Below, in pieces: positions 1 to 41,024 of a stretch of 41,024 nucleotides of DNA. The stretch lies in the UHGV virus genome UHGV-0070243; one strand, given 5' to 3'. The stretch comes from a virus. How positions within the stretch are numbered: position 1 is the first letter of the stretch; the number at the start of each line of letters is the position of its first letter. The notes under the pieces are model-generated. The model ran no database searches and was not told where the DNA came from. It saw only the letters and a list, made by a program, of their open reading frames with translations. The translations under genes and the position numbers were made by a program.

Positions 1-151
1 TCATCATTGTAAATAATTAAATTAACTTCCATAACATTAAAATATGTATTCACTGACGCTTTTTTACATAACGAAGAATTGACCATTTTGTCCTGTTGTG
101 CCTTAATGTAAGTACCGTCCACGGCGTGGGACATACTTCAAGGAACCTTTT

Positions 152-343
152 GTGAGTCAGGCAACCAGTATGCGAAAACGACACCGATTTAACAGTCGCA
201 TGACCCGTATCGTACTGCTCATCAGCTTTATCTTCTTCTTTGGCTGTTTTATCTACTCGTCCGTCGGTGCCTGGCAGCACCATCAGAGCAAAAAAGAAGC
301 TCAGCAATCCACACTCTCCGTCGAATCACCGGTACAACGTTAG
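152..343 (+). CDS. yfgG: small membrane protein, YfgG-like (63 aa); probable host gene
   Basis: ORF track; single hydrophobic helix (IVLLISFIFFFGCFIY); recalled as E. coli YfgG; lies upstream of YfgH/YfgI-like genes on the same strand. Confidence 0.45.
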   Translation: MSQATSMRKRHRFNSRMTRIVLLISFIFFFGCFIYSSVGAWQHHQSKKEAQQSTLSVESPVQR

Positions 344-653
344 CGGTTACCTTCTCCACTCTCACAGAACATAACGGCACCTCGCTGTCGGATGCTTTTG
401 CTCTTTGAAATTATCAAAGCGGCAGATATTCTTTCATCTTAAATTTTACGTCTTTGTTCTGACTGAAATTCATCCTGTTCGGCTGCGAAATAAATACATC
501 ATTAATACATATGTTGTGATGATGTATTTTTATAAATTATTTCCCACATGAATTTTAATAAATTTAATCTATTCCTTTATACGCAATACATTTACTTTCC
601 TCTTTTGATGATCTTAAATGTCTTATTTTTCGTAATGTGTATAACAAGGAATA

Positions 654-1172
654 GTGATGAAATTTAAAAAATGTCTTCTGCCCGTGGCAATGTTAGCGTC
701 ATTCACTCTGGCAGGATGCCAGTCAAATGCTGATGATCATGCCGCCGATGTTTATCAAACCGATCAACTGAATACCAAACAAGAAACTAAAACCGTTAAT
801 ATTATTTCCATTCTTCCCGCAAAAGTTGCCGTAGACAACGCCCAAAATAAACGGAACGCACAAGCCTTCGGCGCGCTTATTGGCGCTGTCGCTGGCGGTG
901 TTATCGGCCACAACGTCGGGTCTGGCAGCAATTCCGGAACGACGGCAGGTGCAGTTGGCGGCGGAGCTGTAGGCGCGGCAGCGGGTTCTATGGTGAATGA
1001 TAAAACCTTAGTGGAAGGTGTTTCTTTAACATATAAGGAAGGCACCAAAGTGTATACCTCCACCCAGGTGGGTAAAGAGTGCCAGTTTACGACAGGTTTA
1101 GCCGTTGTTATTACCACGACGTATAACGAAACGCGTATTCAGCCAAATACCAAATGTCCTGAAAAGAGCTAA
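654..1172 (+). CDS. yfgH: glycine-zipper lipoprotein, YfgH-like (172 aa); probable host gene
   Basis: signal peptide with lipobox LAGC; Gly-zipper run GALIGAVAGGVIGHNVGSG typical of SlyB/Pcp-type lipoproteins; RBS GGAATAG before ATG. Confidence 0.65.
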   Translation: MMKFKKCLLPVAMLASFTLAGCQSNADDHAADVYQTDQLNTKQETKTVNIISILPAKVAVDNAQNKRNAQAFGALIGAVAGGVIGHNVGSGSNSGTTAGAVGGGAVGAAAGSMVNDKTLVEGVSLTYKEGTKVYTSTQVGKECQFTTGLAVVITTTYNETRIQPNTKCPEKS

Positions 1173-1187
1173 TAATCAGGAGGAGTC

Positions 1188-1727
1188 ATGAAGAAAGTTT
1201 TTCTTTGCGCCATCTTAGCCTCCTTAAGCTATCCGGCTATCGCCTCATCATTGCAGGATCAACTCTCGGCTGTCGCAGAAGCGGAACAGCAAGGTAAAAA
1301 TGAAGAGCAAAGGCAGCATGACGAATGGGTCGCGGAGCGCAACAGGGAAATCCAGCAAGAGAAGCAACGTCGCGCAAACGCCCAGGCCGCGGCTAATAAA
1401 AGAGCGGCAACGGCAGCAGCGAATAAGAAAGCTCGTCAGGATAAACTGGACGCCGAAGCCACTGCGGACAAAAAACGCGATCAAAGTTATGAAGATGAGC
1501 TACGTAGCTTAGAGATTCAGAAACAAAAACTGGCGCTGGCGAAAGAAGAAGCCCGCGTTAAGCGCGAAAACGAATTTATCGATCAGGAACTGAAGCACAA
1601 AGCTGCGCAAACCGATGTGGTGCAATCTGAAGCTGACGCAAACAGAAATATGACTGAAGGCGGTCGCGATCTGATGAAAAGCGTGGGTAAAGCAGAAGAG
1701 AATAAATCAGATAGCTGGTTTAACTAA
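1188..1727 (+). CDS. yfgI: secreted coiled-coil protein, YfgI-like (179 aa); probable host gene
   Basis: signal peptide MKKVFLCAILASLSYPAIA; charged coiled-coil body; RBS AGGAGG 6 nt before ATG; followed by terminator. Confidence 0.6.
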   Translation: MKKVFLCAILASLSYPAIASSLQDQLSAVAEAEQQGKNEEQRQHDEWVAERNREIQQEKQRRANAQAAANKRAATAAANKKARQDKLDAEATADKKRDQSYEDELRSLEIQKQKLALAKEEARVKRENEFIDQELKHKAAQTDVVQSEADANRNMTEGGRDLMKSVGKAEENKSDSWFN

Positions 1728-1765
1728 ACGATGTTAGTAACTTCAAACCTATAATTCTTTAGGAT

Positions 1766-1798
1766 AAAAAACCCTCTGTAGTAACAGAGGGTTTTGTT
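1766..1798. terminator. bidirectional rho-independent terminator between host genes and prophage lysis operon
   Basis: A6 - CCCTCTG - tagtaa - CAGAGGG - TTTTGTT; hairpin flanked by A-run on one side and T-run on the other, so it works on both strands. Confidence 0.65.
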
Positions 1799-1921
1799 CA
1801 TTCATAGTGCAGGGTCAAATCATTCCCACTCAATTATTTACGATAACCATAACCAATTGAATGATAACATTTTTCCAAATCTCAATTTTTCCCGTACCGT
1901 TTTATATACCGTCACCGGAAA

Positions 1922-2419
1922 TCAGTGCCACGATTTTTGCTTCTTCAGTGAATCGTATTGCTGCTCGCAGAATTCCCCTGCGATACGATACTTTTCAGCC
2001 TCAGCTGCTGTTGCGTTGTAAACTCGGTTGCTTTCTTCAAGCATGTCGGCGAGCACACCGATGACCTTGCTGGCTGGCGTGCCAGGGGGGAAAGATCCGG
2101 TATAGTGTTCGGCGAGCCGCCTGGTTTTGTCAAGCTCGGCGCGCATGCTGTCAGCAGCGGAATTAGCATACTCAGCATCAGCACGCGCCGCATCGATACG
2201 GGATTGTGCTTCACGTTCAATTTGTGTTTTCTCCTGCTCACGCTGTGACCTTAACTTATCATCAGCCTGTTTCTGATCTTCCTTCGCCTGCGCATACCCG
2301 GCATCGTACTGACGGATGCCGTGCACATTCCAGGCAACAACTCCTGATATGACCAGAACAGCAAGCATCGCCACGATAAGTAACTGTTTACGGTATGCTT
2401 TTACAAATGCCCAGATCAT
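1922..2419 (-). CDS. Rz-like i-spanin (165 aa)
   Basis: N-terminal TM helix then charged coiled-coil periplasmic domain; start ATG overlaps endolysin stop (ATGA); last gene of lysis cassette. Confidence 0.75.
1945..2193 (-). CDS. Rz1-like o-spanin lipoprotein embedded in Rz in another frame
   Basis: internal ATG at 2191-2193 gives [17 protein letters not shown]... with lipobox LTAC and Pro-rich mature part; classic Rz/Rz1 embedded architecture. Confidence 0.5.
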   Translation of the reverse strand: MRRVLMLSMLIPLLTACAPSLTKPGGSPNTIPDLSPLARQPARSSVCSPTCLKKATEFTTQQQLRLKSIVSQGNSASSNTIH

Positions 2420-3045
2420 ACCGCCAGTACCTTACTTGCTGTGATGTACCGCGCACGCCGGTCGTCGATACCGTTTCTGCCACCATTGATAATCAGAGTT
2501 ACACGTGCAATATCGCCGGTATACTTCATGCATCCTTTGCTGGCGAAGAACCACGCCGCGCTACGAGCCGCATATTCGTCCTGCGCCAGCAGTTCAGGGC
2601 TCTCCAGCAGGTCAACCTTCAGACCGTTTCCGCAATCACGATAGTTATTCAAACCGGTAATCTGGATAAGTCCGCGCCCTCGGTAATTCCAGCCATCACC
2701 AGGGGCATTGTTCCCCATGCGTTTGCTGTATACCAGATTTGCGATCGCGCGCTGGCGCTCAAGTGGCAATGGTGGTTCACCAGCACGGCGCCCCAGTGCA
2801 TTAGCCTGCCCCTGAGTGAGACGCCCAGCCCGAACGAAGTTAGCCAGTCCGCTGACACTGTAGTTGAAATTCTCCTGCAACCTGGTGAAGCCCCCAGACT
2901 CATGCCCGACTTGAGCAATAAACATTGCCTGATCTTCTGCTTTGCTGATACCAAACTCTTTCATCGCAGAAGTTATATGCGAGAACCAGCGTGCGGCCAG
3001 TGCCTCGCTGATACCAGCAGCTCGCTGGAATTGTTTAATCTCCAT
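2416..3045 (-). CDS. endolysin, glycoside hydrolase family 19 (chitinase-like lysozyme), about 209 aa
   Basis: internal start MEIKQF... with GAGG RBS; motifs [10 protein letters not shown] and [11 protein letters not shown] recalled as GH19 phage endolysin signatures; ORF-track ORF 2416..3210 trimmed to ATG at 3045. Confidence 0.8.
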
Positions 3046-3343
3046 GTTTAGACCTCGATACTTTAAAAATTTGAACGACGTTACCGCGCGTTTTAATAAC
3101 CGCAGCCAGCATGACAGCGTTGATAATGACCTCAGATAAATCCACAGCCATTGGCGTACGTAACCAGATTGCATAGGCGACTCGAACAGGAATACTGGCC
3201 GCAGCAACAATCAGGAAATAAGCAAGCCATCCTCCCCACCTTCGATGTTGAGAGCCGTTACGCCGGAATGTGACAACGCGAATTGCTATGCCAGTGCAAA
3301 TAACTGCATTGGTGATAAGCAAAAAAAACTCATGCGTTACCAT
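3035..3343 (-). CDS. holin/antiholin-like small membrane protein (102 aa)
   Basis: three hydrophobic segments; overlaps endolysin start by 11 nt; sits between holin candidate and endolysin. Confidence 0.5.
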
Positions 3344-3734
3344 CGTCTTTTCTCCCCGGAATTAACTCGCGTGGATTATCGGAACGGTGATAGAGCCATA
3401 TACCAATACGCACAGCGACAATTGCTGACACGAATGCGCCTGCAGAGAAAACAATCCCTTTTTCAAAAGAGTCCTGCGTGATGGTAGGGATCAGGCTGGC
3501 TATGCCGATAAGAATTGATGCTGCTGGTTTGTAAAAGAGAAGGCCACAAAGAAAGCTGAGCATCGAAAGGAGCACCCGGCGACGGATGGGGTACTCTACT
3601 GCAGAGGTAACAAAAATTACCGCCCCAGCCAAAGCCCCTAAAGCAACCTCCGGAGGGACACCTGCAATAACCGCAGCAAGAGAACCAAAACTAAGCAACT
3701 GATTTAATTGCTCACTTGTTACTTGAGCAGACAT
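3330..3734 (-). CDS. holin-like membrane protein (134 aa)
   Basis: multiple TM helices, charged C-terminus; first gene of lysis cassette; overlaps next gene by 14 nt. Confidence 0.55.
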   Translation of the reverse strand: MSAQVTSEQLNQLLSFGSLAAVIAGVPPEVALGALAGAVIFVTSAVEYPIRRRVLLSMLSFLCGLLFYKPAASILIGIASLIPTITQDSFEKGIVFSAGAFVSAIVAVRIGIWLYHRSDNPRELIPGRKDDGNA

Positions 3735-4015
3735 ACTTTCTCCTGTTTACTATCTATAAGCCAGTCAATTATTGATGACTAACCCCGCATAGTAAACCAT
3801 ATATGAATCATTATTGTTCCATATCATATATCTCAATAAAAGTACTAATGATTTTACAGAACGAGCCAGCAGAGTGAGGGCAGTTGTACAGGAACCATAG
3901 ACTTAATTTTGTATTTAATAATGCTATGGTGTAATAAACCTGAACATGTATTTAAAATACGTACTGATTCATGATAGAATTCAAGGATAACTTTTCACAA
4001 ACTCCGTTTTTGATA

Positions 4016-4042
4016 CCCGCAAAATATTGCGGGCTTTTTTTT
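4016..4042. terminator. hairpin CCCGCAA-aata-TTGCGGG followed by T8 on the plus strand; abuts the tail spike stop codon
   Basis: 7-bp stem, 4-nt loop; T-run only on plus strand and A-run before it, so strand of action is ambiguous. Confidence 0.4.
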
Positions 4043-7000
4043 AACGTTCTTCCAGAGACTGAATCCGCTCTTTTATCTTATCCATTTCTCTGCGCTGCCA
4101 TGCTGCCTCGATATAGAATAAGAGATCAGGTCTGACCCCCCATCTAGATCCTGCTGGCGTTATTTCAACGCGCTCAATGATGTCTTCCATTACCATCACT
4201 GGATTATCATCCTCATCAACAATGATGCTCCCGTCATTATCAGTCAGTGGCATTTCCCTTTGGCCAGTAATGACGTCATCATATACTGCGGGATAATCGT
4301 CATAGCAAAGAAACGCATAGCGGCATGTTGTGCTTTCTTCTTCCATGAGTCCGTGAGAAATAAGAACATCACGAAGTTGCTGCGCGATTACACCATGATG
4401 TATCCTCGCCCCTTCTTCCCCCTTTATAGCGACAGCGTTCAGCCATTTATAAGCGATATACCTGACGTCACCCCAGGCATCCAGCAATGCTTCGTCAGGA
4501 GAGACCGGCTCTGTCTTTAATGTTCCGTCACTGGTAACCACAGGATTGGAGCCAAGATAAACTGTCGAGAACCTGTTTCCCGGACCACCAAGAGCATTTA
4601 CATTATCAAGATAAGGTTTAACATCTCCGTTCTCAAAAAGATGTTCGAGTGCGTTATATACCGCGCGACGTGGAGTACTGCTTCCGGAACCATGCAACGT
4701 TATCATTGCACCATCTGCTGAAGACGTTGTTTCACCGCCGCTAACGATTAATCTCTGAGCGGTAACATCATCAGACGGTACTTTCTTCGCAATAATGGCG
4801 TAATTACCCTCAAGTTTGACTTCCGCGCGAACTTGTCCTGATGTACCTGCATGGACAGTCAGTGACTGGACGGCAACATCATCTGTGAAATCAACGGGTA
4901 CAGGAACCGTCCTCACGCCTGACGTCGACATAAAAGTAGGAAGCGTTCTGTTAGGAGTGGCTCCGTAGACAAAATCCCTTGAAACAAATTCTTCCTGTTT
5001 AATTTTCACCCTGAAACAATACAAATCAGCCGGGTGACCATCGTGAACATAAGGATATTTTCTGTTGTTATCCCCTATGCTCCATGGGTTTAGAAAGTCT
5101 TCCCCACCGAAAATGTAGTACAGCCAGTTGTCTTTGATACAAACTGAACCAACACCAACCGCAGAGTTAACTATTCCGCCCTGATAAATCTGATCAGTAA
5201 CATTAACCCACTCTACATTATCCAGACTCCACTCATTGACGTTAACTCTGGTCATAAATGTTCTTGGATAATTTCCTGCATAACGGTTATCAGGTTCTCC
5301 TCCTTCCCACTCACCAAATGCGCGCTCACTGCCAAAAATAATCAGCTCATCGCCAACTTTGGCAAAAGGAAGGTTTGAGTGATGAACATTATTTGGGAAG
5401 CGAAGAGAATTCCATGATGTACCTAAATCAGAGCTTCTGTGCAATGAACTACCGGGTTGAGTACTTAATGTCCCCCTGGTCGTCAGATACAGAATGCCAT
5501 CATAATATTTTACACATGGCTCAGATGCATTCGCCTCATATTCTGCAGGTATGCGTCTGCGAACAAAGCTACCAGGAGAACCGAAAGCATCAGAGAAATA
5601 GAGTATCCCAAGCTCGCGTGGACCAATATCACCATTATGGTAGCCAACAGCAAAACTGTTATCGCTAATCGTCGCAAAACTGTGAATCTCAGTAACAGGA
5701 GTGCTTCCGTCAACAAAAGAAGGAATAGTTCCAAGACTGGTTTTTCTCCATGGTGACGAGTGAAATGATGTACCAAAACTCCAGTATCTACCCTCGTTAT
5801 TCTGATCCACATCCTGGGTATTTTGCGTCGTAACTGTAAAAGTATTTTTATCAATAACAGTAGTCACCGTCATATTCCCGGTAACACCTGTAACACCAGA
5901 GTTTGAGAAGTTGACAAAATCACCAGCAAATAATCCGTGATCAGTAATGCGAATATAAGCGACTTGCTGATTTGCTGCTTTCGTTATACCACCATAAACG
6001 CGAAGGCTGCGACTCATTGGGCGATCCCACAACTCTGCAACCTGCAGTTTATTTCCGCTCACGGTCCGCGTCTCAATTACAGCAAAAAGGCGATTTCTGA
6101 CAACCCCCATACTCATGCAGTGATAGTTAACTGTGGGATAGTTTTCATGTAAATCTGTAAGCCATTCCGGCGTTGTCCAGGTCTTCCCGTCATCTCCTGA
6201 GCGAACCCATGCAACATGGAGGTTATTTACACCATGGCGGTCTCCAGCCATAAAAGGCGCATAGATGACATTGTCATATACAAACGTTTTATCCTGCGTC
6301 CAGGCGTTGTACCACGGTGTATCTGTAATTTTAAATAACTCTCCCTGGATAAAATCTTCAGAAGCATAAAAAAGAGGCTGACCCGGTATTCTCTCAAATA
6401 AAAAACGAGCATTTTTAAATCGGCTGACATCCGGAAGAGTTGATACTTTAAAAGTAAGCCCTAATCCGTCAATTTTATAACCTGGAGATGAGGCTTCAAG
6501 GCACGCGCTTATTGCAGTGGAATCGTCATTTATACCATCACCAACAGCTCCAAAATCTTTGGGGCTAATAGCATCACGCATTTTATCCTGGAACGTTCGG
6601 TACACAGCCCCAGAACCATACTGAATAAACCAACCAAAACCACCAACAACCCCGGCGATTGCAGCATCGACATAATTACGCATTGAGCGATTATTTACAG
6701 CGTCCTGTTCAAGTGATGGATCTGCAAGGTTAGAAATTTTGTTTTGCTTTGCATCGTAATATTTTGCAAGCAAAGATGGTTTCATCAATGCACGTCTGAA
6801 CCACCCAAAACATTGCTGGATCAGCATCGTCAGGTAGTCAAAAGCATCTTCATGCACTTCGGGGAAAAATTTTCCCTGATTGCGAAGGTCTGTCTCCTGC
6901 ACTACATCAAGCACACGATCTATCGTAATTCGCCATCCAGTAGCAAGCGGCGACGGAAGAACCACAGAACCGCCACTATAAGTTCCCGCCCCAGTTACCG

Positions 7001-7160
7001 TATAACCGGTATCCAGAACCAATTCTGTTACGTTCCCGTTCAGGTCAGACACCTGAACAACCAGGTCTGATTTTCTGAAAATTCGAAAAGTATACGGAAA
7101 CGATGTCGTAACGCCGTTACCTGTGTATTCGTTGTGGTCAACTTCGGTTGAGACCGTCAT
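4041..7160 (-). CDS. tail fibre/tailspike (1039 aa): T7 gp17-like N-terminal virion-binding domain, Asp-box beta-propeller, C-terminal intramolecular chaperone (S74-like) domain; candidate endosialidase-type depolymerase
   Basis: N-terminus EYTGNGVTTSFPYTF...VVQV resembles the T7 tail-fibre N-domain (memory); two Asp-boxes SGDDGKTW and SSDLGTSW; C-terminal region LDNVNALGGPGNRFSTVYLGS...RWGVRPDLLFYIEAAWQRRE resembles the auto-cleaving chaperone of endosialidases and long tail fibres. Confidence 0.8.
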   Translation of the reverse strand: MTVSTEVDHNEYTGNGVTTSFPYTFRIFRKSDLVVQVSDLNGNVTELVLDTGYTVTGAGTYSGGSVVLPSPLATGWRITIDRVLDVVQETDLRNQGKFFPEVHEDAFDYLTMLIQQCFGWFRRALMKPSLLAKYYDAKQNKISNLADPSLEQDAVNNRSMRNYVDAAIAGVVGGFGWFIQYGSGAVYRTFQDKMRDAISPKDFGAVGDGINDDSTAISACLEASSPGYKIDGLGLTFKVSTLPDVSRFKNARFLFERIPGQPLFYASEDFIQGELFKITDTPWYNAWTQDKTFVYDNVIYAPFMAGDRHGVNNLHVAWVRSGDDGKTWTTPEWLTDLHENYPTVNYHCMSMGVVRNRLFAVIETRTVSGNKLQVAELWDRPMSRSLRVYGGITKAANQQVAYIRITDHGLFAGDFVNFSNSGVTGVTGNMTVTTVIDKNTFTVTTQNTQDVDQNNEGRYWSFGTSFHSSPWRKTSLGTIPSFVDGSTPVTEIHSFATISDNSFAVGYHNGDIGPRELGILYFSDAFGSPGSFVRRRIPAEYEANASEPCVKYYDGILYLTTRGTLSTQPGSSLHRSSDLGTSWNSLRFPNNVHHSNLPFAKVGDELIIFGSERAFGEWEGGEPDNRYAGNYPRTFMTRVNVNEWSLDNVEWVNVTDQIYQGGIVNSAVGVGSVCIKDNWLYYIFGGEDFLNPWSIGDNNRKYPYVHDGHPADLYCFRVKIKQEEFVSRDFVYGATPNRTLPTFMSTSGVRTVPVPVDFTDDVAVQSLTVHAGTSGQVRAEVKLEGNYAIIAKKVPSDDVTAQRLIVSGGETTSSADGAMITLHGSGSSTPRRAVYNALEHLFENGDVKPYLDNVNALGGPGNRFSTVYLGSNPVVTSDGTLKTEPVSPDEALLDAWGDVRYIAYKWLNAVAIKGEEGARIHHGVIAQQLRDVLISHGLMEEESTTCRYAFLCYDDYPAVYDDVITGQREMPLTDNDGSIIVDEDDNPVMVMEDIIERVEITPAGSRWGVRPDLLFYIEAAWQRREMDKIKERIQSLEER

Positions 7161-7264
7161 GTTAAATCTCCAGATAGTCGCAGCACCCGTTGCGCCGCAT
7201 ATCTGGTTATTCTATTACCTGAAAAACCACATATGGATAGAAAGACTGTGAATACGAATAGATA

Positions 7265-7279
7265 TTACCTTTCAGGTAA
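7265..7279. promoter_or_regulatory. operator-like palindrome TTACCtttcaGGTAA
   Basis: perfect inverted repeat TTACC-N5-GGTAA; same 16-mer ATTACCTTTCAGGTAA recurs at 27563-27578. Confidence 0.6.
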
Positions 7280-7318
7280 TTTGCAAAACGTGCTGGATAG
7301 CAAACAAATTATTTGCTA

Positions 7319-7334
7319 CTGTATAAATATACAG
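7319..7334. promoter_or_regulatory. LexA (SOS) box CTGTATAAATATACAG
   Basis: matches CTGT-N8-ACAG with AT-rich centre (TACTGTATAAATATACAGTT); 8 nt upstream of ATG at 7342. Confidence 0.7.
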
Positions 7335-7341
7335 TTATTGC

Positions 7342-7614
7342 ATGGAGAAGATTAAGATGCAGCAGTATCACTATCCACTGGAAGACGGATTTACCGAAAG
7401 GATTCACACGCCGGGAGGCGTCAGGTCACTGGTGGAGGGATCGCACTTGATGAAATTACTCCGGGATCTCGATAAGGATGGATTTAATGTCGATGGCCCA
7501 CTTGCCGAACTGACTGCACTGATTAACTACGTCACCAGCTCGCAGATGTCTATGCAGGATCTGCAAACACATCTCGACTATTGTGCCGAACAATTACGAA
7601 AACAAACCAGATAA
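7342..7614 (+). CDS. stand-alone antirepressor C-terminal (ANT/KilA-C-like) domain protein (90 aa), probably SOS-inducible
   Basis: aligns by eye with the shared C-terminal domain of both antirepressors (PL..G...P.GV..L.E.S.LM.LL..L..DG..V.G..AELT...Y....D.QTH..Y); LexA box immediately upstream. Confidence 0.55.
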   Translation: MEKIKMQQYHYPLEDGFTERIHTPGGVRSLVEGSHLMKLLRDLDKDGFNVDGPLAELTALINYVTSSQMSMQDLQTHLDYCAEQLRKQTR

Positions 7615-7645
7615 GGTTTGAAATTACCAAATGGAGTGCTTATAT

Positions 7646-7660
7646 TTACCTTTGCGGTAA
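7646..7660. promoter_or_regulatory. operator-like palindrome TTACCtttgcGGTAA (extended ATTTACC...GGTAAAT)
   Basis: perfect TTACC-N5-GGTAA in the structured leader upstream of the Bro-N antirepressor. Confidence 0.6.
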
Positions 7661-7926
7661 ATTTACATCGCACTCCTCTTGTGCCATAGTAATCGGGCAC
7701 TGGCAAAATCCAGTGCCGGGATTGGCGTCCCGGGTTACTACAGAGGCACATATGCCGCATAAGCGGTTTTTTTATGTGTAAAGCGCACCTATTCTATGGT
7801 GGGCTGTGTGGGGGCACCGAAAGGTGCGCCGGGTCCTTTGTAGCCGGTTACGCCAACCCTGCACAGTTCACCACCAACCGATTGGCGTCGGTAGTGGTGA
7901 TTAACCTAACTACAAAGGTGATCACT

Positions 7927-8613
7927 ATGACTGCTAACGTAACCCCATCTGTTTTTCATTTTGAATCAGAAGCAACCATTCGAGCCATTGTTATTGATGG
8001 AAATCCTTGGTTTGTTGCCAAAGACGTTATTAAAGCTCTTCAACTGACAAACCCCACTATGTCAATAAAATCTCTTGATGATGATGAAAGGGCTAAATTT
8101 AACTTAGGCCGTCAAGGCGAAACCAATATTATCAACGAGTCAGGCCTCTACACACTGATCCTCCGCTGCCGCGACGCAGTGACACCAGGCACTATCCCCT
8201 ACCGCTTTCGTAAATGGGTTACAGGTGAGGTTCTTCCTCAGATCCGCCGCACCGGAAGTTACATTAAAAACTCGCTCCCGCAGGAAGAACGCATAAAGAT
8301 GGTTGCCGACCAGGTAGCCAACGCCACAGCATCAGCAGTGATGCAGGCAATGAAGATAGAGAACAAAACCTACAGTGCCCCGCTGAAGCCCGGCTACCGC
8401 AGTCTGATTCATTCGCCGTCGGGTGTTCTCGGCCTGACGGAGCACTCACTGCTGATGAATCTGCTGAACCAGTTACAGGAAGACGGGCATGACGTATCGG
8501 GCGCGGCGGCGGAGCTGACCACCATGTTCTGCTACATCGTCGGTGTGAGCAAATGCCTGCGTGATATCCAGACGCACGCGGAGTACATCAACGACAAGGC
8601 TGGGTTCTTCTGA
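7927..8613 (+). CDS. antirepressor, Bro-N domain + ANT/KilA-C C-terminal domain (228 aa)
   Basis: Bro-N signature FHFESEATIRAIVIDGNPWFVAKDVIKAL...ESGLYTLILRCRDA...RFRKWVTGEVLPQIRRTGSY; RBS AAGGTGA; ORF 7774..8613 trimmed to ATG 7927. Confidence 0.8.
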   Translation: MTANVTPSVFHFESEATIRAIVIDGNPWFVAKDVIKALQLTNPTMSIKSLDDDERAKFNLGRQGETNIINESGLYTLILRCRDAVTPGTIPYRFRKWVTGEVLPQIRRTGSYIKNSLPQEERIKMVADQVANATASAVMQAMKIENKTYSAPLKPGYRSLIHSPSGVLGLTEHSLLMNLLNQLQEDGHDVSGAAAELTTMFCYIVGVSKCLRDIQTHAEYINDKAGFF

Positions 8614-8638
8614 CGGGCGGCGGCACAGGGATGTGCTT
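8380..8638 (+). repeat. left arm of about 258-bp inverted repeat (about 93 percent identical to 10099..10356 on the other strand)
   Basis: encodes the near-identical last 78 aa of both antirepressors plus about 25 bp of 3' flank (shared GGCACAGGGATGTGC). Confidence 0.8.
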
Positions 8639-8679
8639 CTGACATAATCATTTGCGGTGTGATGTAGATTCACGTAAGA

Positions 8680-8694
8680 TTACCTTAAAGGTAA
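8680..8694. promoter_or_regulatory. operator-like palindrome TTACCttaaaGGTAA
   Basis: perfect TTACC-N5-GGTAA 26 nt upstream of the 8721 start. Confidence 0.6.
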
Positions 8695-8720
8695 ACCATG
8701 GGTTTACATGAGGAGGAGAT

Positions 8721-8930
8721 ATGGGATTTTGGTTCGCTCGTACAAAAACGAGGGATAATGCACCCAGCCCTCAGGCAAAAAATGCAGAAGTTCCGGCGTC
8801 AGCGCAGGTTAACAAGCGTGGTGGAGTATATATCTCATCACAGCAAATTTCTGAGCTTCCTGAGGTTAAGGAGATGCGTCGTCTCGCTGCTGCAATTGTT
8901 AAACAGGATCTTGCCACTGTAAGGAAATAG
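8721..8930 (+). CDS. hypothetical small soluble protein (69 aa), first gene of two-gene cargo operon
   Basis: strong SD GAGGAGGAG 4 nt before ATG; stop TAG overlaps GTG start of next gene by 1 nt; preferred over alternative-frame ORF 8698..8922. Confidence 0.5.
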   Translation: MGFWFARTKTRDNAPSPQAKNAEVPASAQVNKRGGVYISSQQISELPEVKEMRRLAAAIVKQDLATVRK

Positions 8931-9796
8931 TGTTGTTAGCTCTTCTAATTATCCCCATTCTGGTTAGTGGTTATATTATGATAACCGCTAACCAGTATCA
9001 TTATTTCCGTTTATACCGACATGAAGGCCAGCTTCTTTATATGAAAGTAGCTGCATTAGGTACATATTGCCTTGTTGCATCAGTAATAATTGCAGCCGCT
9101 ATAAAATATAAATGGCCTGATTTTCACCTAGTTCACGATATGGTGGAAACTTTTAATGTAACATCAAAACCAGAAACAGATAGAATTTACATGTGGCTGC
9201 TTCTTCTCTCAGCCACATCCATTTGCTTCTCTTTGTGTTATGTGTCTGTTGTGTGGGTGAAAGATTTTCTTCTTGGTTGTTTTTATAAACGTGATATTTA
9301 CGAGCAAAAAACAGAGGCAATGAAGGCCAGAGTACTGCGAAAAACTTACTCGCAAGGTTCTTTAGACTTACTATTGCTTGATGCTATTGAATCGGATCCT
9401 AAACGACCAATGTTGATTACTTTATCATCAAACAAAGTGTATGTTGGAATAATAAATGGTTCTGGTGAACCAACGGAAAATCAGGGTCCGCATCAGCACA
9501 TATCTTTTGTTCCTTTAATGTCAGGATACAGGAACAAAGAAAACTTATCTGTCACATTCACTAATGCTTATCCAGGAGAAATACAGGTCAAGCGGACTGC
9601 AGCAATAAGAGGAATTAGCAGAAAGAAAGTGCCAGGACTTGAGATCATGGTGTCTATTGACGAAATAAGTTATATATCATGGTTTGATTTTGAAGTATAT
9701 AAAGCAACAAATAACAAAGTAGAATCCAGGGGGCACGTTATTCGTGTTACCAAAAATGGAAGAAATATATATCAAAGAAATAGCAAAAAAGAATAG
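8930..9796 (+). CDS. hypothetical membrane protein (288 aa): three or four N-terminal TM helices plus about 160-aa soluble C-terminal domain
   Basis: GTG start with RBS AAGGAAA; visibly AT-rich codon usage unlike flanking phage genes; followed by terminator. Confidence 0.6.
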   Translation: MLLALLIIPILVSGYIMITANQYHYFRLYRHEGQLLYMKVAALGTYCLVASVIIAAAIKYKWPDFHLVHDMVETFNVTSKPETDRIYMWLLLLSATSICFSLCYVSVVWVKDFLLGCFYKRDIYEQKTEAMKARVLRKTYSQGSLDLLLLDAIESDPKRPMLITLSSNKVYVGIINGSGEPTENQGPHQHISFVPLMSGYRNKENLSVTFTNAYPGEIQVKRTAAIRGISRKKVPGLEIMVSIDEISYISWFDFEVYKATNNKVESRGHVIRVTKNGRNIYQRNSKKE

Positions 9797-9817
9797 CCCG
9801 CGCTGCGGGCTTTTTTG
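9795..9817 (+). terminator. rho-independent terminator after membrane-protein gene
   Basis: AGCCCGC-gct-GCGGGCT followed by TTTTTTG. Confidence 0.7.
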
Positions 9818-9888
9818 TGGACGAAACAAAAGCCAGTGCTACACTCATTGACGCCACATTGAGGTGGCTTATAGATGGAAATTTCACA

Positions 9889-10050
9889 ATGAAAAAAGCA
9901 TTTGCTGCACTGTTCGTTTTGTTGTCTCTGGTAGCTTCAACTCAGGCCTTTGCCGGTCGTTGTCAGCACGACAGCGATACCGCCGCTGACGGCTCCCGCT
10001 GCGGTGGGCGTTCTGCGGATTCCCGCCCGGGCGGCGGTGGCATTCGTTAA
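9889..10050 (+). CDS. small secreted Cys-containing peptide (53 aa precursor)
   Basis: signal peptide MKKAFAALFVLLSLVASTQAFA then 31-aa Gly/Arg/Asp-rich region with 2 Cys; ORF 9817..10050 trimmed to ATG 9889; weak RBS. Confidence 0.4.
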   Translation: MKKAFAALFVLLSLVASTQAFAGRCQHDSDTAADGSRCGGRSADSRPGGGGIR

Positions 10051-10055
10051 AAACA

Positions 10056-10073
10056 AGGCCGCGAAAGCGGCCT
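10056..10073 (-). terminator. hairpin AGGCCGC-gaaa-GCGGCCT with U-run on the minus strand; terminator of ant
   Basis: 7-bp GC stem; minus-strand transcript continues into TGTTTTTAA; adjacent palindrome GTGACATGTCAC at 10074-10085. Confidence 0.55.
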
Positions 10074-10098
10074 GTGACATGTCACGATAGTTCCTTTT

Positions 10099-10356
10099 TG
10101 CACATCCCTGTGCCTCCGTTCTGTCAGAAGAACCCTGCCTTGTCATTGATGTACTCTGCGTGAGTCTGGATATCACGCAGGCATTTGCTCACACCAACGA
10201 TGTAGCAGAACATGGTGGTCAGCTCCGCCGCCGCGCCCGATACGTCATGCCCGTCGTCCTGCAACTGATTCAGCAGATTCATCAGCAATGAGTTCTCCGT
10301 CAGGCCGAGAACACCAGACGGCGAGTGAATCAGGCTGCGGTAGCCGGGCTTCAGCG
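10099..10356 (-). repeat. right arm of about 258-bp inverted repeat (partner of 8380..8638)
   Basis: reverse complement of 8380..8638 matches with a handful of substitutions. Confidence 0.8.
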
Positions 10357-11068
10357 GATAACCATAACATTTTGTCTGTGTTTTAATTGCCTCACGAAGC
10401 GCATCTAACATCTTGACTGCCACTTCATCATTCTCTGATGCAGATCCAGCAGGGAGATACTCCCCTTCAAGCGGAACCCGAGCAACAAGAGACAACGCTT
10501 CGGCGAATTGATCTTCATCAATTTCTTTGTACGAACAGCCAAAATGAGATTTCAGTGACGACCACATGGTGATCATCGCCTTAGCCTGTTTTTCTTTTGG
10601 CAGAGACTGACCGCGACTCATGACGAGTTGTTTAATGGCTTCCTGCTGTTCAGTGGTTATTTTACCCGGCAACGCCTTTTTAGCTTTGCGTGGGTTAACC
10701 ACATGGCCTTTAGTCCAGTACTCGTAGAGCACATCGTCACACTCTTCCTGATACTGGATTACCTTGTCGCGGATTTCAGGACGGACTTTGTTAGGGCTGA
10801 TGGTTTGCAACCAGCCAGCAAGTTTGCGAAGTGCCAAACAAATAATCTCACGGCGCTGTTCATCCCCAGGAAGCTGCATTGTGATTTTCACAATGCAGGT
10901 TTTAAACCGCTGCTTCATTTTCGTAAACTGTGAAGCCCAATCCATACCCATTCCCTCAACGATAGGCTTCATTGGTGTGTACGGTTCGCCGTTGTGATTG
11001 ACAACATAAAGTTCTACGCCGTGGAATGGCACGTTGATAGTAGATACCGCTGTTGCTATACTCGTCAT
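10124..11068 (-). CDS. ant: antirepressor Ant-like (314 aa): Ant N-terminal domain + shared ANT/KilA-C C-terminal domain
   Basis: N-terminus VPFHGVELYVVNHNGEPYTPMKPIVEGMGMDW and KVRPEIRDKVIQYQEECDDVLYEYW recalled as P22 Ant-like; downstream of arc-like gene as in P22 immI. Confidence 0.7.
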   Translation of the reverse strand: MTSIATAVSTINVPFHGVELYVVNHNGEPYTPMKPIVEGMGMDWASQFTKMKQRFKTCIVKITMQLPGDEQRREIICLALRKLAGWLQTISPNKVRPEIRDKVIQYQEECDDVLYEYWTKGHVVNPRKAKKALPGKITTEQQEAIKQLVMSRGQSLPKEKQAKAMITMWSSLKSHFGCSYKEIDEDQFAEALSLVARVPLEGEYLPAGSASENDEVAVKMLDALREAIKTQTKCYGYPLKPGYRSLIHSPSGVLGLTENSLLMNLLNQLQDDGHDVSGAAAELTTMFCYIVGVSKCLRDIQTHAEYINDKAGFF

Positions 11069-11140
11069 GTCGTTAATTCCTATACGTAGTTTTACGATAC
11101 TGAAGCCCTGACGGTCTGGCCACCGTTGGGCTTCGCTGTT

Positions 11141-11308
11141 TTATGCCACGCTATTCTTCTCACCAGTGAGTCCATACACTTTCCTCAGCTGATAGATAAT
11201 CTCTGTATTGAACTTTCGGCATTCTTTTTCGCCATTTCTTTCAATAGCTAACTTCACATCGTCCGGAAAACGAACTCGTCGTTGACACATCTCTTTTGCT
11301 TTTTGCAT
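11141..11308 (-). CDS. arc: Arc-like ribbon-helix-helix repressor (55 aa)
   Basis: MQKAKEMCQRRVRFPDDVKLAIERNGEKECRKFNTEIIYQLRKV resembles P22 Arc (beta-strand then NSEIYQR helix); RBS AAGGAG 9 nt upstream; ORF 11141..11344 trimmed. Confidence 0.65.
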   Translation of the reverse strand: MQKAKEMCQRRVRFPDDVKLAIERNGEKECRKFNTEIIYQLRKVYGLTGEKNSVA

Positions 11309-11428
11309 TTCATATCTCCTTAGCCCCACCGTGGGGCAAAACAATTGTCACACCGTGCGTCATTGATGTCAAGCACACGGTGAGGCATACTTCAATCATT
11401 GCAAGTAACTCAATATTTGGTGAAGAAC

Positions 11429-11860
11429 ATGAGCAGAGAAGATCCACAACTAAGGATCAGACTTCCCGTTGAAGTAAAAGAAAAAATAGAAATTTCTGCA
11501 AAAGCCAATAAGCGATCAATGAACGCTGAAATAGTACAACGTCTTGACACCAGCTTTCTGAAAGATATTCATGAAGATGACGTAATTTCTGCTTATGAAG
11601 CAAAAATTATTGCAAACAATGCACGGCATGAAATATCAAATATTATTTTCAAAAGAACCTTTAATGAAATTAATAAGAAAATAACACTTGGACATACAAG
11701 TTTTTATATAAACCTTAATGACCTTGAACTGGAATCACTTGCAGATAATGATTACCAGATCATCTTTGAAAAAACATTTAATAAGCTCAATGAACTAGGT
11801 TACATCATCTGTGAAAACTCATGGGATGCAGATGGTTTTGGAATTGAAATACCTGAATAG
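11429..11860 (+). CDS. mnt: Mnt-like ribbon-helix-helix repressor with about 60-aa C-terminal extension (143 aa)
   Basis: MSREDPQLRIRLPVEVKEKIEISAKANKRSMNAEIVQRL resembles P22 Mnt N-terminus (DDPHFNFRMPMEV...ANGRSMNSELLQIV); divergent from arc; AT-rich. Confidence 0.65.
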   Translation: MSREDPQLRIRLPVEVKEKIEISAKANKRSMNAEIVQRLDTSFLKDIHEDDVISAYEAKIIANNARHEISNIIFKRTFNEINKKITLGHTSFYINLNDLELESLADNDYQIIFEKTFNKLNELGYIICENSWDADGFGIEIPE

Positions 11861-11950
11861 GAAGAACAAAAGGCGTGTACATATTACACGTCTTTAATAC
11901 AATTGAAAAACGCCACATTACTGATGTATGTTACAACAAGGAGCGATATT

Positions 11951-12514
11951 TTGAAAACCATATCTATATTAAAGGTTGCATTAGGCGTCGCTATTATTTT
12001 GACTCTCTCAATATTGTTTTATTTTTACCACAAAAAAACAGCTATTGCTCTTGATGGTCACGCGGCAAACTCATTTTTCTCAGAGTACATAGTGCCGCTA
12101 TCAGGAAGCGGTATAACAAATAAATATACTGACTATGACATCAAATATGGAATTGATGATGGGGAGACTATTGTATTACATGTAATCATTAAAAACCTAA
12201 TGACAGTAAATAAAAATACAGACTTCAACGATAAAAATACAATACATCACAACAACAGCAAAACATTAATTTCTTATAGTAGCAACATCTATACGGATAA
12301 ATACCTAAAATACATCTCAGAAGATACAATAAAAGCAACCAGCGAAAAGTTAAAAAACATATATTGTGCATCCGGCAGTTTTCACAAATTATCGCCGCAA
12401 GAGCGTTTATTCTACGAAGCAAGAAAACAACGTAAGTCAATAATATTACATTATTATGCTGATTCAGGGGAGTCACTCATATTTAATATTGGGGTTTCCC
12501 CTGAATCATGCTAA
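11951..12514 (+). CDS. hypothetical membrane-anchored protein (about 188 aa) in the position P22 sieA occupies; candidate superinfection-exclusion/abortive-infection protein
   Basis: TTG start with perfect SD AAGGAG 7 nt upstream (alternative ATG 11924 lacks an RBS); one TM helix ISILKVALGVAIILTLSILFYFY; very AT-rich; sits between mnt and the core-protein operon. Confidence 0.5.
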   Translation: MKTISILKVALGVAIILTLSILFYFYHKKTAIALDGHAANSFFSEYIVPLSGSGITNKYTDYDIKYGIDDGETIVLHVIIKNLMTVNKNTDFNDKNTIHHNNSKTLISYSSNIYTDKYLKYISEDTIKATSEKLKNIYCASGSFHKLSPQERLFYEARKQRKSIILHYYADSGESLIFNIGVSPESC

Positions 12515-12525
12515 AGGCGTTTAAC

Positions 12526-15500
12526 TCACCGCATCACCGGATCCACCTGGTTTATTAGTGGCGCAATCCAGAACAGGTTATTGCCTGGTATCAGGGTTCG
12601 GACATTATGCACAATACGATCACCGGCATCACCATTCAACACTCCTGCGGTCACATCAATGATGCTATCCGCAAGACCAAATGACGGTCCGAATAGAGAT
12701 CCTACGAATCCACGACTGGCATACCTAGACTGTGTGCCAGTGCCAAATAAAGCCCCCAGCCCAACAGCACCACCAGTAGCCTTTTCAGCCATGTTGTTAT
12801 ATTCCATCAATGGCCCAAGAATACCGGATCTATCTATACCCTCAAGCACCAGCTTCTCTGGTGACCAGTCAACATTTTTCCCTTTCGATGCTTCTTTAAG
12901 CGCATAGACCAGTGAGCCAAGAGCAATCTGAAATGCAGTGCCATAATAAAATTGCGCAGTTCCTTCCTGTAGCCCACCAAGTAGCGCACGGTTGTATGAA
13001 GCCGTTGTGAATGATTTAAACTGAAATATCGTTCGCCCCATTGGAGTACTCGCCCATAAAGGTGTGTCACCAATACCGGGGGTGATGATAGTGTTATTAA
13101 CGTCTTTCAGAACCGCTGACTGGAATACTCCGGCAACGTACTGATCGTCCCATTTATCAAAGTTACCAATGTGCCATCCATCAATTACCTCACCATGTTT
13201 CTCGAACTCACTGCGAATACGCGCAGCCATATTGTCGTTGATACCGAGTTTTGCCATGCGACGTGCAGAAAACGCACCAGACAAAATACCGTCTGACGTG
13301 AGCATTCCGTTCATGGATTTGTTTATGTCATTAAATCGATCCATGAGTGTCAGCTTGCCGAAGGCATCAGTAATTCGCTCCATTCCTGCTTCGACTGCTG
13401 TTGTCCTGGAAGAACTGTCAACAAGATCACCAATTGCACGAGAACGTGAATGTAGTACAGTTTCCAATCCAATCCCCATCTTCAACATCTCTTCTTTGCT
13501 GGCCTTAAATGCCGGTGATTGGGATATCTGAGAAGCATAGCCTTTCATGGTGTTACGGAAACCATTAACCATAACCCCTCTGGCCAGATCTGGAATAGCT
13601 GATACTGTCATTCCACCGAGTTTGGTCGTGAAGTTCACATCCCGCAGAAAAGCGCCAGCACGAACAAAAAACGAAGACGGGTCATCAGGCATACCATATG
13701 TACCAACAAGACGATCGCGTAATGCTGTTATGTCTCTGAGATCATTTGCTCTTGATTTTGAAAGTCTGGACTGTTCTTTCCGTAATTCCTTTTCGTACTT
13801 TCGCATTAATGAATCGAGTTTACCCTGAGGAACAACTTCACCATTGCTCTCATAACGTGCTTTCAGATTTGCCACACTTTCGTCATATTTCGCCTTTATT
13901 TTTTCAGGCACTTCCCGTAACAGACTGTCATATTCGTCTTCAATTAATTGCAGACGCTCAGCCATAGTTCGTTTGCCAAATGTTCTCGTCAACTCAATTT
14001 CTGCTGCCGCTTCACGGATATGACGTTGCAGCACGTAATTCACATCACTTTCGAGATAATCCCTGATAAGACTATCAGGCACATTTAATGTTCTTTCTTT
14101 CGTACTACCTGCGGCTTTTACAGAAAATACGCTGACAAAATCCTGTGGAACCTTAGCACCAGTAATTTTATTAATTACGATATCCGCTGCAATTTCAGCA
14201 TCCTCAGGATCCAGTGTTTTATTGCCTCTCGACCACCAGTCAACCAAAATACGTCGAAATTTATCGCGTTCACTGATTATTTTTCCAACTTTATATATAC
14301 GTGGGAAATAGCTTGCCTGACCTAATGCTTTCAGTTCTTCATCTGGCGGCAATAAACCAAGCTTTTGCATTTCAACTTTCACCCGATTTAATACAGTTCG
14401 CATCGCCTGCGCCGTTTCCTGAACAACAGGATTAGCATGAACATCACCGCTTCGCATCGCATTCCCAACCTGCTGACGAAATGAATCAAAACTCATGTCA
14501 CCACCATCAGCTTTATACTTTGCGTATGCCTGTTTATTTCCGACAACAACTGCAGCTTCTTCACGCTGCCATCCACGTGTACGGGTTTCTACAGCTATCG
14601 GTGTTTCAATCCCCCTTTCATTTCCTTTAAGGGTGAAATTATTTTCGGCTAACTCCAGCGTTGTTTTTCGCACTGTCTTTGACGGAGACTCCATTAACCT
14701 TGTCAAAGGAGTAAGATAGCTCCCTGCTTTCCATGCAGCCTTTCCAACCACCCCACCAGAAACAGGGGTTAAATCATCCAGAGTCGCTGTATCAATTTTC
14801 ATAGCACCAACACTACCACCATCGGAAAGCGAAGCGGCAGCCCTGTCAGTCGCTGATGTAATGCTCATATTATCAAGAGCATCAGCAACCTCACGTGTGG
14901 CTGCAGCCCGGACGGATGGCGAAAGCGCAACACCAGCACTGGCAAACACGCCGCTCATCATCGCACCCGCTGCAACGTGAGCGGCACTTTCACCCCATGA
15001 GCGTGTTATTTGCTGATTATTCAGTACAACCTCGCTTAATGCAGTACCGGCAGCACCAATCGCAATCTGTGAGCCAATACGCGCCAGTGCCCCTCCTTGA
15101 GCACCGGGGATAAACATTGACGCAACAGTAACCGGATCCATTCCCGCAGCAATACTGGCAAGGGTTCCAACTACGCCAGCATCAGACAATAAACGTCTGT
15201 CTTCATTTTCATCATCTATCTGCTGCTTAATCCACGCCGTTTCCTCTGGCGATCGGGAATCTGCAAATTTCGCCCCCCAGTATTCATAACCGTGCAACTC
15301 ATTTTTATCAGCATATGGGTTATAACCTTCGACCGGTTCAAACTGTCTGGCTGGGCGGAAAAAACCAGCCAGAATATTGTTCTGTCGCATTGCAGCCCCC
15401 CATACGGAAGGCTCAGGTGGCAATGGCTCAGGATTAGCCCCTTCCGGAAGGGCAACATCAAACCCAGTTTGTTCCGGCAAAACATTACCTGACGGGATCA

Positions 15501-15540
15501 GTCCGTTATTAAGATCTTCAGCTTGTGCATAAACTGGCAT
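12526..15540 (-). CDS. internal virion/ejection protein (1004 aa), T7 gp16-like by position and size
   Basis: last large gene of core operon before the immI block; Gly/Ala-rich stretches; start overlaps upstream stop. Confidence 0.6.
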   Translation of the reverse strand: MPVYAQAEDLNNGLIPSGNVLPEQTGFDVALPEGANPEPLPPEPSVWGAAMRQNNILAGFFRPARQFEPVEGYNPYADKNELHGYEYWGAKFADSRSPEETAWIKQQIDDENEDRRLLSDAGVVGTLASIAAGMDPVTVASMFIPGAQGGALARIGSQIAIGAAGTALSEVVLNNQQITRSWGESAAHVAAGAMMSGVFASAGVALSPSVRAAATREVADALDNMSITSATDRAAASLSDGGSVGAMKIDTATLDDLTPVSGGVVGKAAWKAGSYLTPLTRLMESPSKTVRKTTLELAENNFTLKGNERGIETPIAVETRTRGWQREEAAVVVGNKQAYAKYKADGGDMSFDSFRQQVGNAMRSGDVHANPVVQETAQAMRTVLNRVKVEMQKLGLLPPDEELKALGQASYFPRIYKVGKIISERDKFRRILVDWWSRGNKTLDPEDAEIAADIVINKITGAKVPQDFVSVFSVKAAGSTKERTLNVPDSLIRDYLESDVNYVLQRHIREAAAEIELTRTFGKRTMAERLQLIEDEYDSLLREVPEKIKAKYDESVANLKARYESNGEVVPQGKLDSLMRKYEKELRKEQSRLSKSRANDLRDITALRDRLVGTYGMPDDPSSFFVRAGAFLRDVNFTTKLGGMTVSAIPDLARGVMVNGFRNTMKGYASQISQSPAFKASKEEMLKMGIGLETVLHSRSRAIGDLVDSSSRTTAVEAGMERITDAFGKLTLMDRFNDINKSMNGMLTSDGILSGAFSARRMAKLGINDNMAARIRSEFEKHGEVIDGWHIGNFDKWDDQYVAGVFQSAVLKDVNNTIITPGIGDTPLWASTPMGRTIFQFKSFTTASYNRALLGGLQEGTAQFYYGTAFQIALGSLVYALKEASKGKNVDWSPEKLVLEGIDRSGILGPLMEYNNMAEKATGGAVGLGALFGTGTQSRYASRGFVGSLFGPSFGLADSIIDVTAGVLNGDAGDRIVHNVRTLIPGNNLFWIAPLINQVDPVMR

Positions 15541-18257
15541 TATTTAGATCCCCACGAAAAGTAATCTTTAAATTTGTCCATACGTTCGTTATGCAGGCGC
15601 TGATACTGCTCATCCAGAGCGCGATGCTTGTCTTTGAAGTTTCGTATAGCCTGTCCACGCATAATTTCTTCCTGCTCGTACTGCTCCCGTTCCTGCTGCA
15701 TTTTCTTATAAGGTTCCCAATCTGCTAGTGATGGTTCCCAACGCATAGGACGCCCATGTTTGTTATAAAACGGCTGGACCCGATCGATGCCATTTTCATC
15801 CTTAGTTCTTACCATAATGGCGTAATCACCATTACGGGGTGTTAACACGTCAGGGGTTATGAATAATTCTCCATTAATACGACTCTCAGGGGTTTTTGTC
15901 TCAACTACAGGAGCATTACCTGACGTGATCCCAAGCAACGTCGGACTGGTTGTTATAATCTCTTTGCGCTCACCGTACATCAGCCGTTCTTTTTCAGCTT
16001 TCCACTGCGCCGCCTGCCAGCCTGACGGCCCATATTGATAAAGCGCCTCCGGTGCATATTTCATAAACTGTGCATCTCCGTTAACCTCGCTGATACTCCA
16101 GGTGCGGGCTATCTGCTGGTTGGTCATTTGCTTCGCTACGTCAGCGTTACCACCAGCAACGCGGTAGTTAATGTCATACAGCGTCTGATAGTCATTACGG
16201 AATCTAGCTGCTTCCGGCGTCTGGTCATCCGCAGAAGGATCCCAACGGAACCACTGCGCCATATTGCTGACAGCAGAATTCATCGCCTTGCTGCGATCAT
16301 TTTTGTACTCTTTTGAACTCTGCGTTGATGCCAATTGAGCTTTAAGAGCATCGGTCTGGTTGTATGTCAGGTTCTGCGCCTGCTCGATAGCCGCATCAGC
16401 AGACATGCCAGAATCAGTTAGTTGCTTAACAGTCAGATAAAAACCCTGCATATCCTTCGGCATATTTCCAATAGATGCATTGTCTGTTTCATATAACCGA
16501 CTAAACAGCTCCGCTGCATTTTTAACCACTTCCTGATTACTGGATCGGGATACTGCTGAAAGCTGCGTGATGACCTGCGAAGGCATTATGCCAGTCTGAG
16601 CCACAAGCCGAACAACCCCATCATGAGTGGAGGCATCATTAATACGAAAGTTCTGCGCCATTTCTGTGTAATCAGCAGCTTTCTGCATTGACTTGTTGCT
16701 TGGGTCTAATTTTTCACCTATTGTCAGCGCCTCATTGAATCTGCGTGAATCCCGTTGCGCCTGAATTGCTTCATTTGATCTCTGAAGCAATGCAGACAAT
16801 TTTCCGTAAGCATCGAGTTTTAACGCATAGTGAGGATCGTTAACCTCAGGCTTCACTTTCTGCATTTCTTCTTGCTGCTGAGAAGGAGGCAAATACTGAA
16901 TTGCCTGGAATATTCTCGCGTTATCAATCGCTATATCCAGTTGATTGATTATTTTATCTGCGTTTTTTCCATACCCCCTGATGATGGTCTCCTGAGCCGG
17001 TATATAATCTGGAACCTCACCGTTATATAGCTGGGCCATGGTGTTATTAATAGCTGGCTCAAGCTGTTCTAATATTAACTTCCTTTGCTTTTCTATCTGA
17101 CTATTAGCAAGGTTATCTATTTGATAAATAGTCAGCGGATCCATTCCAGTTTTATTTTTTCTATATCGGGAAAGCCACCCTTGTGTTTCTGATGGAAGAT
17201 TTCGGATAAATTCTTCTTCTGATATTTCACCTTTACGTGGATCACCGACTTTGGCGATCAGTTTATCCACGTTACCCATCCCCCAGTTATATGCTGCTCC
17301 GGTCAATATTTCTGAGCCGTACTTACCATACAGTTGATTTACATAGTCACTGGCAAGCATTTCATGCTGTTGTTCGTCCGTAGGGTTGTATTCAACGCCA
17401 CGCTTGGCCGCCAGTTCTTTCCCTGTGCCCGGCATTAACTGGTATTTCCCCTGGGCCCTCTCTCCAGAAGATGTTTTCGGTCCTTCAAGAATACTACCAT
17501 CAGGATTAAAATGACGATCACCTGATTCAACAAGGCGTATGGCACGCATGTCCATGCCTACAGAATCATTTTTCTGAAACAGACCATTTAGCCATCCTTC
17601 CGGATTAGCAGCGGCATAATTCTTCGCCCGCATTTCTGTGGCACTGCGATCATCACTTTCTATTTCTTCCAGAATGCGTTCTTGTGACCATCCCCTGGCA
17701 GCTCCATATCTGGCAATGGCTACCATTCTGGAATTTCTGGCTAAAGTGGCAGTTTGCGGGTCATTCCAGGCATCCGCTTCATTTTGTATCCATAATTTTC
17801 TCGTTGCCTGATATTGCTCATCTTCATAGGCATTTGTCTGCCCTATCTCATGTCTGAGAACTCCAGTACTGAACTGAATTTTCTGTGTTCTGGCTTGTTG
17901 CAAAAACATATTTCTTGCTGCTTCATCAGTCAATGAAGCAGCTATTTCTTCCACATCCTGATCAAATCCAGATATGTACTCTTGCCCCTTACCAATCGCA
18001 TTTTTGCCTTGTTGTGCATAAAAACCGGTTTGAGGGTTATAAAGACGTTCATTGCTGCGCTGATTAAGCTGAAGGATGGCATCCTGAGACAATGCAACAT
18101 TCGCTTTCTGCCTGGCTTCACCATATGCCACCGCATACTGATCTGCGACATTCGCCAGCACCTGACCTGCTTGAGGAACATCGAAGGTCTGAAAACCACC
18201 GGTTTGCACACCACGACTTTGCACCTGGCGTCCGGATGTAGTAGGAACAACAGGCAT
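15540..18257 (-). CDS. internal virion protein with lytic transglycosylase (SLT) domain (905 aa)
   Basis: SLT-like motifs ESGDRHFNPDGS...GKYQLMPGTG...AYNWGMGNV; gp15-like position. Confidence 0.7.
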   Translation of the reverse strand: MPVVPTTSGRQVQSRGVQTGGFQTFDVPQAGQVLANVADQYAVAYGEARQKANVALSQDAILQLNQRSNERLYNPQTGFYAQQGKNAIGKGQEYISGFDQDVEEIAASLTDEAARNMFLQQARTQKIQFSTGVLRHEIGQTNAYEDEQYQATRKLWIQNEADAWNDPQTATLARNSRMVAIARYGAARGWSQERILEEIESDDRSATEMRAKNYAAANPEGWLNGLFQKNDSVGMDMRAIRLVESGDRHFNPDGSILEGPKTSSGERAQGKYQLMPGTGKELAAKRGVEYNPTDEQQHEMLASDYVNQLYGKYGSEILTGAAYNWGMGNVDKLIAKVGDPRKGEISEEEFIRNLPSETQGWLSRYRKNKTGMDPLTIYQIDNLANSQIEKQRKLILEQLEPAINNTMAQLYNGEVPDYIPAQETIIRGYGKNADKIINQLDIAIDNARIFQAIQYLPPSQQQEEMQKVKPEVNDPHYALKLDAYGKLSALLQRSNEAIQAQRDSRRFNEALTIGEKLDPSNKSMQKAADYTEMAQNFRINDASTHDGVVRLVAQTGIMPSQVITQLSAVSRSSNQEVVKNAAELFSRLYETDNASIGNMPKDMQGFYLTVKQLTDSGMSADAAIEQAQNLTYNQTDALKAQLASTQSSKEYKNDRSKAMNSAVSNMAQWFRWDPSADDQTPEAARFRNDYQTLYDINYRVAGGNADVAKQMTNQQIARTWSISEVNGDAQFMKYAPEALYQYGPSGWQAAQWKAEKERLMYGERKEIITTSPTLLGITSGNAPVVETKTPESRINGELFITPDVLTPRNGDYAIMVRTKDENGIDRVQPFYNKHGRPMRWEPSLADWEPYKKMQQEREQYEQEEIMRGQAIRNFKDKHRALDEQYQRLHNERMDKFKDYFSWGSK

Positions 18258-18832
18258 CAGTAACCTCCTATTTTGAATCGGGAGTCAGAATTCATAAAAC
18301 CTGAGTTAGATAACATTGGCGTTCCACCACCAGATGCACTTCCTTTAGAGAACGGACTCCACGTCCCACCAAACATCTGGTACGCACCGTATGCCTTCAG
18401 AGGCGCAGTGAGCAATGTTGTTGCTGCTCCCATATTCCCCTGTTTACGGGCTGAACTGGCTTCTGCTTTATAGTTGGCAGCCTGAACCTGATAACCGTAA
18501 GCCTCGCGTTGCGCGTTATTCACCGTCGTCAGCGAATCAAGAGCGCCAAACTGGGCAGTGTCGCCAAATATATCCAGCGCGTTACCTGTAGATAAATCAG
18601 CGCCGGTAGCCCCCATTGTCGCCGCCTGTGTACCAAGCCGCTGTCGGGTCTCTCTGCGCCGTTGCTCAGCTTCAGCGTTACCTCTGTTTATTGCATCATT
18701 TGCCTGAGCTGTGGCTATATCTGCGTTCGCTTCTGCAACCTTCGAGGCATACTTTCCCTGTTGGTACTGGGTGTATGCCTGAATGCCACTCATGGCGAGC
18801 ATTGCGCCACCAGCAATAACCGGATCGCACAT
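18257..18832 (-). CDS. internal virion protein (191 aa), gp14-like by position
   Basis: Ala/Gly/Gln-rich low-complexity protein in the core-protein operon; translationally coupled. Confidence 0.45.
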   Translation of the reverse strand: MCDPVIAGGAMLAMSGIQAYTQYQQGKYASKVAEANADIATAQANDAINRGNAEAEQRRRETRQRLGTQAATMGATGADLSTGNALDIFGDTAQFGALDSLTTVNNAQREAYGYQVQAANYKAEASSARKQGNMGAATTLLTAPLKAYGAYQMFGGTWSPFSKGSASGGGTPMLSNSGFMNSDSRFKIGGY

Positions 18833-19296
18833 TATTTTCTCTCCATGTGAAATCTGTGGAAATTAAGACCAAGAGCACCATAAGGCGCGGCTTCTTCAAG
18901 CCTGAATCCAAGCCAGTGCAGCCATGCTTTGGCAACATGGTTTCGCTCGTCGACATAGTTTTCCAGGCGCGGATAAACTGCCAGCATCTGCTGCAATACA
19001 GGGCGGCAGTGGCGAAGAAATGTCTTCTGATATTTTTCGATACGGCTGGTTCCGACCAGCCAGGGCGTACCATTGCCACCGATCATTGACGCCGGAGATA
19101 CGCCAAACATGGTTACCAGTTCTCCGTTCGCAAATCCTGACCAGGCCATAGTCGCAGTGCGAAGACCAACGCGCAGCGCATCTTCGGTAGTCATCAGCGA
19201 TACCGCATACAGTTCGTCAATATCAGCCTGACGAACATCCGGCAAAATCATCTGAAGATGCTCTTCGGTAGCGGGAATAATTTGAACATCGATCAT
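18832..19296 (-). CDS. virion protein (154 aa), gp13-like by position
   Basis: position between tubular-B-like and core proteins; start overlaps upstream stop (ATGA). Confidence 0.4.
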   Translation of the reverse strand: MIDVQIIPATEEHLQMILPDVRQADIDELYAVSLMTTEDALRVGLRTATMAWSGFANGELVTMFGVSPASMIGGNGTPWLVGTSRIEKYQKTFLRHCRPVLQQMLAVYPRLENYVDERNHVAKAWLHWLGFRLEEAAPYGALGLNFHRFHMERK

Positions 19297-21767
19297 CAGA
19301 ATCCCCCAACAGTAAGGCGAGGAATAACGGCAAGAACAGACAGCGGCAACGGGTCAAGCTGACGGATTTTTACACGCCCGTTTTTGCCCCAGTTACTGTC
19401 CAGTTTCACTTCTACTTTTCCGGTAGCATCATCAACAGGATCATCGTAGAACTCGAATTCACGCTGTGGATATTCGTACCATTTACCGCCGGGCGTAGTC
19501 GCCCAGATGCCGCGACTGGCATTCACAACCAGAGTAACGGAGGGGATCACCTGTTTTTTGTCCAGCAGCGTTTCCTGTCCGTTAATGTTGATATCCAGTG
19601 TTTCGAATTCAGCAGTTATTGGCAGGCCGATGTGCACTACAGCCCCCGGAGATTCCAGCGTGACGGCACCTCCGGAAACCACTTTCTGTGGTTCCACGTT
19701 CGCATCAGAGAGAATGTTTACGGTCTGGCCTTCAAGATGAGACAGGCCTCCAAATGTCCGGCGCGCCATCTGCCAGTTCGTGGTGGCCACATTCCTGAGG
19801 GATGGCGGGACGTTCCTGTTAGCACGAACCACTACAGCGGTATTGCTGGTTACAGAAATAATGTCGCAACGTAATTCTTTTGACACTTCATCGCCAGTAT
19901 CAGGAGCAGTTCCGGTATAAGGGAACTGTAGTTGCGCACCGACATCACTACTGGTGAAGTACGCACCACCAGAAACACTGATTGTATATTCCGCGCGGTA
20001 ATCCCATTCGCCAGAACCACCAGTGATGGTCATCGTTCTGTCAGACGTATTTCTTCCATCATAGCTAAGGCCAGAATCAACAAAGAAAGCATCTTCATCG
20101 CTGGTAAATAAACGGCTGGACAGTCTCTCGATGTATCTCACTGTTTGCCCGTTAACGGTTCTGTTAACGACGAAATACACCGCATCTTCATTGCCTTCGC
20201 TGATACTGCATGTGCTTTCATATTTTCCGGTACTGGATTGTGGTGCCCATGCAAAAACCTGCTGATCACGCAAATAGGTCATCACCAGTAATTTACCGTC
20301 ATCACGAATGCAGAAGGCACTGGAGTAAGGGACAATCGAGAAGCACCAGTCAACAATGCTGTGCTTCTGAAAAAGATGATTGGCAAGGATAGTAAGGTCG
20401 TTCCCCTGATAGCCGTCAACATCGAATGAGTAGGCCAGATCACGGACAACACTGCCTTTCTCCTGGACGAACAGAGCAATATTCGCCACGGCAATTGGTG
20501 GGACATTGCTCGAGCCATTTGATCCCTGAGAGCTGAATGCAAATGATGATGGGGTTAACACTTTGTTCTGGTCGCCGGTGATGACGTACTCACCTCCGGA
20601 AGTCAGCGCCACCAGAGAACCAACATCAATCAGGTGGCGGATCTCATTAACCTGACGCCCGGCATAGGTGTAGATAATTCTGTCGTCATCCTGCGTAGGA
20701 TTGCTTTTGCCAAAATCCTTATAATCCCCGGTACGGCTGGCCCAGATAGTCTGAGGGAACGCAGTCGATGCGGCGAAGTAAAGACGCTGTTGATAATAAA
20801 CAACAGTGCCAGGATAACCATTAACACTGTTCCAGGCATATTTAGCCCATTTATAGCTGGCATTATCCTCGCCAACGACCTGCGAAGGGATATAGGAAAT
20901 CACCTCAGCAGTTGCAGTAGTGCCATTTACAGCAGTTATACTGGCAATGCCAAAACCACTGTGCAGATACTCCCACTCAATGCCAGTATCATCATCACCG
21001 GATCCGCCCCAGCCATCCCATGATGTGCCTTCTGTATGCGAAGGGCGCAAAGTACCTGTTTTGCCTGCTGTAACGGCGCGATAGTAGTTACTGTCTGCAC
21101 GGCGAATATCGCCAATCGACGTACTCTTACTGGTTTCCCATACCGGCACAGAATCCACTGCAGGCTGTTCCAGATAGAACAATTTGCCTACCTGCTCCGC
21201 GCCAAAAATAGAGGCGCTTGCCGTTAACGTAATTGTCCCGGTGCTGGCGCTGGCATAAACCGTCACTGACTCGTCAATATTGATATCTTCAAATGGCCCG
21301 TTCTTCGTTACCACATCAACCAGTTGCCAGTTGTCATGCGCATAGCGACGCAACTCTTTCGGCGGGTATGCCGGATGAACCAGCGTAAGCACGTCGGCGC
21401 TTTGCGTGAATTTAATTCGGAACAGATCGGCTTCAGTATATGGCGTGGCAATTTCATAAATAACATTGCTGCTGTTCAGCACCAACGCACCATCTTTGAT
21501 AACGCGCATGTACTGGTGTCCGAACTCCAGAGCATAGGTCTGAACCGTCGAGAACTGGAACGGGATCAGGCGGCATTTCCGATTTGGGTATTTGGCGGCA
21601 CCGACAAAACGCGTACCAGGTCGATTCTCAACGCCGCCATACTGCCGCACGATAAAGTTATCGCACTTGCGCAATGCCACCTGGTACTTCGCCATGTCAA
21701 TACGCCCGTACAACGACGGTCCAATCTCACCACCGGCAAAGCTGGGCTGGATCCAACTGATAGCCAT
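19296..21767 (-). CDS. tail tubular protein B / nozzle-like (823 aa)
   Basis: size and position match T7 gp12; N-terminal ISWIQPSFAGGEIGPSLYGRID resembles the gp12 N-terminal pattern (memory). Confidence 0.6.
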   Translation of the reverse strand: MAISWIQPSFAGGEIGPSLYGRIDMAKYQVALRKCDNFIVRQYGGVENRPGTRFVGAAKYPNRKCRLIPFQFSTVQTYALEFGHQYMRVIKDGALVLNSSNVIYEIATPYTEADLFRIKFTQSADVLTLVHPAYPPKELRRYAHDNWQLVDVVTKNGPFEDINIDESVTVYASASTGTITLTASASIFGAEQVGKLFYLEQPAVDSVPVWETSKSTSIGDIRRADSNYYRAVTAGKTGTLRPSHTEGTSWDGWGGSGDDDTGIEWEYLHSGFGIASITAVNGTTATAEVISYIPSQVVGEDNASYKWAKYAWNSVNGYPGTVVYYQQRLYFAASTAFPQTIWASRTGDYKDFGKSNPTQDDDRIIYTYAGRQVNEIRHLIDVGSLVALTSGGEYVITGDQNKVLTPSSFAFSSQGSNGSSNVPPIAVANIALFVQEKGSVVRDLAYSFDVDGYQGNDLTILANHLFQKHSIVDWCFSIVPYSSAFCIRDDGKLLVMTYLRDQQVFAWAPQSSTGKYESTCSISEGNEDAVYFVVNRTVNGQTVRYIERLSSRLFTSDEDAFFVDSGLSYDGRNTSDRTMTITGGSGEWDYRAEYTISVSGGAYFTSSDVGAQLQFPYTGTAPDTGDEVSKELRCDIISVTSNTAVVVRANRNVPPSLRNVATTNWQMARRTFGGLSHLEGQTVNILSDANVEPQKVVSGGAVTLESPGAVVHIGLPITAEFETLDININGQETLLDKKQVIPSVTLVVNASRGIWATTPGGKWYEYPQREFEFYDDPVDDATGKVEVKLDSNWGKNGRVKIRQLDPLPLSVLAVIPRLTVGGF

Positions 21768-22375
21768 CAGGACAACCTCGCAATGGTAAACTCATCAACC
21801 GGTGGCTGTGGTTCCTGTGATTCATTCTGGCTATGCGAGCCAGCACTAAGAATCACGCGATTGTACATATTGAGGGCAAACGTACCGAGGTCTGCATTCC
21901 CAGTCAGCGCCATGTTAATAGCTGCCGCAAGACGCCAGGCCAACGCCTCCATAAAAATGGCATCAAACATGTTCACATCTGAAACGCGAGAGACATACTT
22001 GAGCCATGCCTGCGGCTGGTCTGTGTAGATCAACTTTCCTGTTCCGTTGGTGTCTGCACCAACTTCGTACTGAACGCGCATTGCTGCTGTTGGATTGCGT
22101 ACACCAGGAAGCATAATTTCAGTAATGCGCAGACAATCGGACGGGTACTGGTACGCATATTCCCAGTCAGGCGGTGGATTGTTCGTATCTGCAAGCGCCA
22201 CGCGTTTGGTAGCAAAGTTCCAGTCAAAATCAGAAAGCACAGCATCACGGCAGGCCTCAAAGTGCAGCGAACATTCCCCTGCTTCCTTGCTGGCTTCCGT
22301 CAGGCTGTTAATGCTGCGGCTGTTGCCAATATTGGACAGCGCACGATTACAGATCTCTACTACAGAGGCCATCAC
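21767..22375 (-). CDS. tail tubular protein A / adaptor-like (202 aa)
   Basis: size and position match T7 gp11; coupled to the downstream gene. Confidence 0.5.
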   Translation of the reverse strand: MMASVVEICNRALSNIGNSRSINSLTEASKEAGECSLHFEACRDAVLSDFDWNFATKRVALADTNNPPPDWEYAYQYPSDCLRITEIMLPGVRNPTAAMRVQYEVGADTNGTGKLIYTDQPQAWLKYVSRVSDVNMFDAIFMEALAWRLAAAINMALTGNADLGTFALNMYNRVILSAGSHSQNESQEPQPPVDEFTIARLS

Positions 22376-22701
22376 TCACCCCCGTTACCGTAGAGGGTTT
22401 CAGCCGCTGATTTTTCTACATCACCGGAAACAGGAGCGATCGCCATATCAGTGATCTGCAGATCGGCGCTGCGATTAACACCATCGTCAGTTTCTCTGGC
22501 AGACAGGCCTCGAATAACAGCTTTTGCAGTTATCATCACTTCTGTTCCGACGCCCTGAGGTTGCGCCTTCAGCTTATTCAATGTGTCGTTATTAAGAGTG
22601 ATGCACAGCCCCCACGGGTATTCATCGCGAGTTCTGGTTTCTCCGCTCTCATCCTGGTAGCTGTCAGTGCCGGTTTTGAGGTTTACGAGTTCCATATACA
22701 C
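22372..22701 (-). CDS. hypothetical virion-module protein (109 aa)
   Basis: ORF in structural operon; RBS AGGAG upstream. Confidence 0.45.
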   Translation of the reverse strand: MYMELVNLKTGTDSYQDESGETRTRDEYPWGLCITLNNDTLNKLKAQPQGVGTEVMITAKAVIRGLSARETDDGVNRSADLQITDMAIAPVSGDVEKSAAETLYGNGGE

Positions 22702-22745
22702 TCCTGCAATAAAGGGGCCGAAGCCCCTTGTCGGATTCGCGAGGC

Positions 22746-23090
22746 TTACACGCCTAGTTCTTTACGCTTATCTGCGATCTTCTCGCGGAGCGTTTCGGCT
22801 TTAGCGTTATGGTGTGGCTTCTCGTTAAAGAGCAATTCGTACTCTTCACGGAGCTTATCCAGTTCACCATCATCTGACACATCGTTGATGATTTTGGTGC
22901 TGGTTGCTGCCATTGACACCTTTCCTGCAACTTTTGCTTTTGCCTGTCTGGCTGCATCGTTAACAGGTTCCAGTGCGCTACCAGGCTCACCTTCGTATTC
23001 GATTTCTGCCCCCTCCGGCCACAGAGTGTTATGGATATGAGAGAGGCGCAGAACGAGGTATCTTGGTTTCTCACCTGACATCGATATCAC
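22746..23090 (-). CDS. hypothetical virion-module protein (114 aa)
   Basis: ORF in structural operon; acidic. Confidence 0.45.
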   Translation of the reverse strand: MISMSGEKPRYLVLRLSHIHNTLWPEGAEIEYEGEPGSALEPVNDAARQAKAKVAGKVSMAATSTKIINDVSDDGELDKLREEYELLFNEKPHHNAKAETLREKIADKRKELGV

Positions 23091-23091
23091 C

Positions 23092-23529
23092 TTAACCAGT
23101 TACTTTTGAGCGGATCGGATACGGCGTATTGGCATCAACATCAAGACTGATACCAGCAGTGAATTCGCCAGCCGTTAGTGGGCCAGTTGCGACGGAGTAG
23201 TTAACACGCAGATATCGCTGAACACCGGCAGGCACCTTTGCAGAAACAACTCGTTTACCTGCTGTCAGGGCGGTCTTTGCCAGTGCGCCACTATCATAAA
23301 TAGTGGTCCATGAGCTGTTATTTTCACTCGTCTGCAACTGGATGTTTACAGTTGCATCACCGCTTGCCGCGGCGGCTGTGTTAACCAGCGCCCAAAACTC
23401 AAGCGGGTAACCAACGCCGATATCACGACGTTTTCCGTCAATTGGACCGAGATCGATTACGTCAGTAGAAGCCGCGGTATCAGTTACCGCCTGTGCTTCG
23501 GAGAACATCAACAGTTTGTCGGTGATCAT
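23092..23529 (-). CDS. hypothetical virion protein (145 aa), possibly capsid-associated
   Basis: immediately downstream of the capsid gene; beta-rich composition. Confidence 0.45.
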   Translation of the reverse strand: MITDKLLMFSEAQAVTDTAASTDVIDLGPIDGKRRDIGVGYPLEFWALVNTAAAASGDATVNIQLQTSENNSSWTTIYDSGALAKTALTAGKRVVSAKVPAGVQRYLRVNYSVATGPLTAGEFTAGISLDVDANTPYPIRSKVTG

Positions 23530-23580
23530 CTTCTTTCTCCATTAGTGGGTCTGTTACGACCCACAGGTTAATAACAGGCG

Positions 23581-24573
23581 TTACACCACGCGGGCTTCTG
23601 TTTCCAGAAGCGCATCAGTTTCACGGATTGGTACACCACGGAATGAAGTCCACCACTCGCCTTCTGTCTCTTTTACGCTGATAGCCAGAGATGTTTTCTC
23701 CAGAGACTGCAGATCAAGAGCCTGGCCTACAGTGCGGTTCATGTAGAACACCGGGCGGCCCATGCCACGGTTTGGAATGCGATGTAGTGCTTTAACCATC
23801 AACTTCGCAATATTTGCGGCAGAGGATGGTTCTGAAAGATTGCTGACATCGATGTTTGCAATGCGAACAACATAACGCCAGTCACGCAGAGCAAGTCCGT
23901 TATCCCATTTGTAATGGGTGCGATAGCCTTCGTACTTGCCGCCATTAGCATCTTCCAGTGTCACCTGGCCTTTATCTTCCATCTGGATGCCAGCCTTCTG
24001 CCCTTTCGGGAAGATGCCATGCACGGTGTTTTCGCCCCACACCACTAACCAGATTGAGGTGTTATCTGTACCCGTGCCACCAGCATCAATGATGTTCTGA
24101 GCATTACCCGCAGACAGGCTGGAATAGCGGGAGGACAGTCCCATAAACTGCTGAGGGTTAACGCTGGAATCACCATAAAACAGCGTCTGCGCCATCTGCT
24201 GATTCATCGCTTCAATAAATGCGCGGTCTTCAGAAAGGCGGAATTCGGCGGTATTGCCGTTCAGATCAGCCAGTGACTTATCGACTTCCGCATAGGTTTC
24301 CAGCATGCCAACGGAATCGGTTACCTGCACTGTGGTTGATTTGCTTGGCTGTACGCCATAGTTCAGCAAACGCCAGGTAGCTGAAGGTAAACCAGAACGA
24401 ATGGTGGTTCGGTGTCCGGTAGGAAGGTTCCCTTCGACAAAAGGCATATCCTGAAGGATCGGGTTAGTTTGACCGAGAAGCTCGATAATCTTATCGACTT
24501 TCCCGTTTGGATCGACGCGCTTACCCCAGTCAGCCAGCGTTAGCGCAGTTAAGCCTTTAACAGCCATTGTCAT
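23581..24573 (-). CDS. major capsid protein (330 aa)
   Basis: position after scaffold gene, size typical of T7-like major capsid; followed by a stem-loop at 23545-23564. Confidence 0.7.
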   Translation of the reverse strand: MTMAVKGLTALTLADWGKRVDPNGKVDKIIELLGQTNPILQDMPFVEGNLPTGHRTTIRSGLPSATWRLLNYGVQPSKSTTVQVTDSVGMLETYAEVDKSLADLNGNTAEFRLSEDRAFIEAMNQQMAQTLFYGDSSVNPQQFMGLSSRYSSLSAGNAQNIIDAGGTGTDNTSIWLVVWGENTVHGIFPKGQKAGIQMEDKGQVTLEDANGGKYEGYRTHYKWDNGLALRDWRYVVRIANIDVSNLSEPSSAANIAKLMVKALHRIPNRGMGRPVFYMNRTVGQALDLQSLEKTSLAISVKETEGEWWTSFRGVPIRETDALLETEARVV

Positions 24574-24581
24574 TTCCTCTC

Positions 24582-25283
24582 TTATTTGCCATAGAGCACT
24601 TCGGCCGCACTACGCTGGCCTTCATTACCACCGGTGACCATGCCATCTTCAGACATCGCCTTTCCGATTTTCACGAACGTTTTGACCAGATCAGGGTGAT
24701 TACCCAGCCCGGTGGTGTTCAGATATTCTTTGAGTTCAGGTGTCCCGAACTGGTCAAGCGCACGCTGTGCGGCGCTAAGGTTAGAAATCAACTTGTCGCC
24801 ACCGATTTCTTTGTCGGCTTTTACATCCGCAGCCCACTGCTCGGTTGTTTTCTGCCAGGCTTCTGCCTGGCGCTGCTGAACACCTGCCAGAATCTTCGGA
24901 TAAGCATCAACCAGCTTTTGCGCTTGCTCGTTGGTCAGGTTTAGTTCTCGCGCCACCGGCTCGAATTCCTTCAACGCTTCTGTATCCAGCTCTACGCCTT
25001 CGGCAGCCTGAAACTCGTACTTTTCTGGCGCACCCTCTGGTTTATCGCCGTCCTTTTTTTCATCCTGCTTATCGTTTTCAGGCTTTTTGTCATCAGCAGG
25101 TTTATCGCCATCAGCAACAGGTTGTGGCTTATCACCTTCCTGTTGTGATGGATCACCAACTGGAGCAGGGTTATCACCTGCAGGCGCTGACGGTTCTGAC
25201 GCAGCCGGAGCTGCTCCACCATCGACTGGTTGCTCATTGCAAAGACGGCGATACAGCAAACGCTCAAATAAATTCATGATCAC
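24582..25283 (-). CDS. scaffolding protein (233 aa)
   Basis: highly acidic, Pro/Asp/Lys-rich low-complexity N-terminal half, helical C-terminus; between portal and capsid. Confidence 0.65.
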   Translation of the reverse strand: MIMNLFERLLYRRLCNEQPVDGGAAPAASEPSAPAGDNPAPVGDPSQQEGDKPQPVADGDKPADDKKPENDKQDEKKDGDKPEGAPEKYEFQAAEGVELDTEALKEFEPVARELNLTNEQAQKLVDAYPKILAGVQQRQAEAWQKTTEQWAADVKADKEIGGDKLISNLSAAQRALDQFGTPELKEYLNTTGLGNHPDLVKTFVKIGKAMSEDGMVTGGNEGQRSAAEVLYGK

Positions 25284-25576
25284 TCCTGTTCACTGGCCTC
25301 TTTGGCCATCTTCAAATACTGTTCAGGGCAATGCGCCATAACGCGCTGAAACAGTTCCAGCGCCAGATTGCGTTGCCCCTCATTAAATGCCATTGCCATA
25401 GCGTCCATCGGTGAGATAGCGGAAAACACACGGCCTTTCTCCAGCACCGACCAGACAACGCGACGCCCCTGTTCACTGCTCATGACAAAGCAAATGTCAT
25501 CAATTTCACGCTGTGCCATGTCACGTTGCTTACGGGCGTTTTCTTCTTTCAGTTGATCGTCTTCGTAATCTGTCAT
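25280..25576 (-). CDS. hypothetical head-module protein (98 aa)
   Basis: ORF between portal and scaffold; overlaps both by 4 nt. Confidence 0.45.
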   Translation of the reverse strand: MTDYEDDQLKEENARKQRDMAQREIDDICFVMSSEQGRRVVWSVLEKGRVFSAISPMDAMAMAFNEGQRNLALELFQRVMAHCPEQYLKMAKEASEQE

Positions 25577-27252
25577 TGTGATTGCCCACCCTGACCACTA
25601 ACTGCATTCGCCATAGCTGACAAAACACTCGGATCCGAAGTTTTAGCTTCGCTTAGCGTCTTGGCACCCTGTGCCGCCGCCATCCCCATCGCCATCATTT
25701 GTTGCTGCTGTTGTTGCTGTGCCCGTTGCTGGCGAGCCTGCTCAACCTGTTCCTGCGGAACAATGACGGTTGGAGACACTCCGGACATATCAGCGAATGC
25801 ATCGATCGCCTGATCAACGTTGAGTTTGTCGAGAGCTTCTGGTTTCGCTTGCGCAAGTTGACCAATGAAGTTGACCGTAGACGCCAGACTGGACAGGCCG
25901 ATAGACTTCTGCGCCTGAGCCATGACGGAAATGTATTCGACCTTCAGGGGCATACCTTCCATCGCGTCAGGCGGTGGCGGCAGCATGTTTTTACGCACCA
26001 TCATCGAGAAAGCGCGATCAATGAGAGGATTAAGACATTCGTCGTTCAGACGCTCCAGAACCGGCCCCAACATCAGAAGTTTTTCTTCTTTCATTTCGAT
26101 CACCGCTTCAACAGGCATCGAGCGGGTATTGATGTTCTGCAACATCATGAACAGATCGACAAAGTAGGCGCTGTTAATGATTTGACGGGTGTCCTGAATG
26201 TCTGCCACCAAATCTGCTGTACTGGGGTTAACCAGATAAGCAGGCCTGAAACCATCCTGACCAGTAATCTGATCGATATACGTGATGTCGCCAGGAAGAA
26301 GGGAGGCACGCTGATTCTTGAGGGAAGTCGGAGCAACCATCGGCGGATTGGTGGCTTTATCAATCAACTGCGACTTGCGCTTCTGGAGAAGCTGCAATGC
26401 CTTAACAGGTCCAAGCGCCAGCATACCCGGGCATGATGATCCATAAACATCTTCGCCGTTAACTTCCCAGCGCGGAGCCATAATTGGAAACTCATCGAAT
26501 CCGGACTCACGCAACAACTTGTCGTTATCGCCACCAACCTCGTAATAAACCGATTTGAATGGCTTGTTCTTGCTATCCAGCTTCGATGTATCGCGGTCAA
26601 TGTTCGGGTAAACCGAATGCATCACTTCAATCCACTTCTCGTAGGTTCCGCTTTCCCACATGCTTTTTACGGATTCGCTGACGTTATTTAGCCCGAACTC
26701 CTGAACAAGCTGACGAACAGTCATAGAGAACTTGCGAAAACAGGTGTCCACACTGCCACGAGGTGAGTTAGCCAGGTAGTAACTGCCTATCGGGAATGGC
26801 ATTGTGCGAATGATGTCCTCGTCATCCTCCAGCACTGCCATTGCACCAGTGCTGTATGTGCCGAGGCTTCCGTATAACTGCGGCAGCGACTGATAGAGAT
26901 TCGAATTATTGAACATATCGTTCATGCGGTTCTGCACCGCCTCAAGCCACAACTTAACAGGGCCATAATCCATCATTTCAGGATCTGGCGTAGCCAGGCG
27001 AAACCACGGACGCGCGGGGCTTGTGATGCCTGACATCATGCCGCTGGCGAGAGTGCGCGCCGCCATAGTCCCGGTCGAATCAATAATACGTGTATTGCGT
27101 CGATCGTTACGGTTGACCTCAGAAGTCAGAAAGCGGGAACCACGCGGGTTGATGTAATCACTCAACTCGCGCCAGTGCGGCTCGAACGACTGACGCTCGC
27201 TTTCAAGTTGTGCGAACTGTTTGTTCAATCGCTCTTTAGTTGTTTCCGCCAT
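25573..27252 (-). CDS. portal protein (559 aa), T7-like head-to-tail connector
   Basis: size; Gln/Ala/Met-rich C-terminal tail (QQRAQQQQQQQMMAMGMAAAQ) resembles the T7 gp8 C-terminus (memory); GGAG RBS. Confidence 0.75.
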   Translation of the reverse strand: MAETTKERLNKQFAQLESERQSFEPHWRELSDYINPRGSRFLTSEVNRNDRRNTRIIDSTGTMAARTLASGMMSGITSPARPWFRLATPDPEMMDYGPVKLWLEAVQNRMNDMFNNSNLYQSLPQLYGSLGTYSTGAMAVLEDDEDIIRTMPFPIGSYYLANSPRGSVDTCFRKFSMTVRQLVQEFGLNNVSESVKSMWESGTYEKWIEVMHSVYPNIDRDTSKLDSKNKPFKSVYYEVGGDNDKLLRESGFDEFPIMAPRWEVNGEDVYGSSCPGMLALGPVKALQLLQKRKSQLIDKATNPPMVAPTSLKNQRASLLPGDITYIDQITGQDGFRPAYLVNPSTADLVADIQDTRQIINSAYFVDLFMMLQNINTRSMPVEAVIEMKEEKLLMLGPVLERLNDECLNPLIDRAFSMMVRKNMLPPPPDAMEGMPLKVEYISVMAQAQKSIGLSSLASTVNFIGQLAQAKPEALDKLNVDQAIDAFADMSGVSPTVIVPQEQVEQARQQRAQQQQQQQMMAMGMAAAQGAKTLSEAKTSDPSVLSAMANAVSGQGGQSQ

Positions 27253-27266
27253 TTCAATGACTCCGG

Positions 27267-27473
27267 TTACTGACCAAGCAGCGTTTTACCGCTGGTATTA
27301 GCGGTTGATGTGTCGCCCTGAGAACCGGTAAGCAGCGTAGAACTACGACCAGCAGCAGCGCGACGGCGACGAGTTTCTTCGTCGCGGGCATCAACAACGG
27401 CGGCATCCTGCTCCTGTGGTGCTGCCTGAACTTCTGGTGTTGCAGGCACTGATGGTGAGCTACCCATGCACAT
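27267..27473 (-). CDS. hypothetical small protein (68 aa) upstream of portal
   Basis: GGAG RBS 9 nt upstream; the same RBS context (GGAGTCATTGA) precedes the portal start. Confidence 0.45.
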   Translation of the reverse strand: MCMGSSPSVPATPEVQAAPQEQDAAVVDARDEETRRRRAAAGRSSTLLTGSQGDTSTANTSGKTLLGQ

Positions 27474-27563
27474 ATCAATGACTCCGTACGCAATTAAATT
27501 ATTACCAATTTAACCACATATGATTTATTTATCGTAGATACTTGACATTTAACGCACTAATTA

Positions 27564-27578
27564 TTACCTTTCAGGTAA
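27564..27578. promoter_or_regulatory. operator-like palindrome TTACCtttcaGGTAA next to a TTGACA -35-like hexamer (27542-27547)
   Basis: perfect site; identical 16-mer to the 7264-7279 site. Confidence 0.6.
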
Positions 27579-27900
27579 GCAAAGAGTTCATTCCGGTTAT
27601 TAACCTGACTGGCTTGTCGTTAAATTGAACAGGTGGGGTGAGCTTTTATTTTGAGCAGTACGGTGTATGGCACATGCGCCGATAGCGGTCTGGATACGTT
27701 TAAGGGGCACCCTCCCTTGCTCGGGCAAACGAACCAGGTAGCCGGAATGTGCAAGTCGAGCGGTTTTATTCCGCGCACGGGGATTCACCATCCCGGCGAT
27801 TCGGTGTGACGCCTCGGAAGAGACGAGGGTACAACGATGAGAGCATTTATGGAGCCGCGACAAAGTGTGGCGCCTTAACAGGCTAAGTGCTCTCAGCGTT

Positions 27901-27977
27901 GTGGCATTAGCTCAGTTGGACAGAGCAACCGCCTTCTAAGCGGTTGGTCGCAGGTTCGAATACTGCATGCCACGCCA
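27901..27977 (+). tRNA. tRNA-Arg (anticodon UCU), 77 nt, with a G:A mismatch in the T-stem
   Basis: acceptor GTGGCAT/ATGCCAC, discriminator G, CCA encoded; D-arm GCTC/GAGC; anticodon stem ACCGC/GCGGT with loop CTTCTAA; T-arm GCAGG-TTCGAAT-ACTGC; overall very similar to E. coli argU (memory). Confidence 0.8.
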
Positions 27978-28020
27978 GAATCACGCCTAAGGACCGTGAT
28001 GCCAGAAGTTCCAGGTGCTT

Positions 28021-28062
28021 GGCGGTGATGGTTTCCCTTGAAGGACTATCACCGCCCTTTTT
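28021..28062 (+). terminator. hairpin GGCGGTGAT...ATCACCGCC followed by CTTTTT, downstream of tRNA
   Basis: 9-bp stem with long loop and T-run. Confidence 0.5.
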
Positions 28063-28140
28063 ACAGCAGGACGCCATTGCGATGACTTCATGCTGTAAAC
28101 CAGTACAGCCACGGAAGGCATAACTCATTGCTTCCAGTTC

Positions 28141-28164
28141 GCCCGGTTCGTCCGGGCATTTTTT
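28141..28164 (+). terminator. rho-independent terminator GCCCGG-ttcgt-CCGGGC + T6
   Basis: 6-bp GC stem followed by ATTTTTT. Confidence 0.65.
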
Positions 28165-28180
28165 GCCTGATGACCACAAA

Positions 28181-28195
28181 TTACCTTAAAGGTAT
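28181..28195. promoter_or_regulatory. operator-like site TTACCttaaaGGTAt overlapping a TATAAT hexamer (28193-28198)
   Basis: one mismatch in right arm; directly upstream of the moron start codon. Confidence 0.5.
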
Positions 28196-28199
28196 AATC

Positions 28200-29048
28200 A
28201 TGAAAAACTTTAAGGTAATTAGTATGTTCGAATCGTTCAAAGAGCTGTTTTCATCTACTGCCAATACTGCCGTGCATCGAGCTAAAAACCCTGTGCTTGG
28301 TGCTTTTGTTATGTCCTGGTGCGCCTTCAACTGGAAATCACTTCTTTATCTATTTTTTAGCAAATCAAATATAATAGATAAAATTTCATACATCTCAGAT
28401 AACAGCACATGGAAAACTGTTATGTTTTATCCATGCTTATCTGTAATTACTATCTGCTGCCTATTACCATGGGTAAACAATATCATTAACGTATGGCAAG
28501 CAAAGCCTCTTGATAATAATGACTCAATCGAAAACCACCGGAAGGCAAGAAAAATACAACGTGAAACACGGCTACAGAGATTGCTGGCTAAAAAAGACAT
28601 TACTTACGAAAAAGTAAAAACAGGCGCTGAAAAAAACATTCAAGACATGAAAGAGGAAATAATTCTTTCAAAAGACAGAATGGGACAACTCACATCTGAA
28701 TTGAAAGAGAGGGAGACAGAACTGCGCGCAGCACAAGCTCGTATTTTAGAATTATCTAAGGTTATTGATGAAACAACATCTAAACTAGAAAATCTAGAAA
28801 AAACTCACAAAAATTTAAAAAACGAATATGAGTCCTATAAGAAAAACATTCCTTTGGCAACAAATAATACAATTGCTAATGGGCTTGTAGGTCTAAAATC
28901 ATTACAAGACTTTAATGAGTCCGTAAAGAAACTTGGCGTTACTGGAATTAACAATCCAGAAATCAGTACATTATTGAATAATCCTCTAGTAAATATAAAT
29001 GGTGATTTAAATTCCACCTATCAAAGAAAATCAAAAACACAAAAGTAA
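28200..29048 (+). CDS. hypothetical membrane-anchored coiled-coil protein (282 aa); moron on the strand opposite the structural genes
   Basis: two N-terminal hydrophobic helices then long heptad-like charged region (ELKERETELRAAQARILELSKVIDETTSKLENLEKTHKNLKNEYESYKK); AT-rich; alternative start ATG 28224 with RBS AAGGTAA. Confidence 0.6.
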   Translation: MKNFKVISMFESFKELFSSTANTAVHRAKNPVLGAFVMSWCAFNWKSLLYLFFSKSNIIDKISYISDNSTWKTVMFYPCLSVITICCLLPWVNNIINVWQAKPLDNNDSIENHRKARKIQRETRLQRLLAKKDITYEKVKTGAEKNIQDMKEEIILSKDRMGQLTSELKERETELRAAQARILELSKVIDETTSKLENLEKTHKNLKNEYESYKKNIPLATNNTIANGLVGLKSLQDFNESVKKLGVTGINNPEISTLLNNPLVNINGDLNSTYQRKSKTQK

Positions 29049-29051
29049 AAA

Positions 29052-30521
29052 TCATTCAAATGGGTCATAGTCTGTTATAGCCCTGCCCTGCTGCTGCCGT
29101 GGGTCATTAGTTTTCTTGGCTACCGGGAACGCAAACGTCAGCAGTAGCGCATCGCCTTTACCAGGAGAACGCCCAAGCCGCTCCTTGATATCTTCCTTCG
29201 GTTCGATAACGATTTTACCGTCCACTCGAACTTTGTACTCTGCCGCCGACAGGTCGTCCGCTGTTTCCTGGTCATCAAGCATGCCGCCCAGCCTCAGCCA
29301 TGTCTTGCATGAGTTGAACATCTCCCCACGCTTGTTGAGCATCTGCGGGTCAGTAGACGCACCACCAAACGGAACAAGTTGCCATGTACGACCCCAGCCG
29401 TCACCGATTGACTTCAGACCAGTTCCGTAACCGAAGTCGATGAACACTGCGTCAGCCTGGTACTGGTCTTCAAAGTCAGCGATACGCTTCGCCATTATCA
29501 GATCGTCAGTGGTCTTGTTGCCAGTCCACAGCACCTTACTGTGTAGCCCCTGCCGCAGGTATATCACAGCGTCATCAACGCCGGAGTATGCCGGGTCAAC
29601 GCCGATTATCACCGGAGCATGTGCAACCTGCGCAGCGGTTACCACCCGTTTCATTGCCTCGTCAGTAAGACCGGTAGGGATAAACTGCAATTCAGATGCA
29701 TCAGGGAATATGCCACGCACACGGATTTTAACGAAGTCGCTGTCTTCCCCGTAGTCATCAACCCATTTCTGCAACTGCTGTTTGTTGGTACCTTCCACCG
29801 TCCGACTGTCAATCTGCGCAGTTTTCCAGCGGTGTTTATACTTGCGGAAACATTCACGGAAACGTCCGGTATTACGCGTCGGGTTTCCGAACGCCACCCA
29901 GATAATCTCAGTGTCTTCGTCCGTAAGCGCACCCTCAGCAACTTCCCACACCAGATCCGCAATGTTCGACGCTTCATCGAATACCACGATGATGCGTTTG
30001 CGCTCGTTGTGTAGTCCGGCGAATGCCTCAGTGTTGTGCTCAGACCAGGGGATTGCGTCAGCTCGCCACCGCTTGTCGTGCCCAGGATCATTGCTGTACA
30101 TCGCAGTAGCGGTACAGGTAAACCAGTCTTTCGTGATAGCAAGGTTCGACCACTTGATAATTTCCGGCCAGGTCTTCGTTCGTAGCTGGTTGTCGGTGTT
30201 GGCGGTCACCACGACCTTACAATCCTCGCAAGTGGACATGCCCCAGTTGATCAGCATTGAGATGAATGCGGATTTACCAATACCGTGACCAGAAGCGCGT
30301 GCCAGCATAAGCGGCTGATAGCGCGTCTCTGGATTCTGCAGGTGATCACGTATCTCTCGGAACGCATCGGCCTGCCACTGACGTGGACCGGTGGCATGTG
30401 CCAGTTCAGTACCCTCTTCCCCCCACGGGAACGCATAGAGGGCATAGCCAAGCGGATCGTGAGTGAACCCTGCAATATCCTCGATCAACTGCTCTTCAGG
30501 AGATAACGCTGTATCTGTCAC
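29052..30521 (-). CDS. terminase large subunit (489 aa)
   Basis: Walker A SGHGIGKS and Walker B-like IIVVFDEAS; C-terminal nuclease-like region; overlaps terS by 4 nt. Confidence 0.85.
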   Translation of the reverse strand: MTDTALSPEEQLIEDIAGFTHDPLGYALYAFPWGEEGTELAHATGPRQWQADAFREIRDHLQNPETRYQPLMLARASGHGIGKSAFISMLINWGMSTCEDCKVVVTANTDNQLRTKTWPEIIKWSNLAITKDWFTCTATAMYSNDPGHDKRWRADAIPWSEHNTEAFAGLHNERKRIIVVFDEASNIADLVWEVAEGALTDEDTEIIWVAFGNPTRNTGRFRECFRKYKHRWKTAQIDSRTVEGTNKQQLQKWVDDYGEDSDFVKIRVRGIFPDASELQFIPTGLTDEAMKRVVTAAQVAHAPVIIGVDPAYSGVDDAVIYLRQGLHSKVLWTGNKTTDDLIMAKRIADFEDQYQADAVFIDFGYGTGLKSIGDGWGRTWQLVPFGGASTDPQMLNKRGEMFNSCKTWLRLGGMLDDQETADDLSAAEYKVRVDGKIVIEPKEDIKERLGRSPGKGDALLLTFAFPVAKKTNDPRQQQGRAITDYDPFE

Positions 30522-31114
30522 TGATTACCATCCTGACGTTCTTTGAGTCGCTTCCTGGCTGCTGCTATGCGATCAGCAATTGTCACATTCACATTAACAT
30601 CCAGACGTTCTTTGAACGCGTTGACATCAACATGCTTACCAATCAGCTCAAGGTTCTTCACCTTGTCAGGCCATTTAATTTTTTTGAGGATTGTCTCTAT
30701 CGAATCCTCGTTCATGTTCATGATGGTCGATGACAGATCAAAGCCACTAAGCGTAGTGCGCCAGATTTTCGGCCACTCACGGATTGGTTTAAGGCTCCCA
30801 TCGTCGTTGAGGATGTCGATCACGTCCATCTGGTCGATCTCCACCAGGCGCATGAGAACGTAATCAGCACTGACGCGCATTCGTTTGTTGCGCTCCTCCA
30901 TCAACTCGGCAATCCGTTTTTGAATGCGTTCATCGCGCATCATGACACTAGCTTTAACTGCCGCTGTATTTGGGGAGAATCCTGCGTTAATCGCTGCCTG
31001 AGTCTGGTTTTCAGGCGTTTTGATGTATGACTGGCAATAAGCCTCCTGCATTGCTGTTAGTGGCTTAAATTGCGTTGATTTGCGTTTATAGGTTTTAGGT
31101 TCAGCAGGCATCAT
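30518..31114 (-). CDS. terminase small subunit (about 198 aa)
   Basis: position immediately upstream of and overlapping terL; basic helical protein; ORF 30518..31192 trimmed because a terminator hairpin lies inside its 5' extension. Confidence 0.6.
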   Translation of the reverse strand: MMPAEPKTYKRKSTQFKPLTAMQEAYCQSYIKTPENQTQAAINAGFSPNTAAVKASVMMRDERIQKRIAELMEERNKRMRVSADYVLMRLVEIDQMDVIDILNDDGSLKPIREWPKIWRTTLSGFDLSSTIMNMNEDSIETILKKIKWPDKVKNLELIGKHVDVNAFKERLDVNVNVTIADRIAAARKRLKERQDGNQ

Positions 31115-31154
31115 AACCACCGTGGTAATAGTTACCGTTGTGGTAATAGTACCA

Positions 31155-31183
31155 TGCAAAATAAAGCCGCCATAGTTGGCGGC
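31155..31183 (-). terminator. rho-independent terminator between nin-like genes and terS
   Basis: GCCGCC-aactat-GGCGGC on the minus strand followed by TTTATTTTG. Confidence 0.6.
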
Positions 31184-31232
31184 AGTATTCAAACCCCATC
31201 AAATTCATCATGCATAATCTACTCGTGACATG

Positions 31233-31499
31233 TCACACTATTAATTTCGTTTCATGCCAGCCTTTAGTCACCCAGCATTGCGAGTCACCATTACACGGGC
31301 ATGAATTAACTGGAACTCTCTCGCCGCACTTACCGCAACATTTTCTGCTGATCGATTTTATACGCCCGCGCACGCGTGCATCATCCTGGCGGATCAGTAA
31401 CGCTATATACTCACCGAAGTCTGGCACTGGATATACACCTTCCGTACACTGGCGGCAGTCACAATAGAGATGCATTGTGTAACTTGCGGCAATAGCCAT
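31233..31499 (-). CDS. Cys-rich small protein (88 aa), probable zinc-binding; function unknown
   Basis: CDC..C and CCGKC...CPC clusters; last early-operon gene before the terminator and terS. Confidence 0.45.
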   Translation of the reverse strand: MAIAASYTMHLYCDCRQCTEGVYPVPDFGEYIALLIRQDDARVRGRIKSISRKCCGKCGERVPVNSCPCNGDSQCWVTKGWHETKLIV

Positions 31500-31500
31500 A

Positions 31501-31887
31501 TCACTCTCCTTTTCCCTGAAGCATTGCAGCGCGGCAGGCGTTCCAGCCTCTCACCTCTGCAATAGCGGCAACAGCATCAACCGCGTACATGCTAAGAGGA
31601 TTAGGCATTGGTTTTTCTTCCGGTACTACTGGAACGGGTGGAGCGGCGTAGACCTCAATAATTCCATTATCAATAGGCCACTCCCCATCCTTGATGTAGT
31701 CACTTGTGCCATCGACCTGCTGTTCTGCAATGTGGAAAGCACCTATTGGTTTTGCTTCCAGCGATGCCAGCGCAATCCGTGCCAGTTCTTCCGCTTCTTC
31801 TGCTGGCAGTACAACGTTGCTACCAGGTCCGTATGTTTCGCGCCACTGCTTGATTGTCAGCAGTCGCTCTTTGGTAATAGTGATCAT
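31501..31887 (-). CDS. hypothetical protein (128 aa)
   Basis: ORF coupled to neighbours (stop/start overlap). Confidence 0.45.
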   Translation of the reverse strand: MITITKERLLTIKQWRETYGPGSNVVLPAEEAEELARIALASLEAKPIGAFHIAEQQVDGTSDYIKDGEWPIDNGIIEVYAAPPVPVVPEEKPMPNPLSMYAVDAVAAIAEVRGWNACRAAMLQGKGE

Positions 31888-32399
31888 GCCGCGTTTCCTT
31901 CTTTCTTATTAACAATTACACCGTCATATATTTCATTAAGGTGCCCTCTCAACTCCATACGCCTTAATGCAGATAACATGTAATCGCATTCAACCTGCTT
32001 ATTTCCAGTAAATGGCTTATCGTCAGGATTACCCCAACAGCAATTACCCTTGGGCCACCCATGTACTTTCCGTACTCTTCCGTTAACAACGTGAAGTAAT
32101 CCCCAGCCAGGTGGTAAATCCTCAATTGAAATAATTCCCGGCTCACTAATAAAGAATCGCCAGTCGCCCATTCCAAGAGACGGATTTTTACGAAAACGCT
32201 TTTTTCTATCTGCCAACAAGTCAGCACGAGAACATTTCGCCTCTATCAGGCATGATGCTGAATTTCTGAATCCCATAGCATCTGGCTGTTCTCCGGTACT
32301 GGTTACAGCTATAAAGCGGTCATGAAAACAAACCTTGAACCCGTTGCGCTTAAGGAACTTGTACGCAATCTGACAGAGTTCGCGGTGTGTTAACGCCAT
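31884..32399 (-). CDS. putative PD-(D/E)XK-type nuclease (171 aa)
   Basis: strong RBS AAGGAGAG; motif resembling D...E-x-K (QPDAMGF...CLIEAKC); ORF 31884..32471 trimmed to ATG 32399. Confidence 0.45.
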   Translation of the reverse strand: MALTHRELCQIAYKFLKRNGFKVCFHDRFIAVTSTGEQPDAMGFRNSASCLIEAKCSRADLLADRKKRFRKNPSLGMGDWRFFISEPGIISIEDLPPGWGLLHVVNGRVRKVHGWPKGNCCWGNPDDKPFTGNKQVECDYMLSALRRMELRGHLNEIYDGVIVNKKEGNAA

Positions 32400-32400
32400 A

Positions 32401-32589
32401 TCACTCTCCTTTAGTGCGCAAGTGGTTTTTCCAGCGGTTTTGCGCCGCGCTGGGCTTTTTGCAAAAACCACAATCCATCATCCCGTAATGTTTCATTAAC
32501 CCCATCCGTCGGTTGCTGAGTCTCACCCACTGCCAGACGCCAGGAGCGTTTCTACGAACTAACAGAATCTTTGCTTTACGGTTTTTCAT
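32401..32589 (-). CDS. small basic protein (62 aa)
   Basis: RBS AGGAGAG; stop 1 nt from next start. Confidence 0.45.
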   Translation of the reverse strand: MKNRKAKILLVRRNAPGVWQWVRLSNRRMGLMKHYGMMDCGFCKKPSAAQNRWKNHLRTKGE

Positions 32590-32761
32590 CGCTTTGCTCT
32601 CCTGCGTCTCTTTGCTGCTCGTCGTGCCGCTGCAATACCGGTATGGCGGCGCTTTGGTGCTGGGGTGATGTTGTCAGCCATCAGGACCTGTGGCTTTGCA
32701 ATTAGCGCAGAAGCCCAAAAACGAGTCGGGTACGGTAACAAGCCAATACATGCCACACGCA

Positions 32762-33250
32762 CTACTCACCTCCGTTGATGCGAATGCCTGTTGCAATGCT
32801 GTTTATGATGCTGTCAGTGCATGGGGTAGAAAGCTGGGCATCTCCAGCAATTTTCATGACATCAACATCTGCATATCGAATACCGAGGTGTATCAGACCG
32901 GCTATACCTGACTTAAGCCGAGCATTTTCCATAAACAGATCCTTTGCCCGCTGTTTTTCTGCCTCAAGCTCAACGCGCAACTTCCCTACCGTTAGCGCAA
33001 TATCCTCGTTCTCCTGGTCGCGGGATTTGATGTATTGCTGGTTCCTTTCCCGTTCATCCAGTAGTGCCAGCACGGTTTCTGGTCCGGCCAGAAATTTGAA
33101 GGCGTTGAGCGCATCAATATCCACACCGTAATCTTTAAGTTCCTGTTCACTTAACAAATCATCATCAGCTGGCAACATTAACAGGCGTTCCATTGCTGGA
33201 ATTGCACGTTCCGCCGCCTCACGCAGTGCCTGGTAATTAATTTCGCTCAC
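32762..33250 (-). CDS. Ead/Ea22-like protein (162 aa)
   Basis: N-terminus MSEINYQALREAAERA recalled as typical of Ead/Ea22-family prophage proteins; coiled-coil centre. Confidence 0.45.
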   Translation of the reverse strand: MSEINYQALREAAERAIPAMERLLMLPADDDLLSEQELKDYGVDIDALNAFKFLAGPETVLALLDERERNQQYIKSRDQENEDIALTVGKLRVELEAEKQRAKDLFMENARLKSGIAGLIHLGIRYADVDVMKIAGDAQLSTPCTDSIINSIATGIRINGGE

Positions 33251-33849
33251 TGGTTGCCTCCTTTGCGAAGCTGGGCAGCAAAGTCAACTAACCACTCAGT
33301 CATTTCAACCTTCCCTACCAGGTCTGAACCAGGGTGCATACAGCAATCACTCTGCGCCGCTTTGAAATCCTTATACTCATATTCTTGGGCCACCAGATTT
33401 TTTGCAGCTTCTATAGCAGCATCCACGCCCTGCGCCCGCACTTCAGCCAGGAAAGCATCGGTGGCTGGCATATTTCCTGTTGCCTTCATGGCCTCCAAAA
33501 TAACCAGAACGCCATCTCGCCCAACCACCTCAGCGATAACCTCGGTGTTGTCGCCAACAACATCGCAGAATGCCTGAACTGCCTTACGAGCCAGCTCATT
33601 CTCCGCCGCCAGCACCGAAAACTTCTCGTGCGCCAACTTAACAGCCGAATCAGCCTGCTTAATTGACTCAGTCGCTCTCTGGTGGTCTTCGGCCAGCGCA
33701 TTAGCACGCACCAGTTGCACTTCCAGTTGCGTTGCCAAATCGCTGATCAGCTTTGCCACACTGCGCATATCAACGGCACCACATTCTGCTTTCAGTTCCG
33801 AAGCCATCTCATGCCCGGCGGCAACTAACACTTTGATATTACTTTCCAT
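33247..33849 (-). CDS. hypothetical nin-region protein (200 aa)
   Basis: helical, Ala-rich; overlaps downstream gene by 4 nt. Confidence 0.45.
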   Translation of the reverse strand: MESNIKVLVAAGHEMASELKAECGAVDMRSVAKLISDLATQLEVQLVRANALAEDHQRATESIKQADSAVKLAHEKFSVLAAENELARKAVQAFCDVVGDNTEVIAEVVGRDGVLVILEAMKATGNMPATDAFLAEVRAQGVDAAIEAAKNLVAQEYEYKDFKAAQSDCCMHPGSDLVGKVEMTEWLVDFAAQLRKGGNQ

Positions 33850-33910
33850 CTTTACCCTCGCTTATCCACATAACTTATTGATTACATTGATAACTAAAAA
33901 GATCGTCGAT

Positions 33911-34276
33911 TCAGAACTCTTCGATGTTCCAGCCGCCACCTGCTTTCTTTGGTTTAACCGTTACCCCGATGATTCGGAACGGATACTGATCTGCGGCTAC
34001 TTTGGTTTTCACCCTGGCGTCGTCGGTCCAGAATCCCCCTTTCACTTCGTGCAGTTCCATCTCTCCGGTGGCGAGCATCACAGCGAAATCGGGCGTATAG
34101 AACGTGTTGTCAGCTAACCGCAGCTTAATACCCTCGAATCGATACCAGGCGATTTCCCCTGCACGTTTACGCTGCTCAAGGTGCTGGCAATACGCAGATT
34201 CTGTTTTGTTCATCTGGCCTGTTTTGTTCATCTGGCCTGTTTTGAGTCGACCAAGAGCCTGTATCTGTTTTCTCAT
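33911..34276 (-). CDS. hypothetical protein (121 aa) with internal 18-bp tandem duplication; possible PD-(D/E)XK fold
   Basis: motif YTPDF...EMELHEVKG; DNA repeat CTGTTTTGTTCATCTGGC x2 at 34201-34236 encodes TGQMNKTGQMNK; operator-like site immediately upstream. Confidence 0.45.
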   Translation of the reverse strand: MRKQIQALGRLKTGQMNKTGQMNKTESAYCQHLEQRKRAGEIAWYRFEGIKLRLADNTFYTPDFAVMLATGEMELHEVKGGFWTDDARVKTKVAADQYPFRIIGVTVKPKKAGGGWNIEEF

Positions 34277-34279
34277 GAT

Positions 34280-34294
34280 TTACCTCTAAGGTAA
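34280..34294. promoter_or_regulatory. operator-like palindrome TTACCtctaaGGTAA
   Basis: perfect site 4 nt upstream of the 34276 start codon. Confidence 0.6.
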
Positions 34295-34341
34295 TTAAAA
34301 ACCACATAAGACACGAAATCAATAGAGCTTAGAATATTTTG

Positions 34342-34356
34342 TTACCTTATAGGTAA
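34342..34356. promoter_or_regulatory. operator-like palindrome TTACCttataGGTAA
   Basis: perfect site, 62 bp from the previous one in the same intergenic region. Confidence 0.6.
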
Positions 34357-34393
34357 TTATTGAGGCGTAAAAAAATGCGCTATCGCGCTGGTA

Positions 34394-35176
34394 TTACTTG
34401 ATAAATCCTGCCGCCTTTCCCCGCCTGTATTCCTCCATCAGCCACTGCGCCGGTGTTATTCCCCCAAGGGTGGCGGCGTTAGGCATGCACCCGAAACTTC
34501 GCCCTGGTGGATGGTAAACGTCTCTCCCTGTGTCCGGAGGTGTACTCATGGGCTCTGGCTTTGCCTGTATGCTGATCACCGGATCGGGTATCTGCTGTCC
34601 GGAAGCCACCTTTTTCGCCCAATCATCGAGCAGCCTGCGCGCGTGTTTCTCAACCTCAATCTCGCTAAGCTGGCGCTGATACATTGCACGGCGGGTATCA
34701 CATACGACCCAGTACATAACCGGATGCCGCCACGGGAATCTTTCGGGACCACCAGGATATAAACTTTTTTCCTTGCTGTACCGGTGAAACTCCGCCATCA
34801 CATCGTCAATGGTGACGCCAAGAACCATCTTGCTGTCTTTGCACCACTTGATGAATTGCCCAGGCGACGGCCAGAACGGAGATTCACTGGCGCGGGCGTG
34901 GCGCATACCAGCGTTAACCTGTTCCATTGTTGTGATCCCATTCTCCAGAAACGCAAGCATCCATTGTTTTCGAAATTCGTTTAGCTTTCCTTGCTCGCTG
35001 ATAGCAGCGATGCTGCCTGGAAATGCAGCCTGTAACTGGACAAACATTTCGTTGAAAATTCTTGCAACCTGCTCCTTCTTTGCCCTTTCATCGTCAGCAG
35101 AAGCAACCGCCGTCGAGTGGTCATGCCCACCACGAAAGCGATCGTACTCATTAAGAAGTTCTGGAGTTGATTTCAT
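34394..35176 (-). CDS. replication protein P-like (DnaB helicase loader), about 260 aa
   Basis: QWMLAFLENGITTMEQVNAGMRHARASESPFWPSPGQFIKWC closely matches the lambda P region QWVLAFRENGITTMEQVNAGMRVARRQNRPFLPSPGQFVAWC (memory); RBS GAGGTG; overlaps O-like gene. Confidence 0.8.
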   Translation of the reverse strand: MKSTPELLNEYDRFRGGHDHSTAVASADDERAKKEQVARIFNEMFVQLQAAFPGSIAAISEQGKLNEFRKQWMLAFLENGITTMEQVNAGMRHARASESPFWPSPGQFIKWCKDSKMVLGVTIDDVMAEFHRYSKEKSLYPGGPERFPWRHPVMYWVVCDTRRAMYQRQLSEIEVEKHARRLLDDWAKKVASGQQIPDPVISIQAKPEPMSTPPDTGRDVYHPPGRSFGCMPNAATLGGITPAQWLMEEYRRGKAAGFIK

Positions 35177-35984
35177 CCCACACCTCATCTATCCAGTCAG
35201 TGTTATGCCAGTCAAGGCTCTTTCTGACTTCACCTGATTTCTGTCTACAGAACTGGATGCGCCTTGCCAGCTTCTGCTCCCACTGTGCCTGATGGTATGC
35301 CTTACCCTCAGCCATCCAGTAAATTCTGAACTCTGCAAGTTCCTGTGCCGTTGGCAGACTGTCCAGGTAGATTCCCTGCAATGAGCTTTTCCGAAGAAAG
35401 TCATCTGATGGCTGCCATTGTTCATGCATGACAAATTTACCTAATTGCCCTGGCCCACCAGGAGGAACAAAGTTATTCATCACGGCGTTGTTTGCGCCGG
35501 GGTCATGAGGAACAGAATCCCCGGTTTTTGTCCTGCTCTCCCTCTCTTGGTTAAATGACTGGTTATATGACTGGTTCTGGATCCCGTTTTTGGGATCATT
35601 CAACATCCCGTTTTTGGGATCATTCAACATCCCGTTTTTGGGTATATTCCCGTTTTCGGTAACATTACCGTTTTCGGGTTCATTGCCCCCCTCCCGGTTG
35701 CCTTTAATGTTCCCGTTTTTGGTTATATTAAGAGAGAAAACCCGCACTCTTTTTGTCGCTCCCTTTCTCTCTCCGGTATCTGAAATAAGCCCCATTTTCA
35801 TGAGCGATATAAGCCCGGCCTGCACGGTTTTTTTATTCAGGCAAGTGTCTTTAACGAGGCGTTCTATGCTGGGGTAGCAGAGGTTATATTCATCGGCTCT
35901 GTCAGCCATCGAGAGCAGTATGAGCTTTAATGATGAGCTACCTGGATCTGTCTCCCAGGCCCAATCTGTTGCATGTCTGCTCAT
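35151..35984 (-). CDS. replication initiator (O-like position): N-terminal DNA-binding region, iteron-encoded Asn/Gly/Pro repeat linker, DnaT-like C-terminal domain
   Basis: C-terminus GKFVMHEQWQPSDDF...ELAEFRIYWMAEGKAYHQAQWEQKLARRIQ resembles E. coli DnaT (memory); GGAG RBS; contains iterons. Confidence 0.7.
   Translation of the reverse strand: MSRHATDWAWETDPGSSSLKLILLSMADRADEYNLCYPSIERLVKDTCLNKKTVQAGLISLMKMGLISDTGERKGATKRVRVFSLNITKNGNIKGNREGGNEPENGNVTENGNIPKNGMLNDPKNGMLNDPKNGIQNQSYNQSFNQERESRTKTGDSVPHDPGANNAVMNNFVPPGGPGQLGKFVMHEQWQPSDDFLRKSSLQGIYLDSLPTAQELAEFRIYWMAEGKAYHQAQWEQKLARRIQFCRQKSGEVRKSLDWHNTDWIDEVWDEINSRTS
35581..35730. repeat. iteron array (candidate replication origin) inside the O-like gene
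   Basis: two perfect 24-bp tandem repeats ATCCCGTTTTTGGGATCATTCAAC (35581-35604, 35605-35628) then four degenerate CCCGTTTT(T/C)GG units, followed by AT-rich DNA. Confidence 0.7.
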
Positions 35985-35999
35985 GATTAATCTCCGCTA

Positions 36000-36200
36000 T
36001 CAGCTTGAGTGTTGTGGGGAGGAATTAATCATGATCTGCTTAATCTCTGCCCTGATGCGACGGTTTGATTCCATGGTGCACTCAACACAGTGTCCGTTGT
36101 AAACCCAGCGTTCACTGTCATGTCCGTGCTTACATGGTTTTCCGGTGTAGTAGCGTTTAAGTCCGCGCTTTGCGGCATCAATACGTGTAATGATTTCCAT
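36000..36200 (-). CDS. small Cys/His-rich protein (66 aa) in the cII-like position
   Basis: internal ATG at 36200; CKHGH...CVEC zinc-finger-like spacing; ORF-track start 36263 is TTG and overlaps the operator site. Confidence 0.4.
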   Translation of the reverse strand: MEIITRIDAAKRGLKRYYTGKPCKHGHDSERWVYNGHCVECTMESNRRIRAEIKQIMINSSPQHSS

Positions 36201-36280
36201 GGTAAGCCCTGTTATTAGTATTGGGATTACGGTTATTTTGTGCTGACACAAAAAAAAGATCAACCAGATTTGGTTTTTTA

Positions 36281-36295
36281 TTACCTTTGAGGTAC
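36281..36295. promoter_or_regulatory. operator-like site TTACCtttgaGGTAc between the cro terminator and the next gene
   Basis: one mismatch in right arm. Confidence 0.5.
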
Positions 36296-36300
36296 GAATA

Positions 36301-36328
36301 GATATGAAAAGACCGCCGGGTGGCGGTC
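36301..36328 (-). terminator. rho-independent terminator directly after the cro-like gene (tR1-like)
   Basis: GACCGCC-accc-GGCGGTC on the minus strand followed by TTTTCATATC. Confidence 0.65.
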
Positions 36329-36350
36329 TACAGAGGGTTGTGGCTGGATA

Positions 36351-36581
36351 TCATGAGTAGAAGAAGTATGCCAGTTCTGCTTTTGAGCGCAGCCATTGTC
36401 TTGTTTTACAGGCTTTAAAAAGCCCATTCATCAATACTTTACCTGGCATTTTTCGCTTACCTGTTAAGTGAGTCTGGATATAGTGACTCGTCGTTCCGGC
36501 TTCCTGTGCGAAGGCTTCACGCTCATCCGGAGTAAGTGCAAGCCAGTGCTTTTTGAAATCGAAATGTCCGTTATCGCTCAT
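36351..36581 (-). CDS. Cro-like HTH regulator (76 aa)
   Basis: HTH-like segment AFAQEAGTTSHYIQTHLTGKRKMP; first gene transcribed leftward from the divergent operator region. Confidence 0.55.
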   Translation of the reverse strand: MSDNGHFDFKKHWLALTPDEREAFAQEAGTTSHYIQTHLTGKRKMPGKVLMNGLFKACKTRQWLRSKAELAYFFYS

Positions 36582-36617
36582 AGCTATTGCCTGATATTTA
36601 TTTCAGATAATAAATAT

Positions 36618-36680
36618 TCACCCATAAGGTAACAAAAATCAAGGATAGTTACCTATGAGGTGCATTTACCTGTTGGGTAA
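36618..36680. promoter_or_regulatory. OR-like tripartite operator between divergent cro-like and repressor genes
   Basis: three sites: TcACCcataaGGTAA (36618-36632), TTACCtatgaGGTgc (36649-36663), TTACCtgttgGGTAA (36666-36680). Confidence 0.65.
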
Positions 36681-36735
36681 TATTGCTTTAAATTGAATCA
36701 TCTACTGATTCATATATGAGGCGATTTTCCAGAAA

Positions 36736-37320
36736 ATGAAAAGTATCCAGGACGTCCGCAGGCAAAATCTCAACGACTTGATCGACCGTGAATTCAATGG
36801 TGTTCAGACGCGGATGGCAGAAAAACTTGGAACTCAGGCAAATCTGGTAAACCGCTGGGCTCTTGGCAAGAAGGTTATCGGCGACCAGGTTGCGCGAAAA
36901 ATTGAAGCTGCCGCCAATAAACCCCGTAACTGGCTTGATATCGATCGCTCGCTTTCTCAGGAAGGTTTTCAGCCTGTCGGCCCAAGCGACATTGGTCAGC
37001 TGGCGGCTCACAACCTGGAACGCTGGATGAGCGAAAGCCGCGACCTTTCAACACAGGGAAAACTTCACCGCGCATCCGGCGTCGCCCAGGTGACAATCAG
37101 CCGCCTGTTAAACAATGAGGTCAGCGTTTCCATTTCCACCCTGGAGAATGTTGCATCCGCATTCGGGCGTCACGGCTATGAATTACTGATTCACCCGCAC
37201 GACCCTGCGACTATCAACTATGACCGCTCGCGCTACGCATTGTTACCCGAAACAGAGAAGGCAAAGATCGAAAGTTACATTGAATTTGTCATCAGCCAGA
37301 ACGAAAAAAACAAACAATAA
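36736..37320 (+). CDS. tandem-HTH (two XRE-type domains) repressor-like protein (194 aa), no S24 peptidase domain
   Basis: two HTH segments (GVQTRMAEKLGTQANLVNRWALGKK and HRASGVAQVTISRLLNNEV); cI-like position between OR-like and OL-like operator clusters; own terminator. Confidence 0.6.
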   Translation: MKSIQDVRRQNLNDLIDREFNGVQTRMAEKLGTQANLVNRWALGKKVIGDQVARKIEAAANKPRNWLDIDRSLSQEGFQPVGPSDIGQLAAHNLERWMSESRDLSTQGKLHRASGVAQVTISRLLNNEVSVSISTLENVASAFGRHGYELLIHPHDPATINYDRSRYALLPETEKAKIESYIEFVISQNEKNKQ

Positions 37321-37340
37321 AATCATATTTTTCAGTAAGT

Positions 37341-37367
37341 AAGCCGCCTCATGGCGGCTTTTTTATT
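37341..37367 (+). terminator. rho-independent terminator after repressor gene
   Basis: AAGCCGCC-tcat-GGCGGCTT + TTTTATT. Confidence 0.75.
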
Positions 37368-37377
37368 GCCAGCAAGA

Positions 37378-37454
37378 TTACCTTATGGGTAATTTTTTTA
37401 ACTCATATCTATTGACATCAAACCAGATACGCATAATCATTACCTCAACGGTAA
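37378..37454. promoter_or_regulatory. OL-like operator pair flanking a PL-like promoter
   Basis: TTACCttatgGGTAA (37378-37392), TTGACA at 37412-37417, TTACCtcaacGGTAA (37440-37454), extra half-site GGTAAC at 37463-37468. Confidence 0.6.
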
Positions 37455-37473
37455 CAGACCGAGGTAACAAATT

Positions 37474-37626
37474 ATGCAGTGGAAAATCATCAACGGTTGG
37501 TACTGCGTTACTGCATGCGGATTCATGAGCTGGAAGTTCCGCACCTTACAGGAAGGCATTAAGTGGGCTTTCGTCAGCAAAGAAGCTCGCGATGTGGCCA
37601 ACGATAACGAGATATGGGAGGGCTGA
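37474..37626 (+). CDS. hypothetical small protein (50 aa), first gene of rightward early operon
   Basis: not in ORF track (under 60 aa); SD GAGGT 8 nt before ATG; Trp/Cys-containing. Confidence 0.4.
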   Translation: MQWKIINGWYCVTACGFMSWKFRTLQEGIKWAFVSKEARDVANDNEIWEG

Positions 37627-37628
37627 TA

Positions 37629-37928
37629 ATGAACGTTAATCAGCAGAAAAATCTTCAAAAAATCATGCAGGCATTCGACAAGGACTACCACCTGTCAGAA
37701 CAGCTATATGACCGACAAGTTGAACTGATTGAGAGCATCCGACTTCATCAACTGTCATCAACTTTCGACGTTGTAACAGGCAAAGGCGTTCGTCAGGAAG
37801 TACTGGAGGCTGCTAAAGACAGCCCTGAGTTCGAAGAACTGATGGATGCCTATCGGCGAGAGGCAATGGCAATTATCGCCCGCTGGGATCTGGCGGATCA
37901 GCTTGATGGACAGAAGGACGCGGCATGA
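37629..37928 (+). CDS. hypothetical early protein (99 aa)
   Basis: SD GGGAGGG 6 nt before ATG 37629; ORF 37614..37928 trimmed; overlaps exonuclease start. Confidence 0.5.
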   Translation: MNVNQQKNLQKIMQAFDKDYHLSEQLYDRQVELIESIRLHQLSSTFDVVTGKGVRQEVLEAAKDSPEFEELMDAYRREAMAIIARWDLADQLDGQKDAA

Positions 37929-38746
37929 AACCGGGAATTTATTTCGGCATCAGCAACGAAGACTACCACGCAGGTGACGGCGTGAGTAAGTCGCAACTGG
38001 ACATGGTTGCCAAGAATCCGGCGCTTCTTAAATGGGTTCAGGCAGCACCAGAAGACGAAGAGAAAAAGTCTGCATTGGATATGGGAACCGCATTGCACTG
38101 CCTGCTTCTGGAACCTGGAGAATTCGACAAACGCTTCATCGTGTCACCGAAATTCGATCGTCGGACAAAACAAGGTAAAGCTGACGAAGAAGCATTTCTT
38201 CGTGATGTGGCGGATATGGGTATTACGGTACTTGATGTCGAGCAGTGGCGAAAACTTGAGCTCATGCGTGATAGCGCAATGGCTCATCCGGCGGCACGCT
38301 GGATGTTGGAAGCACCTGGTTACTGCGAAGCATCAATGTACTGGAACGATGAAGAGACGGGTGAGTTGTGCCGAATTCGTCCAGACAAATGGCTGAACGA
38401 GCACAACGTGATCGTCGACGTGAAAAAGGTTGCAGATATGGACCGTTTTGCACGCCACATCGAGGAATTCCGCTACCACGTGCAGGACGCAATGTACCGC
38501 GAAGGCGCAACGAGGGTTACTGGTCAACCGCATGGTTTTTTCTTTCTTGCCGTGAGCGAAAGCATTGATTGTGGTCGGTATCCGGTACGCGTGTTCGAGT
38601 TGGATGCGCCGGATGTCGATGCCGGGCACGCTCTGTTCCGCCGGGATCTGAATACCTATCACGAATGCCGCATAAATGATGAATGGGGCGGCGTGGAAAT
38701 TATTAAACGCCCTGACTGGGCACGTAAACAGGATATGTATGTATGA
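37925..38746 (+). CDS. RecE-like PD-(D/E)XK exonuclease (273 aa)
   Basis: nuclease motif RIRPDKW...IVDVKK; immediately upstream of and overlapping the RecT/Bet gene. Confidence 0.65.
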   Translation: MKPGIYFGISNEDYHAGDGVSKSQLDMVAKNPALLKWVQAAPEDEEKKSALDMGTALHCLLLEPGEFDKRFIVSPKFDRRTKQGKADEEAFLRDVADMGITVLDVEQWRKLELMRDSAMAHPAARWMLEAPGYCEASMYWNDEETGELCRIRPDKWLNEHNVIVDVKKVADMDRFARHIEEFRYHVQDAMYREGATRVTGQPHGFFFLAVSESIDCGRYPVRVFELDAPDVDAGHALFRRDLNTYHECRINDEWGGVEIIKRPDWARKQDMYV

Positions 38747-39624
38747 GCAATGATATCGCAATCACATCACAACCAGGCGCAACTGTAGGCACTGCTGCGG
38801 CAATCTTCAGCCCCGAGGGCATGAATCAACTGGTGCGTTTCGCGGAGTTGATGTCACAAAGCAAAGCGACTGTACCGAAACATCTTGAAGGCAAACCTGC
38901 CGATTGCCTGGCGGTGACTATGCAGGCGGCACAGTGGGGAATGAACCCTTTCGCCGTGGCGCAGAAAACGCATGTGGTAAACGGAACGTTAGGCTACGAA
39001 GCACAGTTGGTAAACGCGGTCGTATCCTCTTCCAGCCTGCTGGCGACACGCCTGAATTATCGCTGGAGCGGTGACTGGTCGAATGTTAACGGCAAAACAG
39101 ATAAATCACCGAATCTGACGGTAACTGTGTCAGCAGTTCTTAAAGGTGAAACAGAACCCCGTGAGCTTACCATCAGTATGGCGCAAGCCGGAGTGCGTAA
39201 CTCTCCATTGTGGGAACAGGATCCGCGCCAGCAGCTTGCCTATCTTTGCACGAAACGATGGGCTCGCCTGCACGCTCCTGATGTGCTTCTCGGTGTTTAC
39301 ACCCCTGACGAATTACAGGAAACGGCACCGCGCGTTGAGCGAGACATTACTCCGCAAACAACTACTGCTGCGGGAATGAACAGTCTGATCAACGCTAAAC
39401 CAGTGAAAAAGCCTGATGAGCAAACTCGTAAAGCGGATAGCCGTGATCCAGAAGAAATGCTGATGGCCTTTACCAGCGCAGCGATGAATTACAGCACTGT
39501 CTCCGAACTGGATAAGGCTTACAAATACATTGCACAAAAACTTTCAGATGATGACGAACTGCTGGCAAAAGCCACCGACGTTTACAGCGTTCGTCGGGAA
39601 GAATTAAACGAAACATCTATGTAA
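38743..39624 (+). CDS. bet: RecT/Bet-family single-strand annealing protein (293 aa)
   Basis: segments resembling lambda Bet (e.g. ERDITP; memory); gene pair with upstream exonuclease. Confidence 0.7.
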   Translation: MSNDIAITSQPGATVGTAAAIFSPEGMNQLVRFAELMSQSKATVPKHLEGKPADCLAVTMQAAQWGMNPFAVAQKTHVVNGTLGYEAQLVNAVVSSSSLLATRLNYRWSGDWSNVNGKTDKSPNLTVTVSAVLKGETEPRELTISMAQAGVRNSPLWEQDPRQQLAYLCTKRWARLHAPDVLLGVYTPDELQETAPRVERDITPQTTTAAGMNSLINAKPVKKPDEQTRKADSRDPEEMLMAFTSAAMNYSTVSELDKAYKYIAQKLSDDDELLAKATDVYSVRREELNETSM

Positions 39625-39673
39625 CCACCACCGCGGCGCCACGCGCGCCGCACTGCAACCAAGAGAGGTATTT

Positions 39674-39922
39674 ATGAAAGGTGCATTAGGTAAGAAGGAA
39701 CTCCTGGCGGTGGTGCCACTGTCATGGAGCACTATCGACCGTATGGAGCGCGCAGGGGAATTTCCTAAACGCTGGTATATCACCGATAAACGCTGCGCAT
39801 GGAACCGTGACGAAGTTGAGCGTTGGCTTGATGAACGTCAGGCAGCAAGCCCGGCAGAGTTCCAGGGTAAAAAACCTCCTGTTCAGCAACGTGTATATCG
39901 TCCCGTGAGCAACGCTGCATGA
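39674..39922 (+). CDS. AlpA/excisionase-like HTH regulator (82 aa)
   Basis: MerR/Xis-like winged-helix pattern (LAVVPLSWSTIDRMERAGEFPKRWYITDKRCAWNRDEVERWL) typical of the AlpA family; RBS AGAGAGG. Confidence 0.6.
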   Translation: MKGALGKKELLAVVPLSWSTIDRMERAGEFPKRWYITDKRCAWNRDEVERWLDERQAASPAEFQGKKPPVQQRVYRPVSNAA

Positions 39923-40031
39923 GTGCGCTGCTAAGGCACTGGATCAAATGGTCAGGATGGTACTTATTCCTGGCCTCTGTTTCAGCATGGCTTTATCTGC
40001 TGGCATTAATTTTCAGAGAGGGTTGGATTAA

Positions 40032-40331
40032 GTGAGAAAGTTAAGCCGACTTGAAAAATACCACATGAATAAGGTTTCAATGCGCAGTCCGTCAAAGATT
40101 GTCGCCGTTACTCCTGCGGCGATAGAGATCGAAAAACGCGCGATTGAAAGAGAGAAAAAAGGGCAGTTCCGCATTGCCGCTCACCTTTGGCTTCAGTGTA
40201 TGGATGTTGCTTCTGGTGATGTTGAACGTGCAAGGATCGCGGTTCGCAGGGACCAATGTATCACAAAAGGTAACGGCCTTCGCCGTGGCGACTATAGCGG
40301 CATAGGATGTTGTGGGGTGGTTTATGACTAA
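40032..40331 (+). CDS. hypothetical protein (99 aa)
   Basis: ORF track; start uncertain (GTG 40032 or ATG 40065). Confidence 0.4.
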   Translation: MRKLSRLEKYHMNKVSMRSPSKIVAVTPAAIEIEKRAIEREKKGQFRIAAHLWLQCMDVASGDVERARIAVRRDQCITKGNGLRRGDYSGIGCCGVVYD

Positions 40332-40974
40332 GAAATACACACTAATCTATGCAGATCCACCCTGGGTATACCGGGACAAAGCCGCAGATGGTAATCGCGG
40401 TGCCGGTTTTAAATATCCAGTTATGAGTGTGCTGGATATCTGCCGCCTTCCTGTGTGGGATTTGACCGCTGAAAACTGTCTGTTGGCCATGTGGTGGGTG
40501 CCAACACAACCACTCGAAGCACTAAAAGTTGTTGAAGCCTGGGGATTTCGTCTGATGACGATGAAGGGCTTCACGTGGATAAAATGTGGTAGTCGACAAC
40601 CAGATAAACTGGTTATGGGTATGGGACACATGACTCGCGCCAATAGTGAAGATTGCCTGTTTGCGGTAAAGGGAAAACTACCTACGCGCATTAATGCAGG
40701 GATCGTTCAGTCATTTACCGCACCGCGGCTTGAGCATTCAAGAAAGCCAGATATCGTTCGTGAAAAACTTGTGCAATTATTAGGCGATGTTTCTCGCATT
40801 GAACTGTTCGCCCGCCAGACGTCTCATGGCTTCGATGTTTGGGGTAATCAGTGCGAAGACCCGGCAGTGCAACTACACCCTGGATACGCGTTGGATATTG
40901 GCGGATTAACAAATGCATTCAGCAATGCTCCGCTGTCACCAACAGACATCCAGGGGCGGGAGCGTGCTGCATGA
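40324..40974 (+). CDS. MT-A70-family N6-adenine DNA methyltransferase (216 aa), orphan
   Basis: catalytic motif DPPW (IYADPPWVY) near N-terminus; no adjacent restriction gene in the window. Confidence 0.75.
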   Translation: MTKKYTLIYADPPWVYRDKAADGNRGAGFKYPVMSVLDICRLPVWDLTAENCLLAMWWVPTQPLEALKVVEAWGFRLMTMKGFTWIKCGSRQPDKLVMGMGHMTRANSEDCLFAVKGKLPTRINAGIVQSFTAPRLEHSRKPDIVREKLVQLLGDVSRIELFARQTSHGFDVWGNQCEDPAVQLHPGYALDIGGLTNAFSNAPLSPTDIQGRERAA

Positions 40975-41024
40975 ACAGGGCATCACCAGCAGATTTAAGA
41001 AAATGCCTTGAAACTGCAAACATG

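Follow-up and report, generated by a model that had tools for sequence, protein, structure and literature searches.

Epsilon15 and phiV10 are classified in the genus Uetakevirus, and the literature also names TL-2011b and ZX5 as Uetakeviruses (PMC11522302; PMC9782041). Hardies et al. (2016) mapped, in syntenic order, epsilon15-group homologues of tubular tail proteins A and B and of internal virion proteins A, B, C and D, and reported a strong HMM-HMM match between the epsilon15 and T7 gp12 groups (PMC4819975). The split between epsilon15 and T7 is very deep in published trees, and phage RSB1 is placed in the T7 subgroup (PMC4819975). The RefSeq record of epsilon15 gp15 already notes a lytic transglycosylase match. 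Here we analysed a window of 41,024 nucleotides (UHGV virus genome UHGV-0070243), part of which an initial annotation had read as a T7-like set of virion genes inside a temperate lambdoid prophage.

A Uetakevirus-type virion gene block

We are highly confident that positions 12526–27252 hold the block of genes for virion assembly and DNA ejection from a temperate E. coli podovirus of the epsilon15/phiV10/TL-2011b type. Across 99% of this interval the DNA is 98.4% identical to Escherichia phage TL-2011b, and the portal-to-gp14 part (18351–27252) is ~98.5% identical to phiV10, vB_EcoP_ZX5, PAS61 and HEMP4, and about 76% identical to epsilon15. By a rough product of nucleotide coverage and identity, the full window is ~77% similar to TL-2011b but only ~45% similar to phiV10, and its formal membership of the genus is therefore tentative. 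Of 5426 complete E. coli genomes, 504 (~9%) carry an integrated copy of the head-tail block, and the same prophage type is present in the FDAARGOS_1302 chromosome. Judged from sequence, the virion block is ordinary for short-tailed phages of the epsilon15/phiV10 type and already known.

The nine ORFs from portal to gp16-like protein listed earlier are all present on the minus strand at the sizes given (559, 233, 330, 202, 823, 154, 191, 905 and 1004 aa), although that list omitted four small genes (98, 145, 114 and 109 aa). Together with the preceding terminase genes and the tailspike gene that follows, this block makes up the late morphogenesis region (Table 1). The region opens with the small terminase gene.

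Table 1 Late morphogenesis genes and the Arc/Ant block, with the principal evidence for each
Feature	Position	Strand	Evidence
Small terminase subunit, 224 aa	30518..31192	-	PF03592 Terminase_2 E 1.4e-29; phrog_51; outside 12526-27252
Large terminase subunit, 489 aa	29052..30521	-	phrog_2 terminase large subunit E 4.7e-52
Portal, 559 aa, T7 gp8 family	25573..27252	-	PF12236 Head-tail_con E 3.8e-187
Bbp19-like protein, 98 aa	25280..25576	-	PF25181 Phage_Bbp19 E 6.8e-17; phrog_528; epsilon15 gp5 position
Scaffold-position protein, 233 aa	24582..25283	-	phrog_458 'protease'
Major capsid protein, 330 aa, epsilon15 gp7 family	23581..24573	-	PF20911 GP7 E 2.1e-149
Bbp16-family capsid cement protein, 145 aa	23092..23529	-	PF21190 Bbp16 E 1.2e-46
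114-aa protein, function unknown	22746..23090	-	phrog_590 E 4.2e-60; epsilon15 gp9 position
Epsilon15 gp10-like capsid staple/decoration protein, 109 aa	22372..22701	-	PF21628 Gp10-like E 1.2e-51
Tail adaptor, 202 aa, T7 gp11 (tail tubular protein A) fold	21767..22375	-	AlphaFold model (pLDDT 87) and Foldseek
Tail nozzle, 823 aa, counterpart of T7 gp12 (tail tubular protein B)	19296..21767	-	PDB 8ck1_A 'Tail Nozzle' (Carin-1) E 5.7e-217; phrog_376 tail protein
Internal virion protein A, 154 aa, T7 gp13-like	18832..19296	-	phrog_308 E 9.2e-63
Internal virion protein B, 191 aa, T7 gp14 family	18257..18832	-	PF24072 T7_gp14 E 7.1e-8, above gathering score
Ejection/core protein, 905 aa, gp15 position	15540..18257	-	PF01464 SLT (lytic transglycosylase), residues 260-342, E 1.2e-7
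Ejection protein, 1004 aa, T7 gp16 family	12526..15540	-	phrog_342 E 1.4e-209, profile positions 203-1225 of 1235
P22 immI-like block	10124..11860	.	Between ejection genes and tailspike gene
Arc-family DNA-binding protein, divergent	11399-11860	+	PF03869 Arc E 1.2e-14
Ant antirepressor	10124-11068	-	PF10547 P22_AR_N E 3.7e-44
Tailspike, 1039 aa	4041..7160	-	PF12217, PF12219, PF12195, PF12218, PF13884

Head genes

The large terminase gene occupies a position homologous to TL-2011b gp22 and epsilon15 gp2; the terminase genes precede the portal gene, whereas in T7 they are at the right end. The portal protein matches phrog_332 best and also T7's phrog_449, and T7 gp8 reciprocally matches phrog_332. 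It further matches the portal protein of PDB 8ck0 (E 2.9e-178), which belongs to the deposition series of the Carin-1 tail entry 8ck1. The major capsid protein was additionally recovered by the NCBIfam equivalog NF045672 MCP_gp7_epsi_15 (E 9e-124) and falls in PHROG 212, in contrast to T7 gp10 (PHROG 267). PGAP names homologues of the 145-aa and 109-aa proteins 'Bbp16 family capsid cement protein' and 'gp10: capsid staple protein', respectively. The capsid and these two accessory proteins are of the epsilon15/BPP-1 type and have no counterpart in T7. The Pfam scan gave no match for the 114-aa protein.

The 233-aa protein, labelled a peptidase or protease in databases, looks like a scaffolding protein, judging by its composition and a low-confidence model. 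It has no sequence match in Pfam, NCBIfam or PDB, and residues ~20–85 are of low complexity, rich in Pro, Ala, Glu, Asp and Lys. In the AlphaFold model (mean pLDDT 54), residues 101–211 are all helical and residues 1–82 are of low confidence except for a short helix at 5–14; Foldseek found no protease fold with this model.

Tail and ejection genes

The adaptor model matched the connector of Carin-1 (8ck1_E, E 6e-16) and LME-1 (9efk, E 1.1e-9) in Foldseek searches of the PDB, as well as KP32 tail tubular protein A and T7 gp11 itself (7box_M/N, E 6e-6, probability 1.00, TM 0.57–0.60). At the sequence level, neither BLASTP nor hhalign gave a significant match to T7 gp11, nor did BLASTP between the nozzle and T7 gp12. 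For the 154-aa protein, phrog_308 is also the best PHROG of T7 gp13 (E 1.1e-42), and its match to PF11090 Phage_T7_Gp13 was sub-threshold (E 0.088). PGAP calls a homologue of the 191-aa protein 'virion core protein, T7 gp14 family'. The last ~31 codons of this gp14-like gene contain a mosaic junction (~18350), and the DNA alignment of the gene departs from phiV10 and TL-2011b alike at column ~551.

The two genes beyond form an ejection cassette of a minority type, also present in TL-2011b, which is the only mildly distinctive feature of the block. As had been noted, the transglycosylase domain resides in the 905-aa protein, which has an ES motif at ...RLVESGDRHFNP..., then QLMPGTG, just upstream. 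Residues 1–250 of this protein share 43–44% identity with epsilon15 gp15 and phiV10 gp18, and the remainder is unrelated. It has no PHROG in common with T7 gp15 and no sequence method linked the two; it is termed gp15-like for its position, its size and the N-terminal similarity to epsilon15 gp15. The 1004-aa protein shares phrog_342 with T7 gp16 (positions 4–1227 of the profile) but is missing the N-terminal transglycosylase (lysozyme) part of the T7 protein. BLASTP against T7 gp16 gave weak colinear segments of marginal significance, and tblastn reached gp16-position proteins of T7-like phages such as RSB1, mellemsur and pelagiphages.

Temperate backbone and integrity

The setting is that of a temperate phage, as proposed: the window encodes an HTH repressor, recombination and Arc/Ant proteins, and lacks an RNA polymerase gene, every ORF of at least 400 aa being accounted for. 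The predicted O/P replication pair includes a true lambda-P homologue, but an HTH_36 and DnaT-domain protein adjoins it in the 'O' position; the genes taken for exo/bet instead encode a RecE-like PD-(D/E)XK nuclease and RecT. Integrase and attachment sites are absent from the window, which alone cannot show integration or intactness.

This absence, together with IS insertions in some related E. coli prophages (e.g. 23CRST038 and OkiPb01680), would fit a decayed, non-functional remnant whose structural genes are out of use. We consider this improbable. The missing integrase is explained by the end of the window, ~150 bp before the site at which TL-2011b carries its integrase gene. Moreover, the structural ORFs are all intact and tightly packed with frequent start-stop overlaps, they are 98–100% identical to genes of plaque-forming or spontaneously induced phages (ZX5: PMC9782041; PAS61: PMC11522302), and the ejection cassette recurs with 100% identity in two further genomes.

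Tailspike and the Arc/Ant block

The fibre had been placed directly after the gp16-like gene. It does carry a gp17-related N-terminus, but its gene lies outside the block, with 5.4 kb containing the Arc/Ant genes between it and the 1004-aa gene. The protein combines a Uetakevirus-type N-terminal anchor, a K1 capsule-degrading endosialidase and a C-terminal chaperone domain, and matches the tailspike of vB_EcoP_ZX5 at 99.8% identity. The anchor is a distant relative of the N-terminus of T7 gp17: it has phrog_1640, 8460, 2710, 27277 and 15695 in common with T7 gp17 residues 1–200, and a sub-threshold match to PF03906 (E 0.0091). The P22 immI-like block was borne out by the Arc and P22_AR_N profiles; the TL-2011b record gives a small ORF upstream of ant the name 'Arc-like repressor', which Pfam did not confirm.

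The location of this block between ejection and tailspike genes, the 95.5% identity of tailspike residues 193–1039 to the endosialidase of the P22-like K1 phage CUS-3, and a DNA match of the ant region to the same phage raise the idea of a P22-like (Lederbergvirus-type) virion module. This is very unlikely, as the portal is of the T7 gp8 type (PF12236), the capsid is of the epsilon15 gp7 family and the adaptor folds like T7 gp11, its best P22 Foldseek match being the portal-tail complex 8u10_m at E 0.73. In profile searches, no scanned virion protein fell into a P22-like or siphovirus family, so the outcome that the initial annotation had named as its refutation did not occur. The common ground with CUS-3 is limited to the ant region and the tailspike's receptor-binding part, and therefore points to horizontal exchange of these modules.

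Predicted assembly and DNA ejection

The homologies and gene order come from this analysis; stoichiometries and the ejection pathway are drawn by analogy from work on T7, epsilon15 and Carin-1. A dodecameric portal of the T7 gp8 type would admit terminase-packaged DNA into a capsid of epsilon15 gp7-type (HK97-fold) subunits, assembled on the 233-aa scaffold-like protein and strengthened by the gp10-like staple and Bbp16-like cement. A gp11-type adaptor and gp12-type nozzle would form the short tail, to which six trimeric tailspikes may attach through their T7 gp17-related N-terminal anchor and cut the K1 polysialic acid capsule. The gp13-like, gp14-like, 905-aa transglycosylase and 1004-aa gp16-family proteins are predicted to be packed in the head and ejected upon infection. 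The gp14-like protein would then form the outer-membrane pore, the 905-aa protein would cut peptidoglycan and span the periplasm, and the gp16-like protein would reach the inner membrane.

Relationship to T7

Counterparts of nine T7 positions (gp8 to gp16) lie in the same order inside the block, with the gp17-type tailspike further on. This agreement exceeds chance, and for 7 of these 10 homology is backed by profiles, folds or a published comparison of HMMs: portal, adaptor, nozzle, gp13-like, gp14-like and gp16-like proteins and the tailspike N-terminus. The T7-like reading of the virion is thus partly supported: order and seven parts are related, but kinship fails for the capsid and is undetectable for the scaffold- and gp15-position proteins. 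Recent capture of a lytic T7-group (Autographiviridae) module by a lambdoid prophage would account for this gene order and for the Pfam or PHROG families common to the portal, gp13, gp14, gp16 and gp17 N-terminus, but deserves almost no credence: BLASTP against T7 gp11, gp12 and gp16 is at best marginal, the capsid and the scaffold-, gp11-, gp12- and gp15-position proteins fall in other PHROGs than T7's, the Bbp19-, Bbp16- and gp10-like genes typify epsilon15 and BPP-1, and epsilon15 and T7 separate very deep in the published trees. The remoteness of the T7 similarity and the 98% identity of the entire block to established temperate epsilon15-lineage phages effectively refute such a chimera.

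What the block has in common with T7 goes back to an ancient shared ancestor of podovirus tail and ejection modules, and not to a recent T7-lambdoid hybrid. Since the near-identity to a published phage, the T7 correspondences and the gp15 transglycosylase match are already on record, the finding is not unusual. The kinship with T7 is real but remote and already published, and the lineage of the module is that of epsilon15, phiV10 and TL-2011b, not of the T7 group.

Gene content and identity of the virion block

The virion genes form an unbroken run on the minus strand in a six-frame ORF list (see table). The initial annotation, which described a T7-like virion gene order inside a lambdoid-type prophage, gave exact ORF sizes for the portal (559 aa), the protein in the scaffold position (233 aa), the capsid (330 aa), adaptor (202 aa) and nozzle (823 aa), and the gp13-like (154 aa), gp14-like (191 aa), gp15-position (905 aa) and gp16-like (1004 aa) proteins. 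It skipped four small genes (98, 145, 114 and 109 aa), and the fibre that it placed in the block lies elsewhere: the next large minus-strand gene encodes the 1039 aa tailspike, 5.4 kb downstream. In agreement with the initial annotation, no phage RNA polymerase is present, as the six ORFs of at least 400 aa (tailspike, the 1004, 905 and 823 aa proteins, portal and large terminase) are all assigned.

Features of the window discussed in the text
Feature	Position (nt)	Strand	Remarks
172 aa ORF	654-1172	+	'DNA methyltransferase' in PHROGs (phrog_1277) and in the TL-2011b RefSeq record
Tailspike gene, 1039 aa	4041-7160	-	Endosialidase
Bro-N protein gene	7774-8613		Antirepressor-type
288 aa ORF	8930-9796	+	phrog_3630, unknown function
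Ant gene	10124-11068		PF10547 (P22_AR_N); antirepressor-type
Arc-family protein gene			PF03869; divergent from Ant, between the ejection genes and the tailspike gene
203 aa ORF	11903-12514	+	phrog_8033, unknown function
Virion block	12526-27252	-	Portal to ejection genes
gp14-like gene, 191 aa	18257-18832	-	PF24072 (T7_gp14)
145, 114 and 109 aa ORFs			Between the capsid gene and the 202 aa gene
233 aa protein gene	24582-25283	-	Scaffold position
98 aa ORF	25280-25576		Bbp19-like; between the portal gene and the 233 aa gene
tRNA-Arg	27901-27977	+	Anticodon TCT
306 aa ORF	28128-29048	+	phrog_4780, unknown function; weak coiled-coil-type LmuB and DruC matches
HTH repressor gene, 194 aa	36736-37320		HTH domains only, no detectable S24 peptidase domain
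HTH_36 and DnaT-domain protein gene			Next to a lambda-P homologue gene
MT-A70 methyltransferase gene
Lysis genes			Holin, GH19 endolysin, spanin

Across the whole block, nucleotide identity with Escherichia phage TL-2011b (NC_019445 / JQ011317), a temperate podovirus from EHEC O103:H25, is 98.4% over 99% of the length. The match takes in the 905 aa protein with its SLT domain and the 1004 aa gp16-family protein (99.4% amino-acid identity), and the genome plan is the same (Arc/Ant block, lysis genes, RecE/RecT, DnaT/P and repressor genes); over the two flanking thirds of the window the alignment amounts to only 60% and 77%. The segment from the portal to the gp14-like gene (18351-27252) is ~98.5% identical to phiV10, vB_EcoP_ZX5 (ZX5), PAS61, HEMP4 and others, 82% to Enterobacter phage Tyrion and ~76% to epsilon15. 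Gene order over this segment is the same in phiV10, ZX5 and epsilon15, with syntenic homologues of epsilon15 gp4, gp11, gp12, gp13 and gp14 (portal, adaptor, nozzle and the internal virion proteins IVP-A and IVP-B), and the PHROG names of its proteins agree with the RefSeq annotations of epsilon15 and phiV10.

Both phiV10 and epsilon15 are classified members of the genus Uetakevirus. The ICTV genus criterion is at least 70% intergenomic nucleotide similarity; on a rough product of coverage and identity, for a window that is not a complete genome, similarity is ~77% to TL-2011b, ~59% to ZX5 and ~45% to phiV10. TL-2011b and ZX5 are themselves termed Uetakeviruses in the literature (PMC11522302; PMC9782041). 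The portal-to-gp14 block occurs at a coverage of at least 80% in 504 of 5426 complete E. coli genomes, and relatives of the element are found integrated in chromosomes. The virion module is a textbook epsilon15-type block, carried by about 1 in 11 complete E. coli genomes.

Head and portal proteins

Profile matches of the head proteins are in keeping with an epsilon15-type block. The capsid belongs to the epsilon15 gp7 family (PF20911, E 2.1e-149) and matches the NCBIfam equivalog NF045672 (MCP_gp7_epsi_15) with 412.9 bits against a cut-off of 75. The portal matches PF12236, and its nearest solved structure is that of phage Carin-1 (8CK0, E 2.9e-178). Three of the small genes missing from the initial annotation fall into line with these assignments: the 145 aa product is a Bbp16 cement protein (PF21190, E 1.2e-46), the 109 aa product an epsilon15 gp10-like staple (PF21628, E 1.2e-51) and the 98 aa product is Bbp19-like.

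The 233 aa protein is named a protease or peptidase in PHROGs, RefSeq and PGAP. It had no sequence match in Pfam, NCBIfam or the PDB, and Foldseek returned only noise, with no protease-like match. Residues ~20-85 form a low-complexity stretch of variable length, rich in Pro, Ala, Glu, Asp and Lys. In the AlphaFold model (pLDDT 54), residues 1-82 are of low confidence bar a short helix at 5-14, and the C-terminal half is all helical; every homologue retrieved had an identity of at least 80%, which made the underlying alignment shallow. A long N-terminal delta domain is missing from the capsid protein, in which the Pfam GP7 profile begins at residue 21 of 330; the protein thus requires a separate scaffold. 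Composition and predicted helices, with no fold match, suggest that the 233 aa protein is likely to be this scaffold rather than a protease; the protease name is probably a misnomer inherited from older annotation. The practical value of the analysis lies in annotation of this kind, the unsupported 'peptidase/protease' name included.

Tail adaptor and nozzle

BLASTP comparisons of the 202 aa protein with T7 gp11, and of the 823 aa protein with T7 gp12, gave noise-level scores of no significance, and hhalign found no match between T7 gp11 and a 36-sequence profile of the 202 aa protein. A relationship between the 202 aa protein and T7 gp11 was visible only by structure prediction and Foldseek. 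The AlphaFold model built from the 36-sequence alignment (pLDDT 87) retrieved Carin-1 and LME-1 from the PDB first, followed by adaptors of T7-like phages, among them T7 gp11 itself (7BOX_M/N; E 6e-6, probability 1.00, TM 0.57-0.60) and KP32 tail tubular protein A.

Among solved structures, the closest come from Carin-1 (8CK0/8CK1) and Legionella phage LME-1 (9EFK), whose hosts differ from that of the window; 8CK1 is named here as Carin-1 from the Foldseek description of the entry. Adaptor identity to the 202 aa protein is 33% for Carin-1 and 19% for LME-1, and the Carin-1 connector (8CK1_E) is matched with E 2.8e-26 by sequence and 6e-16 by fold (TM 0.83). The 823 aa protein matches the Carin-1 'tail nozzle' (8CK1_A, E 5.7e-217). 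On the strength of this named relative, and of a published strong HMM-HMM match between the epsilon15 gp12 and T7 gp12 groups (PMC4819975), we count it as the counterpart of T7 gp12.

A two-gene ejection cassette

The SLT domain that the initial annotation placed in the 905 aa protein was recovered as PF01464 at residues 260-342. Just upstream of the match lie an ES motif, RLVESGDRHFNP, and then QLMPGTG, the pattern expected for a family-1 lytic transglycosylase; on this motif E244 would be the catalytic residue. PHROGs provided no link between the 905 aa protein and T7 gp15, and a PDB sequence search with the 905 and 1004 aa proteins found only bacterial SLT enzymes, through the SLT domain, and not the T7 gp15 or gp16 structures. 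In the epsilon15 family gp17 is IVP-D, while gp15 and gp16 are IVP-C candidates assigned by position, no method having confirmed an IVP-C homologue (PMC4819975).

The 1004 aa protein is a clear member of phrog_342, the PHROG that contains T7 gp16. It covers profile positions 203-1225 only, so the N-terminal region is left out; in T7 gp16 this region is the transglycosylase (residues 1-156; PMC8954989). BLASTP with T7 gp16 aligned two weak colinear segments only. Beyond TL-2011b, the closest relatives of the 1004 aa protein are in a Klebsiella prophage (40%) and 32-kb Vibrio phages (about 33%), with weak tails of the search reaching gp16-position proteins of T7-like phages.

These two genes set the window apart from epsilon15 and phiV10. 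After gp14, epsilon15 has three genes (842, 634 and 918 aa), as does phiV10 (837, 600 and 824 aa), whereas the window and TL-2011b have two. The epsilon15-type set of gp15, gp16 and gp17, a feature of the type species rather than a formal criterion, is absent. The 905 aa protein resembles epsilon15 gp15 and phiV10 gp18 only in its first ~250 residues (43-44% identity), and epsilon15 gp17 is barely similar to the 1004 aa protein. The DNA match to ZX5 likewise ends at the gp14-like gene. A three-way DNA alignment shows the window departing from phiV10 and TL-2011b at ~18350, within the final ~31 codons of the gp14-like gene, whose product exceeds those of phiV10 and TL-2011b by 10 residues in length. 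TL-2011b stays with phiV10 past the end of gp14 and into the opening codons of the gene that follows, and only then enters the same downstream cassette; it therefore leaves phiV10 later than the window does, and the two junctions differ. At a coverage of at least 80% the cassette was found in only 45 of the 5426 complete E. coli genomes, and AR_0085 and turkey isolate 3908 carry it with 100% identity.

The pattern is one of ordinary phage mosaicism, and the two-gene cassette, common to TL-2011b, is the distinctive detail of the window. In the window and TL-2011b, a minority cassette of an internal-transglycosylase 905 aa protein and a transglycosylase-less 1004 aa protein replaces the three-gene set of epsilon15 and phiV10, in a head-tail block otherwise 98% identical. 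We put forward only tentatively, as a rather unlikely proposition, that the cassette is undescribed and amounts to a natural swap experiment on the podovirus ejectosome. In that case it would show the parts of the ejectosome that span the periplasm and inner membrane to be exchangeable as a unit, and would mark which gp14 interface must travel along. Two alternative cassettes in near-identical head-tail blocks may aid studies of ejectosome assembly.

Tailspike and host

The tailspike is an endosialidase (PF12217, PF12219, PF12195 and PF12218) with a C-terminal intramolecular chaperone (PF13884). It matches the ZX5 tailspike over its whole length with 99.8% identity. ZX5 is a temperate Uetakevirus whose isolation host was of type O87:H52:K1 (PMC9782041), and through this match the tailspike of the window has the N-terminal anchor that is conserved in all Uetakeviruses (PMC11522302). 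Identity with the K1F endosialidase is 62%. From residue 193 on the tailspike shares 95.5% identity with the endosialidase of the P22-like phage CUS-3, which indicates that the receptor-binding part has moved between unrelated podovirus lineages. The spike of TL-2011b differs, being predicted to be O103-specific and followed by an O-acetyltransferase gene. The host is probably K1 E. coli, and the window can with confidence be annotated as a temperate podovirus of Uetakevirus type that is specific for the K1 capsule.

The interval that separates the tailspike gene from the lysis cassette (3734-4041) is free of serotype-conversion genes, O-acetyltransferase included; at the matching place TL-2011b, phiV10 and Tyrion each carry such a gene.

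Regulatory and accessory genes

The temperate-phage backbone around the virion genes was confirmed, with a repressor, an antirepressor, a lambda-P homologue, a DnaT-domain protein and RecE/RecT. Recombination genes of the exo/bet type had been named; a PD-(D/E)XK RecE-like nuclease and RecT were found in their place. The P22 immI-like block also stood, as an Arc-family protein and a divergent Ant with a P22_AR_N domain, a pair that phiV10 and epsilon15 lack at this place. A small arc-like ORF received no Pfam confirmation and takes its identity from the TL-2011b annotation only. The window contains no integrase gene and ends ~150 bp before the position of that gene in TL-2011b. A repressor without an S24 autocleavage domain, together with two antirepressor-type genes, suggests that induction may work through an antirepressor and not through repressor cleavage.

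The tRNA-Arg gene and the 306 aa ORF lie in a stretch of lower GC content that separates the large terminase gene from the portal gene, both of which are encoded on the other strand; this segment (27901-29048) is a moron-like island, the content of which is different in TL-2011b and FDAARGOS_1302. The methyltransferase label of the 172 aa ORF looks wrong. Its product carries the signal MKFKKCLLPVAMLASFTLAGC along with a glycine-zipper (Rick_17kDa_Anti / TraT-like) domain; it is a lipoprotein, and probably a surface or exclusion moron. The 288 and 203 aa ORFs, encoded within the immI-like region and opposite in direction to the virion genes, had no Pfam or PADLOC match. A PADLOC defence scan of eight accessory ORFs yielded just the weak coiled-coil-type matches of the 306 aa ORF and the expected methyltransferase.

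Comparison with T7 and P22

Gene order in T7 is the same as in the window, and protein sizes are similar: portal (536 aa in T7, 559 aa in the window), scaffold position (307, 233), capsid (345, 330), adaptor (196, 202), nozzle (794, 823), gp13 (138, 154), gp14 (196, 191), gp15 position (747, 905), gp16 (1318, 1004) and fibre or spike (553, 1039). When T7 gp8 to gp17 were scanned against PHROGs and compared with the window proteins, the portal and T7 gp8 gave reciprocal phrog_332/phrog_449 matches, the 154 aa protein and T7 gp13 had phrog_308 in common, and tailspike residues 1-166 shared phrog_1640, 8460, 2710, 27277 and 15695 with the T7 gp17 N-terminus. The families of gp9, gp10, gp11, gp12 and gp15 were not common to the two; T7 gp9 and gp10 fall in phrog_1052 and phrog_267, their window counterparts in phrog_458 and phrog_212, without cross-hits. 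Homology with T7 extends to the portal, gp11 (by fold), gp12 (by the literature and a named PDB relative), gp13, gp14 (by Pfam), gp16 and the gp17 N-terminus. The T7-like interpretation stands for gene order and for seven of ten positions; the kinship is remote, most protein pairs having a sequence identity no higher than noise, and the correct family is the epsilon15/Uetakevirus type.

These correspondences, like the virion block itself, are already known. The T7, P22, N4, epsilon15, phiRIO-1 and F116 groups are members of the 'transient tail homology group' of Hardies et al. 2016 (PMC4819975). In the epsilon15 RefSeq record, HHpred notes give T7 tail tubular protein A as the relative of gp11 and a soluble lytic transglycosylase as that of gp15; 'virion core protein, T7 gp14 family' is the name that PGAP gives to an E. 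coli homologue. The transglycosylase match, being on record for epsilon15 gp15, is not peculiar to the window, and a block 98% identical to a published phage carries little weight as a discovery.

A P22-like immI region (mnt/arc/ant) is present upstream of the tailspike gene, recognised by Ant (PF10547) and the Arc-family protein (PF03869). We rejected a P22-like virion module: no P22 family (P22-type portal, coat, gp4/gp10 tail proteins or needle) was found among the Pfam and PHROG matches of the virion proteins, and the adaptor fold search reached P22 structures at an E of 0.73 at best. A recent T7-lambdoid chimera was rejected as well, as was a decayed prophage remnant.

Of the traits of the Autographiviridae, the window has the T7-type portal, gp13, gp14 and gp16 families and the gp11 fold; the RNA polymerase, the strictly lytic habit with T7-type DNA polymerase and primase-helicase, the gp10 capsid and the gp9 scaffold are absent. 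The terminase and capsid of epsilon15 group with siphovirus ones and not with those of T7 type (PMC4819975). Unlike T7, the phage of the window is temperate and lacks both an RNA polymerase and replication genes of the T7 type; its terminase genes precede the portal gene, its capsid is of another family with four extra small genes in the block, its lytic transglycosylase resides in the gp15-position protein rather than at the gp16 N-terminus, and its tailspike gene is set apart by the immunity block. The relationship with T7 is one of ancient kinship, not of membership in the T7 group.

Follow-up and report, generated by a model that had tools for sequence, protein, structure and literature searches.

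An N gene is missing from many lambdoid phages, and the only known substitute is put, found in phages of the HK022 type. The put RNA is about 70 nt long, consists of two stem-loops and makes RNA polymerase resistant to terminators via the zinc-binding domain of the ß' subunit; HK022 has both a putL and a putR. In lambda, the boxB of nutL reads GCCCU-GAAGA-AGGGC. Cutting of early transcripts into stable pieces is exemplified by the T7 early mRNAs and by the lambda N leader. In the Stx phage 933W, the tRNA genes ileZ-argN-argO are situated in the PR' leader, which is antiterminated by Q; to our knowledge, neither these tRNAs nor the trnI of P1 has any link to a conserved structured RNA. In a different setting, mascRNA provides RNase P-dependent 3'-end formation for MALAT1. 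Finally, the EAR (eps-associated RNA) of Bacillales is an RNA of large size that acts in cis, contains a pseudoknot and is credited with processive antitermination.

The locus described here belongs to a 41,024-nt stretch of viral DNA (UHGV-0070243, hereafter called the window) that represents a temperate phage of the phiV10/epsilon15 type (Uetakevirus). Its segment from 27400 to 28200 shows 99% identity to Escherichia phages phiV10 and TL-2011b and to O157 typing phages 9 and 10, all of them Uetakeviruses. The tRNA and its leader form a plus-strand insert between two minus-strand genes of the late operon (Table 1). The original prediction, made from the letters alone, had described the leader as GC-rich, structured and noncoding. 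The leader is indeed richer in G+C than the window as a whole (53% versus 47.5%) and folds more stably than shuffled sequences (z = -3.2). Whether it might correspond to a known element was addressed by scanning 27579-27900 against Rfam 15, which gave no match even at E ≤ 10. We find that the segment from 27659 to 27900 is a member of a conserved, pseudoknotted structured RNA family, about 240 nt long and comprising helices P1 to P7.

Table 1. Features of the tRNA/leader locus and of its flanks, in window coordinates.
Feature	Position	Strand	Remarks
Portal gene	25573-27252	-	One flank of the insert
Small 68-aa gene	27267-27473	-	Same flank as portal
Early promoter	27542-27570	+	-35 TTGACA 27542-27547, 17-nt spacer, weak -10 TACCTT 27565-27570; from sequence and relatives
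Operator-like palindrome ATTACCTTTCAGGTAA	27563-27578		ATTACC-N5-GGTAA; overlaps -10 and predicted start site
Degenerate 5' hairpin module with GUCGUUAAAU	27579-27658	+	Folds as hairpin, -21.9 kcal/mol
Conserved RNA core	27659-27830	+	Alignment A1
P1	27661-27669 with 27673-27681	+	9 bp, GCA loop; alignment A1
P2	27690-27693 with 27734-27737	+	Encloses variable hairpin; alignment A1
Invariant 19-mer GGUAGCCGGAAUGUGCAAG	27737-27755	+	Alignment A1
P4	27758-27776	+	Variable hairpin; core
P5	27780-27783 with 27791-27794	+	Alignment A1
Pseudoknot	27786-27789 with 27803-27806	+	P5 loop CACC with GGUG; alignment A1
P6	27812-27828	+	CCUCG-GAAGAGA-CGAGG; alignment A1
P7 region	27831-27900	+	Long hairpin with variable top; strands 27833-27847 with 27886-27900
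tRNA-Arg(UCU/TCT)	27901-27977	+	CCA encoded; ARAGORN and Rfam RF00005
Conserved hairpin AUCACG-CCUAAGGAC-CGUGAU	27980-28000	+	After tRNA and non-tRNA cargo alike in relatives
Intrinsic terminator T1	28021-28062	+	Hairpin 28021-28056; 14-bp stem and U tract, loop with UUCCCUUGA
Inter-terminator segment and T2	28063-28164	+	Hairpins 28063-28096 and 28113-28135, then T2 28141-28164 (hairpin 28141-28157)
Second operator-like palindrome	28180-28195		Just before next ORF; overlapped by promoter-like site 28170-28198
Variable accessory gene	28200-29048	+	282 aa, phrog_4780 (unknown function); no significant Pfam family
Large terminase gene	29052-30521	-	Opposite flank of the insert

Alignment A1 comprises 84 distinct sequences and lends support to five core helices. 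Pairs in P7 were counted by script; RNAalifold, run on ungapped slices, missed the upper stem of this helix (a 1-nt register shift). The 5' module was compared by eye with its counterparts in BUCT554, a Klebsiella phage, epsilon15 and Tyrion.

Evidence for the fold comes from the pattern of sequence change. In alignment A1, 97.3% of the cells are paired, as opposed to 27-49% in slid controls. Eleven of the 26 pairs change on both sides and 226 cells are compensatory, a level that none of 500 shuffles reaches. At the pseudoknot pair, 65 sequences have CG and 19 have AU. Similarly, 93% of the P7 cells are paired (37 distinct versions), against 45-66% in slid controls, with compensatory types at several positions. 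Base pairs have thus been kept by compensatory change in both the core and P7, as in a structured noncoding RNA. Frequent G-U pairs identify the plus strand as the RNA strand. Several single-stranded stretches are invariant, namely UGGCACAUG, AGCGGUC, the 19-mer and GGCG, which indicates tertiary structure or a binding partner.

The same pattern bears on the coding capacity of the region. The original prediction held that the leader contains no ORF of 60 aa or more; this is correct for the plus strand, but the minus strand holds an 87-aa ORF with a TTG start (27600-27863). Either this ORF or a 13-codon ATG ORF at 27837 could be taken to encode a small protein, and hypothetical proteins are in fact annotated over the element in several GenBank records. 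These annotations (mEp460_037, mEp390_036 and Tyrion gp54) are spurious: strand, frame and length differ from one relative to the next. The 87-aa ORF is unconserved, and the ATG at 27837 lies inside P7, where changes are compensatory. Since length differences among copies of the element are not in multiples of three and substitutions respect the pairing of the helices, protein coding was rejected, and the chance that a small protein accounts for the locus appears negligible. A model of the RNA family would correct such annotations.

The element is widespread. Positions 27660-27900 are about 82% identical to unannotated or noncoding DNA of phages mEp460, cdtI, 2H10 and Ayreon and of Stx2c phages, and positions 27660-27822 are about 80% identical to P1, P7 and other P1-like phages. 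A blastn search of 5426 complete E. coli genomes detected the element in 1840 of them. No RNA annotation covers it among the matches listed (2120 E. coli records match) or in the phage records examined; 39 of 40 listed E. coli matches have no feature beneath and the remaining one has a hypothetical protein. The exact 19-mer, GGTAGCCGGAATGTGCAAG, is present in at least 120 IMG/VR contigs and in 24 places in species-representative genomes, all from Enterobacterales except for two metagenome bins labelled Bacillota. Within the window, neither the modules nor the 19-mer have further copies. An Rfam scan of the homologous region of one relative (L010) returned nothing beyond chance-level matches, and a full-text literature search, covering few subscription journals, found no account of the element's sequence nor a likely description of it. 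The RNA family is thus absent from Rfam 15 and unannotated as RNA in the records examined; annotation has missed it in spite of its presence in about one third of complete E. coli genomes.

The position of the element is a second constant. In lambdoid phages, Uetakeviruses and P1-like phages, an early promoter under repressor control is found upstream of it, directly so in the first two. The nearest upstream ORF is a codirectional gene for a cI-like S24 repressor at 60 of 121 loci. In mEp460, the repressor gene and the element are separated by a terminator followed by a promoter; this promoter is identified as PL by its TTGC-N7-GCAA operators, which resemble those at OR. Two loci (L047 and L039) have an OL/PL region of the HK022 type in which the element begins where HK022 has putL, and a put-like motif is absent from every element-bearing locus. 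In P1, the element is part of the C1-controlled ban operon, directly after the tRNA-Ile2 gene (trnI) and before ban; the P1 copy is truncated after P6, with the full form found in other P1-like phages. In Uetakeviruses the element follows an operator-bearing promoter. Each phage record has one copy and no PR-side counterpart was found. In the complete genome of BUCT708, hairpins of the P6 type are confined almost entirely to the leader.

A TTGACA hexamer next to an operator-like site had been noted upstream of the leader in the window, and both elements are recognizable as parts of a phage early promoter. The TTGACA-N17-TACCYT layout is also present in epsilon15, SPN1S, Tyrion, BUCT554 and a Klebsiella phage; a consensus promoter scan missed the promoter because its -10 matches at just three of six positions. 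The operator-like pattern has 24 matches when both strands of the window are counted, which by our reckoning correspond to some 13 separate places, where 0.4 would be expected by chance, and the GenBank record of epsilon15 annotates the homologous palindrome as a repressor binding site. Given the overlap between operator and promoter, the latter is most probably silent in the lysogen and becomes active upon induction. Expression of the locus is thus expected upon induction or infection, whereas the original prediction proposed looking for it in a lysogen. The hairpin module that separates the promoter from the core looks like a remnant of an ACAAC...GGUGUG hairpin that is intact in relatives.

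This arrangement recalls the put elements of HK022 and HK639. As with put, a noncoding RNA comes first from the repressor-controlled PL of N-less lambdoid phages, just downstream of the promoter, with terminators after it. We lean, with less than even confidence, towards the view that the element is an early-leader RNA that carries polymerase over terminators as put does, the tRNA being a passenger. By this model, induction or infection would free the operator and host polymerase would start near position 27578. The nascent core would fold and act in cis on the transcribing polymerase, in the manner of HK022 put RNA, and transcription would thereby continue beyond T1 and T2 and reach the variable accessory gene or genes. 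The fixed slot that follows P7 would hold a passenger, which is the tRNA here and a tRNA-like domain in other phages. A cut by RNase P at 27900/27901, expected by analogy with tRNA processing, would free the tRNA and leave the 3' end of the core RNA sealed in P7. Antitermination in cis is favoured by the PL slot itself, by the replacement of putL behind the same type of operator, by terminators that abut the next gene and by the lack of an N-like first gene. Phage LLS, which is similar to mEp460, lacks N and "may" use a put-like RNA according to a 2025 paper (PMC12315714). With the RNA occupying the same slot as put across a large group of N-less phages, their passage over early terminators becomes directly testable.

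Sequences downstream of the element are in part consistent with antitermination. The two terminators that had been proposed after the tRNA were found as terminator-like hairpins (T1 and T2 in Table 1). More generally, a terminator-like site is present 100-800 nt downstream at 93 of 128 unique loci, compared with 50 of 117 control windows. In epsilon15, SPN1S, PAT1 and BUCT554, the ribosome-binding site of the following gene comes immediately after the U tract of T2 and no promoter intervenes; this gene could thus hardly be expressed without read-through. The genes found after the slot vary, including phrog_4780, the N4 gp49/Sf6 gp66 family, Tad2-like domains (at one P1-like and one Uetakevirus-like locus) and several unknown families. 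Some relatives have a Tad2-like anti-defence gene in the next position. The first downstream genes have no Pfam family and, by eye, no arginine-rich N-terminus like that of lambda N. The segment between the terminators, together with T2, has a layout resembling the 3' end of an sRNA; the Rfam scan of this segment gave just a sub-threshold RyhB-like match (19.4 bits versus 55).

Other observations set the element apart from put or weigh against antitermination. In contrast to put, the element is about 240 nt long, with seven helices and a pseudoknot; it shares neither sequence nor structure with put of HK022 or HK639 (no sequence similarity to either putL) and its single copy per phage, with no counterpart after PR, differs from the putL-putR pair of HK022. 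Also unlike put, the element extends outside lambdoid phages and carries a tRNA or a cargo bounded by GUGG and CCAC. No terminator-like site lies downstream of the P1-like copies. The terminase gene, in convergent orientation, comes immediately after the RNA locus in two Uetakevirus-like prophages (L104 and L068), which leaves no gene to read into. Finally, epsilon15 is a viable phage despite having lost most of the element. The epsilon15 deletion apparently occurred between copies of a 13-nt repeat in the P3 and T1 loops, as the junction is at the repeat; in SPN1S, the P3 loop contains a second copy of 13 nt from the T1 loop.

The leader of lambda containing nutL and N offers a further comparison. 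It has the same map position and long hairpins that may be RNase III sites, and P6 recalls the boxB of nutL, except that the P6 loop is 7 nt and not 5. Unlike lambda nut, the element is accompanied by a canonical boxA at only one of 129 unique loci, which also counts against antitermination, and no N-like first gene follows. Antitermination through boxA and NusB-E was rejected as a candidate, the canonical boxA being confined to L089. EAR is likewise large and pseudoknotted, but it belongs to another phylum and another context, and the element has no Rfam match.

The 3' boundary of the conserved region defines a slot whose content is variable. Conservation extends to ...CGUU|GUGG, with divergence beyond; in the window, the last base of P7 (27900) abuts position +1 of the tRNA. 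Among 112 unique versions, 24 have a tRNA-Arg(TCT) next, 13 (P1-like) are preceded by tRNA-Ile2, and 75 lack a tRNA. The content of the slot is exchangeable, as mEp460 and Stx2c phages share core and downstream sequence and differ in cargo. These data bear on the simplest explanation of the leader, namely that it is merely the 5' precursor of an unusual tRNA whose mismatch is the point of interest. Position indeed implies co-transcription of the tRNA with the leader that abuts it. This reading is contradicted by the many tRNA-less copies, those of lambdoid PL leaders and of P1-like phages among them, and by conservation of the core whatever cargo follows (L002 and L005 have the same core and different cargo); the mismatch, moreover, is private to the window sequence (see below). 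We thus consider the precursor explanation highly improbable. Of the two possibilities raised originally, processed precursor or noncoding RNA, what stands is a structured, noncoding and plausibly processed RNA, and what falls is a mere tRNA precursor.

Fillers other than tRNA are bounded by GUGG...CCAC(AAC). The commonest, class A, has the framework GUGGUGA-AU-GCGC[AGGCUGAU]GCGC, a variable stretch of about 25-130 nt, and GCCGG[AGAUCAGCA]CCGGC-CACCAC. It could form an acceptor-like stem of 6-7 bp, GUGGUG(A)/(U)CACCAC, a D-like hairpin of 4 bp and a T-like hairpin of 5 bp by the 3' strand. The GCUGAU and AUCAGC loops are complementary, with one compensatory (GCUAAU/AUUAGC) and one wobble variant. 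With just 16 distinct frameworks, these features are only suggestive of a tRNA mimic, and Rfam gave no tRNA or TLS match above chance on the non-tRNA cargo. One locus (L098) has a long tRNA-like match in the slot. A fixed slot that takes either a tRNA or a tRNA-like domain suggests a general route for the expression and processing of small RNAs early in phage development.

We envisaged that the locus might instead be a stand-alone noncoding RNA locus, whose core, cargo or both would be trans-acting products of early lytic growth. Such products might be sponges or decoys directed at host defence or at host factors, and the tRNA or tRNA-like module would give them an RNase P-dependent 3' end. 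Swappable tRNA and non-tRNA cargo with conserved ends and highly variable middles supports this explanation, as do the complementary class A loops with their compensatory variant and the persistence of the RNA locus in L104 and L068, where no downstream gene remains. In addition, Tad2-like anti-Thoeris domains are the neighbouring protein cargo in two phage types, and the 19-mer is invariant across several host genera, which suggests a conserved host target. Yet no target can be named, and the element is always promoter-proximal, with codirectional genes downstream save in these two cases. Deletion of a downstream gene could account for L068 and perhaps for L104: in L068, just a 9-codon ORF follows T2, which may be the remnant of a deleted gene, and the L104 deletion may be recent too. 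On this evidence, stand-alone trans-acting RNAs seem a rather unlikely explanation, though they are the main alternative to antitermination.

Precedents exist for individual parts of such an assembly. The ileZ-argN-argO genes of 933W and trnI of P1 are likewise rare-codon tRNA passengers (AGA, AUA) in noncoding, regulated phage transcripts. As in C4 of P1 and P7, CI of P4 and the MALAT1-mascRNA pair, a tRNA or tRNA-like module beside a functional RNA would allow an RNA end to be set by RNase P. Unlike these cases, cleavage by RNase P is here a prediction; the element has no relation to C4, CI or mascRNA in sequence or in Rfam. AgvB and AsxR, anti-sRNAs considered on account of CACAAC motifs, were rejected: they are Rfam families of 51-60 nt from the PR' region.

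Processing could also be the sole function of the locus. In such a cassette, RNase III (acting on P7 and on the ACAAC...GUUGUG modules) and RNase P (acting on the tRNA or tRNA-like element) would cut the early transcript into stable pieces, and the core would have no other role. P7 forms a helix of some 15 bp that is weak at its centre, similarly designed modules are found again on either side in relatives, and in the GenBank record of epsilon15 the 5' part is marked as a site of RNase III processing; this label is itself a prediction. A cassette of this kind leaves the invariant 19-mer, the pseudoknot and the conserved junction bases of the core unexplained, and we regard it as improbable. 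A riboswitch or attenuator sensing a ligand or tRNA, and setting read-through of T1 and T2 according to the state of the host, would accommodate the conserved junctions, the pseudoknot and the variable peripheral hairpins between promoter and terminators. GUUGUGG can moreover pair either with upstream ACAAC or with downstream CCACAAC. Nevertheless, the terminators are at least 200 nt away, past an exchangeable cargo domain, and P1-like copies have none; no alternative pairing with a terminator stem and no Rfam riboswitch match were found. The likelihood of regulation of this type appears small indeed.

Returning to the early-leader RNA that we favour, we may consider what the locus would represent if either this reading or that of trans-acting products were correct. 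It could represent a new class of phage RNA, large and pseudoknotted, organized as an early "RNA operon" of modules in which a conserved 5' domain is combined with exchangeable tRNA or tRNA-mimic cargo, and serving as an RNA-only antitermination device or as a counter-defence or host-takeover factor. This proposal is speculative and, in our estimate, has a minor share of the probability. If true, it would add a third type of early antitermination in N-less lambdoid phages, beside N-nut and put, or else an instance of counter-defence by RNA.

The tRNA gene, from which this analysis started, proved ordinary. ARAGORN finds a single tRNA in the window, tRNA-Arg(TCT). It scores 62.9 bits with the Rfam tRNA model (gathering score 29), which confirms the cloverleaf of a genuine tRNA. 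Its anticodon loop is CUUCUAA and base 73 is G. Identity bases for ArgRS are A20 and C35; the D loop carries GGA and so provides A20, and the UCU anticodon provides C35. The relationship to argU suggested originally is upheld by comparison with K-12 argU: the anticodon loop is the same, the T arm is the same apart from base 61 and the D arm differs by one loop base, while the acceptor stem, as had been noted, the anticodon stem and the variable loop are not alike.

The G:A mismatch in the T stem, which prompted the original finding, is real in the window sequence but is not a feature of the tRNA. The G53-C61 pair that closes the T loop is near-universal in tRNAs. Here, the NC line of cmscan flags a non-pair between G53 and A61 (window base 27962). 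All 27 other linked tRNA copies among the fetched loci have C61, and a 61-nt query centred on base 61 matched 505 E. coli records, none of them identical and 504 one base off. The A61 version scores 62.9 bits, the C61 version 73.3 and argU 72.1, the mismatch thus costing about 10 bits. A61 is a private, single C-to-A change of the window sequence, and hence a recent point mutation or a sequencing error rather than a designed feature; it is unimportant.

In conclusion, tRNA-Arg(UCU) is a genuine, ordinary phage tRNA gene for the rare AGA codon, already annotated in relatives. In E. coli, AGA amounts to roughly 2-3 and AGG to roughly 1-2 per 1000 codons. Across 38 ORFs of the window, the corresponding values are 7.9 and 4.6, several-fold over typical E. 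coli usage and consistent with the usual rare-codon role of phage tRNAs. Elsewhere in the window, the Rfam scan also detected a C4 RNA (7792-7878).

The RNA element can be lost. Epsilon15 (L004 2540-2620) retains of it only P1 and the beginning of P2/P3. At the deletion junction, the loop of P3 is fused to that of T1, the first terminator-like hairpin 3' of the cargo, at a common UUCCCUUGAUGCU repeat; core and cargo are gone, together with half of T1. Since epsilon15 lacks most of the element, the latter is dispensable for a viable phage. In GenBank records, the element is overlapped by "hypothetical protein" genes whose strands and frames differ from one record to another (see table); these calls are probably spurious.

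Two metagenome bins carrying the labels Oscillospiraceae and Bacillota (L144 and L156) contain the exact 19-mer of the element, probably as a result of mis-binning. The 19-mer is also present in the "Stenotrophomonas" phages BUCT708 and BUCT709 (L007/L161); the locus tags mentioned in the annotation notes of these phages are ones we take to be enterobacterial from their appearance. A host range extending past Enterobacterales is therefore uncertain.

Downstream of the RNA locus lies a slot for accessory genes, occupied in the window by a gene with its own operator and promoter-like site. Slot contents differ among relatives: Tad2-like anti-Thoeris domains are found in two loci (L043 and L083), and members of the N4 gp49/Sf6 gp66 family occupy it elsewhere. 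In two Uetakevirus-like prophages (L104 3580-4300 and L068 4850-5400), a convergent terminase gene directly follows the RNA locus, with no protein gene on the + strand; the former prophage carries two P7-plus-cargo units in tandem. The segment between the end of T1 and that of the second terminator, T2, matches the typical layout of an Hfq-type sRNA 3' end. Comparison of this segment to Rfam returned only a RyhB-like match, below threshold (19.4 bits vs 55).

Additional stem-GAAAGA-stem hairpins, often preceded by UGAC, cluster in the same early leaders as the element. The BUCT708 leader has four of them, with almost none in the rest of its 44-kb genome; such repeated hairpins could be protein-binding sites. 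In another locus (L089, ~3330-3420), a hairpin takes the place of P7, and next to it on the 3' side lies a perfect rrn-type boxA, UGCUCUUUAACAA, the sole canonical boxA among 129 unique loci.

Coordinates of features in the window and in related loci carrying the element
Feature	Location	Details
isrK RNA and C4 antisense RNA pair	window 7697-7878	isrK 74.7 bits, C4 79.5 bits
sar RNA match	window 11070-11137	45.2 bits vs threshold 43
ORFs over the RNA element	L002 (mEp460) 2943-3311; L009 1511-1753; L006 1601-1762; window 27600-27863 (-)	
Inter-terminator segment, T1-T2	window 28063-28164	hairpin, second hairpin, terminator
Operator and promoter-like site of the accessory gene	window 28170-28198	
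Accessory gene, 282 aa, phrog_4780 (family of unknown function)	window 28200-29048	first gene 3' of the RNA locus
Stem-GAAAGA-stem hairpins	L161 (BUCT708) 32500-33100 (-); L077; L009 1788	
ATTACC-N5-GGTAA palindromes	window, range 7264 to 37455, e.g. 7264, 8679, 31113, 34279, 37377	pattern matches

The window also contains modules for RNA-based immunity like those of P1/P7 immI and P22 immI, here within a Uetakevirus: isrK RNA, directly 5' of the C4 antisense RNA, and a sar RNA match. In mEp460 and in an Stx2c phage, the same isrK-C4 pair lies approximately 2 kb away from the copy of the element that each phage carries.

Finally, scanning the window for the pattern ATTACC-N5-GGTAA yielded 24 strand matches, corresponding to about 13 distinct places, where 0.4 were expected. 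This excess and the genome-wide scatter of the sites, reminiscent of the dispersed C1 operators of P1, suggest that a single repressor acts at many separate promoters.

Follow-up and report, generated by a model that had tools for sequence, protein, structure and literature searches.

The DNA analyzed here is a stretch of 41,024 nucleotides (UHGV-0070243, referred to below as the window), a prophage that belongs with epsilon15, phiV10 and TL-2011b in the genus Uetakevirus. The region around terS is 97-99% identical to that of TL-2011b, PAS61 and phiV10, and the order of the genes agrees with that in annotated relatives. On the minus strand a Rep/cro switch (~36.3-37.5 kb) is followed by replication genes, which encode a DnaT/HTH initiator and a lambda-P-like protein, by accessory genes (DUF1064, Ead/Ea22 and others) and by an ORF for a Cys-rich protein of 88 amino acids. 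A gap of 120 bp then separates this ORF from terS, which is followed by terL. The elements at this junction, in the order of the minus strand, are:

31233..31499, minus strand: chimeric ORF of 88 aa; residues 1-30 are like 933W L0068 (phrog_926), residues 31-88 are equivalent to positions 55-112 of a 112-aa regulator (phrog_536)
31225..31236, no strand assigned: perfect 12-bp palindrome GTGACATGTCAC, which overlaps the TGA stop codon of the regulator
31183-31157, minus strand: intrinsic terminator of the early operon (cro, replication and nin-like genes) with a 7-bp stem (GCCGCCA/TGGCGGC) and the loop ACUA, then UUUAUUUUG
31146..31154, minus strand: extended -10 element TGgTACTAT, candidate promoter of terS and the late genes, with a predicted start at ~31139
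31132..31146, no strand assigned: operator O-b, TTACCGTTGTGGTAA, an exact TTACC-N5-GGTAA at ~-7 to +8 of the candidate promoter
31114..31128, no strand assigned: operator O-a, TAACCACCGTGGTAA, with 1 mismatch, 18 bp from O-b; includes the terS Shine-Dalgarno sequence GGTGG
31122-31132 and 31140-31150, plus strand: direct repeats GTGGTAATAGT, exact, with a spacing of 18 bp
30518..31111, minus strand: terS (Terminase_2; Pfam PF03592, E = 1e-29), the first gene of the late operon
29052-30521, minus strand: terL, next after terS

Two further features of this part of the genome should be mentioned. Inside the gene of the DnaT/HTH replication initiator, tandem repeats at 35548-35684 (a 24-bp unit, 2.6 copies, 100% identity) are flanked by 12-bp and 18-bp repeats; the array resembles origin iterons such as those of lambda O. 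On the other side of the junction, a gene of 282 aa (28200-29048, plus strand) lies on the opposite strand between terL and the portal-side genes.

A reading made earlier from the sequence only had placed a strong minus-strand terminator at 31155-31183, and such a terminator is indeed present at 31183-31157. The stem (31183-31166) has 7 bp, of which 6 are G-C, and a loop of 4 nt; TTTATTTTG follows to position 31157, and the hairpin appears in the minimum-free-energy fold of the RNA. A scan of the whole region returned 19 terminator-like matches against 13.7 expected, that is no enrichment, so that the support for this terminator comes from its conserved position in relatives rather than from the statistics of the scan. 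A hairpin with a T-tract occurs at the same position in epsilon15, Tyrion, PAT1, SPN9TCW, Klebsiella phi13.3 and in Rahnella, Citrobacter, Pantoea and Enterobacter relatives. The stems differ among the relatives (GCCGCCA, GCCGCCG, AACCGCC, GCCTC), and each of them has a T-tract and comes after the regulator gene and before the late operon. The records of epsilon15 and phiV10 already carry an annotation of this terminator. The view that the early operon ends at a terminator before terS was borne out; the terminator separates the two.

The start of terS is most likely the ATG at 31111, which gives a protein of 197 aa. The Shine-Dalgarno sequence GGTGG is 5 nt upstream of this codon, and the choice agrees with the annotations of TL-2011b and epsilon15. 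In phiV10 (L003 41-715) and in some PGAP annotations (L015 2407-3081) terS begins at an upstream TTG and has 224 aa. This start, the TTG at 31192 in the window, is disfavored because the terminator and both operators would then fall within the coding sequence of terS. The mis-annotation of the start codon is recurrent in the records and is corrected here.

The same earlier reading had noticed two direct repeats 18 bp apart upstream of terS, and these are present as exact copies of GTGGTAATAGT. In a rough estimate, about 0.5 pairs of an 11-mer within 50 bp are expected by chance in 41 kb; the pair is considered non-random because each copy is part of a palindrome, TTACC-N5-GGTAA, which occurs 14 times in the window. 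With up to one mismatch allowed, these 14 occurrences compare with 0.83 expected, and none of 100 shuffled sequences reached 14. All 14 copies are intergenic when checked against the coordinates of the ORFs. They start at the following positions (15 bp each):

7265, 7646, 8680, 27564, 28181, 31114, 31132
34280, 34342, 36281, 36618, 36666, 37378, 37440

Each copy of the repeat consists of the right half of one operator together with the 3' flank of this operator. The GGTAA and TTACC arms that had been described as outward-facing belong to two neighboring palindromes, each of which faces inward; they are the halves at which these palindromes adjoin. Past the terminator the minus strand reads TTTATTTTGCATGG TACTAT/TACC ACAAC GGTAA CTA TTACC ACGGT GGTTA TG ATG, in which the slash marks the end of the -10 hexamer.

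The motif clusters at the repressor/cro switch and at the early-left promoter: two copies are between the divergent Rep and cro genes (36618 and 36666, with up to one mismatch), where a third at ~36642 with 2 mismatches was read by eye, and two (37378 and 37440) are around the early-left promoter. Others precede the genes for DUF1064 and the tail fibre, the portal-side genes and a number of accessory genes on the plus strand. Before the opposite-strand gene at 28200-29048, a promoter-like sequence, ATGACC-17-TATAAT (28170-28198), overlaps the operator at 28181, and its -10 abuts the ATG. For the gene of a Bro-N protein (plus strand, 7774-8613), the operator at 7646 is accompanied by a strong promoter-like sequence.

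The protein that binds the TTACC-N5-GGTAA sites is presumed to be the prophage repressor:

36736..37320, plus strand: prophage repressor Rep, a homologue of the SPC32H Rep structure 5D50 (E = 4e-42), with an HTH_3 domain

The enrichment of the motif and the homology of Rep are direct results of the comparison, and the binding is what we infer from them. Rep appears to exert direct control over eight or more separate transcription units, among them accessory genes that lie on the plus strand within the late region. Epsilon15, Tyrion and PAT1 have a second operator, with 1 mismatch, at the place equivalent to O-a. The homologue of O-b (positions 12-27, terminator-terS gap) is annotated in the epsilon15 record as a protein_bind feature 'repressor', and the 'repressor' features of this record are predictions of its annotators. 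The direct repeats are in this sense a known kind of element, with one operator already annotated in epsilon15.

These data bear on the proposal that the 88-aa protein is a late activator with the repeats as its target, or else that the repeats form a terminase site related to pac. The repeats do adjoin terS, and pac sites are often found in or near terS. It had also been stated that no Q or N antiterminator homologue is apparent, and this agrees with our scan, in which none of the ORFs covered, the main ones from cro to terS among them, had a Pfam or NCBIfam match to either. However, the core of the repeats is the Rep operator motif. With copies at 14 positions in the window it is a dispersed repressor operator rather than a site reserved for the Cys-rich protein, and it does not have the uniqueness of a pac site. 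We regard the proposal as very improbable.

Next to the operators we found a candidate promoter. The 12 nt from the T-tract to the operator follow the pattern G-Y-R-T-G-N-T-A-N-N-A-T in 10 distinct variants from the loci of relatives. The TG, T-12, A-11 and T-7 are invariant and A-8 is kept in nine of the ten variants, while the N of TGn and positions 3 and 4 of the hexamer are variable; some of the variants (TATTAT, TACAAT, TATGAT) are nearer to the -10 consensus. The pattern is kept in Rahnella- and L106-type relatives, although both their terminator stem and their terS differ. Since it is invariant exactly at the positions that matter, we read it as a putative functional extended -10 promoter. 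The elements and their conservation are observed, and the activity of the promoter and the start of the transcript are predicted from them. A match to a -35 hexamer was not found for the candidate at 31146-31154, which was missed by a promoter consensus scan. The last T of TGgTACTAT is the first T of O-b, and the conservation of the -10 could partly reflect the operator's own flank.

A -10 that ends on the first T of an operator is seen elsewhere in the window, namely at the strong early-left promoter PL (37412-37440), where TTGACA-17-AATCAT/TACC lies at 37412-37454, at 7646 on the plus strand (TTGAAA-17-TATATT/TACC) and at 34280 on the minus strand (TTGATT-17-TTTAAT/TACC). In relatives in which a gene with a LexA box is inserted after the regulator, the terminator, the -10 element and the operator remain beside terS. 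Relatives of the Omnitron and Pantoea type have a different late operon, and in these the terminator is followed by a promoter-like TTGCTT-17-CATAAT, read by eye; in Omnitron an inverted repeat, TGTCAG-N9-CTGACA, follows this late promoter-like site and occurs as a single copy in the genome.

The inserted gene is a small one that is located between the regulator palindrome and the terS terminator in Klebsiella phage ST512-KPC3phi13.3 (L005 1680-2140), in L140 (3340-3420) and in IMG/VR sequences such as L021, L030 and L079. Upstream of it a near-perfect LexA box, TACTGT-N8-ACAGTA, lies over a -35 hexamer TTGAC(T/G), which begins 6-9 nt after the palindrome.

Taken together, we lean slightly toward the view that the junction is an early-operon terminator combined with a late promoter under the control of Rep. 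Along the minus strand, the palindrome at the stop codon of the regulator comes first in the 120-bp junction. The terminator would then end the early cro-replication-accessory operon and insulate the late genes from it. Right after the T-tract, a sigma-70 extended -10 (TGgTACTAT) that has no -35 would start the late transcript of terS and terL, and two tandem 15-bp operators for the CI-like Rep would cover ~-7 to +8 and +12 to +26. When bound there in the lysogen, Rep would silence the packaging operon and would also block polymerase that leaks past the terminator. Inactivation of Rep, by an antirepressor in this phage group, would free the late promoter together with the other scattered promoters that Rep controls. 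The spacing of the operators (18 bp, ~1.7 helical turns) is not an obvious cooperative spacing.

With a conserved promoter-like extended -10 between the terminator and the operators, late expression need not depend on an activator. However, a joint firing of all promoters under Rep would provide no early/late timing, and an extra activator may for this reason still be needed. A search of the available literature returned no transcript, footprint or reporter data for any Uetakevirus. The model offers a concrete, testable account of how epsilon15/phiV10-type phages, which do not have Q, silence and then switch on their packaging genes; phages of this type convert the serotype of their host and also find use as reporter phages.

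The nomination of the last early gene as a regulator candidate finds some backing in public records, where the family phrog_536 is labeled 'transcriptional regulator'. The intact members of this family have 112 aa and include epsilon15 gp49, phiV10 gp55 and TL-2011b gp20. The Cys-rich 88-aa ORF of the window exists as described, but it does not fit the role of a late activator because it is a chimera which lacks the putative DNA-binding half. With PHROG profiles, residues 1-33 of the protein match phrog_926, and residues 12-87 match positions 40-114 of phrog_536. The same picture emerges from the DNA: the 5' part is similar to L0068 of the Stx phage 933W and the 3' part to the regulator gene of TL-2011b, phiV10 and epsilon15, with an overlap of ~17 nt. 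The junction is at a shared FGEYI / GGTGAGTATATAG microhomology. The chimera keeps the C-terminal 58 residues of the regulator and is devoid of the ribbon-helix-helix-like half (profile positions 1-35). A second copy of the regulator family was not found within the window. The presumed regulator of this prophage is hence a truncated chimera, which is a further argument against the 88-aa protein as a late activator that acts on the repeats.

An index of public assemblies lists the exact 88-aa protein in 176 blocks, and in 24 contigs with this protein the genes upstream of it form at least two different contexts. The junction was found neither in 5,426 complete E. coli genomes nor in the phage collection. 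L0068 (L016 742-1029; compare 31410-31499 in the window) is a small Cys-rich protein common in Stx phages, and the families phrog_926 and regulator share the FGEYI at which they recombined.

The regulator family comprises 148 cluster representatives at 50% identity. In its consensus, a basic helix at the N-terminus is followed by a short segment that resembles a strand and by two helices, and the C-terminal part has a CxxC...C...C knuckle. An AlphaFold model (pLDDT 89) has a helix at residues 52-75, the knuckle and a helix at 100-108. The N-terminal half has a probable ribbon-helix-helix fold. The C-terminal 60 residues are weakly similar to TraR of the F plasmid (E = 0.035 for the profile against PDB sequences) and to YbiI (E ~0.04); a comparison of regulator and TraR with hhalign gave a probability of 46-66%. 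The alignment with TraR spans a helix, a zinc ribbon and a helix, which is the segment kept by the chimera of the window.

TraR and lambda Orf73 are DksA-like proteins that bind in the secondary channel of RNA polymerase, and homologues of TraR are defined by a DxxDxA motif at the tip of the N-terminal helix and by a CxxC-17-CxxC zinc site (PMC9239242). The DxxDxA motif is absent from the regulator family, where the aligned positions read R-x-P-Y / RRPGR. The CxxC-17-CxxC site is also absent; in the CxxC...C...C of the family the fourth Cys is missing at the homologous place. None of 56 members matches Pfam PF01258, and the regulator differs from TraR by an additional N-terminal domain. The family is not filed under TraR. 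A profile comparison of the regulator with MatP was not significant (P = 0.22), and structure searches with BFVD and Foldseek-PDB yielded nothing further on the regulator.

The element that travels with the regulator family is not the pair of direct repeats, as the earlier reading implied, but the GTGAC-NN-GTCAC palindrome at the stop codon, and this also speaks against the repeats as the target of the Cys-rich protein. GTGACATGTCAC was exact in all relatives first examined, including ZF40 and Omnitron, in which the flanks are unrelated. Among 14 loci selected by protein homology alone, with one genome per species, 9 have the palindrome at the stop codon of the regulator or up to 7 nt after it. 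The loci with a palindrome include some whose regulators are only 54-59% identical, and the palindrome occurs in two registers relative to the stop codon. GTGACTGGTCAC overlaps the stop codon in N15 gene 46, phiKO2 gp45 and Kpn74, and TTGTGACGCGTCACAA does so in a P2-like Yersinia phage; these forms have the same half-sites and a different 2-bp center. The motif GTGAC-NN-GTCAC is found 2 times in the window (0.017 expected), 3 times in epsilon15 (0.047) and 3 times in Omnitron (0.05). The second copy in the window is again close to a terminator:

10074-10085, no strand assigned: second copy of GTGACATGTCAC, downstream of the antirepressor gene at 10124-11068
10072-10049, minus strand: terminator GGCCGC-UUUC-GCGGCC followed by UUGUUUUU, which begins 1 nt after the second GTGACATGTCAC

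The two extra palindromes of epsilon15 are after terL beside the opposite-strand gp50 and overlapping the stop codon of gp18. The extra copies adjoin terminators at the ends of transcription units, and in N15-like and P2-like phages the palindrome at the stop codon is usually just upstream of a terminator. Counted over all contexts, which are not independent of each other, a terminator starts within 45 nt of the palindrome in 68 of 141 cases as compared with 47 of 3000 random positions. The distance between the two ranges from 1 to 53 nt.

The second palindrome lies in a part of the late region (10049-12514) that forms a module like immI of P22. On its minus strand, 10124-11068 encodes an antirepressor that has a P22_AR_N domain; the plus strand carries, at 11399-11860, a ribbon-helix-helix gene of the Arc-like kind.

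Judged from this distribution, the palindrome is a DNA-level element that is co-inherited with the regulator gene. It is treated as DNA since an RNA hairpin is not feasible with a 5-bp stem and a 2-nt loop. The sole Rfam match was rseX below threshold (25 bits, gathering score 50, E = 0.97). A site for CRP was rejected as well because the palindrome is TGTGA-N4-TCAC and not N6. MatP of E. coli is a ribbon-helix-helix protein that binds matS, GTGACRNYGTCAC; the center of matS has 3 bp whereas that of the phage palindrome has 2 bp, and a true 13-mer like matS was not detected within the window. The sequence of the palindrome was found in no paper of the searchable literature. Most likely it is the binding site of the intact 112-aa regulator, and it may serve to activate a downstream promoter, to modulate the adjacent terminator or as a roadblock.

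We also considered the palindrome as part of a promoter, with its GTGACA as -35. In epsilon15-type relatives (TAAATT) and phiV10-type relatives (CATGAT) a plausible -10 is present after 17 or 18 bp; this holds for some relatives only, and by eye there is no -10 hexamer at 17 bp in the loci L144, L147 and L149, so that this promoter was rejected. The helical phasing of the palindrome against the candidate promoter, with centers at -71.5 to -73.5, -91.5 and -102.5, was not significant.

The position of the regulator as last early gene is that of Q in lambda, which is one argument for another explanation. There would be no promoter past the terminator; transcripts from the early promoter would continue into terS when a factor, perhaps the intact regulator acting from the palindrome, overrides the terminator, and the operators would be roadblocks in the lysogen. 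The position of the palindrome 0-41 nt upstream of intrinsic terminators, seen far more often than at random positions, is in line with this read-through, as are the weak similarity of the C-terminal half of the regulator to the RNA-polymerase-binding TraR and the missing -35 of the candidate promoter. It leaves the conserved extended -10 pattern unexplained, however, and the variable distance between palindrome and terminator does not fit well; one of the copies in epsilon15 even faces the opposite way. N15 carries the regulator gene beside a genuine Q with its own separate late promoter, so that the family is not simply a substitute for Q. The motifs that define TraR are absent from the regulator, and prophages with the truncated chimera are widespread. 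On balance, we consider read-through unlikely.

The intact regulator could instead be an addition to the late promoter under Rep. Bound to the palindrome it would stimulate this promoter from upstream, the chimera would be inactive, and the prophage would be impaired for late expression. The co-inheritance of gene and palindrome across epsilon15-, N15- and P2-like phages is consistent with such a role, and so is the lack of a -35; in the window, the regulator has lost profile positions 1-35 and there is no other copy to replace it. Against this stands the variable position of the palindrome, the center of which is at ~-72 to -73, -91.5 or -102.5 or, in relatives with an inserted gene, ~400 bp away. 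Furthermore, other copies of the palindrome lie where the ends of genes converge and have no promoter in their vicinity. We judge this activation to be quite improbable.

A related and more general idea is that the regulator and GTGAC-NN-GTCAC constitute an unrecognized cassette of a gene plus its site. It would encode a DNA-tethered, TraR-like factor that binds RNA polymerase and acts at adjacent terminators, either switching them off or reinforcing them, and in this way sets late timing in temperate phages that do not have Q. The cassette would be common to epsilon15-, N15- and P2-like phages and probably to Vibrio phages. We give little credence to this idea as a whole. The regulator family is nonetheless widespread and uncharacterized, and its pairing with the palindrome is the part of the finding most worth an experiment.

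Returning to the terminator and the probable late promoter under Rep, this junction is an ordinary and partly annotated control region, like the starts of other temperate-phage operons that are guarded by a repressor. The sequence features that the earlier reading had described were all confirmed, and its interpretation was only partly right. Judged by the literature that could be searched, four points are new: the second operator, the conserved extended -10, the chimerism of the 88-aa protein and the association of regulator, palindrome and terminator.

The closest known system is epsilon15 (NC_004775; Kropinski et al. 2007), in which a hairpin terminator, TTACC-N5-GGTAA and then terS occur at the homologous position; the set of dispersed operators and the type of repressor are also the same. 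As in epsilon15, the terminator before terS is annotated in phiV10. The epsilon15 record marks one operator and no promoter, and the second operator, the extended -10 and the palindrome are unannotated there. The window differs from epsilon15 in that its upstream regulator gene is chimeric.

The arrangement in lambda (PR', qut, tR' and Q) is similar in that a terminator follows the last early gene and precedes the late operon, and in that this last early gene is a small regulator. Unlike lambda, the window has no homologue of Q in a Pfam/NCBIfam scan of its ORFs, and there is no conserved promoter upstream of its terminator; the promoter-like element is downstream, under the repressor operators.

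In P1, with the C1 operators, and in mycobacteriophage L5, with the stoperators, one immunity repressor has many dispersed sites outside of the immunity region, including sites before late or structural genes. The late genes of P1 also require the activator Lpa. The stoperators of L5 are asymmetric and block elongation in an orientation-dependent manner. The operators of the window resemble both systems as dispersed sites of one repressor. They differ from the asymmetric stoperators of L5 in that they are symmetric palindromes, most of which are located on promoter-like sequences.

Follow-up and report, generated by a model that had tools for sequence, protein, structure and literature searches.

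The window analysed here, a stretch of 41,024 nucleotides, is an E. coli prophage of the phiV10/epsilon15 (Uetakevirus-like) type, and it very likely carries a theta-replication module of lambda O-P-like build, composed of an initiator gene with an origin inside it and of a lambda-P-type helicase loader (Table 1). The putative in-gene origin, six phi80-type iterons and a conserved 12-bp repeat, is unannotated in the phiV10 and RefSeq records examined. The initiator itself joins a winged-helix N-terminal domain and a DnaT-like C-terminal domain to a short tail that resembles the end of lambda O. Mosaic relatives of the module provide a clean natural experiment on the connection between initiator and loader: the tail always accompanies the N-terminus of the loader while the other parts reassort, which suggests that the connector is a small peptide.

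The first-pass annotation of this DNA had called the pairing of such an initiator with a lambda-P-like gene unusual. The combination is real, yet it is already annotated and widespread. Most of the DnaT-domain phage initiators sampled adjoin a P-family gene, and similar DNA is carried by 545 of 5426 complete E. coli genomes, the module occurring in about 10%. The pair was annotated years ago in the phiV10 record, bears the RefSeq names “DnaT-like ssDNA-binding domain-containing protein” and “replication protein P”, and has an architecture published as DopC/DopE (PMC5509034); even the initiator tail is lambda-O-like. As stated, then, the gene pair adds little to what hundreds of annotated E. 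coli genomes already record. In a RefSeq chromosome with 100% identity the initiator CDS has the limits found here (35151-35984), and the order of the early operon (repressor, cro-like gene, small ORF, initiator, P) is that of phiV10. Literature searches returned no experimental work on the origin or the initiator protein of this module.

Table 1. Features of the replication module, with positions in the 41,024-nucleotide window
Feature	Position	Strand	Details
Replication initiator gene, O position of early operon	35151..35984	-	834-nt ORF, 277 aa; WP_000086416.1
N-terminal winged-helix DNA-binding domain, aa 1-87	35724..35984	-	HTH_36 (PF13730) at aa 18-67, E 2.3e-10
Linker-coding region, aa 88-179, holding the origin repeats	35448..35723	-	Without Pfam domain
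DnaT-like three-helix ssDNA-binding domain, aa 180-250	35235..35447	-	PF17948 at aa 184-250, E 1.1e-14
C-terminal tail, aa 251-277	35154..35234	-	LDWHNTDWI at 35190-35216; proposed P-docking peptide
Iteron array, six 16-nt sites	35581..35725	.	Sites at 35581, 35605, 35629, 35647, 35665, 35710
Two 12-bp repeats, core AACCAGTCA (gene orientation)	35548..35571	.	Directly after the last iteron; sole two copies in the window
Lambda-P family helicase loader gene	34394..35176	-	260 aa from the RefSeq start; ORF extendable to 35188
P N-terminal region, aa 1-89, lambda-like type A	34910..35176	-	Approximately lambda P domains I-II; from alignments

Domain architecture of the initiator and the loader

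The O-position gene encodes, as had been proposed, an initiator with origin-type repeats in its linker-coding part, and its product is matched at full length (residues 1-266) by PHROG 1032, ‘replication initiation protein’ (E 1.9e-102). The N-terminal winged-helix domain is the presumed reader of the iterons, and the Pfam pair that it forms with the DnaT-like domain (PF13730 + PF17948) is present in all 120 of the 120 closest database clusters. This N-terminus has no Pfam match to Phage_rep_O (PF04492), which lambda O matches at 6e-36, and BLASTP detected no significant similarity between the initiator and lambda O or between its N-terminus and phi80 gp15. In their N-terminal parts, PHROGs 678 and 345 (‘O-like’) fit both the initiator and lambda O, which makes a distant relation between the two proteins possible. 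An AlphaFold2 model, built from 12 near-identical sequences (mean pLDDT 34.8), is unusable apart from its secondary-structure pattern, which at this low confidence is compatible with a winged-helix fold and helices at the C-terminus.

The earlier suggestion that the C-terminal domain resembles DnaT rather than lambda O is borne out by the profile match to PF17948 and by matches to the PDB DnaT chains 6aep, 4ou6 and 9zbt (E ~1e-19), in which only DnaT residues 85-160 align. BLASTP found no similarity to a lambda O-type C-terminal domain save in the last ~10 residues. The DnaT residues that contact ssDNA and are required for binding it (Y127, W128, K133, F135, K143 and R146) correspond to Y222, W223, K228, Y230, K238 and R241 of the initiator, and the conservation of these six contacts suggests that the domain binds ssDNA; the C-terminal domain of DnaT assembles into filaments on ssDNA where the helicase is loaded (PMC13377028).

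The downstream gene, likewise recognised beforehand as lambda P-like, matches PF06992 over profile positions 2-162 of 162 (E 4.2e-53, 179.9 bits against a cut-off of 26) and the ‘P-like helicase loader’ family PHROG 109 (E 1e-87), and its product is 41% identical to lambda P, whose domain limits, as used in Table 1, were taken from PMC12661323.

Iterons and a candidate origin within the initiator gene

The six iterons were grouped by a repeat search that also recovered, as a control, the four iterons of lambda. They stand at spacings of 24, 24, 18, 18 and 45 and have the consensus ATCCCAAAAACGGGAT in gene orientation, with dyad arms ATCCC/GGGAT. Tandem Repeats Finder, the check suggested at the outset, reports three units, one of 24 bp that is perfect (x2.6) at 35581-35642, one of 18 bp (x3.1) at 35630-35684 and one of 12 bp (x2.4) at 35548-35576, and the encoded peptide is indeed a repetitive linker, ...NGNIKGN..PENGNVTENGNIPKNGMLNDPKNGMLNDPKNG.... 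All six copies of the core CCGTTTTYGG in the 41 kb fall at 35584-35722; 0.15 copies would be expected by chance, and none of 100 shuffled sequences reached six. The sequence is also the core of the annotated phi80 gp15 binding sites, TTCCCGAAAACGGGAA, and lies close to the lambda iterons.

Among relatives, linkers carry 5-12 xKNG repeats and 4-9 exact iteron cores in proteins of 256-311 aa, and these iterons are found only in genes with the N-terminal type of the window, being absent from TL-2011b, epsilon15, SPN1S and Tyrion. In PPompW, whose initiator N-terminus is 49% identical to that of the window, the core is kept, with one copy in another frame, and in ST13-OXA48phi12.5, at 29% identity, the iterons differ. 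Literature searches, with the original phiV10 and epsilon15 genome papers outside their coverage, returned no description of iterons in phiV10-type phages.

The 12-bp AACCAGTCA repeats are a candidate unwinding or loading element, and the same motif also follows the different iterons of ST13-OXA48phi12.5, in other reading frames. The AT-rich segment that the first-pass annotation had likened to ori-lambda proved weak: a search for the least stable 30-mer, which in lambda finds an 83% AT segment (z=3.5) right behind the iterons, detected no such tract next to the iterons of the window, where the least stable 30-mer within the gene is 73% AT (z=2.3) and overlaps the first iteron, and where the DNA downstream of the iterons is ~58% AT. 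There are no DnaA boxes at 33871-36724 and no excess of them across the window. Terminator-like matches at 35591-35634 were rejected as artefacts of adjacent iteron dyads.

The C-terminal tail, the loader and alternative readings

The last 15-20 residues of the initiator, within the tail LDWHNTDWIDEVWDEINSRTS, resemble the end of lambda O, LDLTNTDWI, and the type of this tail (A or B) tracks the type of the P N-terminus (A or B) in ten of ten phages (Fisher p = 0.008, uncorrected for relatedness) and in ~90 viral loci as well. The rule spans DnaT-like, lambda-type and other C-terminal domains and two types of P core: in mosaic relatives the N- and C-terminal domains of the initiator and the P core occur in free combination, the tail stays with the P N-terminal region, with which it is swapped jointly, and the recombination breakpoints lie upstream of the tail, not at the gene boundary. 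Initiators with a DnaT-type tail are accompanied by DnaC or by no phage loader, never by P (44/44 and 9/9 viral loci), and the epsilon15 initiator has neither a tail nor a loader gene. Two further scans were of narrower reach: one of genome contigs returned almost only host dnaT-dnaC operons, and informs on conservation of the DnaT tail rather than on prophage diversity, and one of viral sequences, for which the lambda O C-terminal domain was the query, yielded nothing but copies of at least 98% identity and thus no diversity. Classical genetics had assigned P binding to the C-terminus of O and O binding to the N-terminus of P, and lambda Oam205, which lacks the last five residues, is nevertheless a classical O-defective amber that is complemented only weakly in trans (PMC6022878). 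Since the tail follows the P N-terminus whatever the C-terminal domain, and since DnaT-tailed initiators come without a phage loader gene downstream, the tail is, on these comparisons, probably a loader-docking peptide; the likely P-specific part of the initiator is thus lambda-O-like. Literature searches found no earlier account of such tail-P specificity.

A mechanism can be envisaged in which the N-terminal winged-helix domain would bind the six dyad-symmetric iterons in the flexible-linker part of its own gene, and the complex, once assembled, would open adjacent DNA, the candidate site being the conserved AACCAGTCA repeats immediately downstream. The strand left single by this opening would then be bound by the tethered three-helix domains of DnaT type, in the manner of DnaT at a restart fork, and the lambda-O-like tail may dock on the N-terminal domains of the P-type loader, thereby bringing host DnaB. 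Several observations weigh against this reading: the missing strongly AT-rich tract, the lack of a DnaA box in the neighbourhood, an N-terminal domain outside Phage_rep_O, and an epsilon15 initiator with neither tail nor loader gene.

For the origin, it seems improbable that the repeats are no more than a slippage-prone, low-complexity coding linker without a role at the DNA level, with the origin lying elsewhere. Repeat copy number does vary freely among relatives, every iteron copy in the window gene is in frame and no AT-rich element adjoins the repeats, all as a linker would have it; but dyad symmetry would be pointless in a peptide, the annotated phi80 gp15 sites have the identical core, the core in PPompW and the AACCAGTCA repeats in ST13-OXA48phi12.5 are kept in different frames, the iteron sequence shifts along with the N-terminal domain, and no second repeat cluster of this kind was found in the 41-kb window. 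Least credible of all is that the protein is a phage copy of DnaT serving PriA-dependent restart or primosome assembly instead of an origin-specific initiator. Its C-terminal domain is a true DnaT homologue, and GenBank and RefSeq use the names ‘primosomal protein I’ and ‘dnaT’, but the match covers no more of DnaT than residues 85-160, HTH_36 and an iteron-coded linker replace the N-terminal oligomerisation domain and PriB-binding linker of DnaT, the conserved DnaT tail RD[VI]NxxSEPDxxIPxGFRG is missing, and the gene occupies the O position, has iterons of its own and is followed by a P loader, not DnaC.

More weight is due, though we still regard it as unlikely, to a version that leaves the main module standing and has P recruited by the DnaT-like domain or its ssDNA filament, with the tail serving, for example, cooperativity or oligomerisation and its association with P reflecting linkage. 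Tail and P N-terminus are neighbours in the DNA, less than 100 nt separating the tail from the start of P, so that co-inheritance could be simple linkage; removal of the last 18-26 residues of DnaT alters its oligomeric state and makes ssDNA binding less cooperative, as related in PMC5314882 (citing Szymanski 2013) and PMC4132743; and Liu et al. proposed that DnaB directly contacts the DnaT-ssDNA filament. The same tails, however, follow the P N-terminal type on at least three unrelated types of C-terminal domain, and neither the position of the breakpoints nor the strict separation of DnaT-type tails from P agrees with this version. With the tail as the docking peptide, a broader scheme can be put forward, tentatively and as a possibility rather than an expectation, in which lambdoid initiators select their loader by a portable peptide, the 15-30 residues behind the C-terminal domain: tail A (LDxxNTDWI; lambda O, phi80 gp15, the window) and tail B (VPHWNSPEAWEDFL) would each dock their own type of P N-terminus regardless of the domain in front of them, and DnaT-tailed initiators (RDVNxxxEPDxxIPxGFRG), which lack a loader gene, would use host DnaC-DnaB. 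Extended to E. coli DnaT itself, whose tail is conserved but unstudied, the scheme yields a hypothesis for replication restart, namely that this tail would recruit DnaC/DnaB to the restart preprimosome, a step still unexplained according to a 2026 structure paper.

Comparison with known systems

Closest to the module is the phiV10 gp43/gp44 pair (Uetakevirus), with ~97% DNA identity over most of its length and with the N-terminal domain, six iterons, DnaT-like domain, P core and surrounding genes all as in the window; what has been exchanged is the segment between the initiator's end and roughly P residue 90, so that phiV10 combines tail B (VPHWNSPEAWEDFL) with P type B where the window combines A with A, and it has three 12-bp repeats instead of two. 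In phi80 (gene 15/gene 14) the initiator gene likewise contains the origin, whose iteron core TCCCGAAAACGGGA agrees with TCCC[A/G]AAAACGGGA of the window, and tail A (LDFNNTDWAYGV) is combined with a type A P N-terminus. Unlike the window protein, phi80 gp15 begins with a Phage_rep_O domain and ends with one of lambda type; the two proteins show no pairwise similarity, and the phi80 iterons number four, at a 21-bp spacing, rather than six. Lambda O/P shares the gene order, TCCC...GGGA dyad iterons with an A-tract in the linker-coding part, the C-terminal motif LDxxNTDWI and a P of 41% identity, whereas lambda O joins a Phage_rep_O N-terminal domain to a C-terminal domain that is not of DnaT type, and the lambda iterons, 18-19 bp long and mutually out of frame, are followed by the 83% AT tract, in all of which the window differs.

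By architecture the initiator may also be likened to DopC (Brezellec et al., 2017, PMC5509034), which combines HTH_36 with a DnaT C-terminal domain and adjoins a lambda-P-like gene; DopCE is chromosomal, vertically inherited in Cellvibrionales/Oceanospirillales and without iterons found, whereas the pair in the window is prophage-borne and has iterons. E. coli DnaT/DnaC shares the homologous three-helix ssDNA-binding domain with its contacts conserved and has a helicase-loader gene immediately downstream, but DnaT differs in its N-terminal domain, carries a PriB-binding linker and ends in a conserved tail of its own (RDVNxxSEPDxxIPPGFRG); its partner is DnaC, and its place of action is the fork instead of an origin. 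In the Rac prophage YdaU/YdaV type, too, a P-family gene comes after an initiator that contains a DnaT-like domain; unlike in the window, the tail is ~85 aa long and P is short (136-159 aa), without the P N-terminal region. Whether the long tail is that missing region was asked with Pfam and phmmer, and with no match returned we claim no homology; natural fusions of initiator and P do exist in the Rac type (PHROG 15931).

An iteron array inside the initiator gene

The first-pass annotation placed at the O position a replication initiator gene carrying two perfect 24-bp tandem repeats, about four degenerate copies and an AT-rich segment, and this sequence observation is correct, the AT-rich tract aside. 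A repeat search that recovered the four known iterons of lambda O as a control found six iteron copies in register, spaced by 24, 24, 18, 18 and 45. Their core, CCGTTTTYGG, occurs six times at 35584-35722 and nowhere else in the 41 kb, where 0.15 copies are expected by chance and six were reached in 0 of 100 shuffles; the best copies, read in gene orientation (ATCCCAAAAACGGGAT), form an ATCCC/GGGAT dyad around an A-tract. As had been noted, the array is translated as a repetitive linker (...NGNIKGN..PENGNVTENGNIPKNGMLNDPKNGMLNDPKNG...). Just one further strong tandem repeat occurs in the window, a perfect 18-bp unit (x2.4, 34201-34244) inside the start of a neighboring DUF1064 nuclease-like gene (33911-34276, minus strand), translated KTGQMNKTGQMNKT and present as a single copy in relatives.

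Features of the initiator gene and its repeats
Feature	Position	Strand	Details
Initiator gene	35151-35984	minus	ORF of 277 aa
HTH_36 domain	initiator aa 18-67		Pfam, E 2.3e-10
DnaT DNA-binding domain PF17948	initiator aa 184-250		Pfam, E 1.1e-14, 54 bits vs cut-off 25
Perfect 24-bp unit x2.6	35581-35642		Tandem Repeats Finder
18-bp unit x3.1	35630-35684		Tandem Repeats Finder
12-bp unit x2.4	35548-35576		Tandem Repeats Finder
12-bp repeats, core AACCAGTCA	35548-35571		after last iteron; two copies only in window

Such an array might be a mere repetitive linker or a set of origin iterons, and several lines of sequence comparison favor a role at the DNA level. The core is that of the gp15 binding sites annotated in phi80 (TTCCCGAAAACGGGAA), of which gene 15 contains four, and is similar to the lambda iterons (ATCCCTCAAAACGAGGGA). 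Within the phiV10-type group, only genes with the window-type N-terminal domain have the repeats, which are absent from relatives with other N-terminal types (TL-2011b, epsilon15, SPN1S, Tyrion). Iterons and N-terminal domain vary together: PPompW, with an N-terminus 49% identical (E 2e-22), keeps the core CCCAAAAACGG, one copy even lying in another frame and read T-Q-K-R-E, whereas ST13-OXA48phi12.5, with an N-terminus just 29% identical, carries in that position four dyads of another sequence (TATGCCATnnnATGGCA). The linker itself is tolerant, close relatives having 4-9 exact cores, 5-12 xKNG units and proteins of 256-311 aa. Iteron number is polymorphic among near-identical prophages (loci L009-L089, database proteins P0001-P0120), always in frame.

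The AT-rich segment fared less well. A nearest-neighbor stability scan detected in lambda, the control, an 83% AT tract directly after the iterons (z 3.5), and in the window no tract of this kind; the DNA beyond the last iteron is ~58% AT, and the least stable in-gene 30-mer (73% AT, z 2.3) overlaps the first iteron. No DnaA box was found between 33871 and 36724. The AACCAGTCA repeats number three in phiV10, and in the Klebsiella phage ST13-OXA48phi12.5 (L312, 1628-1668) the motif stands directly after unrelated iterons; there it is read in other frames, so it is the DNA that is conserved and not the peptide, which suggests a conserved DNA element. The gap separating the cro-like gene (36351-36581) from the small ORF that precedes the initiator contains a terminator-like hairpin (36310-36329, minus strand), at a place matching an annotated terminator of phiV10.

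A common gene pair

By its sequence the window is a phiV10/epsilon15-type prophage; its 2-kb module is ~97% identical to phiV10 and relatives, one replaced stretch excepted, and a search of 5426 complete E. coli genomes found similar DNA in 545. The initiator CDS has identical limits in an E. coli chromosome that matches at 100%, where it is named “DnaT-like ssDNA-binding domain-containing protein” and is followed by “replication protein P”. In the phiV10 record gp43 is likened to the DnaT family and gp44 to the lambda P family; terminators are annotated there, iterons are not. The gene pair is already annotated and very common; the origin within it adds an unannotated case to a known kind, and a literature search found no experiment on it.

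The proposed DnaT-like C-terminal domain had been made to depend on a DnaT profile hit, and it stands, since PF17948 matches well over its cut-off and a PDB search with the initiator returned DnaT chains only (6aep, 4ou6, 9zbt and others; E ~1e-19, aa 180-255). The downstream gene, as proposed, is lambda-P-like, a full-length Phage_lambda_P member (E 4.2e-53) with 41% identity to lambda P. The functional reading of a replication initiator with an in-gene origin, a DnaT-like domain and a P-like partner is judged correct. The initiator end and P start overlap (35151-35188) by 26 nt with the RefSeq start at 35176 (MKST...), or by 38 nt if P begins at the ORF start, 35188 (MRCGMKST...).

What did not hold is that the pairing is unusual. 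Most phage records with a DnaT-like domain have a P-family gene next (phiV10, TL-2011b, Tyrion, Rac/PPompW groups), which makes the pairing the norm; in a minority the loader is missing (SPN1S, epsilon15) or DnaC-like (pAEv1818). The protein database holds 856 clusters related to the initiator at E <= 1e-5, and among the 120 matches listed all 120 combine HTH_36 with DnaT, under names such as ‘primosomal protein’ or ‘DnaT-like...’. The same architecture has been published as DopC, next to the P-like gene DopE (Brezellec et al. 2017, PMC5509034), a domesticated pair of some gamma-proteobacteria that differs in lacking iterons.

The initiator tail and the helicase loader

A by-product of the analysis, judged more interesting than the original finding, is that the short initiator tail may be a loader-selection peptide. 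The window and phiV10 are near-identical outside a stretch that runs from the close of the DnaT-like domain to roughly P residue 90: the window initiator ends ...LDWHNTDWIDEVWDEINSRTS and its P starts lambda-like, that of phiV10 ends ...VPHWNSPEAWEDFL and is paired with a P that starts differently, and the two P proteins are identical after ‘GMRHAR’. The window tail is similar to the lambda O terminus (LDLTNTDWIYGVDL), a 7/9 identity not significant alone. Ten phages were compared. The lambda-O-like tail (A) and a type A P N-terminus occur in the window, TL-2011b, lambda, phi80 and Yersinia phage 210.17, and the phiV10-type tail (B) and type B P in phiV10, Tyrion, Hafnia phage Meifeng, Klebsiella ST13-OXA48phi12.5 and Cronobacter phiES15. 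Within each group the initiator C-terminal domains (DnaT-like, lambda-type, others) and the P cores (window-type, lambda-type) are mixed; tail and P N-terminus are the sole parts staying together, in 10 of 10 (Fisher p 0.008, relatedness ignored), and ~90 viral contigs hold no exception. Epsilon15 (L005, 2033-2710) breaks the tail-loader rule: its initiator ends directly behind the DnaT-like domain, and it has neither tail nor loader gene.

Docking of the tail on P would account for this association, and published lambda genetics fits it: O binds P through its C-terminus and P binds O through its N-terminus, and Oam205, a classical O-defective amber allele weakly complemented in trans, loses only the last five O residues (PMC6022878). 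The rival is genetic linkage, which contributes to the association because the tail adjoins the P start.

Other tail classes behave likewise. Rac YdaU/YdaV-type initiators (L169-L172, L229-L230) carry an ~85-aa tail and are partnered by a short P (136-159 aa) without the P N-terminal region, PHROG 15931 comprising natural fusions of the two. DnaT's own tail, conserved across Enterobacterales next to dnaC, is found on phage initiators with four or five different N-terminal domains, near copies of the E. coli version (RDVNAVPEPDSEIPPGFRG) ending those of L006 (SPN1S), L173 (66FD), L131 and L176-L219. Within 2.5 kb downstream of DnaT-tailed phage initiators, 0 of 44 viral loci have a P or DnaC gene, and SPN1S, 66FD and L131 likewise have no helicase-loader gene; where the tail is the related ...EKPPGFN, a DnaC-like gene comes next in 9/9 loci. 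As a caveat, two reports link the DnaT tail to oligomerization and cooperativity of ssDNA binding (PMC5314882, PMC4132743). A loader-selecting tail, if true, would bear on how DnaT recruits DnaC/DnaB.

A DnaT-type module compared with DnaT

Only DnaT residues 85-160 are common to the initiator, and DnaT's N-terminal domain, PriB-binding linker and conserved tail are all absent; ‘DnaT’ is for this reason the wrong name for what, by its domains, is an origin initiator using a DnaT-type module. All six residues critical for ssDNA binding by DnaT (Y127, W128, K133, F135, K143, R146; Liu et al., PMC4132743) are kept, as Y222, W223, K228, Y230, K238 and R241, most of them invariant across six phage initiators. 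In a 2026 cryo-EM study, DnaT C-terminal domain filaments on lagging-strand ssDNA mark the helicase loading site (PMC13377028), and a matching role for the initiator's domain is the most economical inference: it would act on ssDNA at the opened origin as DnaT does on the lagging strand.

Follow-up and report, generated by a model that had tools for sequence, protein, structure and literature searches.

A tandem helix-turn-helix repressor of the SPC32H Rep family in a phiV10-like prophage, very probably released by an SOS-induced antirepressor

The gene in the cI position of the 41,024-nt viral stretch analysed here (UHGV virus genome UHGV-0070243, below called the window) very probably encodes a non-cleavable repressor of an epsilon15/phiV10-type prophage, which would act as an SPC32H-like tetramer, read DNA with the first of its two helix-turn-helix (HTH) domains and be released by the antirepressor Ant upon SOS induction. 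As a whole, the window represents an E. coli prophage of the phiV10/TL-2011b type and belongs to the epsilon15-like podoviruses, genus Uetakevirus. Its repressor, Rep, is 99.5% identical to gp40 of phiV10 and to ORF21 of phage ZX5 (vB_EcoP_ZX5), and its identity across the repressors of phiV10, ZX5 and TL-2011b is 99.0-99.5%, so that there is essentially no difference between these proteins. Identity to Rep is 75-78% for the repressors of the Enterobacter phages Tyrion and BUCT554 and falls to 42-45% for Klebsiella phages, epsilon15 and the Salmonella phage SPC32H. In addition, among 5426 complete E. coli genomes, 537 (about 10%) carry rep and the operators on either side of it at an identity of at least 95%. 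The gene had originally been read as a candidate immunity repressor in the cI position, devoid of an autocleavage domain and part of a suggested antirepressor-based circuit with dispersed operators and a LexA box, and this reading is now upheld by the homology to SPC32H Rep and by the effect of overexpressing ZX5 ORF21. The features of the window are collected in Table 1.

Table 1. Positions of rep, its operators and the antirepressor genes in the 41,024-nt window
Feature	Position	Strand	Remarks
Rep operator at ant promoter	7265..7279	.	position conserved in SPC32H and phiV10
LexA box TACTGTATAAATATACAGTT	7317..7336	.	between ant promoter and ant ribosome-binding site
ant, small antirepressor, SPC32H Ant orthologue	7357..7614	+	also a start at 7342; the second ATG is the conserved start
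Rep operator upstream of isrK/C4-like RNAs	7646..7660	.	
isrK-like sRNA	7697-7773	+	Rfam 74.7 bits, above gathering score
C4-type antisense RNA	7792-7878	+	Rfam 79.5 bits, gathering score 45
Bro-N antirepressor with Ant-like C-terminal domain	7927..8613	+	Bro-N E 8e-20; phrog_450 E 1e-35
Operator near antirepressor genes	8680		
P22_AR_N antirepressor with Ant-like C-terminal domain	10124..11068	-	P22_AR_N E 4e-44; phrog_450 E 2.5e-35
sar antisense RNA, at 5' end of P22_AR_N antirepressor gene	11070-11137	+	Rfam 45.2 bits, gathering score 43
Possible small arc-like ORF	11141-11308	-	weak Arc match, E 0.11
Mnt/Arc-like gene, divergent	11399-11860	+	153-aa protein; Arc domain E 1.2e-14
Operator upstream of small gene preceding portal gene	27564..27578	.	
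Two adjacent operators	31114..31146	.	31114, 1 mismatch; 31132, 0 mismatches
Second operator pair	34280..34356	.	sites 34280 and 34342, 62 bp apart
cro-like gene, divergent from rep	36351..36581	-	phrog_35 'transcriptional repressor' E 5.6e-13; equivalent to phiV10 p41
Left operator cluster, between rep and cro-like gene	36618..36680	.	
Left operator 1	36618-36632		1 mismatch
Left operator 2	36649-36663		2 mismatches
Left operator 3	36666-36680		perfect
rep, SPC32H-type repressor gene	36736..37320	+	ATG start, 194 aa
Rep residues 1-72, N-terminal HTH (HTH1)	36736..36951	+	probable operator reader
Rep residues 88-150, second HTH_3-fold domain (HTH2)	36997..37185	+	counterpart of SPC32H Rep middle domain
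Rep residues 151-194, predicted C-terminal tetramerisation and Ant-binding domain	37186..37317	+	CAD/TetDloop equivalent; role by homology
Intrinsic terminator after rep	37341..37370	+	hairpin 37341-37360, 8-bp stem, 6 GC pairs, then T-run
Right operator pair	37378-37392 and 37440-37454	.	both perfect; 62 bp apart

With phmmer, residues 1-190 of Rep were aligned to residues 2-197 of SPC32H Rep (PDB 5D50_A) at an E value of 4e-42 and 42% identity, and Rep also matched PDB 5D4Z, which holds residues 92-198 of SPC32H Rep (E 4e-20). The same two structures, 5D50 and 5D4Z, were the top matches when the structural model of Rep was searched with Foldseek (probability 1.00). The identity to SPC32H Rep is unevenly spread: HTH1 is the most conserved part (53%), the C-terminal domain follows with 48%, and the middle domain, at 33%, is the least conserved structured part. 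By its sequence, Rep is a full-length member of the SPC32H Rep family and can be named Rep (SPC32H type). In RefSeq, such rep genes carry merely the name 'helix-turn-helix domain-containing protein'. [quoted passage not shown]

A later paper (PMC9986798) divides SPC32H Rep into N-terminal DNA-binding, middle dimerisation, and C-terminal tetramerisation and Ant-binding domains, names the N-terminal domain as the only one that binds DNA, and likens the C-terminal one to a DNA-looping tetramerisation domain. According to other papers that cite the structure, it is the tetramer that binds palindromic DNA sites, while the dimer binds only weakly; the pair of DNA-binding domains on one palindromic site comes from different dimers; and the tetramer of Ant, by attaching to two Rep dimers, breaks up that of Rep. 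For Rep of the window, we infer the oligomeric state, the DNA-contacting domain and the binding of Ant by transfer from SPC32H Rep, at an identity of 42% (33% for the middle domain).

The domain scan confirmed the original view of a tandem HTH protein that is devoid of an autocleavage domain. Against Pfam, HTH_3 was found on two stretches of Rep, with the best match at residues 106-147 (E 1.2e-9), and residues 21-61 matched a YdaS/Cro-like HTH. The N-terminal 77 residues scanned alone stayed below threshold (HTH_3 E 0.012, YdaS_toxin E 3.7e-4), while residues 83-194 scanned alone reached HTH_3 above the gathering score (E 1.1e-5); residues 1-76 matched PHROG repressor families with E values of 1e-10 to 1e-11. 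The better HTH_3 match of the second domain is probably why it was deemed DNA-binding in the original prediction as well as by the authors of the ZX5 study, who took the second HTH as the DNA-binding one. No Peptidase_S24 domain was found in Rep in a domain scan at E values up to 1. An autocleaving repressor would carry this domain, with its Ser/Lys dyad, at the C terminus; the C-terminal half of Rep consists instead of HTH_3 and a short tetramerisation domain. The AlphaFold model of Rep, which was built on a 31-sequence alignment and has a mean pLDDT of 77, contains two helical bundles (residues 4-59 and 85-151) and a disordered linker at 74-82, and the second bundle is followed by a C-terminal helix of lower confidence. 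The two bundles differ in net charge, which is +5 for HTH1 and 0 for HTH2. The recognition helix of HTH1, NLVNRW (N36-L37-V38-N39-R40-W41), is invariant in the six phages with a common operator, and in the corresponding 'recognition' helix of HTH2, VTISRL, T120 and R123 are invariant among related Reps.

The dispersed operators of the original prediction proved to be far more frequent than chance would allow: 10 perfect TTACC-N5-GGTAA sites were observed in the window (0.04 expected), and 14 when up to one mismatch was allowed (0.83 expected). These operators are perfect inverted repeats of 15 bp whose half-site centres lie 10 bp apart, and among the ten window sites the palindrome is often extended to A-TTACC...GGTAA-T. 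Six related phages have one and the same operator consensus, and all of them also possess a pair spaced by 62-63 bp downstream of rep. The three-site layout to the left of rep recurs in SPC32H, and the RefSeq record of epsilon15 marks these sites as repressor binding sites.

The form of the operators bears on how Rep would read DNA. The original prediction had proposed a single-chain pseudo-dimeric repressor, in which one Rep chain would occupy each operator with HTH1 and HTH2 on separate half-sites and no homodimer would form. Such a chain could be accommodated by the flexible linker of about 25 residues between the two HTH-fold domains, and HTH2 is by sequence a bona fide HTH_3 domain that, together with the C-terminal module, constitutes the sole HTH of the proteins P0027 and P0035, where it probably binds DNA. 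However, the TTACC and GGTAA half-sites are perfect inverted repeats and therefore call for two identical reading heads, whereas HTH1 and HTH2 are dissimilar, down to their recognition helices. A BLASTP comparison of HTH1 with HTH2 plus the C-terminal part returned no similarity at E values up to 100, and a recent internal duplication is thus ruled out. Moreover, the operator is invariant in six phages, but HTH2 has kept only 33% identity to SPC32H Rep, so that HTH1 alone is conserved together with the operator; HTH2 is uncharged overall, in contrast to HTH1; and no second, asymmetric motif that could serve as a target of HTH2 was found beside the ten operators, where the palindrome alone is conserved. 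The SPC32H equivalent of HTH2 is, in the papers cited above, a dimerisation domain of a repressor that binds as a tetramer. The assignment of one half-site to each HTH, which these comparisons address indirectly, is therefore not supported, and we consider a pseudo-dimeric reader very improbable. The preferred reading is an SPC32H-like tetramer in which HTH1 would read both half-sites.

The operators lie at several promoters. To the left of rep, a leftward promoter-like site at 36635-36607, which is aimed at the cro-like gene, overlaps the first left operator. To the right, the early-left promoter-like sequence TTGACA-17-AATCAT at 37412-37440 lies between the two right operators and is directed into recE/recT-like genes. 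Operator clusters on both sides of rep, and a terminator of its own, had been part of the original prediction, and both were found. Further away, the promoter-like sequence TTGATT-17-TTTAAT lies inside the second operator pair, upstream of a DUF1064 gene; the two adjacent operators at 31114 and 31132 follow a terminator and immediately precede the likely start of terS; and the operator at 7646-7660 starts at the last base of the second hexamer of a promoter-like site at 7618-7646.

The spacing of the pairs raises the possibility that HTH2 of a tetrameric Rep also contacts DNA, for example non-specifically between the paired sites, and thereby wraps or loops the promoter. In favour of this, a promoter is enclosed at two places in the window by an operator pair with a spacing of 62-63 bp, or about six turns of the helix, and all six relatives have kept the pair that follows rep. 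Furthermore, T120 and R123 do not vary in the HTH2 helix, and PMC9986798 compares the C-terminal domain of SPC32H Rep with a tetramerisation domain that loops DNA. In contrast, HTH2 is electrically neutral, no conservation other than that of the promoter elements was found in the region between the sites of the 62-bp-spaced pairs, and this secondary literature attributes DNA binding to the N-terminal domain alone. We therefore regard a direct contact of HTH2 with DNA as unlikely, and a tetramer that reads DNA through HTH1 remains the reading that we prefer.

The activity of the repressor has been measured with its ZX5 counterpart. In overexpression assays, ORF21 of ZX5 left no free phage at all, with a drop in mRNA of 99.99% for endolysin and 99.97% for holin, and overexpression of the Bro-N antirepressor ORF4 brought the titre of the prophage down from 10^9 to 10^6 PFU/mL. 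Expression of the gene in a naive host had been named as a check on the original prediction; the overexpression of the 99.5%-identical ORF21, which blocked lytic growth although not in a formal immunity assay, largely amounts to this check. These data also bear on whether the role of immunity repressor truly belongs to another gene, for example the cro-like gene, the Mnt/Arc-like gene or a regulator at 31233-31499, and the rep ORF is an accessory. The window does encode several more small DNA-binding proteins of this kind, but overexpression of ORF21 alone was sufficient to abolish free phage, SPC32H Rep is described as the repressor of phage SPC32H and the target of Ant in a citing paper, and the operators that flank rep recur at early and late promoters. 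A different repressor hence appears hardly credible, and we retain rep as the repressor gene.

The antirepressor-based induction circuit that had been suggested together with a LexA box was likewise recovered, in the form of an Ant orthologue behind a conserved operator and LexA box. The Ant protein of the window is 86% identical to SPC32H Ant and matches PDB 5D50_E with an E value of 4e-47. Upstream of its gene, the Rep operator at 7265-7279, a -35-like TTGCAA, the LexA box, the ribosome-binding site and the ATG follow each other, and this order is the same in the window, phiV10 and SPC32H. The box TACTGTATAAATATACAGTT, whose position is conserved in SPC32H, is the one place in the window that fits the 20-mer LexA consensus with up to 3 mismatches (0.00 expected). 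Two other matches to CTGT-N8-ACAG, at 23551 and 28093, were dismissed as LexA boxes since they have more than 3 mismatches to the 20-mer consensus; the one at 28093 lies inside the ORF 27907-28179, and the one at 23551 is flanked by the ORFs 23092-23529 and 23581-24573. In SPC32H, Rep reportedly remains uncleaved in the SOS response, ant is reported to be repressed by LexA, and phage SPC32N is reported to be constitutively induced through a point mutation of this box (Kim and Ryu, J Virol 2013; Kim and colleagues, PNAS 2016). In the deposited sequence of SPC32N, the LexA box that precedes ant carries a C-to-A change in its CAG arm relative to SPC32H, which agrees with such a mutation.

By homology with SPC32H, the circuit would probably work as follows. 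The middle HTH-fold domains would pair into Rep dimers, and the C-terminal domain would join two dimers into a tetramer. The N-terminal HTH alone would read DNA, with pairs of identical HTH1 domains on the 15-bp TTACC-N5-GGTAA palindromes, and these operators overlap or bracket the divergent early promoters and further early/replication units, as well as the promoters of the antirepressors and the point where the packaging/structural genes begin. Because S24 is absent, RecA would be unable to trigger self-cleavage of Rep. In the SOS response, cleavage of LexA would instead expose the ant promoter, and the small Ant protein would bind the C-terminal domain of Rep, split the tetramer into dimers and free Rep from DNA. 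A non-cleavable repressor in an antirepressor circuit is supported by our analysis, but it had been published before for Uetakevirus and, in effect, for the protein studied here. The notion of two HTH domains is not new either, as the phiV10 record annotates its putative repressor with 'two helix-turn-helix motifs' and as similar to the putative epsilon15 repressor.

The three antirepressor-domain proteins of the original prediction are all present, namely Ant and two larger proteins. The record of SPC32H, in contrast, has one annotated ant gene, while the prophage in the window has two further antirepressors with an Ant domain. The C-terminal domains of both larger antirepressors are 37-38% identical to Ant (37% for the Bro-N protein), with 30 invariant positions among four aligned sequences. 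The Bro-N antirepressor is 81.8% identical to ORF4 of ZX5, and the C4 RNA lies 49 nt upstream of its start; such a C4 antisense RNA just upstream of an antirepressor gene resembles the immI-type control of ant by c4 in P1/P7. The P22_AR_N antirepressor lies in a stretch, 10124-11860, that combines the components of a P22 immI-like cassette, that is, a P22_AR_N antirepressor, sar and Arc/Mnt-like regulators; the likeness to P22 immI (mnt/arc-ant/sar) extends over the elements at 11070..11860, the arc-like ORF among them being weakly supported. The first 224 residues of this antirepressor are 72-82% identical to Ant of CUS-3 and Stx phages, only three records reach a query coverage of 80% or more, and a full-length match in the phage collection was found, among the best matches listed, in TL-2011b only (94.3%). 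With a lambdoid Ant body and a C-terminal domain that is matched over the full length only there among the matches listed, the protein has the look of a domain swap. The gene table annotated for phiV10 contains no P22-type antirepressor gene.

Presumably, all three antirepressors would bind one and the same domain of Rep and be controlled in three ways, apparently by LexA and a Rep operator for Ant, by a Rep operator and the isrK/C4-like RNAs for the Bro-N fusion, and by Mnt/Arc/sar for the P22_AR_N fusion. For this arrangement of three antirepressors with a shared module, alone among the parts of the locus, we found no earlier description. A broader picture, in which Rep is a hub for three inputs, the P22-type protein arose by a domain swap, the C-terminal ~85 residues set the specificity and Rep is itself a fusion, is put forward tentatively, and we think it somewhat more doubtful than probable.

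With regard to the last point, a search of 1.8 billion representative proteins with Rep as the query retrieved 12 proteins at an E value of 1e-30 or better, and about a dozen near-full-length relatives (~187-200 aa) headed the results. Many other proteins matched residues 1-80 only, and in four of the five that were examined (P0049, P0076, P0081 and P0095) the HTH was followed by Peptidase_S24. Many others matched residues 85-190 only, sometimes as the sole HTH of a protein of ~160 aa (P0027 and P0035). Since HTH1 and the module of HTH2 plus C-terminal domain occur separately in other proteins, the comparison suggests that Rep joins a cI-type DNA-binding domain to a formerly independent HTH-plus-tetramerisation module whose HTH may have been re-used for dimerisation and may still make some contact with DNA.

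These parts can be set against other known systems. Repressors of the lambda cI, P22 C2 and LexA type share the position and role of Rep, and homologues of HTH1 are fused to Peptidase_S24; Rep differs in that it is without S24 and would be inactivated by a binding protein rather than by cleavage, and it would form its tetramer by means of an HTH-fold domain together with a tetramerisation domain that is p53-like. The Gifsy and Fels-2 prophages and coliphage 186 with its Tum protein are alike in having a non-cleavable repressor and a small LexA-repressed antirepressor, and Kim and Ryu are said to have noted in 2013 that the proteins are structurally distinct from the antirepressors of Gifsy, Fels-2 and Tum. 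In Rco of pLS20 (PMC9986798), a short strand-helix tetramerisation domain (TetDloop) comes after the HTH, and Rco is inactivated by a protein partner, as would be the case for Rep. However, Rep has an extra N-terminal HTH that would have taken over operator reading, and there is no relationship in sequence to the pLS20 antirepressor Rap.

For the repressor itself, these findings add little, because the gene, its HTH motifs, its activity, the structure of the family and the antirepressor mechanism have all been published. Their practical value lies in annotation, as the dispersed TTACC-N5-GGTAA sites together with the LexA box define the Rep regulon. If the three controls hold, the locus would offer a compact system in which to ask how several induction signals are combined by a prophage, and how domain swapping exchanges repressor specificity between antirepressors.

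The Bro-N antirepressor gene lies directly 3' of matches to the isrK-like and C4 RNA families of Rfam (window 7697-7878, plus strand). These matches, located immediately upstream of the gene, suggest that the antirepressor is subject to RNA-based control, for which the isrK locus of Gifsy-1 and the immI region of P1 offer parallels. We also found that this epsilon15-like prophage houses a P22 immI-like cassette at 10124-11860. In the P22_AR_N antirepressor of this cassette, the C-terminal ~90 residues are replaced by an Ant-like domain, which is common to TL-2011b and the other two antirepressors in the window, an apparent domain swap at the C terminus. The cassette, together with the 288-aa ORF and the small ORF preceding it, appears to be without a counterpart in the annotated gene table of phiV10. 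In addition, a tRNA-Arg gene was observed at a position equivalent to that of a tRNA-Arg in SPC32H.

Features of the antirepressor region and the tRNA gene (window coordinates)
Feature	Position	Strand	Remarks
isrK-like Hfq-binding sRNA	7697-7773	+	Rfam, 74.7 bits, above gathering score
C4 antisense RNA, P1/P7-type	7792-7878	+	Rfam, 79.5 bits, above gathering score
288-aa ORF, function unknown	8930-9796	+	phrog_3630; between Bro-N and P22_AR_N antirepressor genes
Small ORF, signal-peptide-like N terminus	about 9877/9891-10050	+	Also between Bro-N and P22_AR_N antirepressor genes; read by eye, outside ORF calls
P22_AR_N antirepressor	10124-11068	-	immI-like cassette
sar antisense RNA	11070-11137	+	immI-like cassette
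Possible small arc-like ORF	11141-11308	-	immI-like cassette
Mnt/Arc-like gene, divergent	11399-11860	+	immI-like cassette
tRNA-Arg (anticodon TCT)	27901-27977	+	Among small genes upstream of portal gene

The operator pairs at 37378/37440 and 34280/34342 bracket promoter-like sequences, and the sites of each pair are separated by 62-63 bp from centre to centre, approximately six helical turns. Downstream of rep, the immunity repressor gene, this spacing was kept in all six related phages (L001-L006), and it may reflect the holding of both sites by one tetramer.

The search of representative proteins with Rep revealed many proteins (among P0022-P0070) that matched only residues 85-190, which comprise the HTH_3 and C-terminal domains. 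These proteins are 100-200 aa in length, although a few are longer; in some, the matching HTH is the only one present. Such proteins may constitute a family of their own, uncharacterised and made up of small tetrameric repressors, on which Ant-like proteins could act as well.
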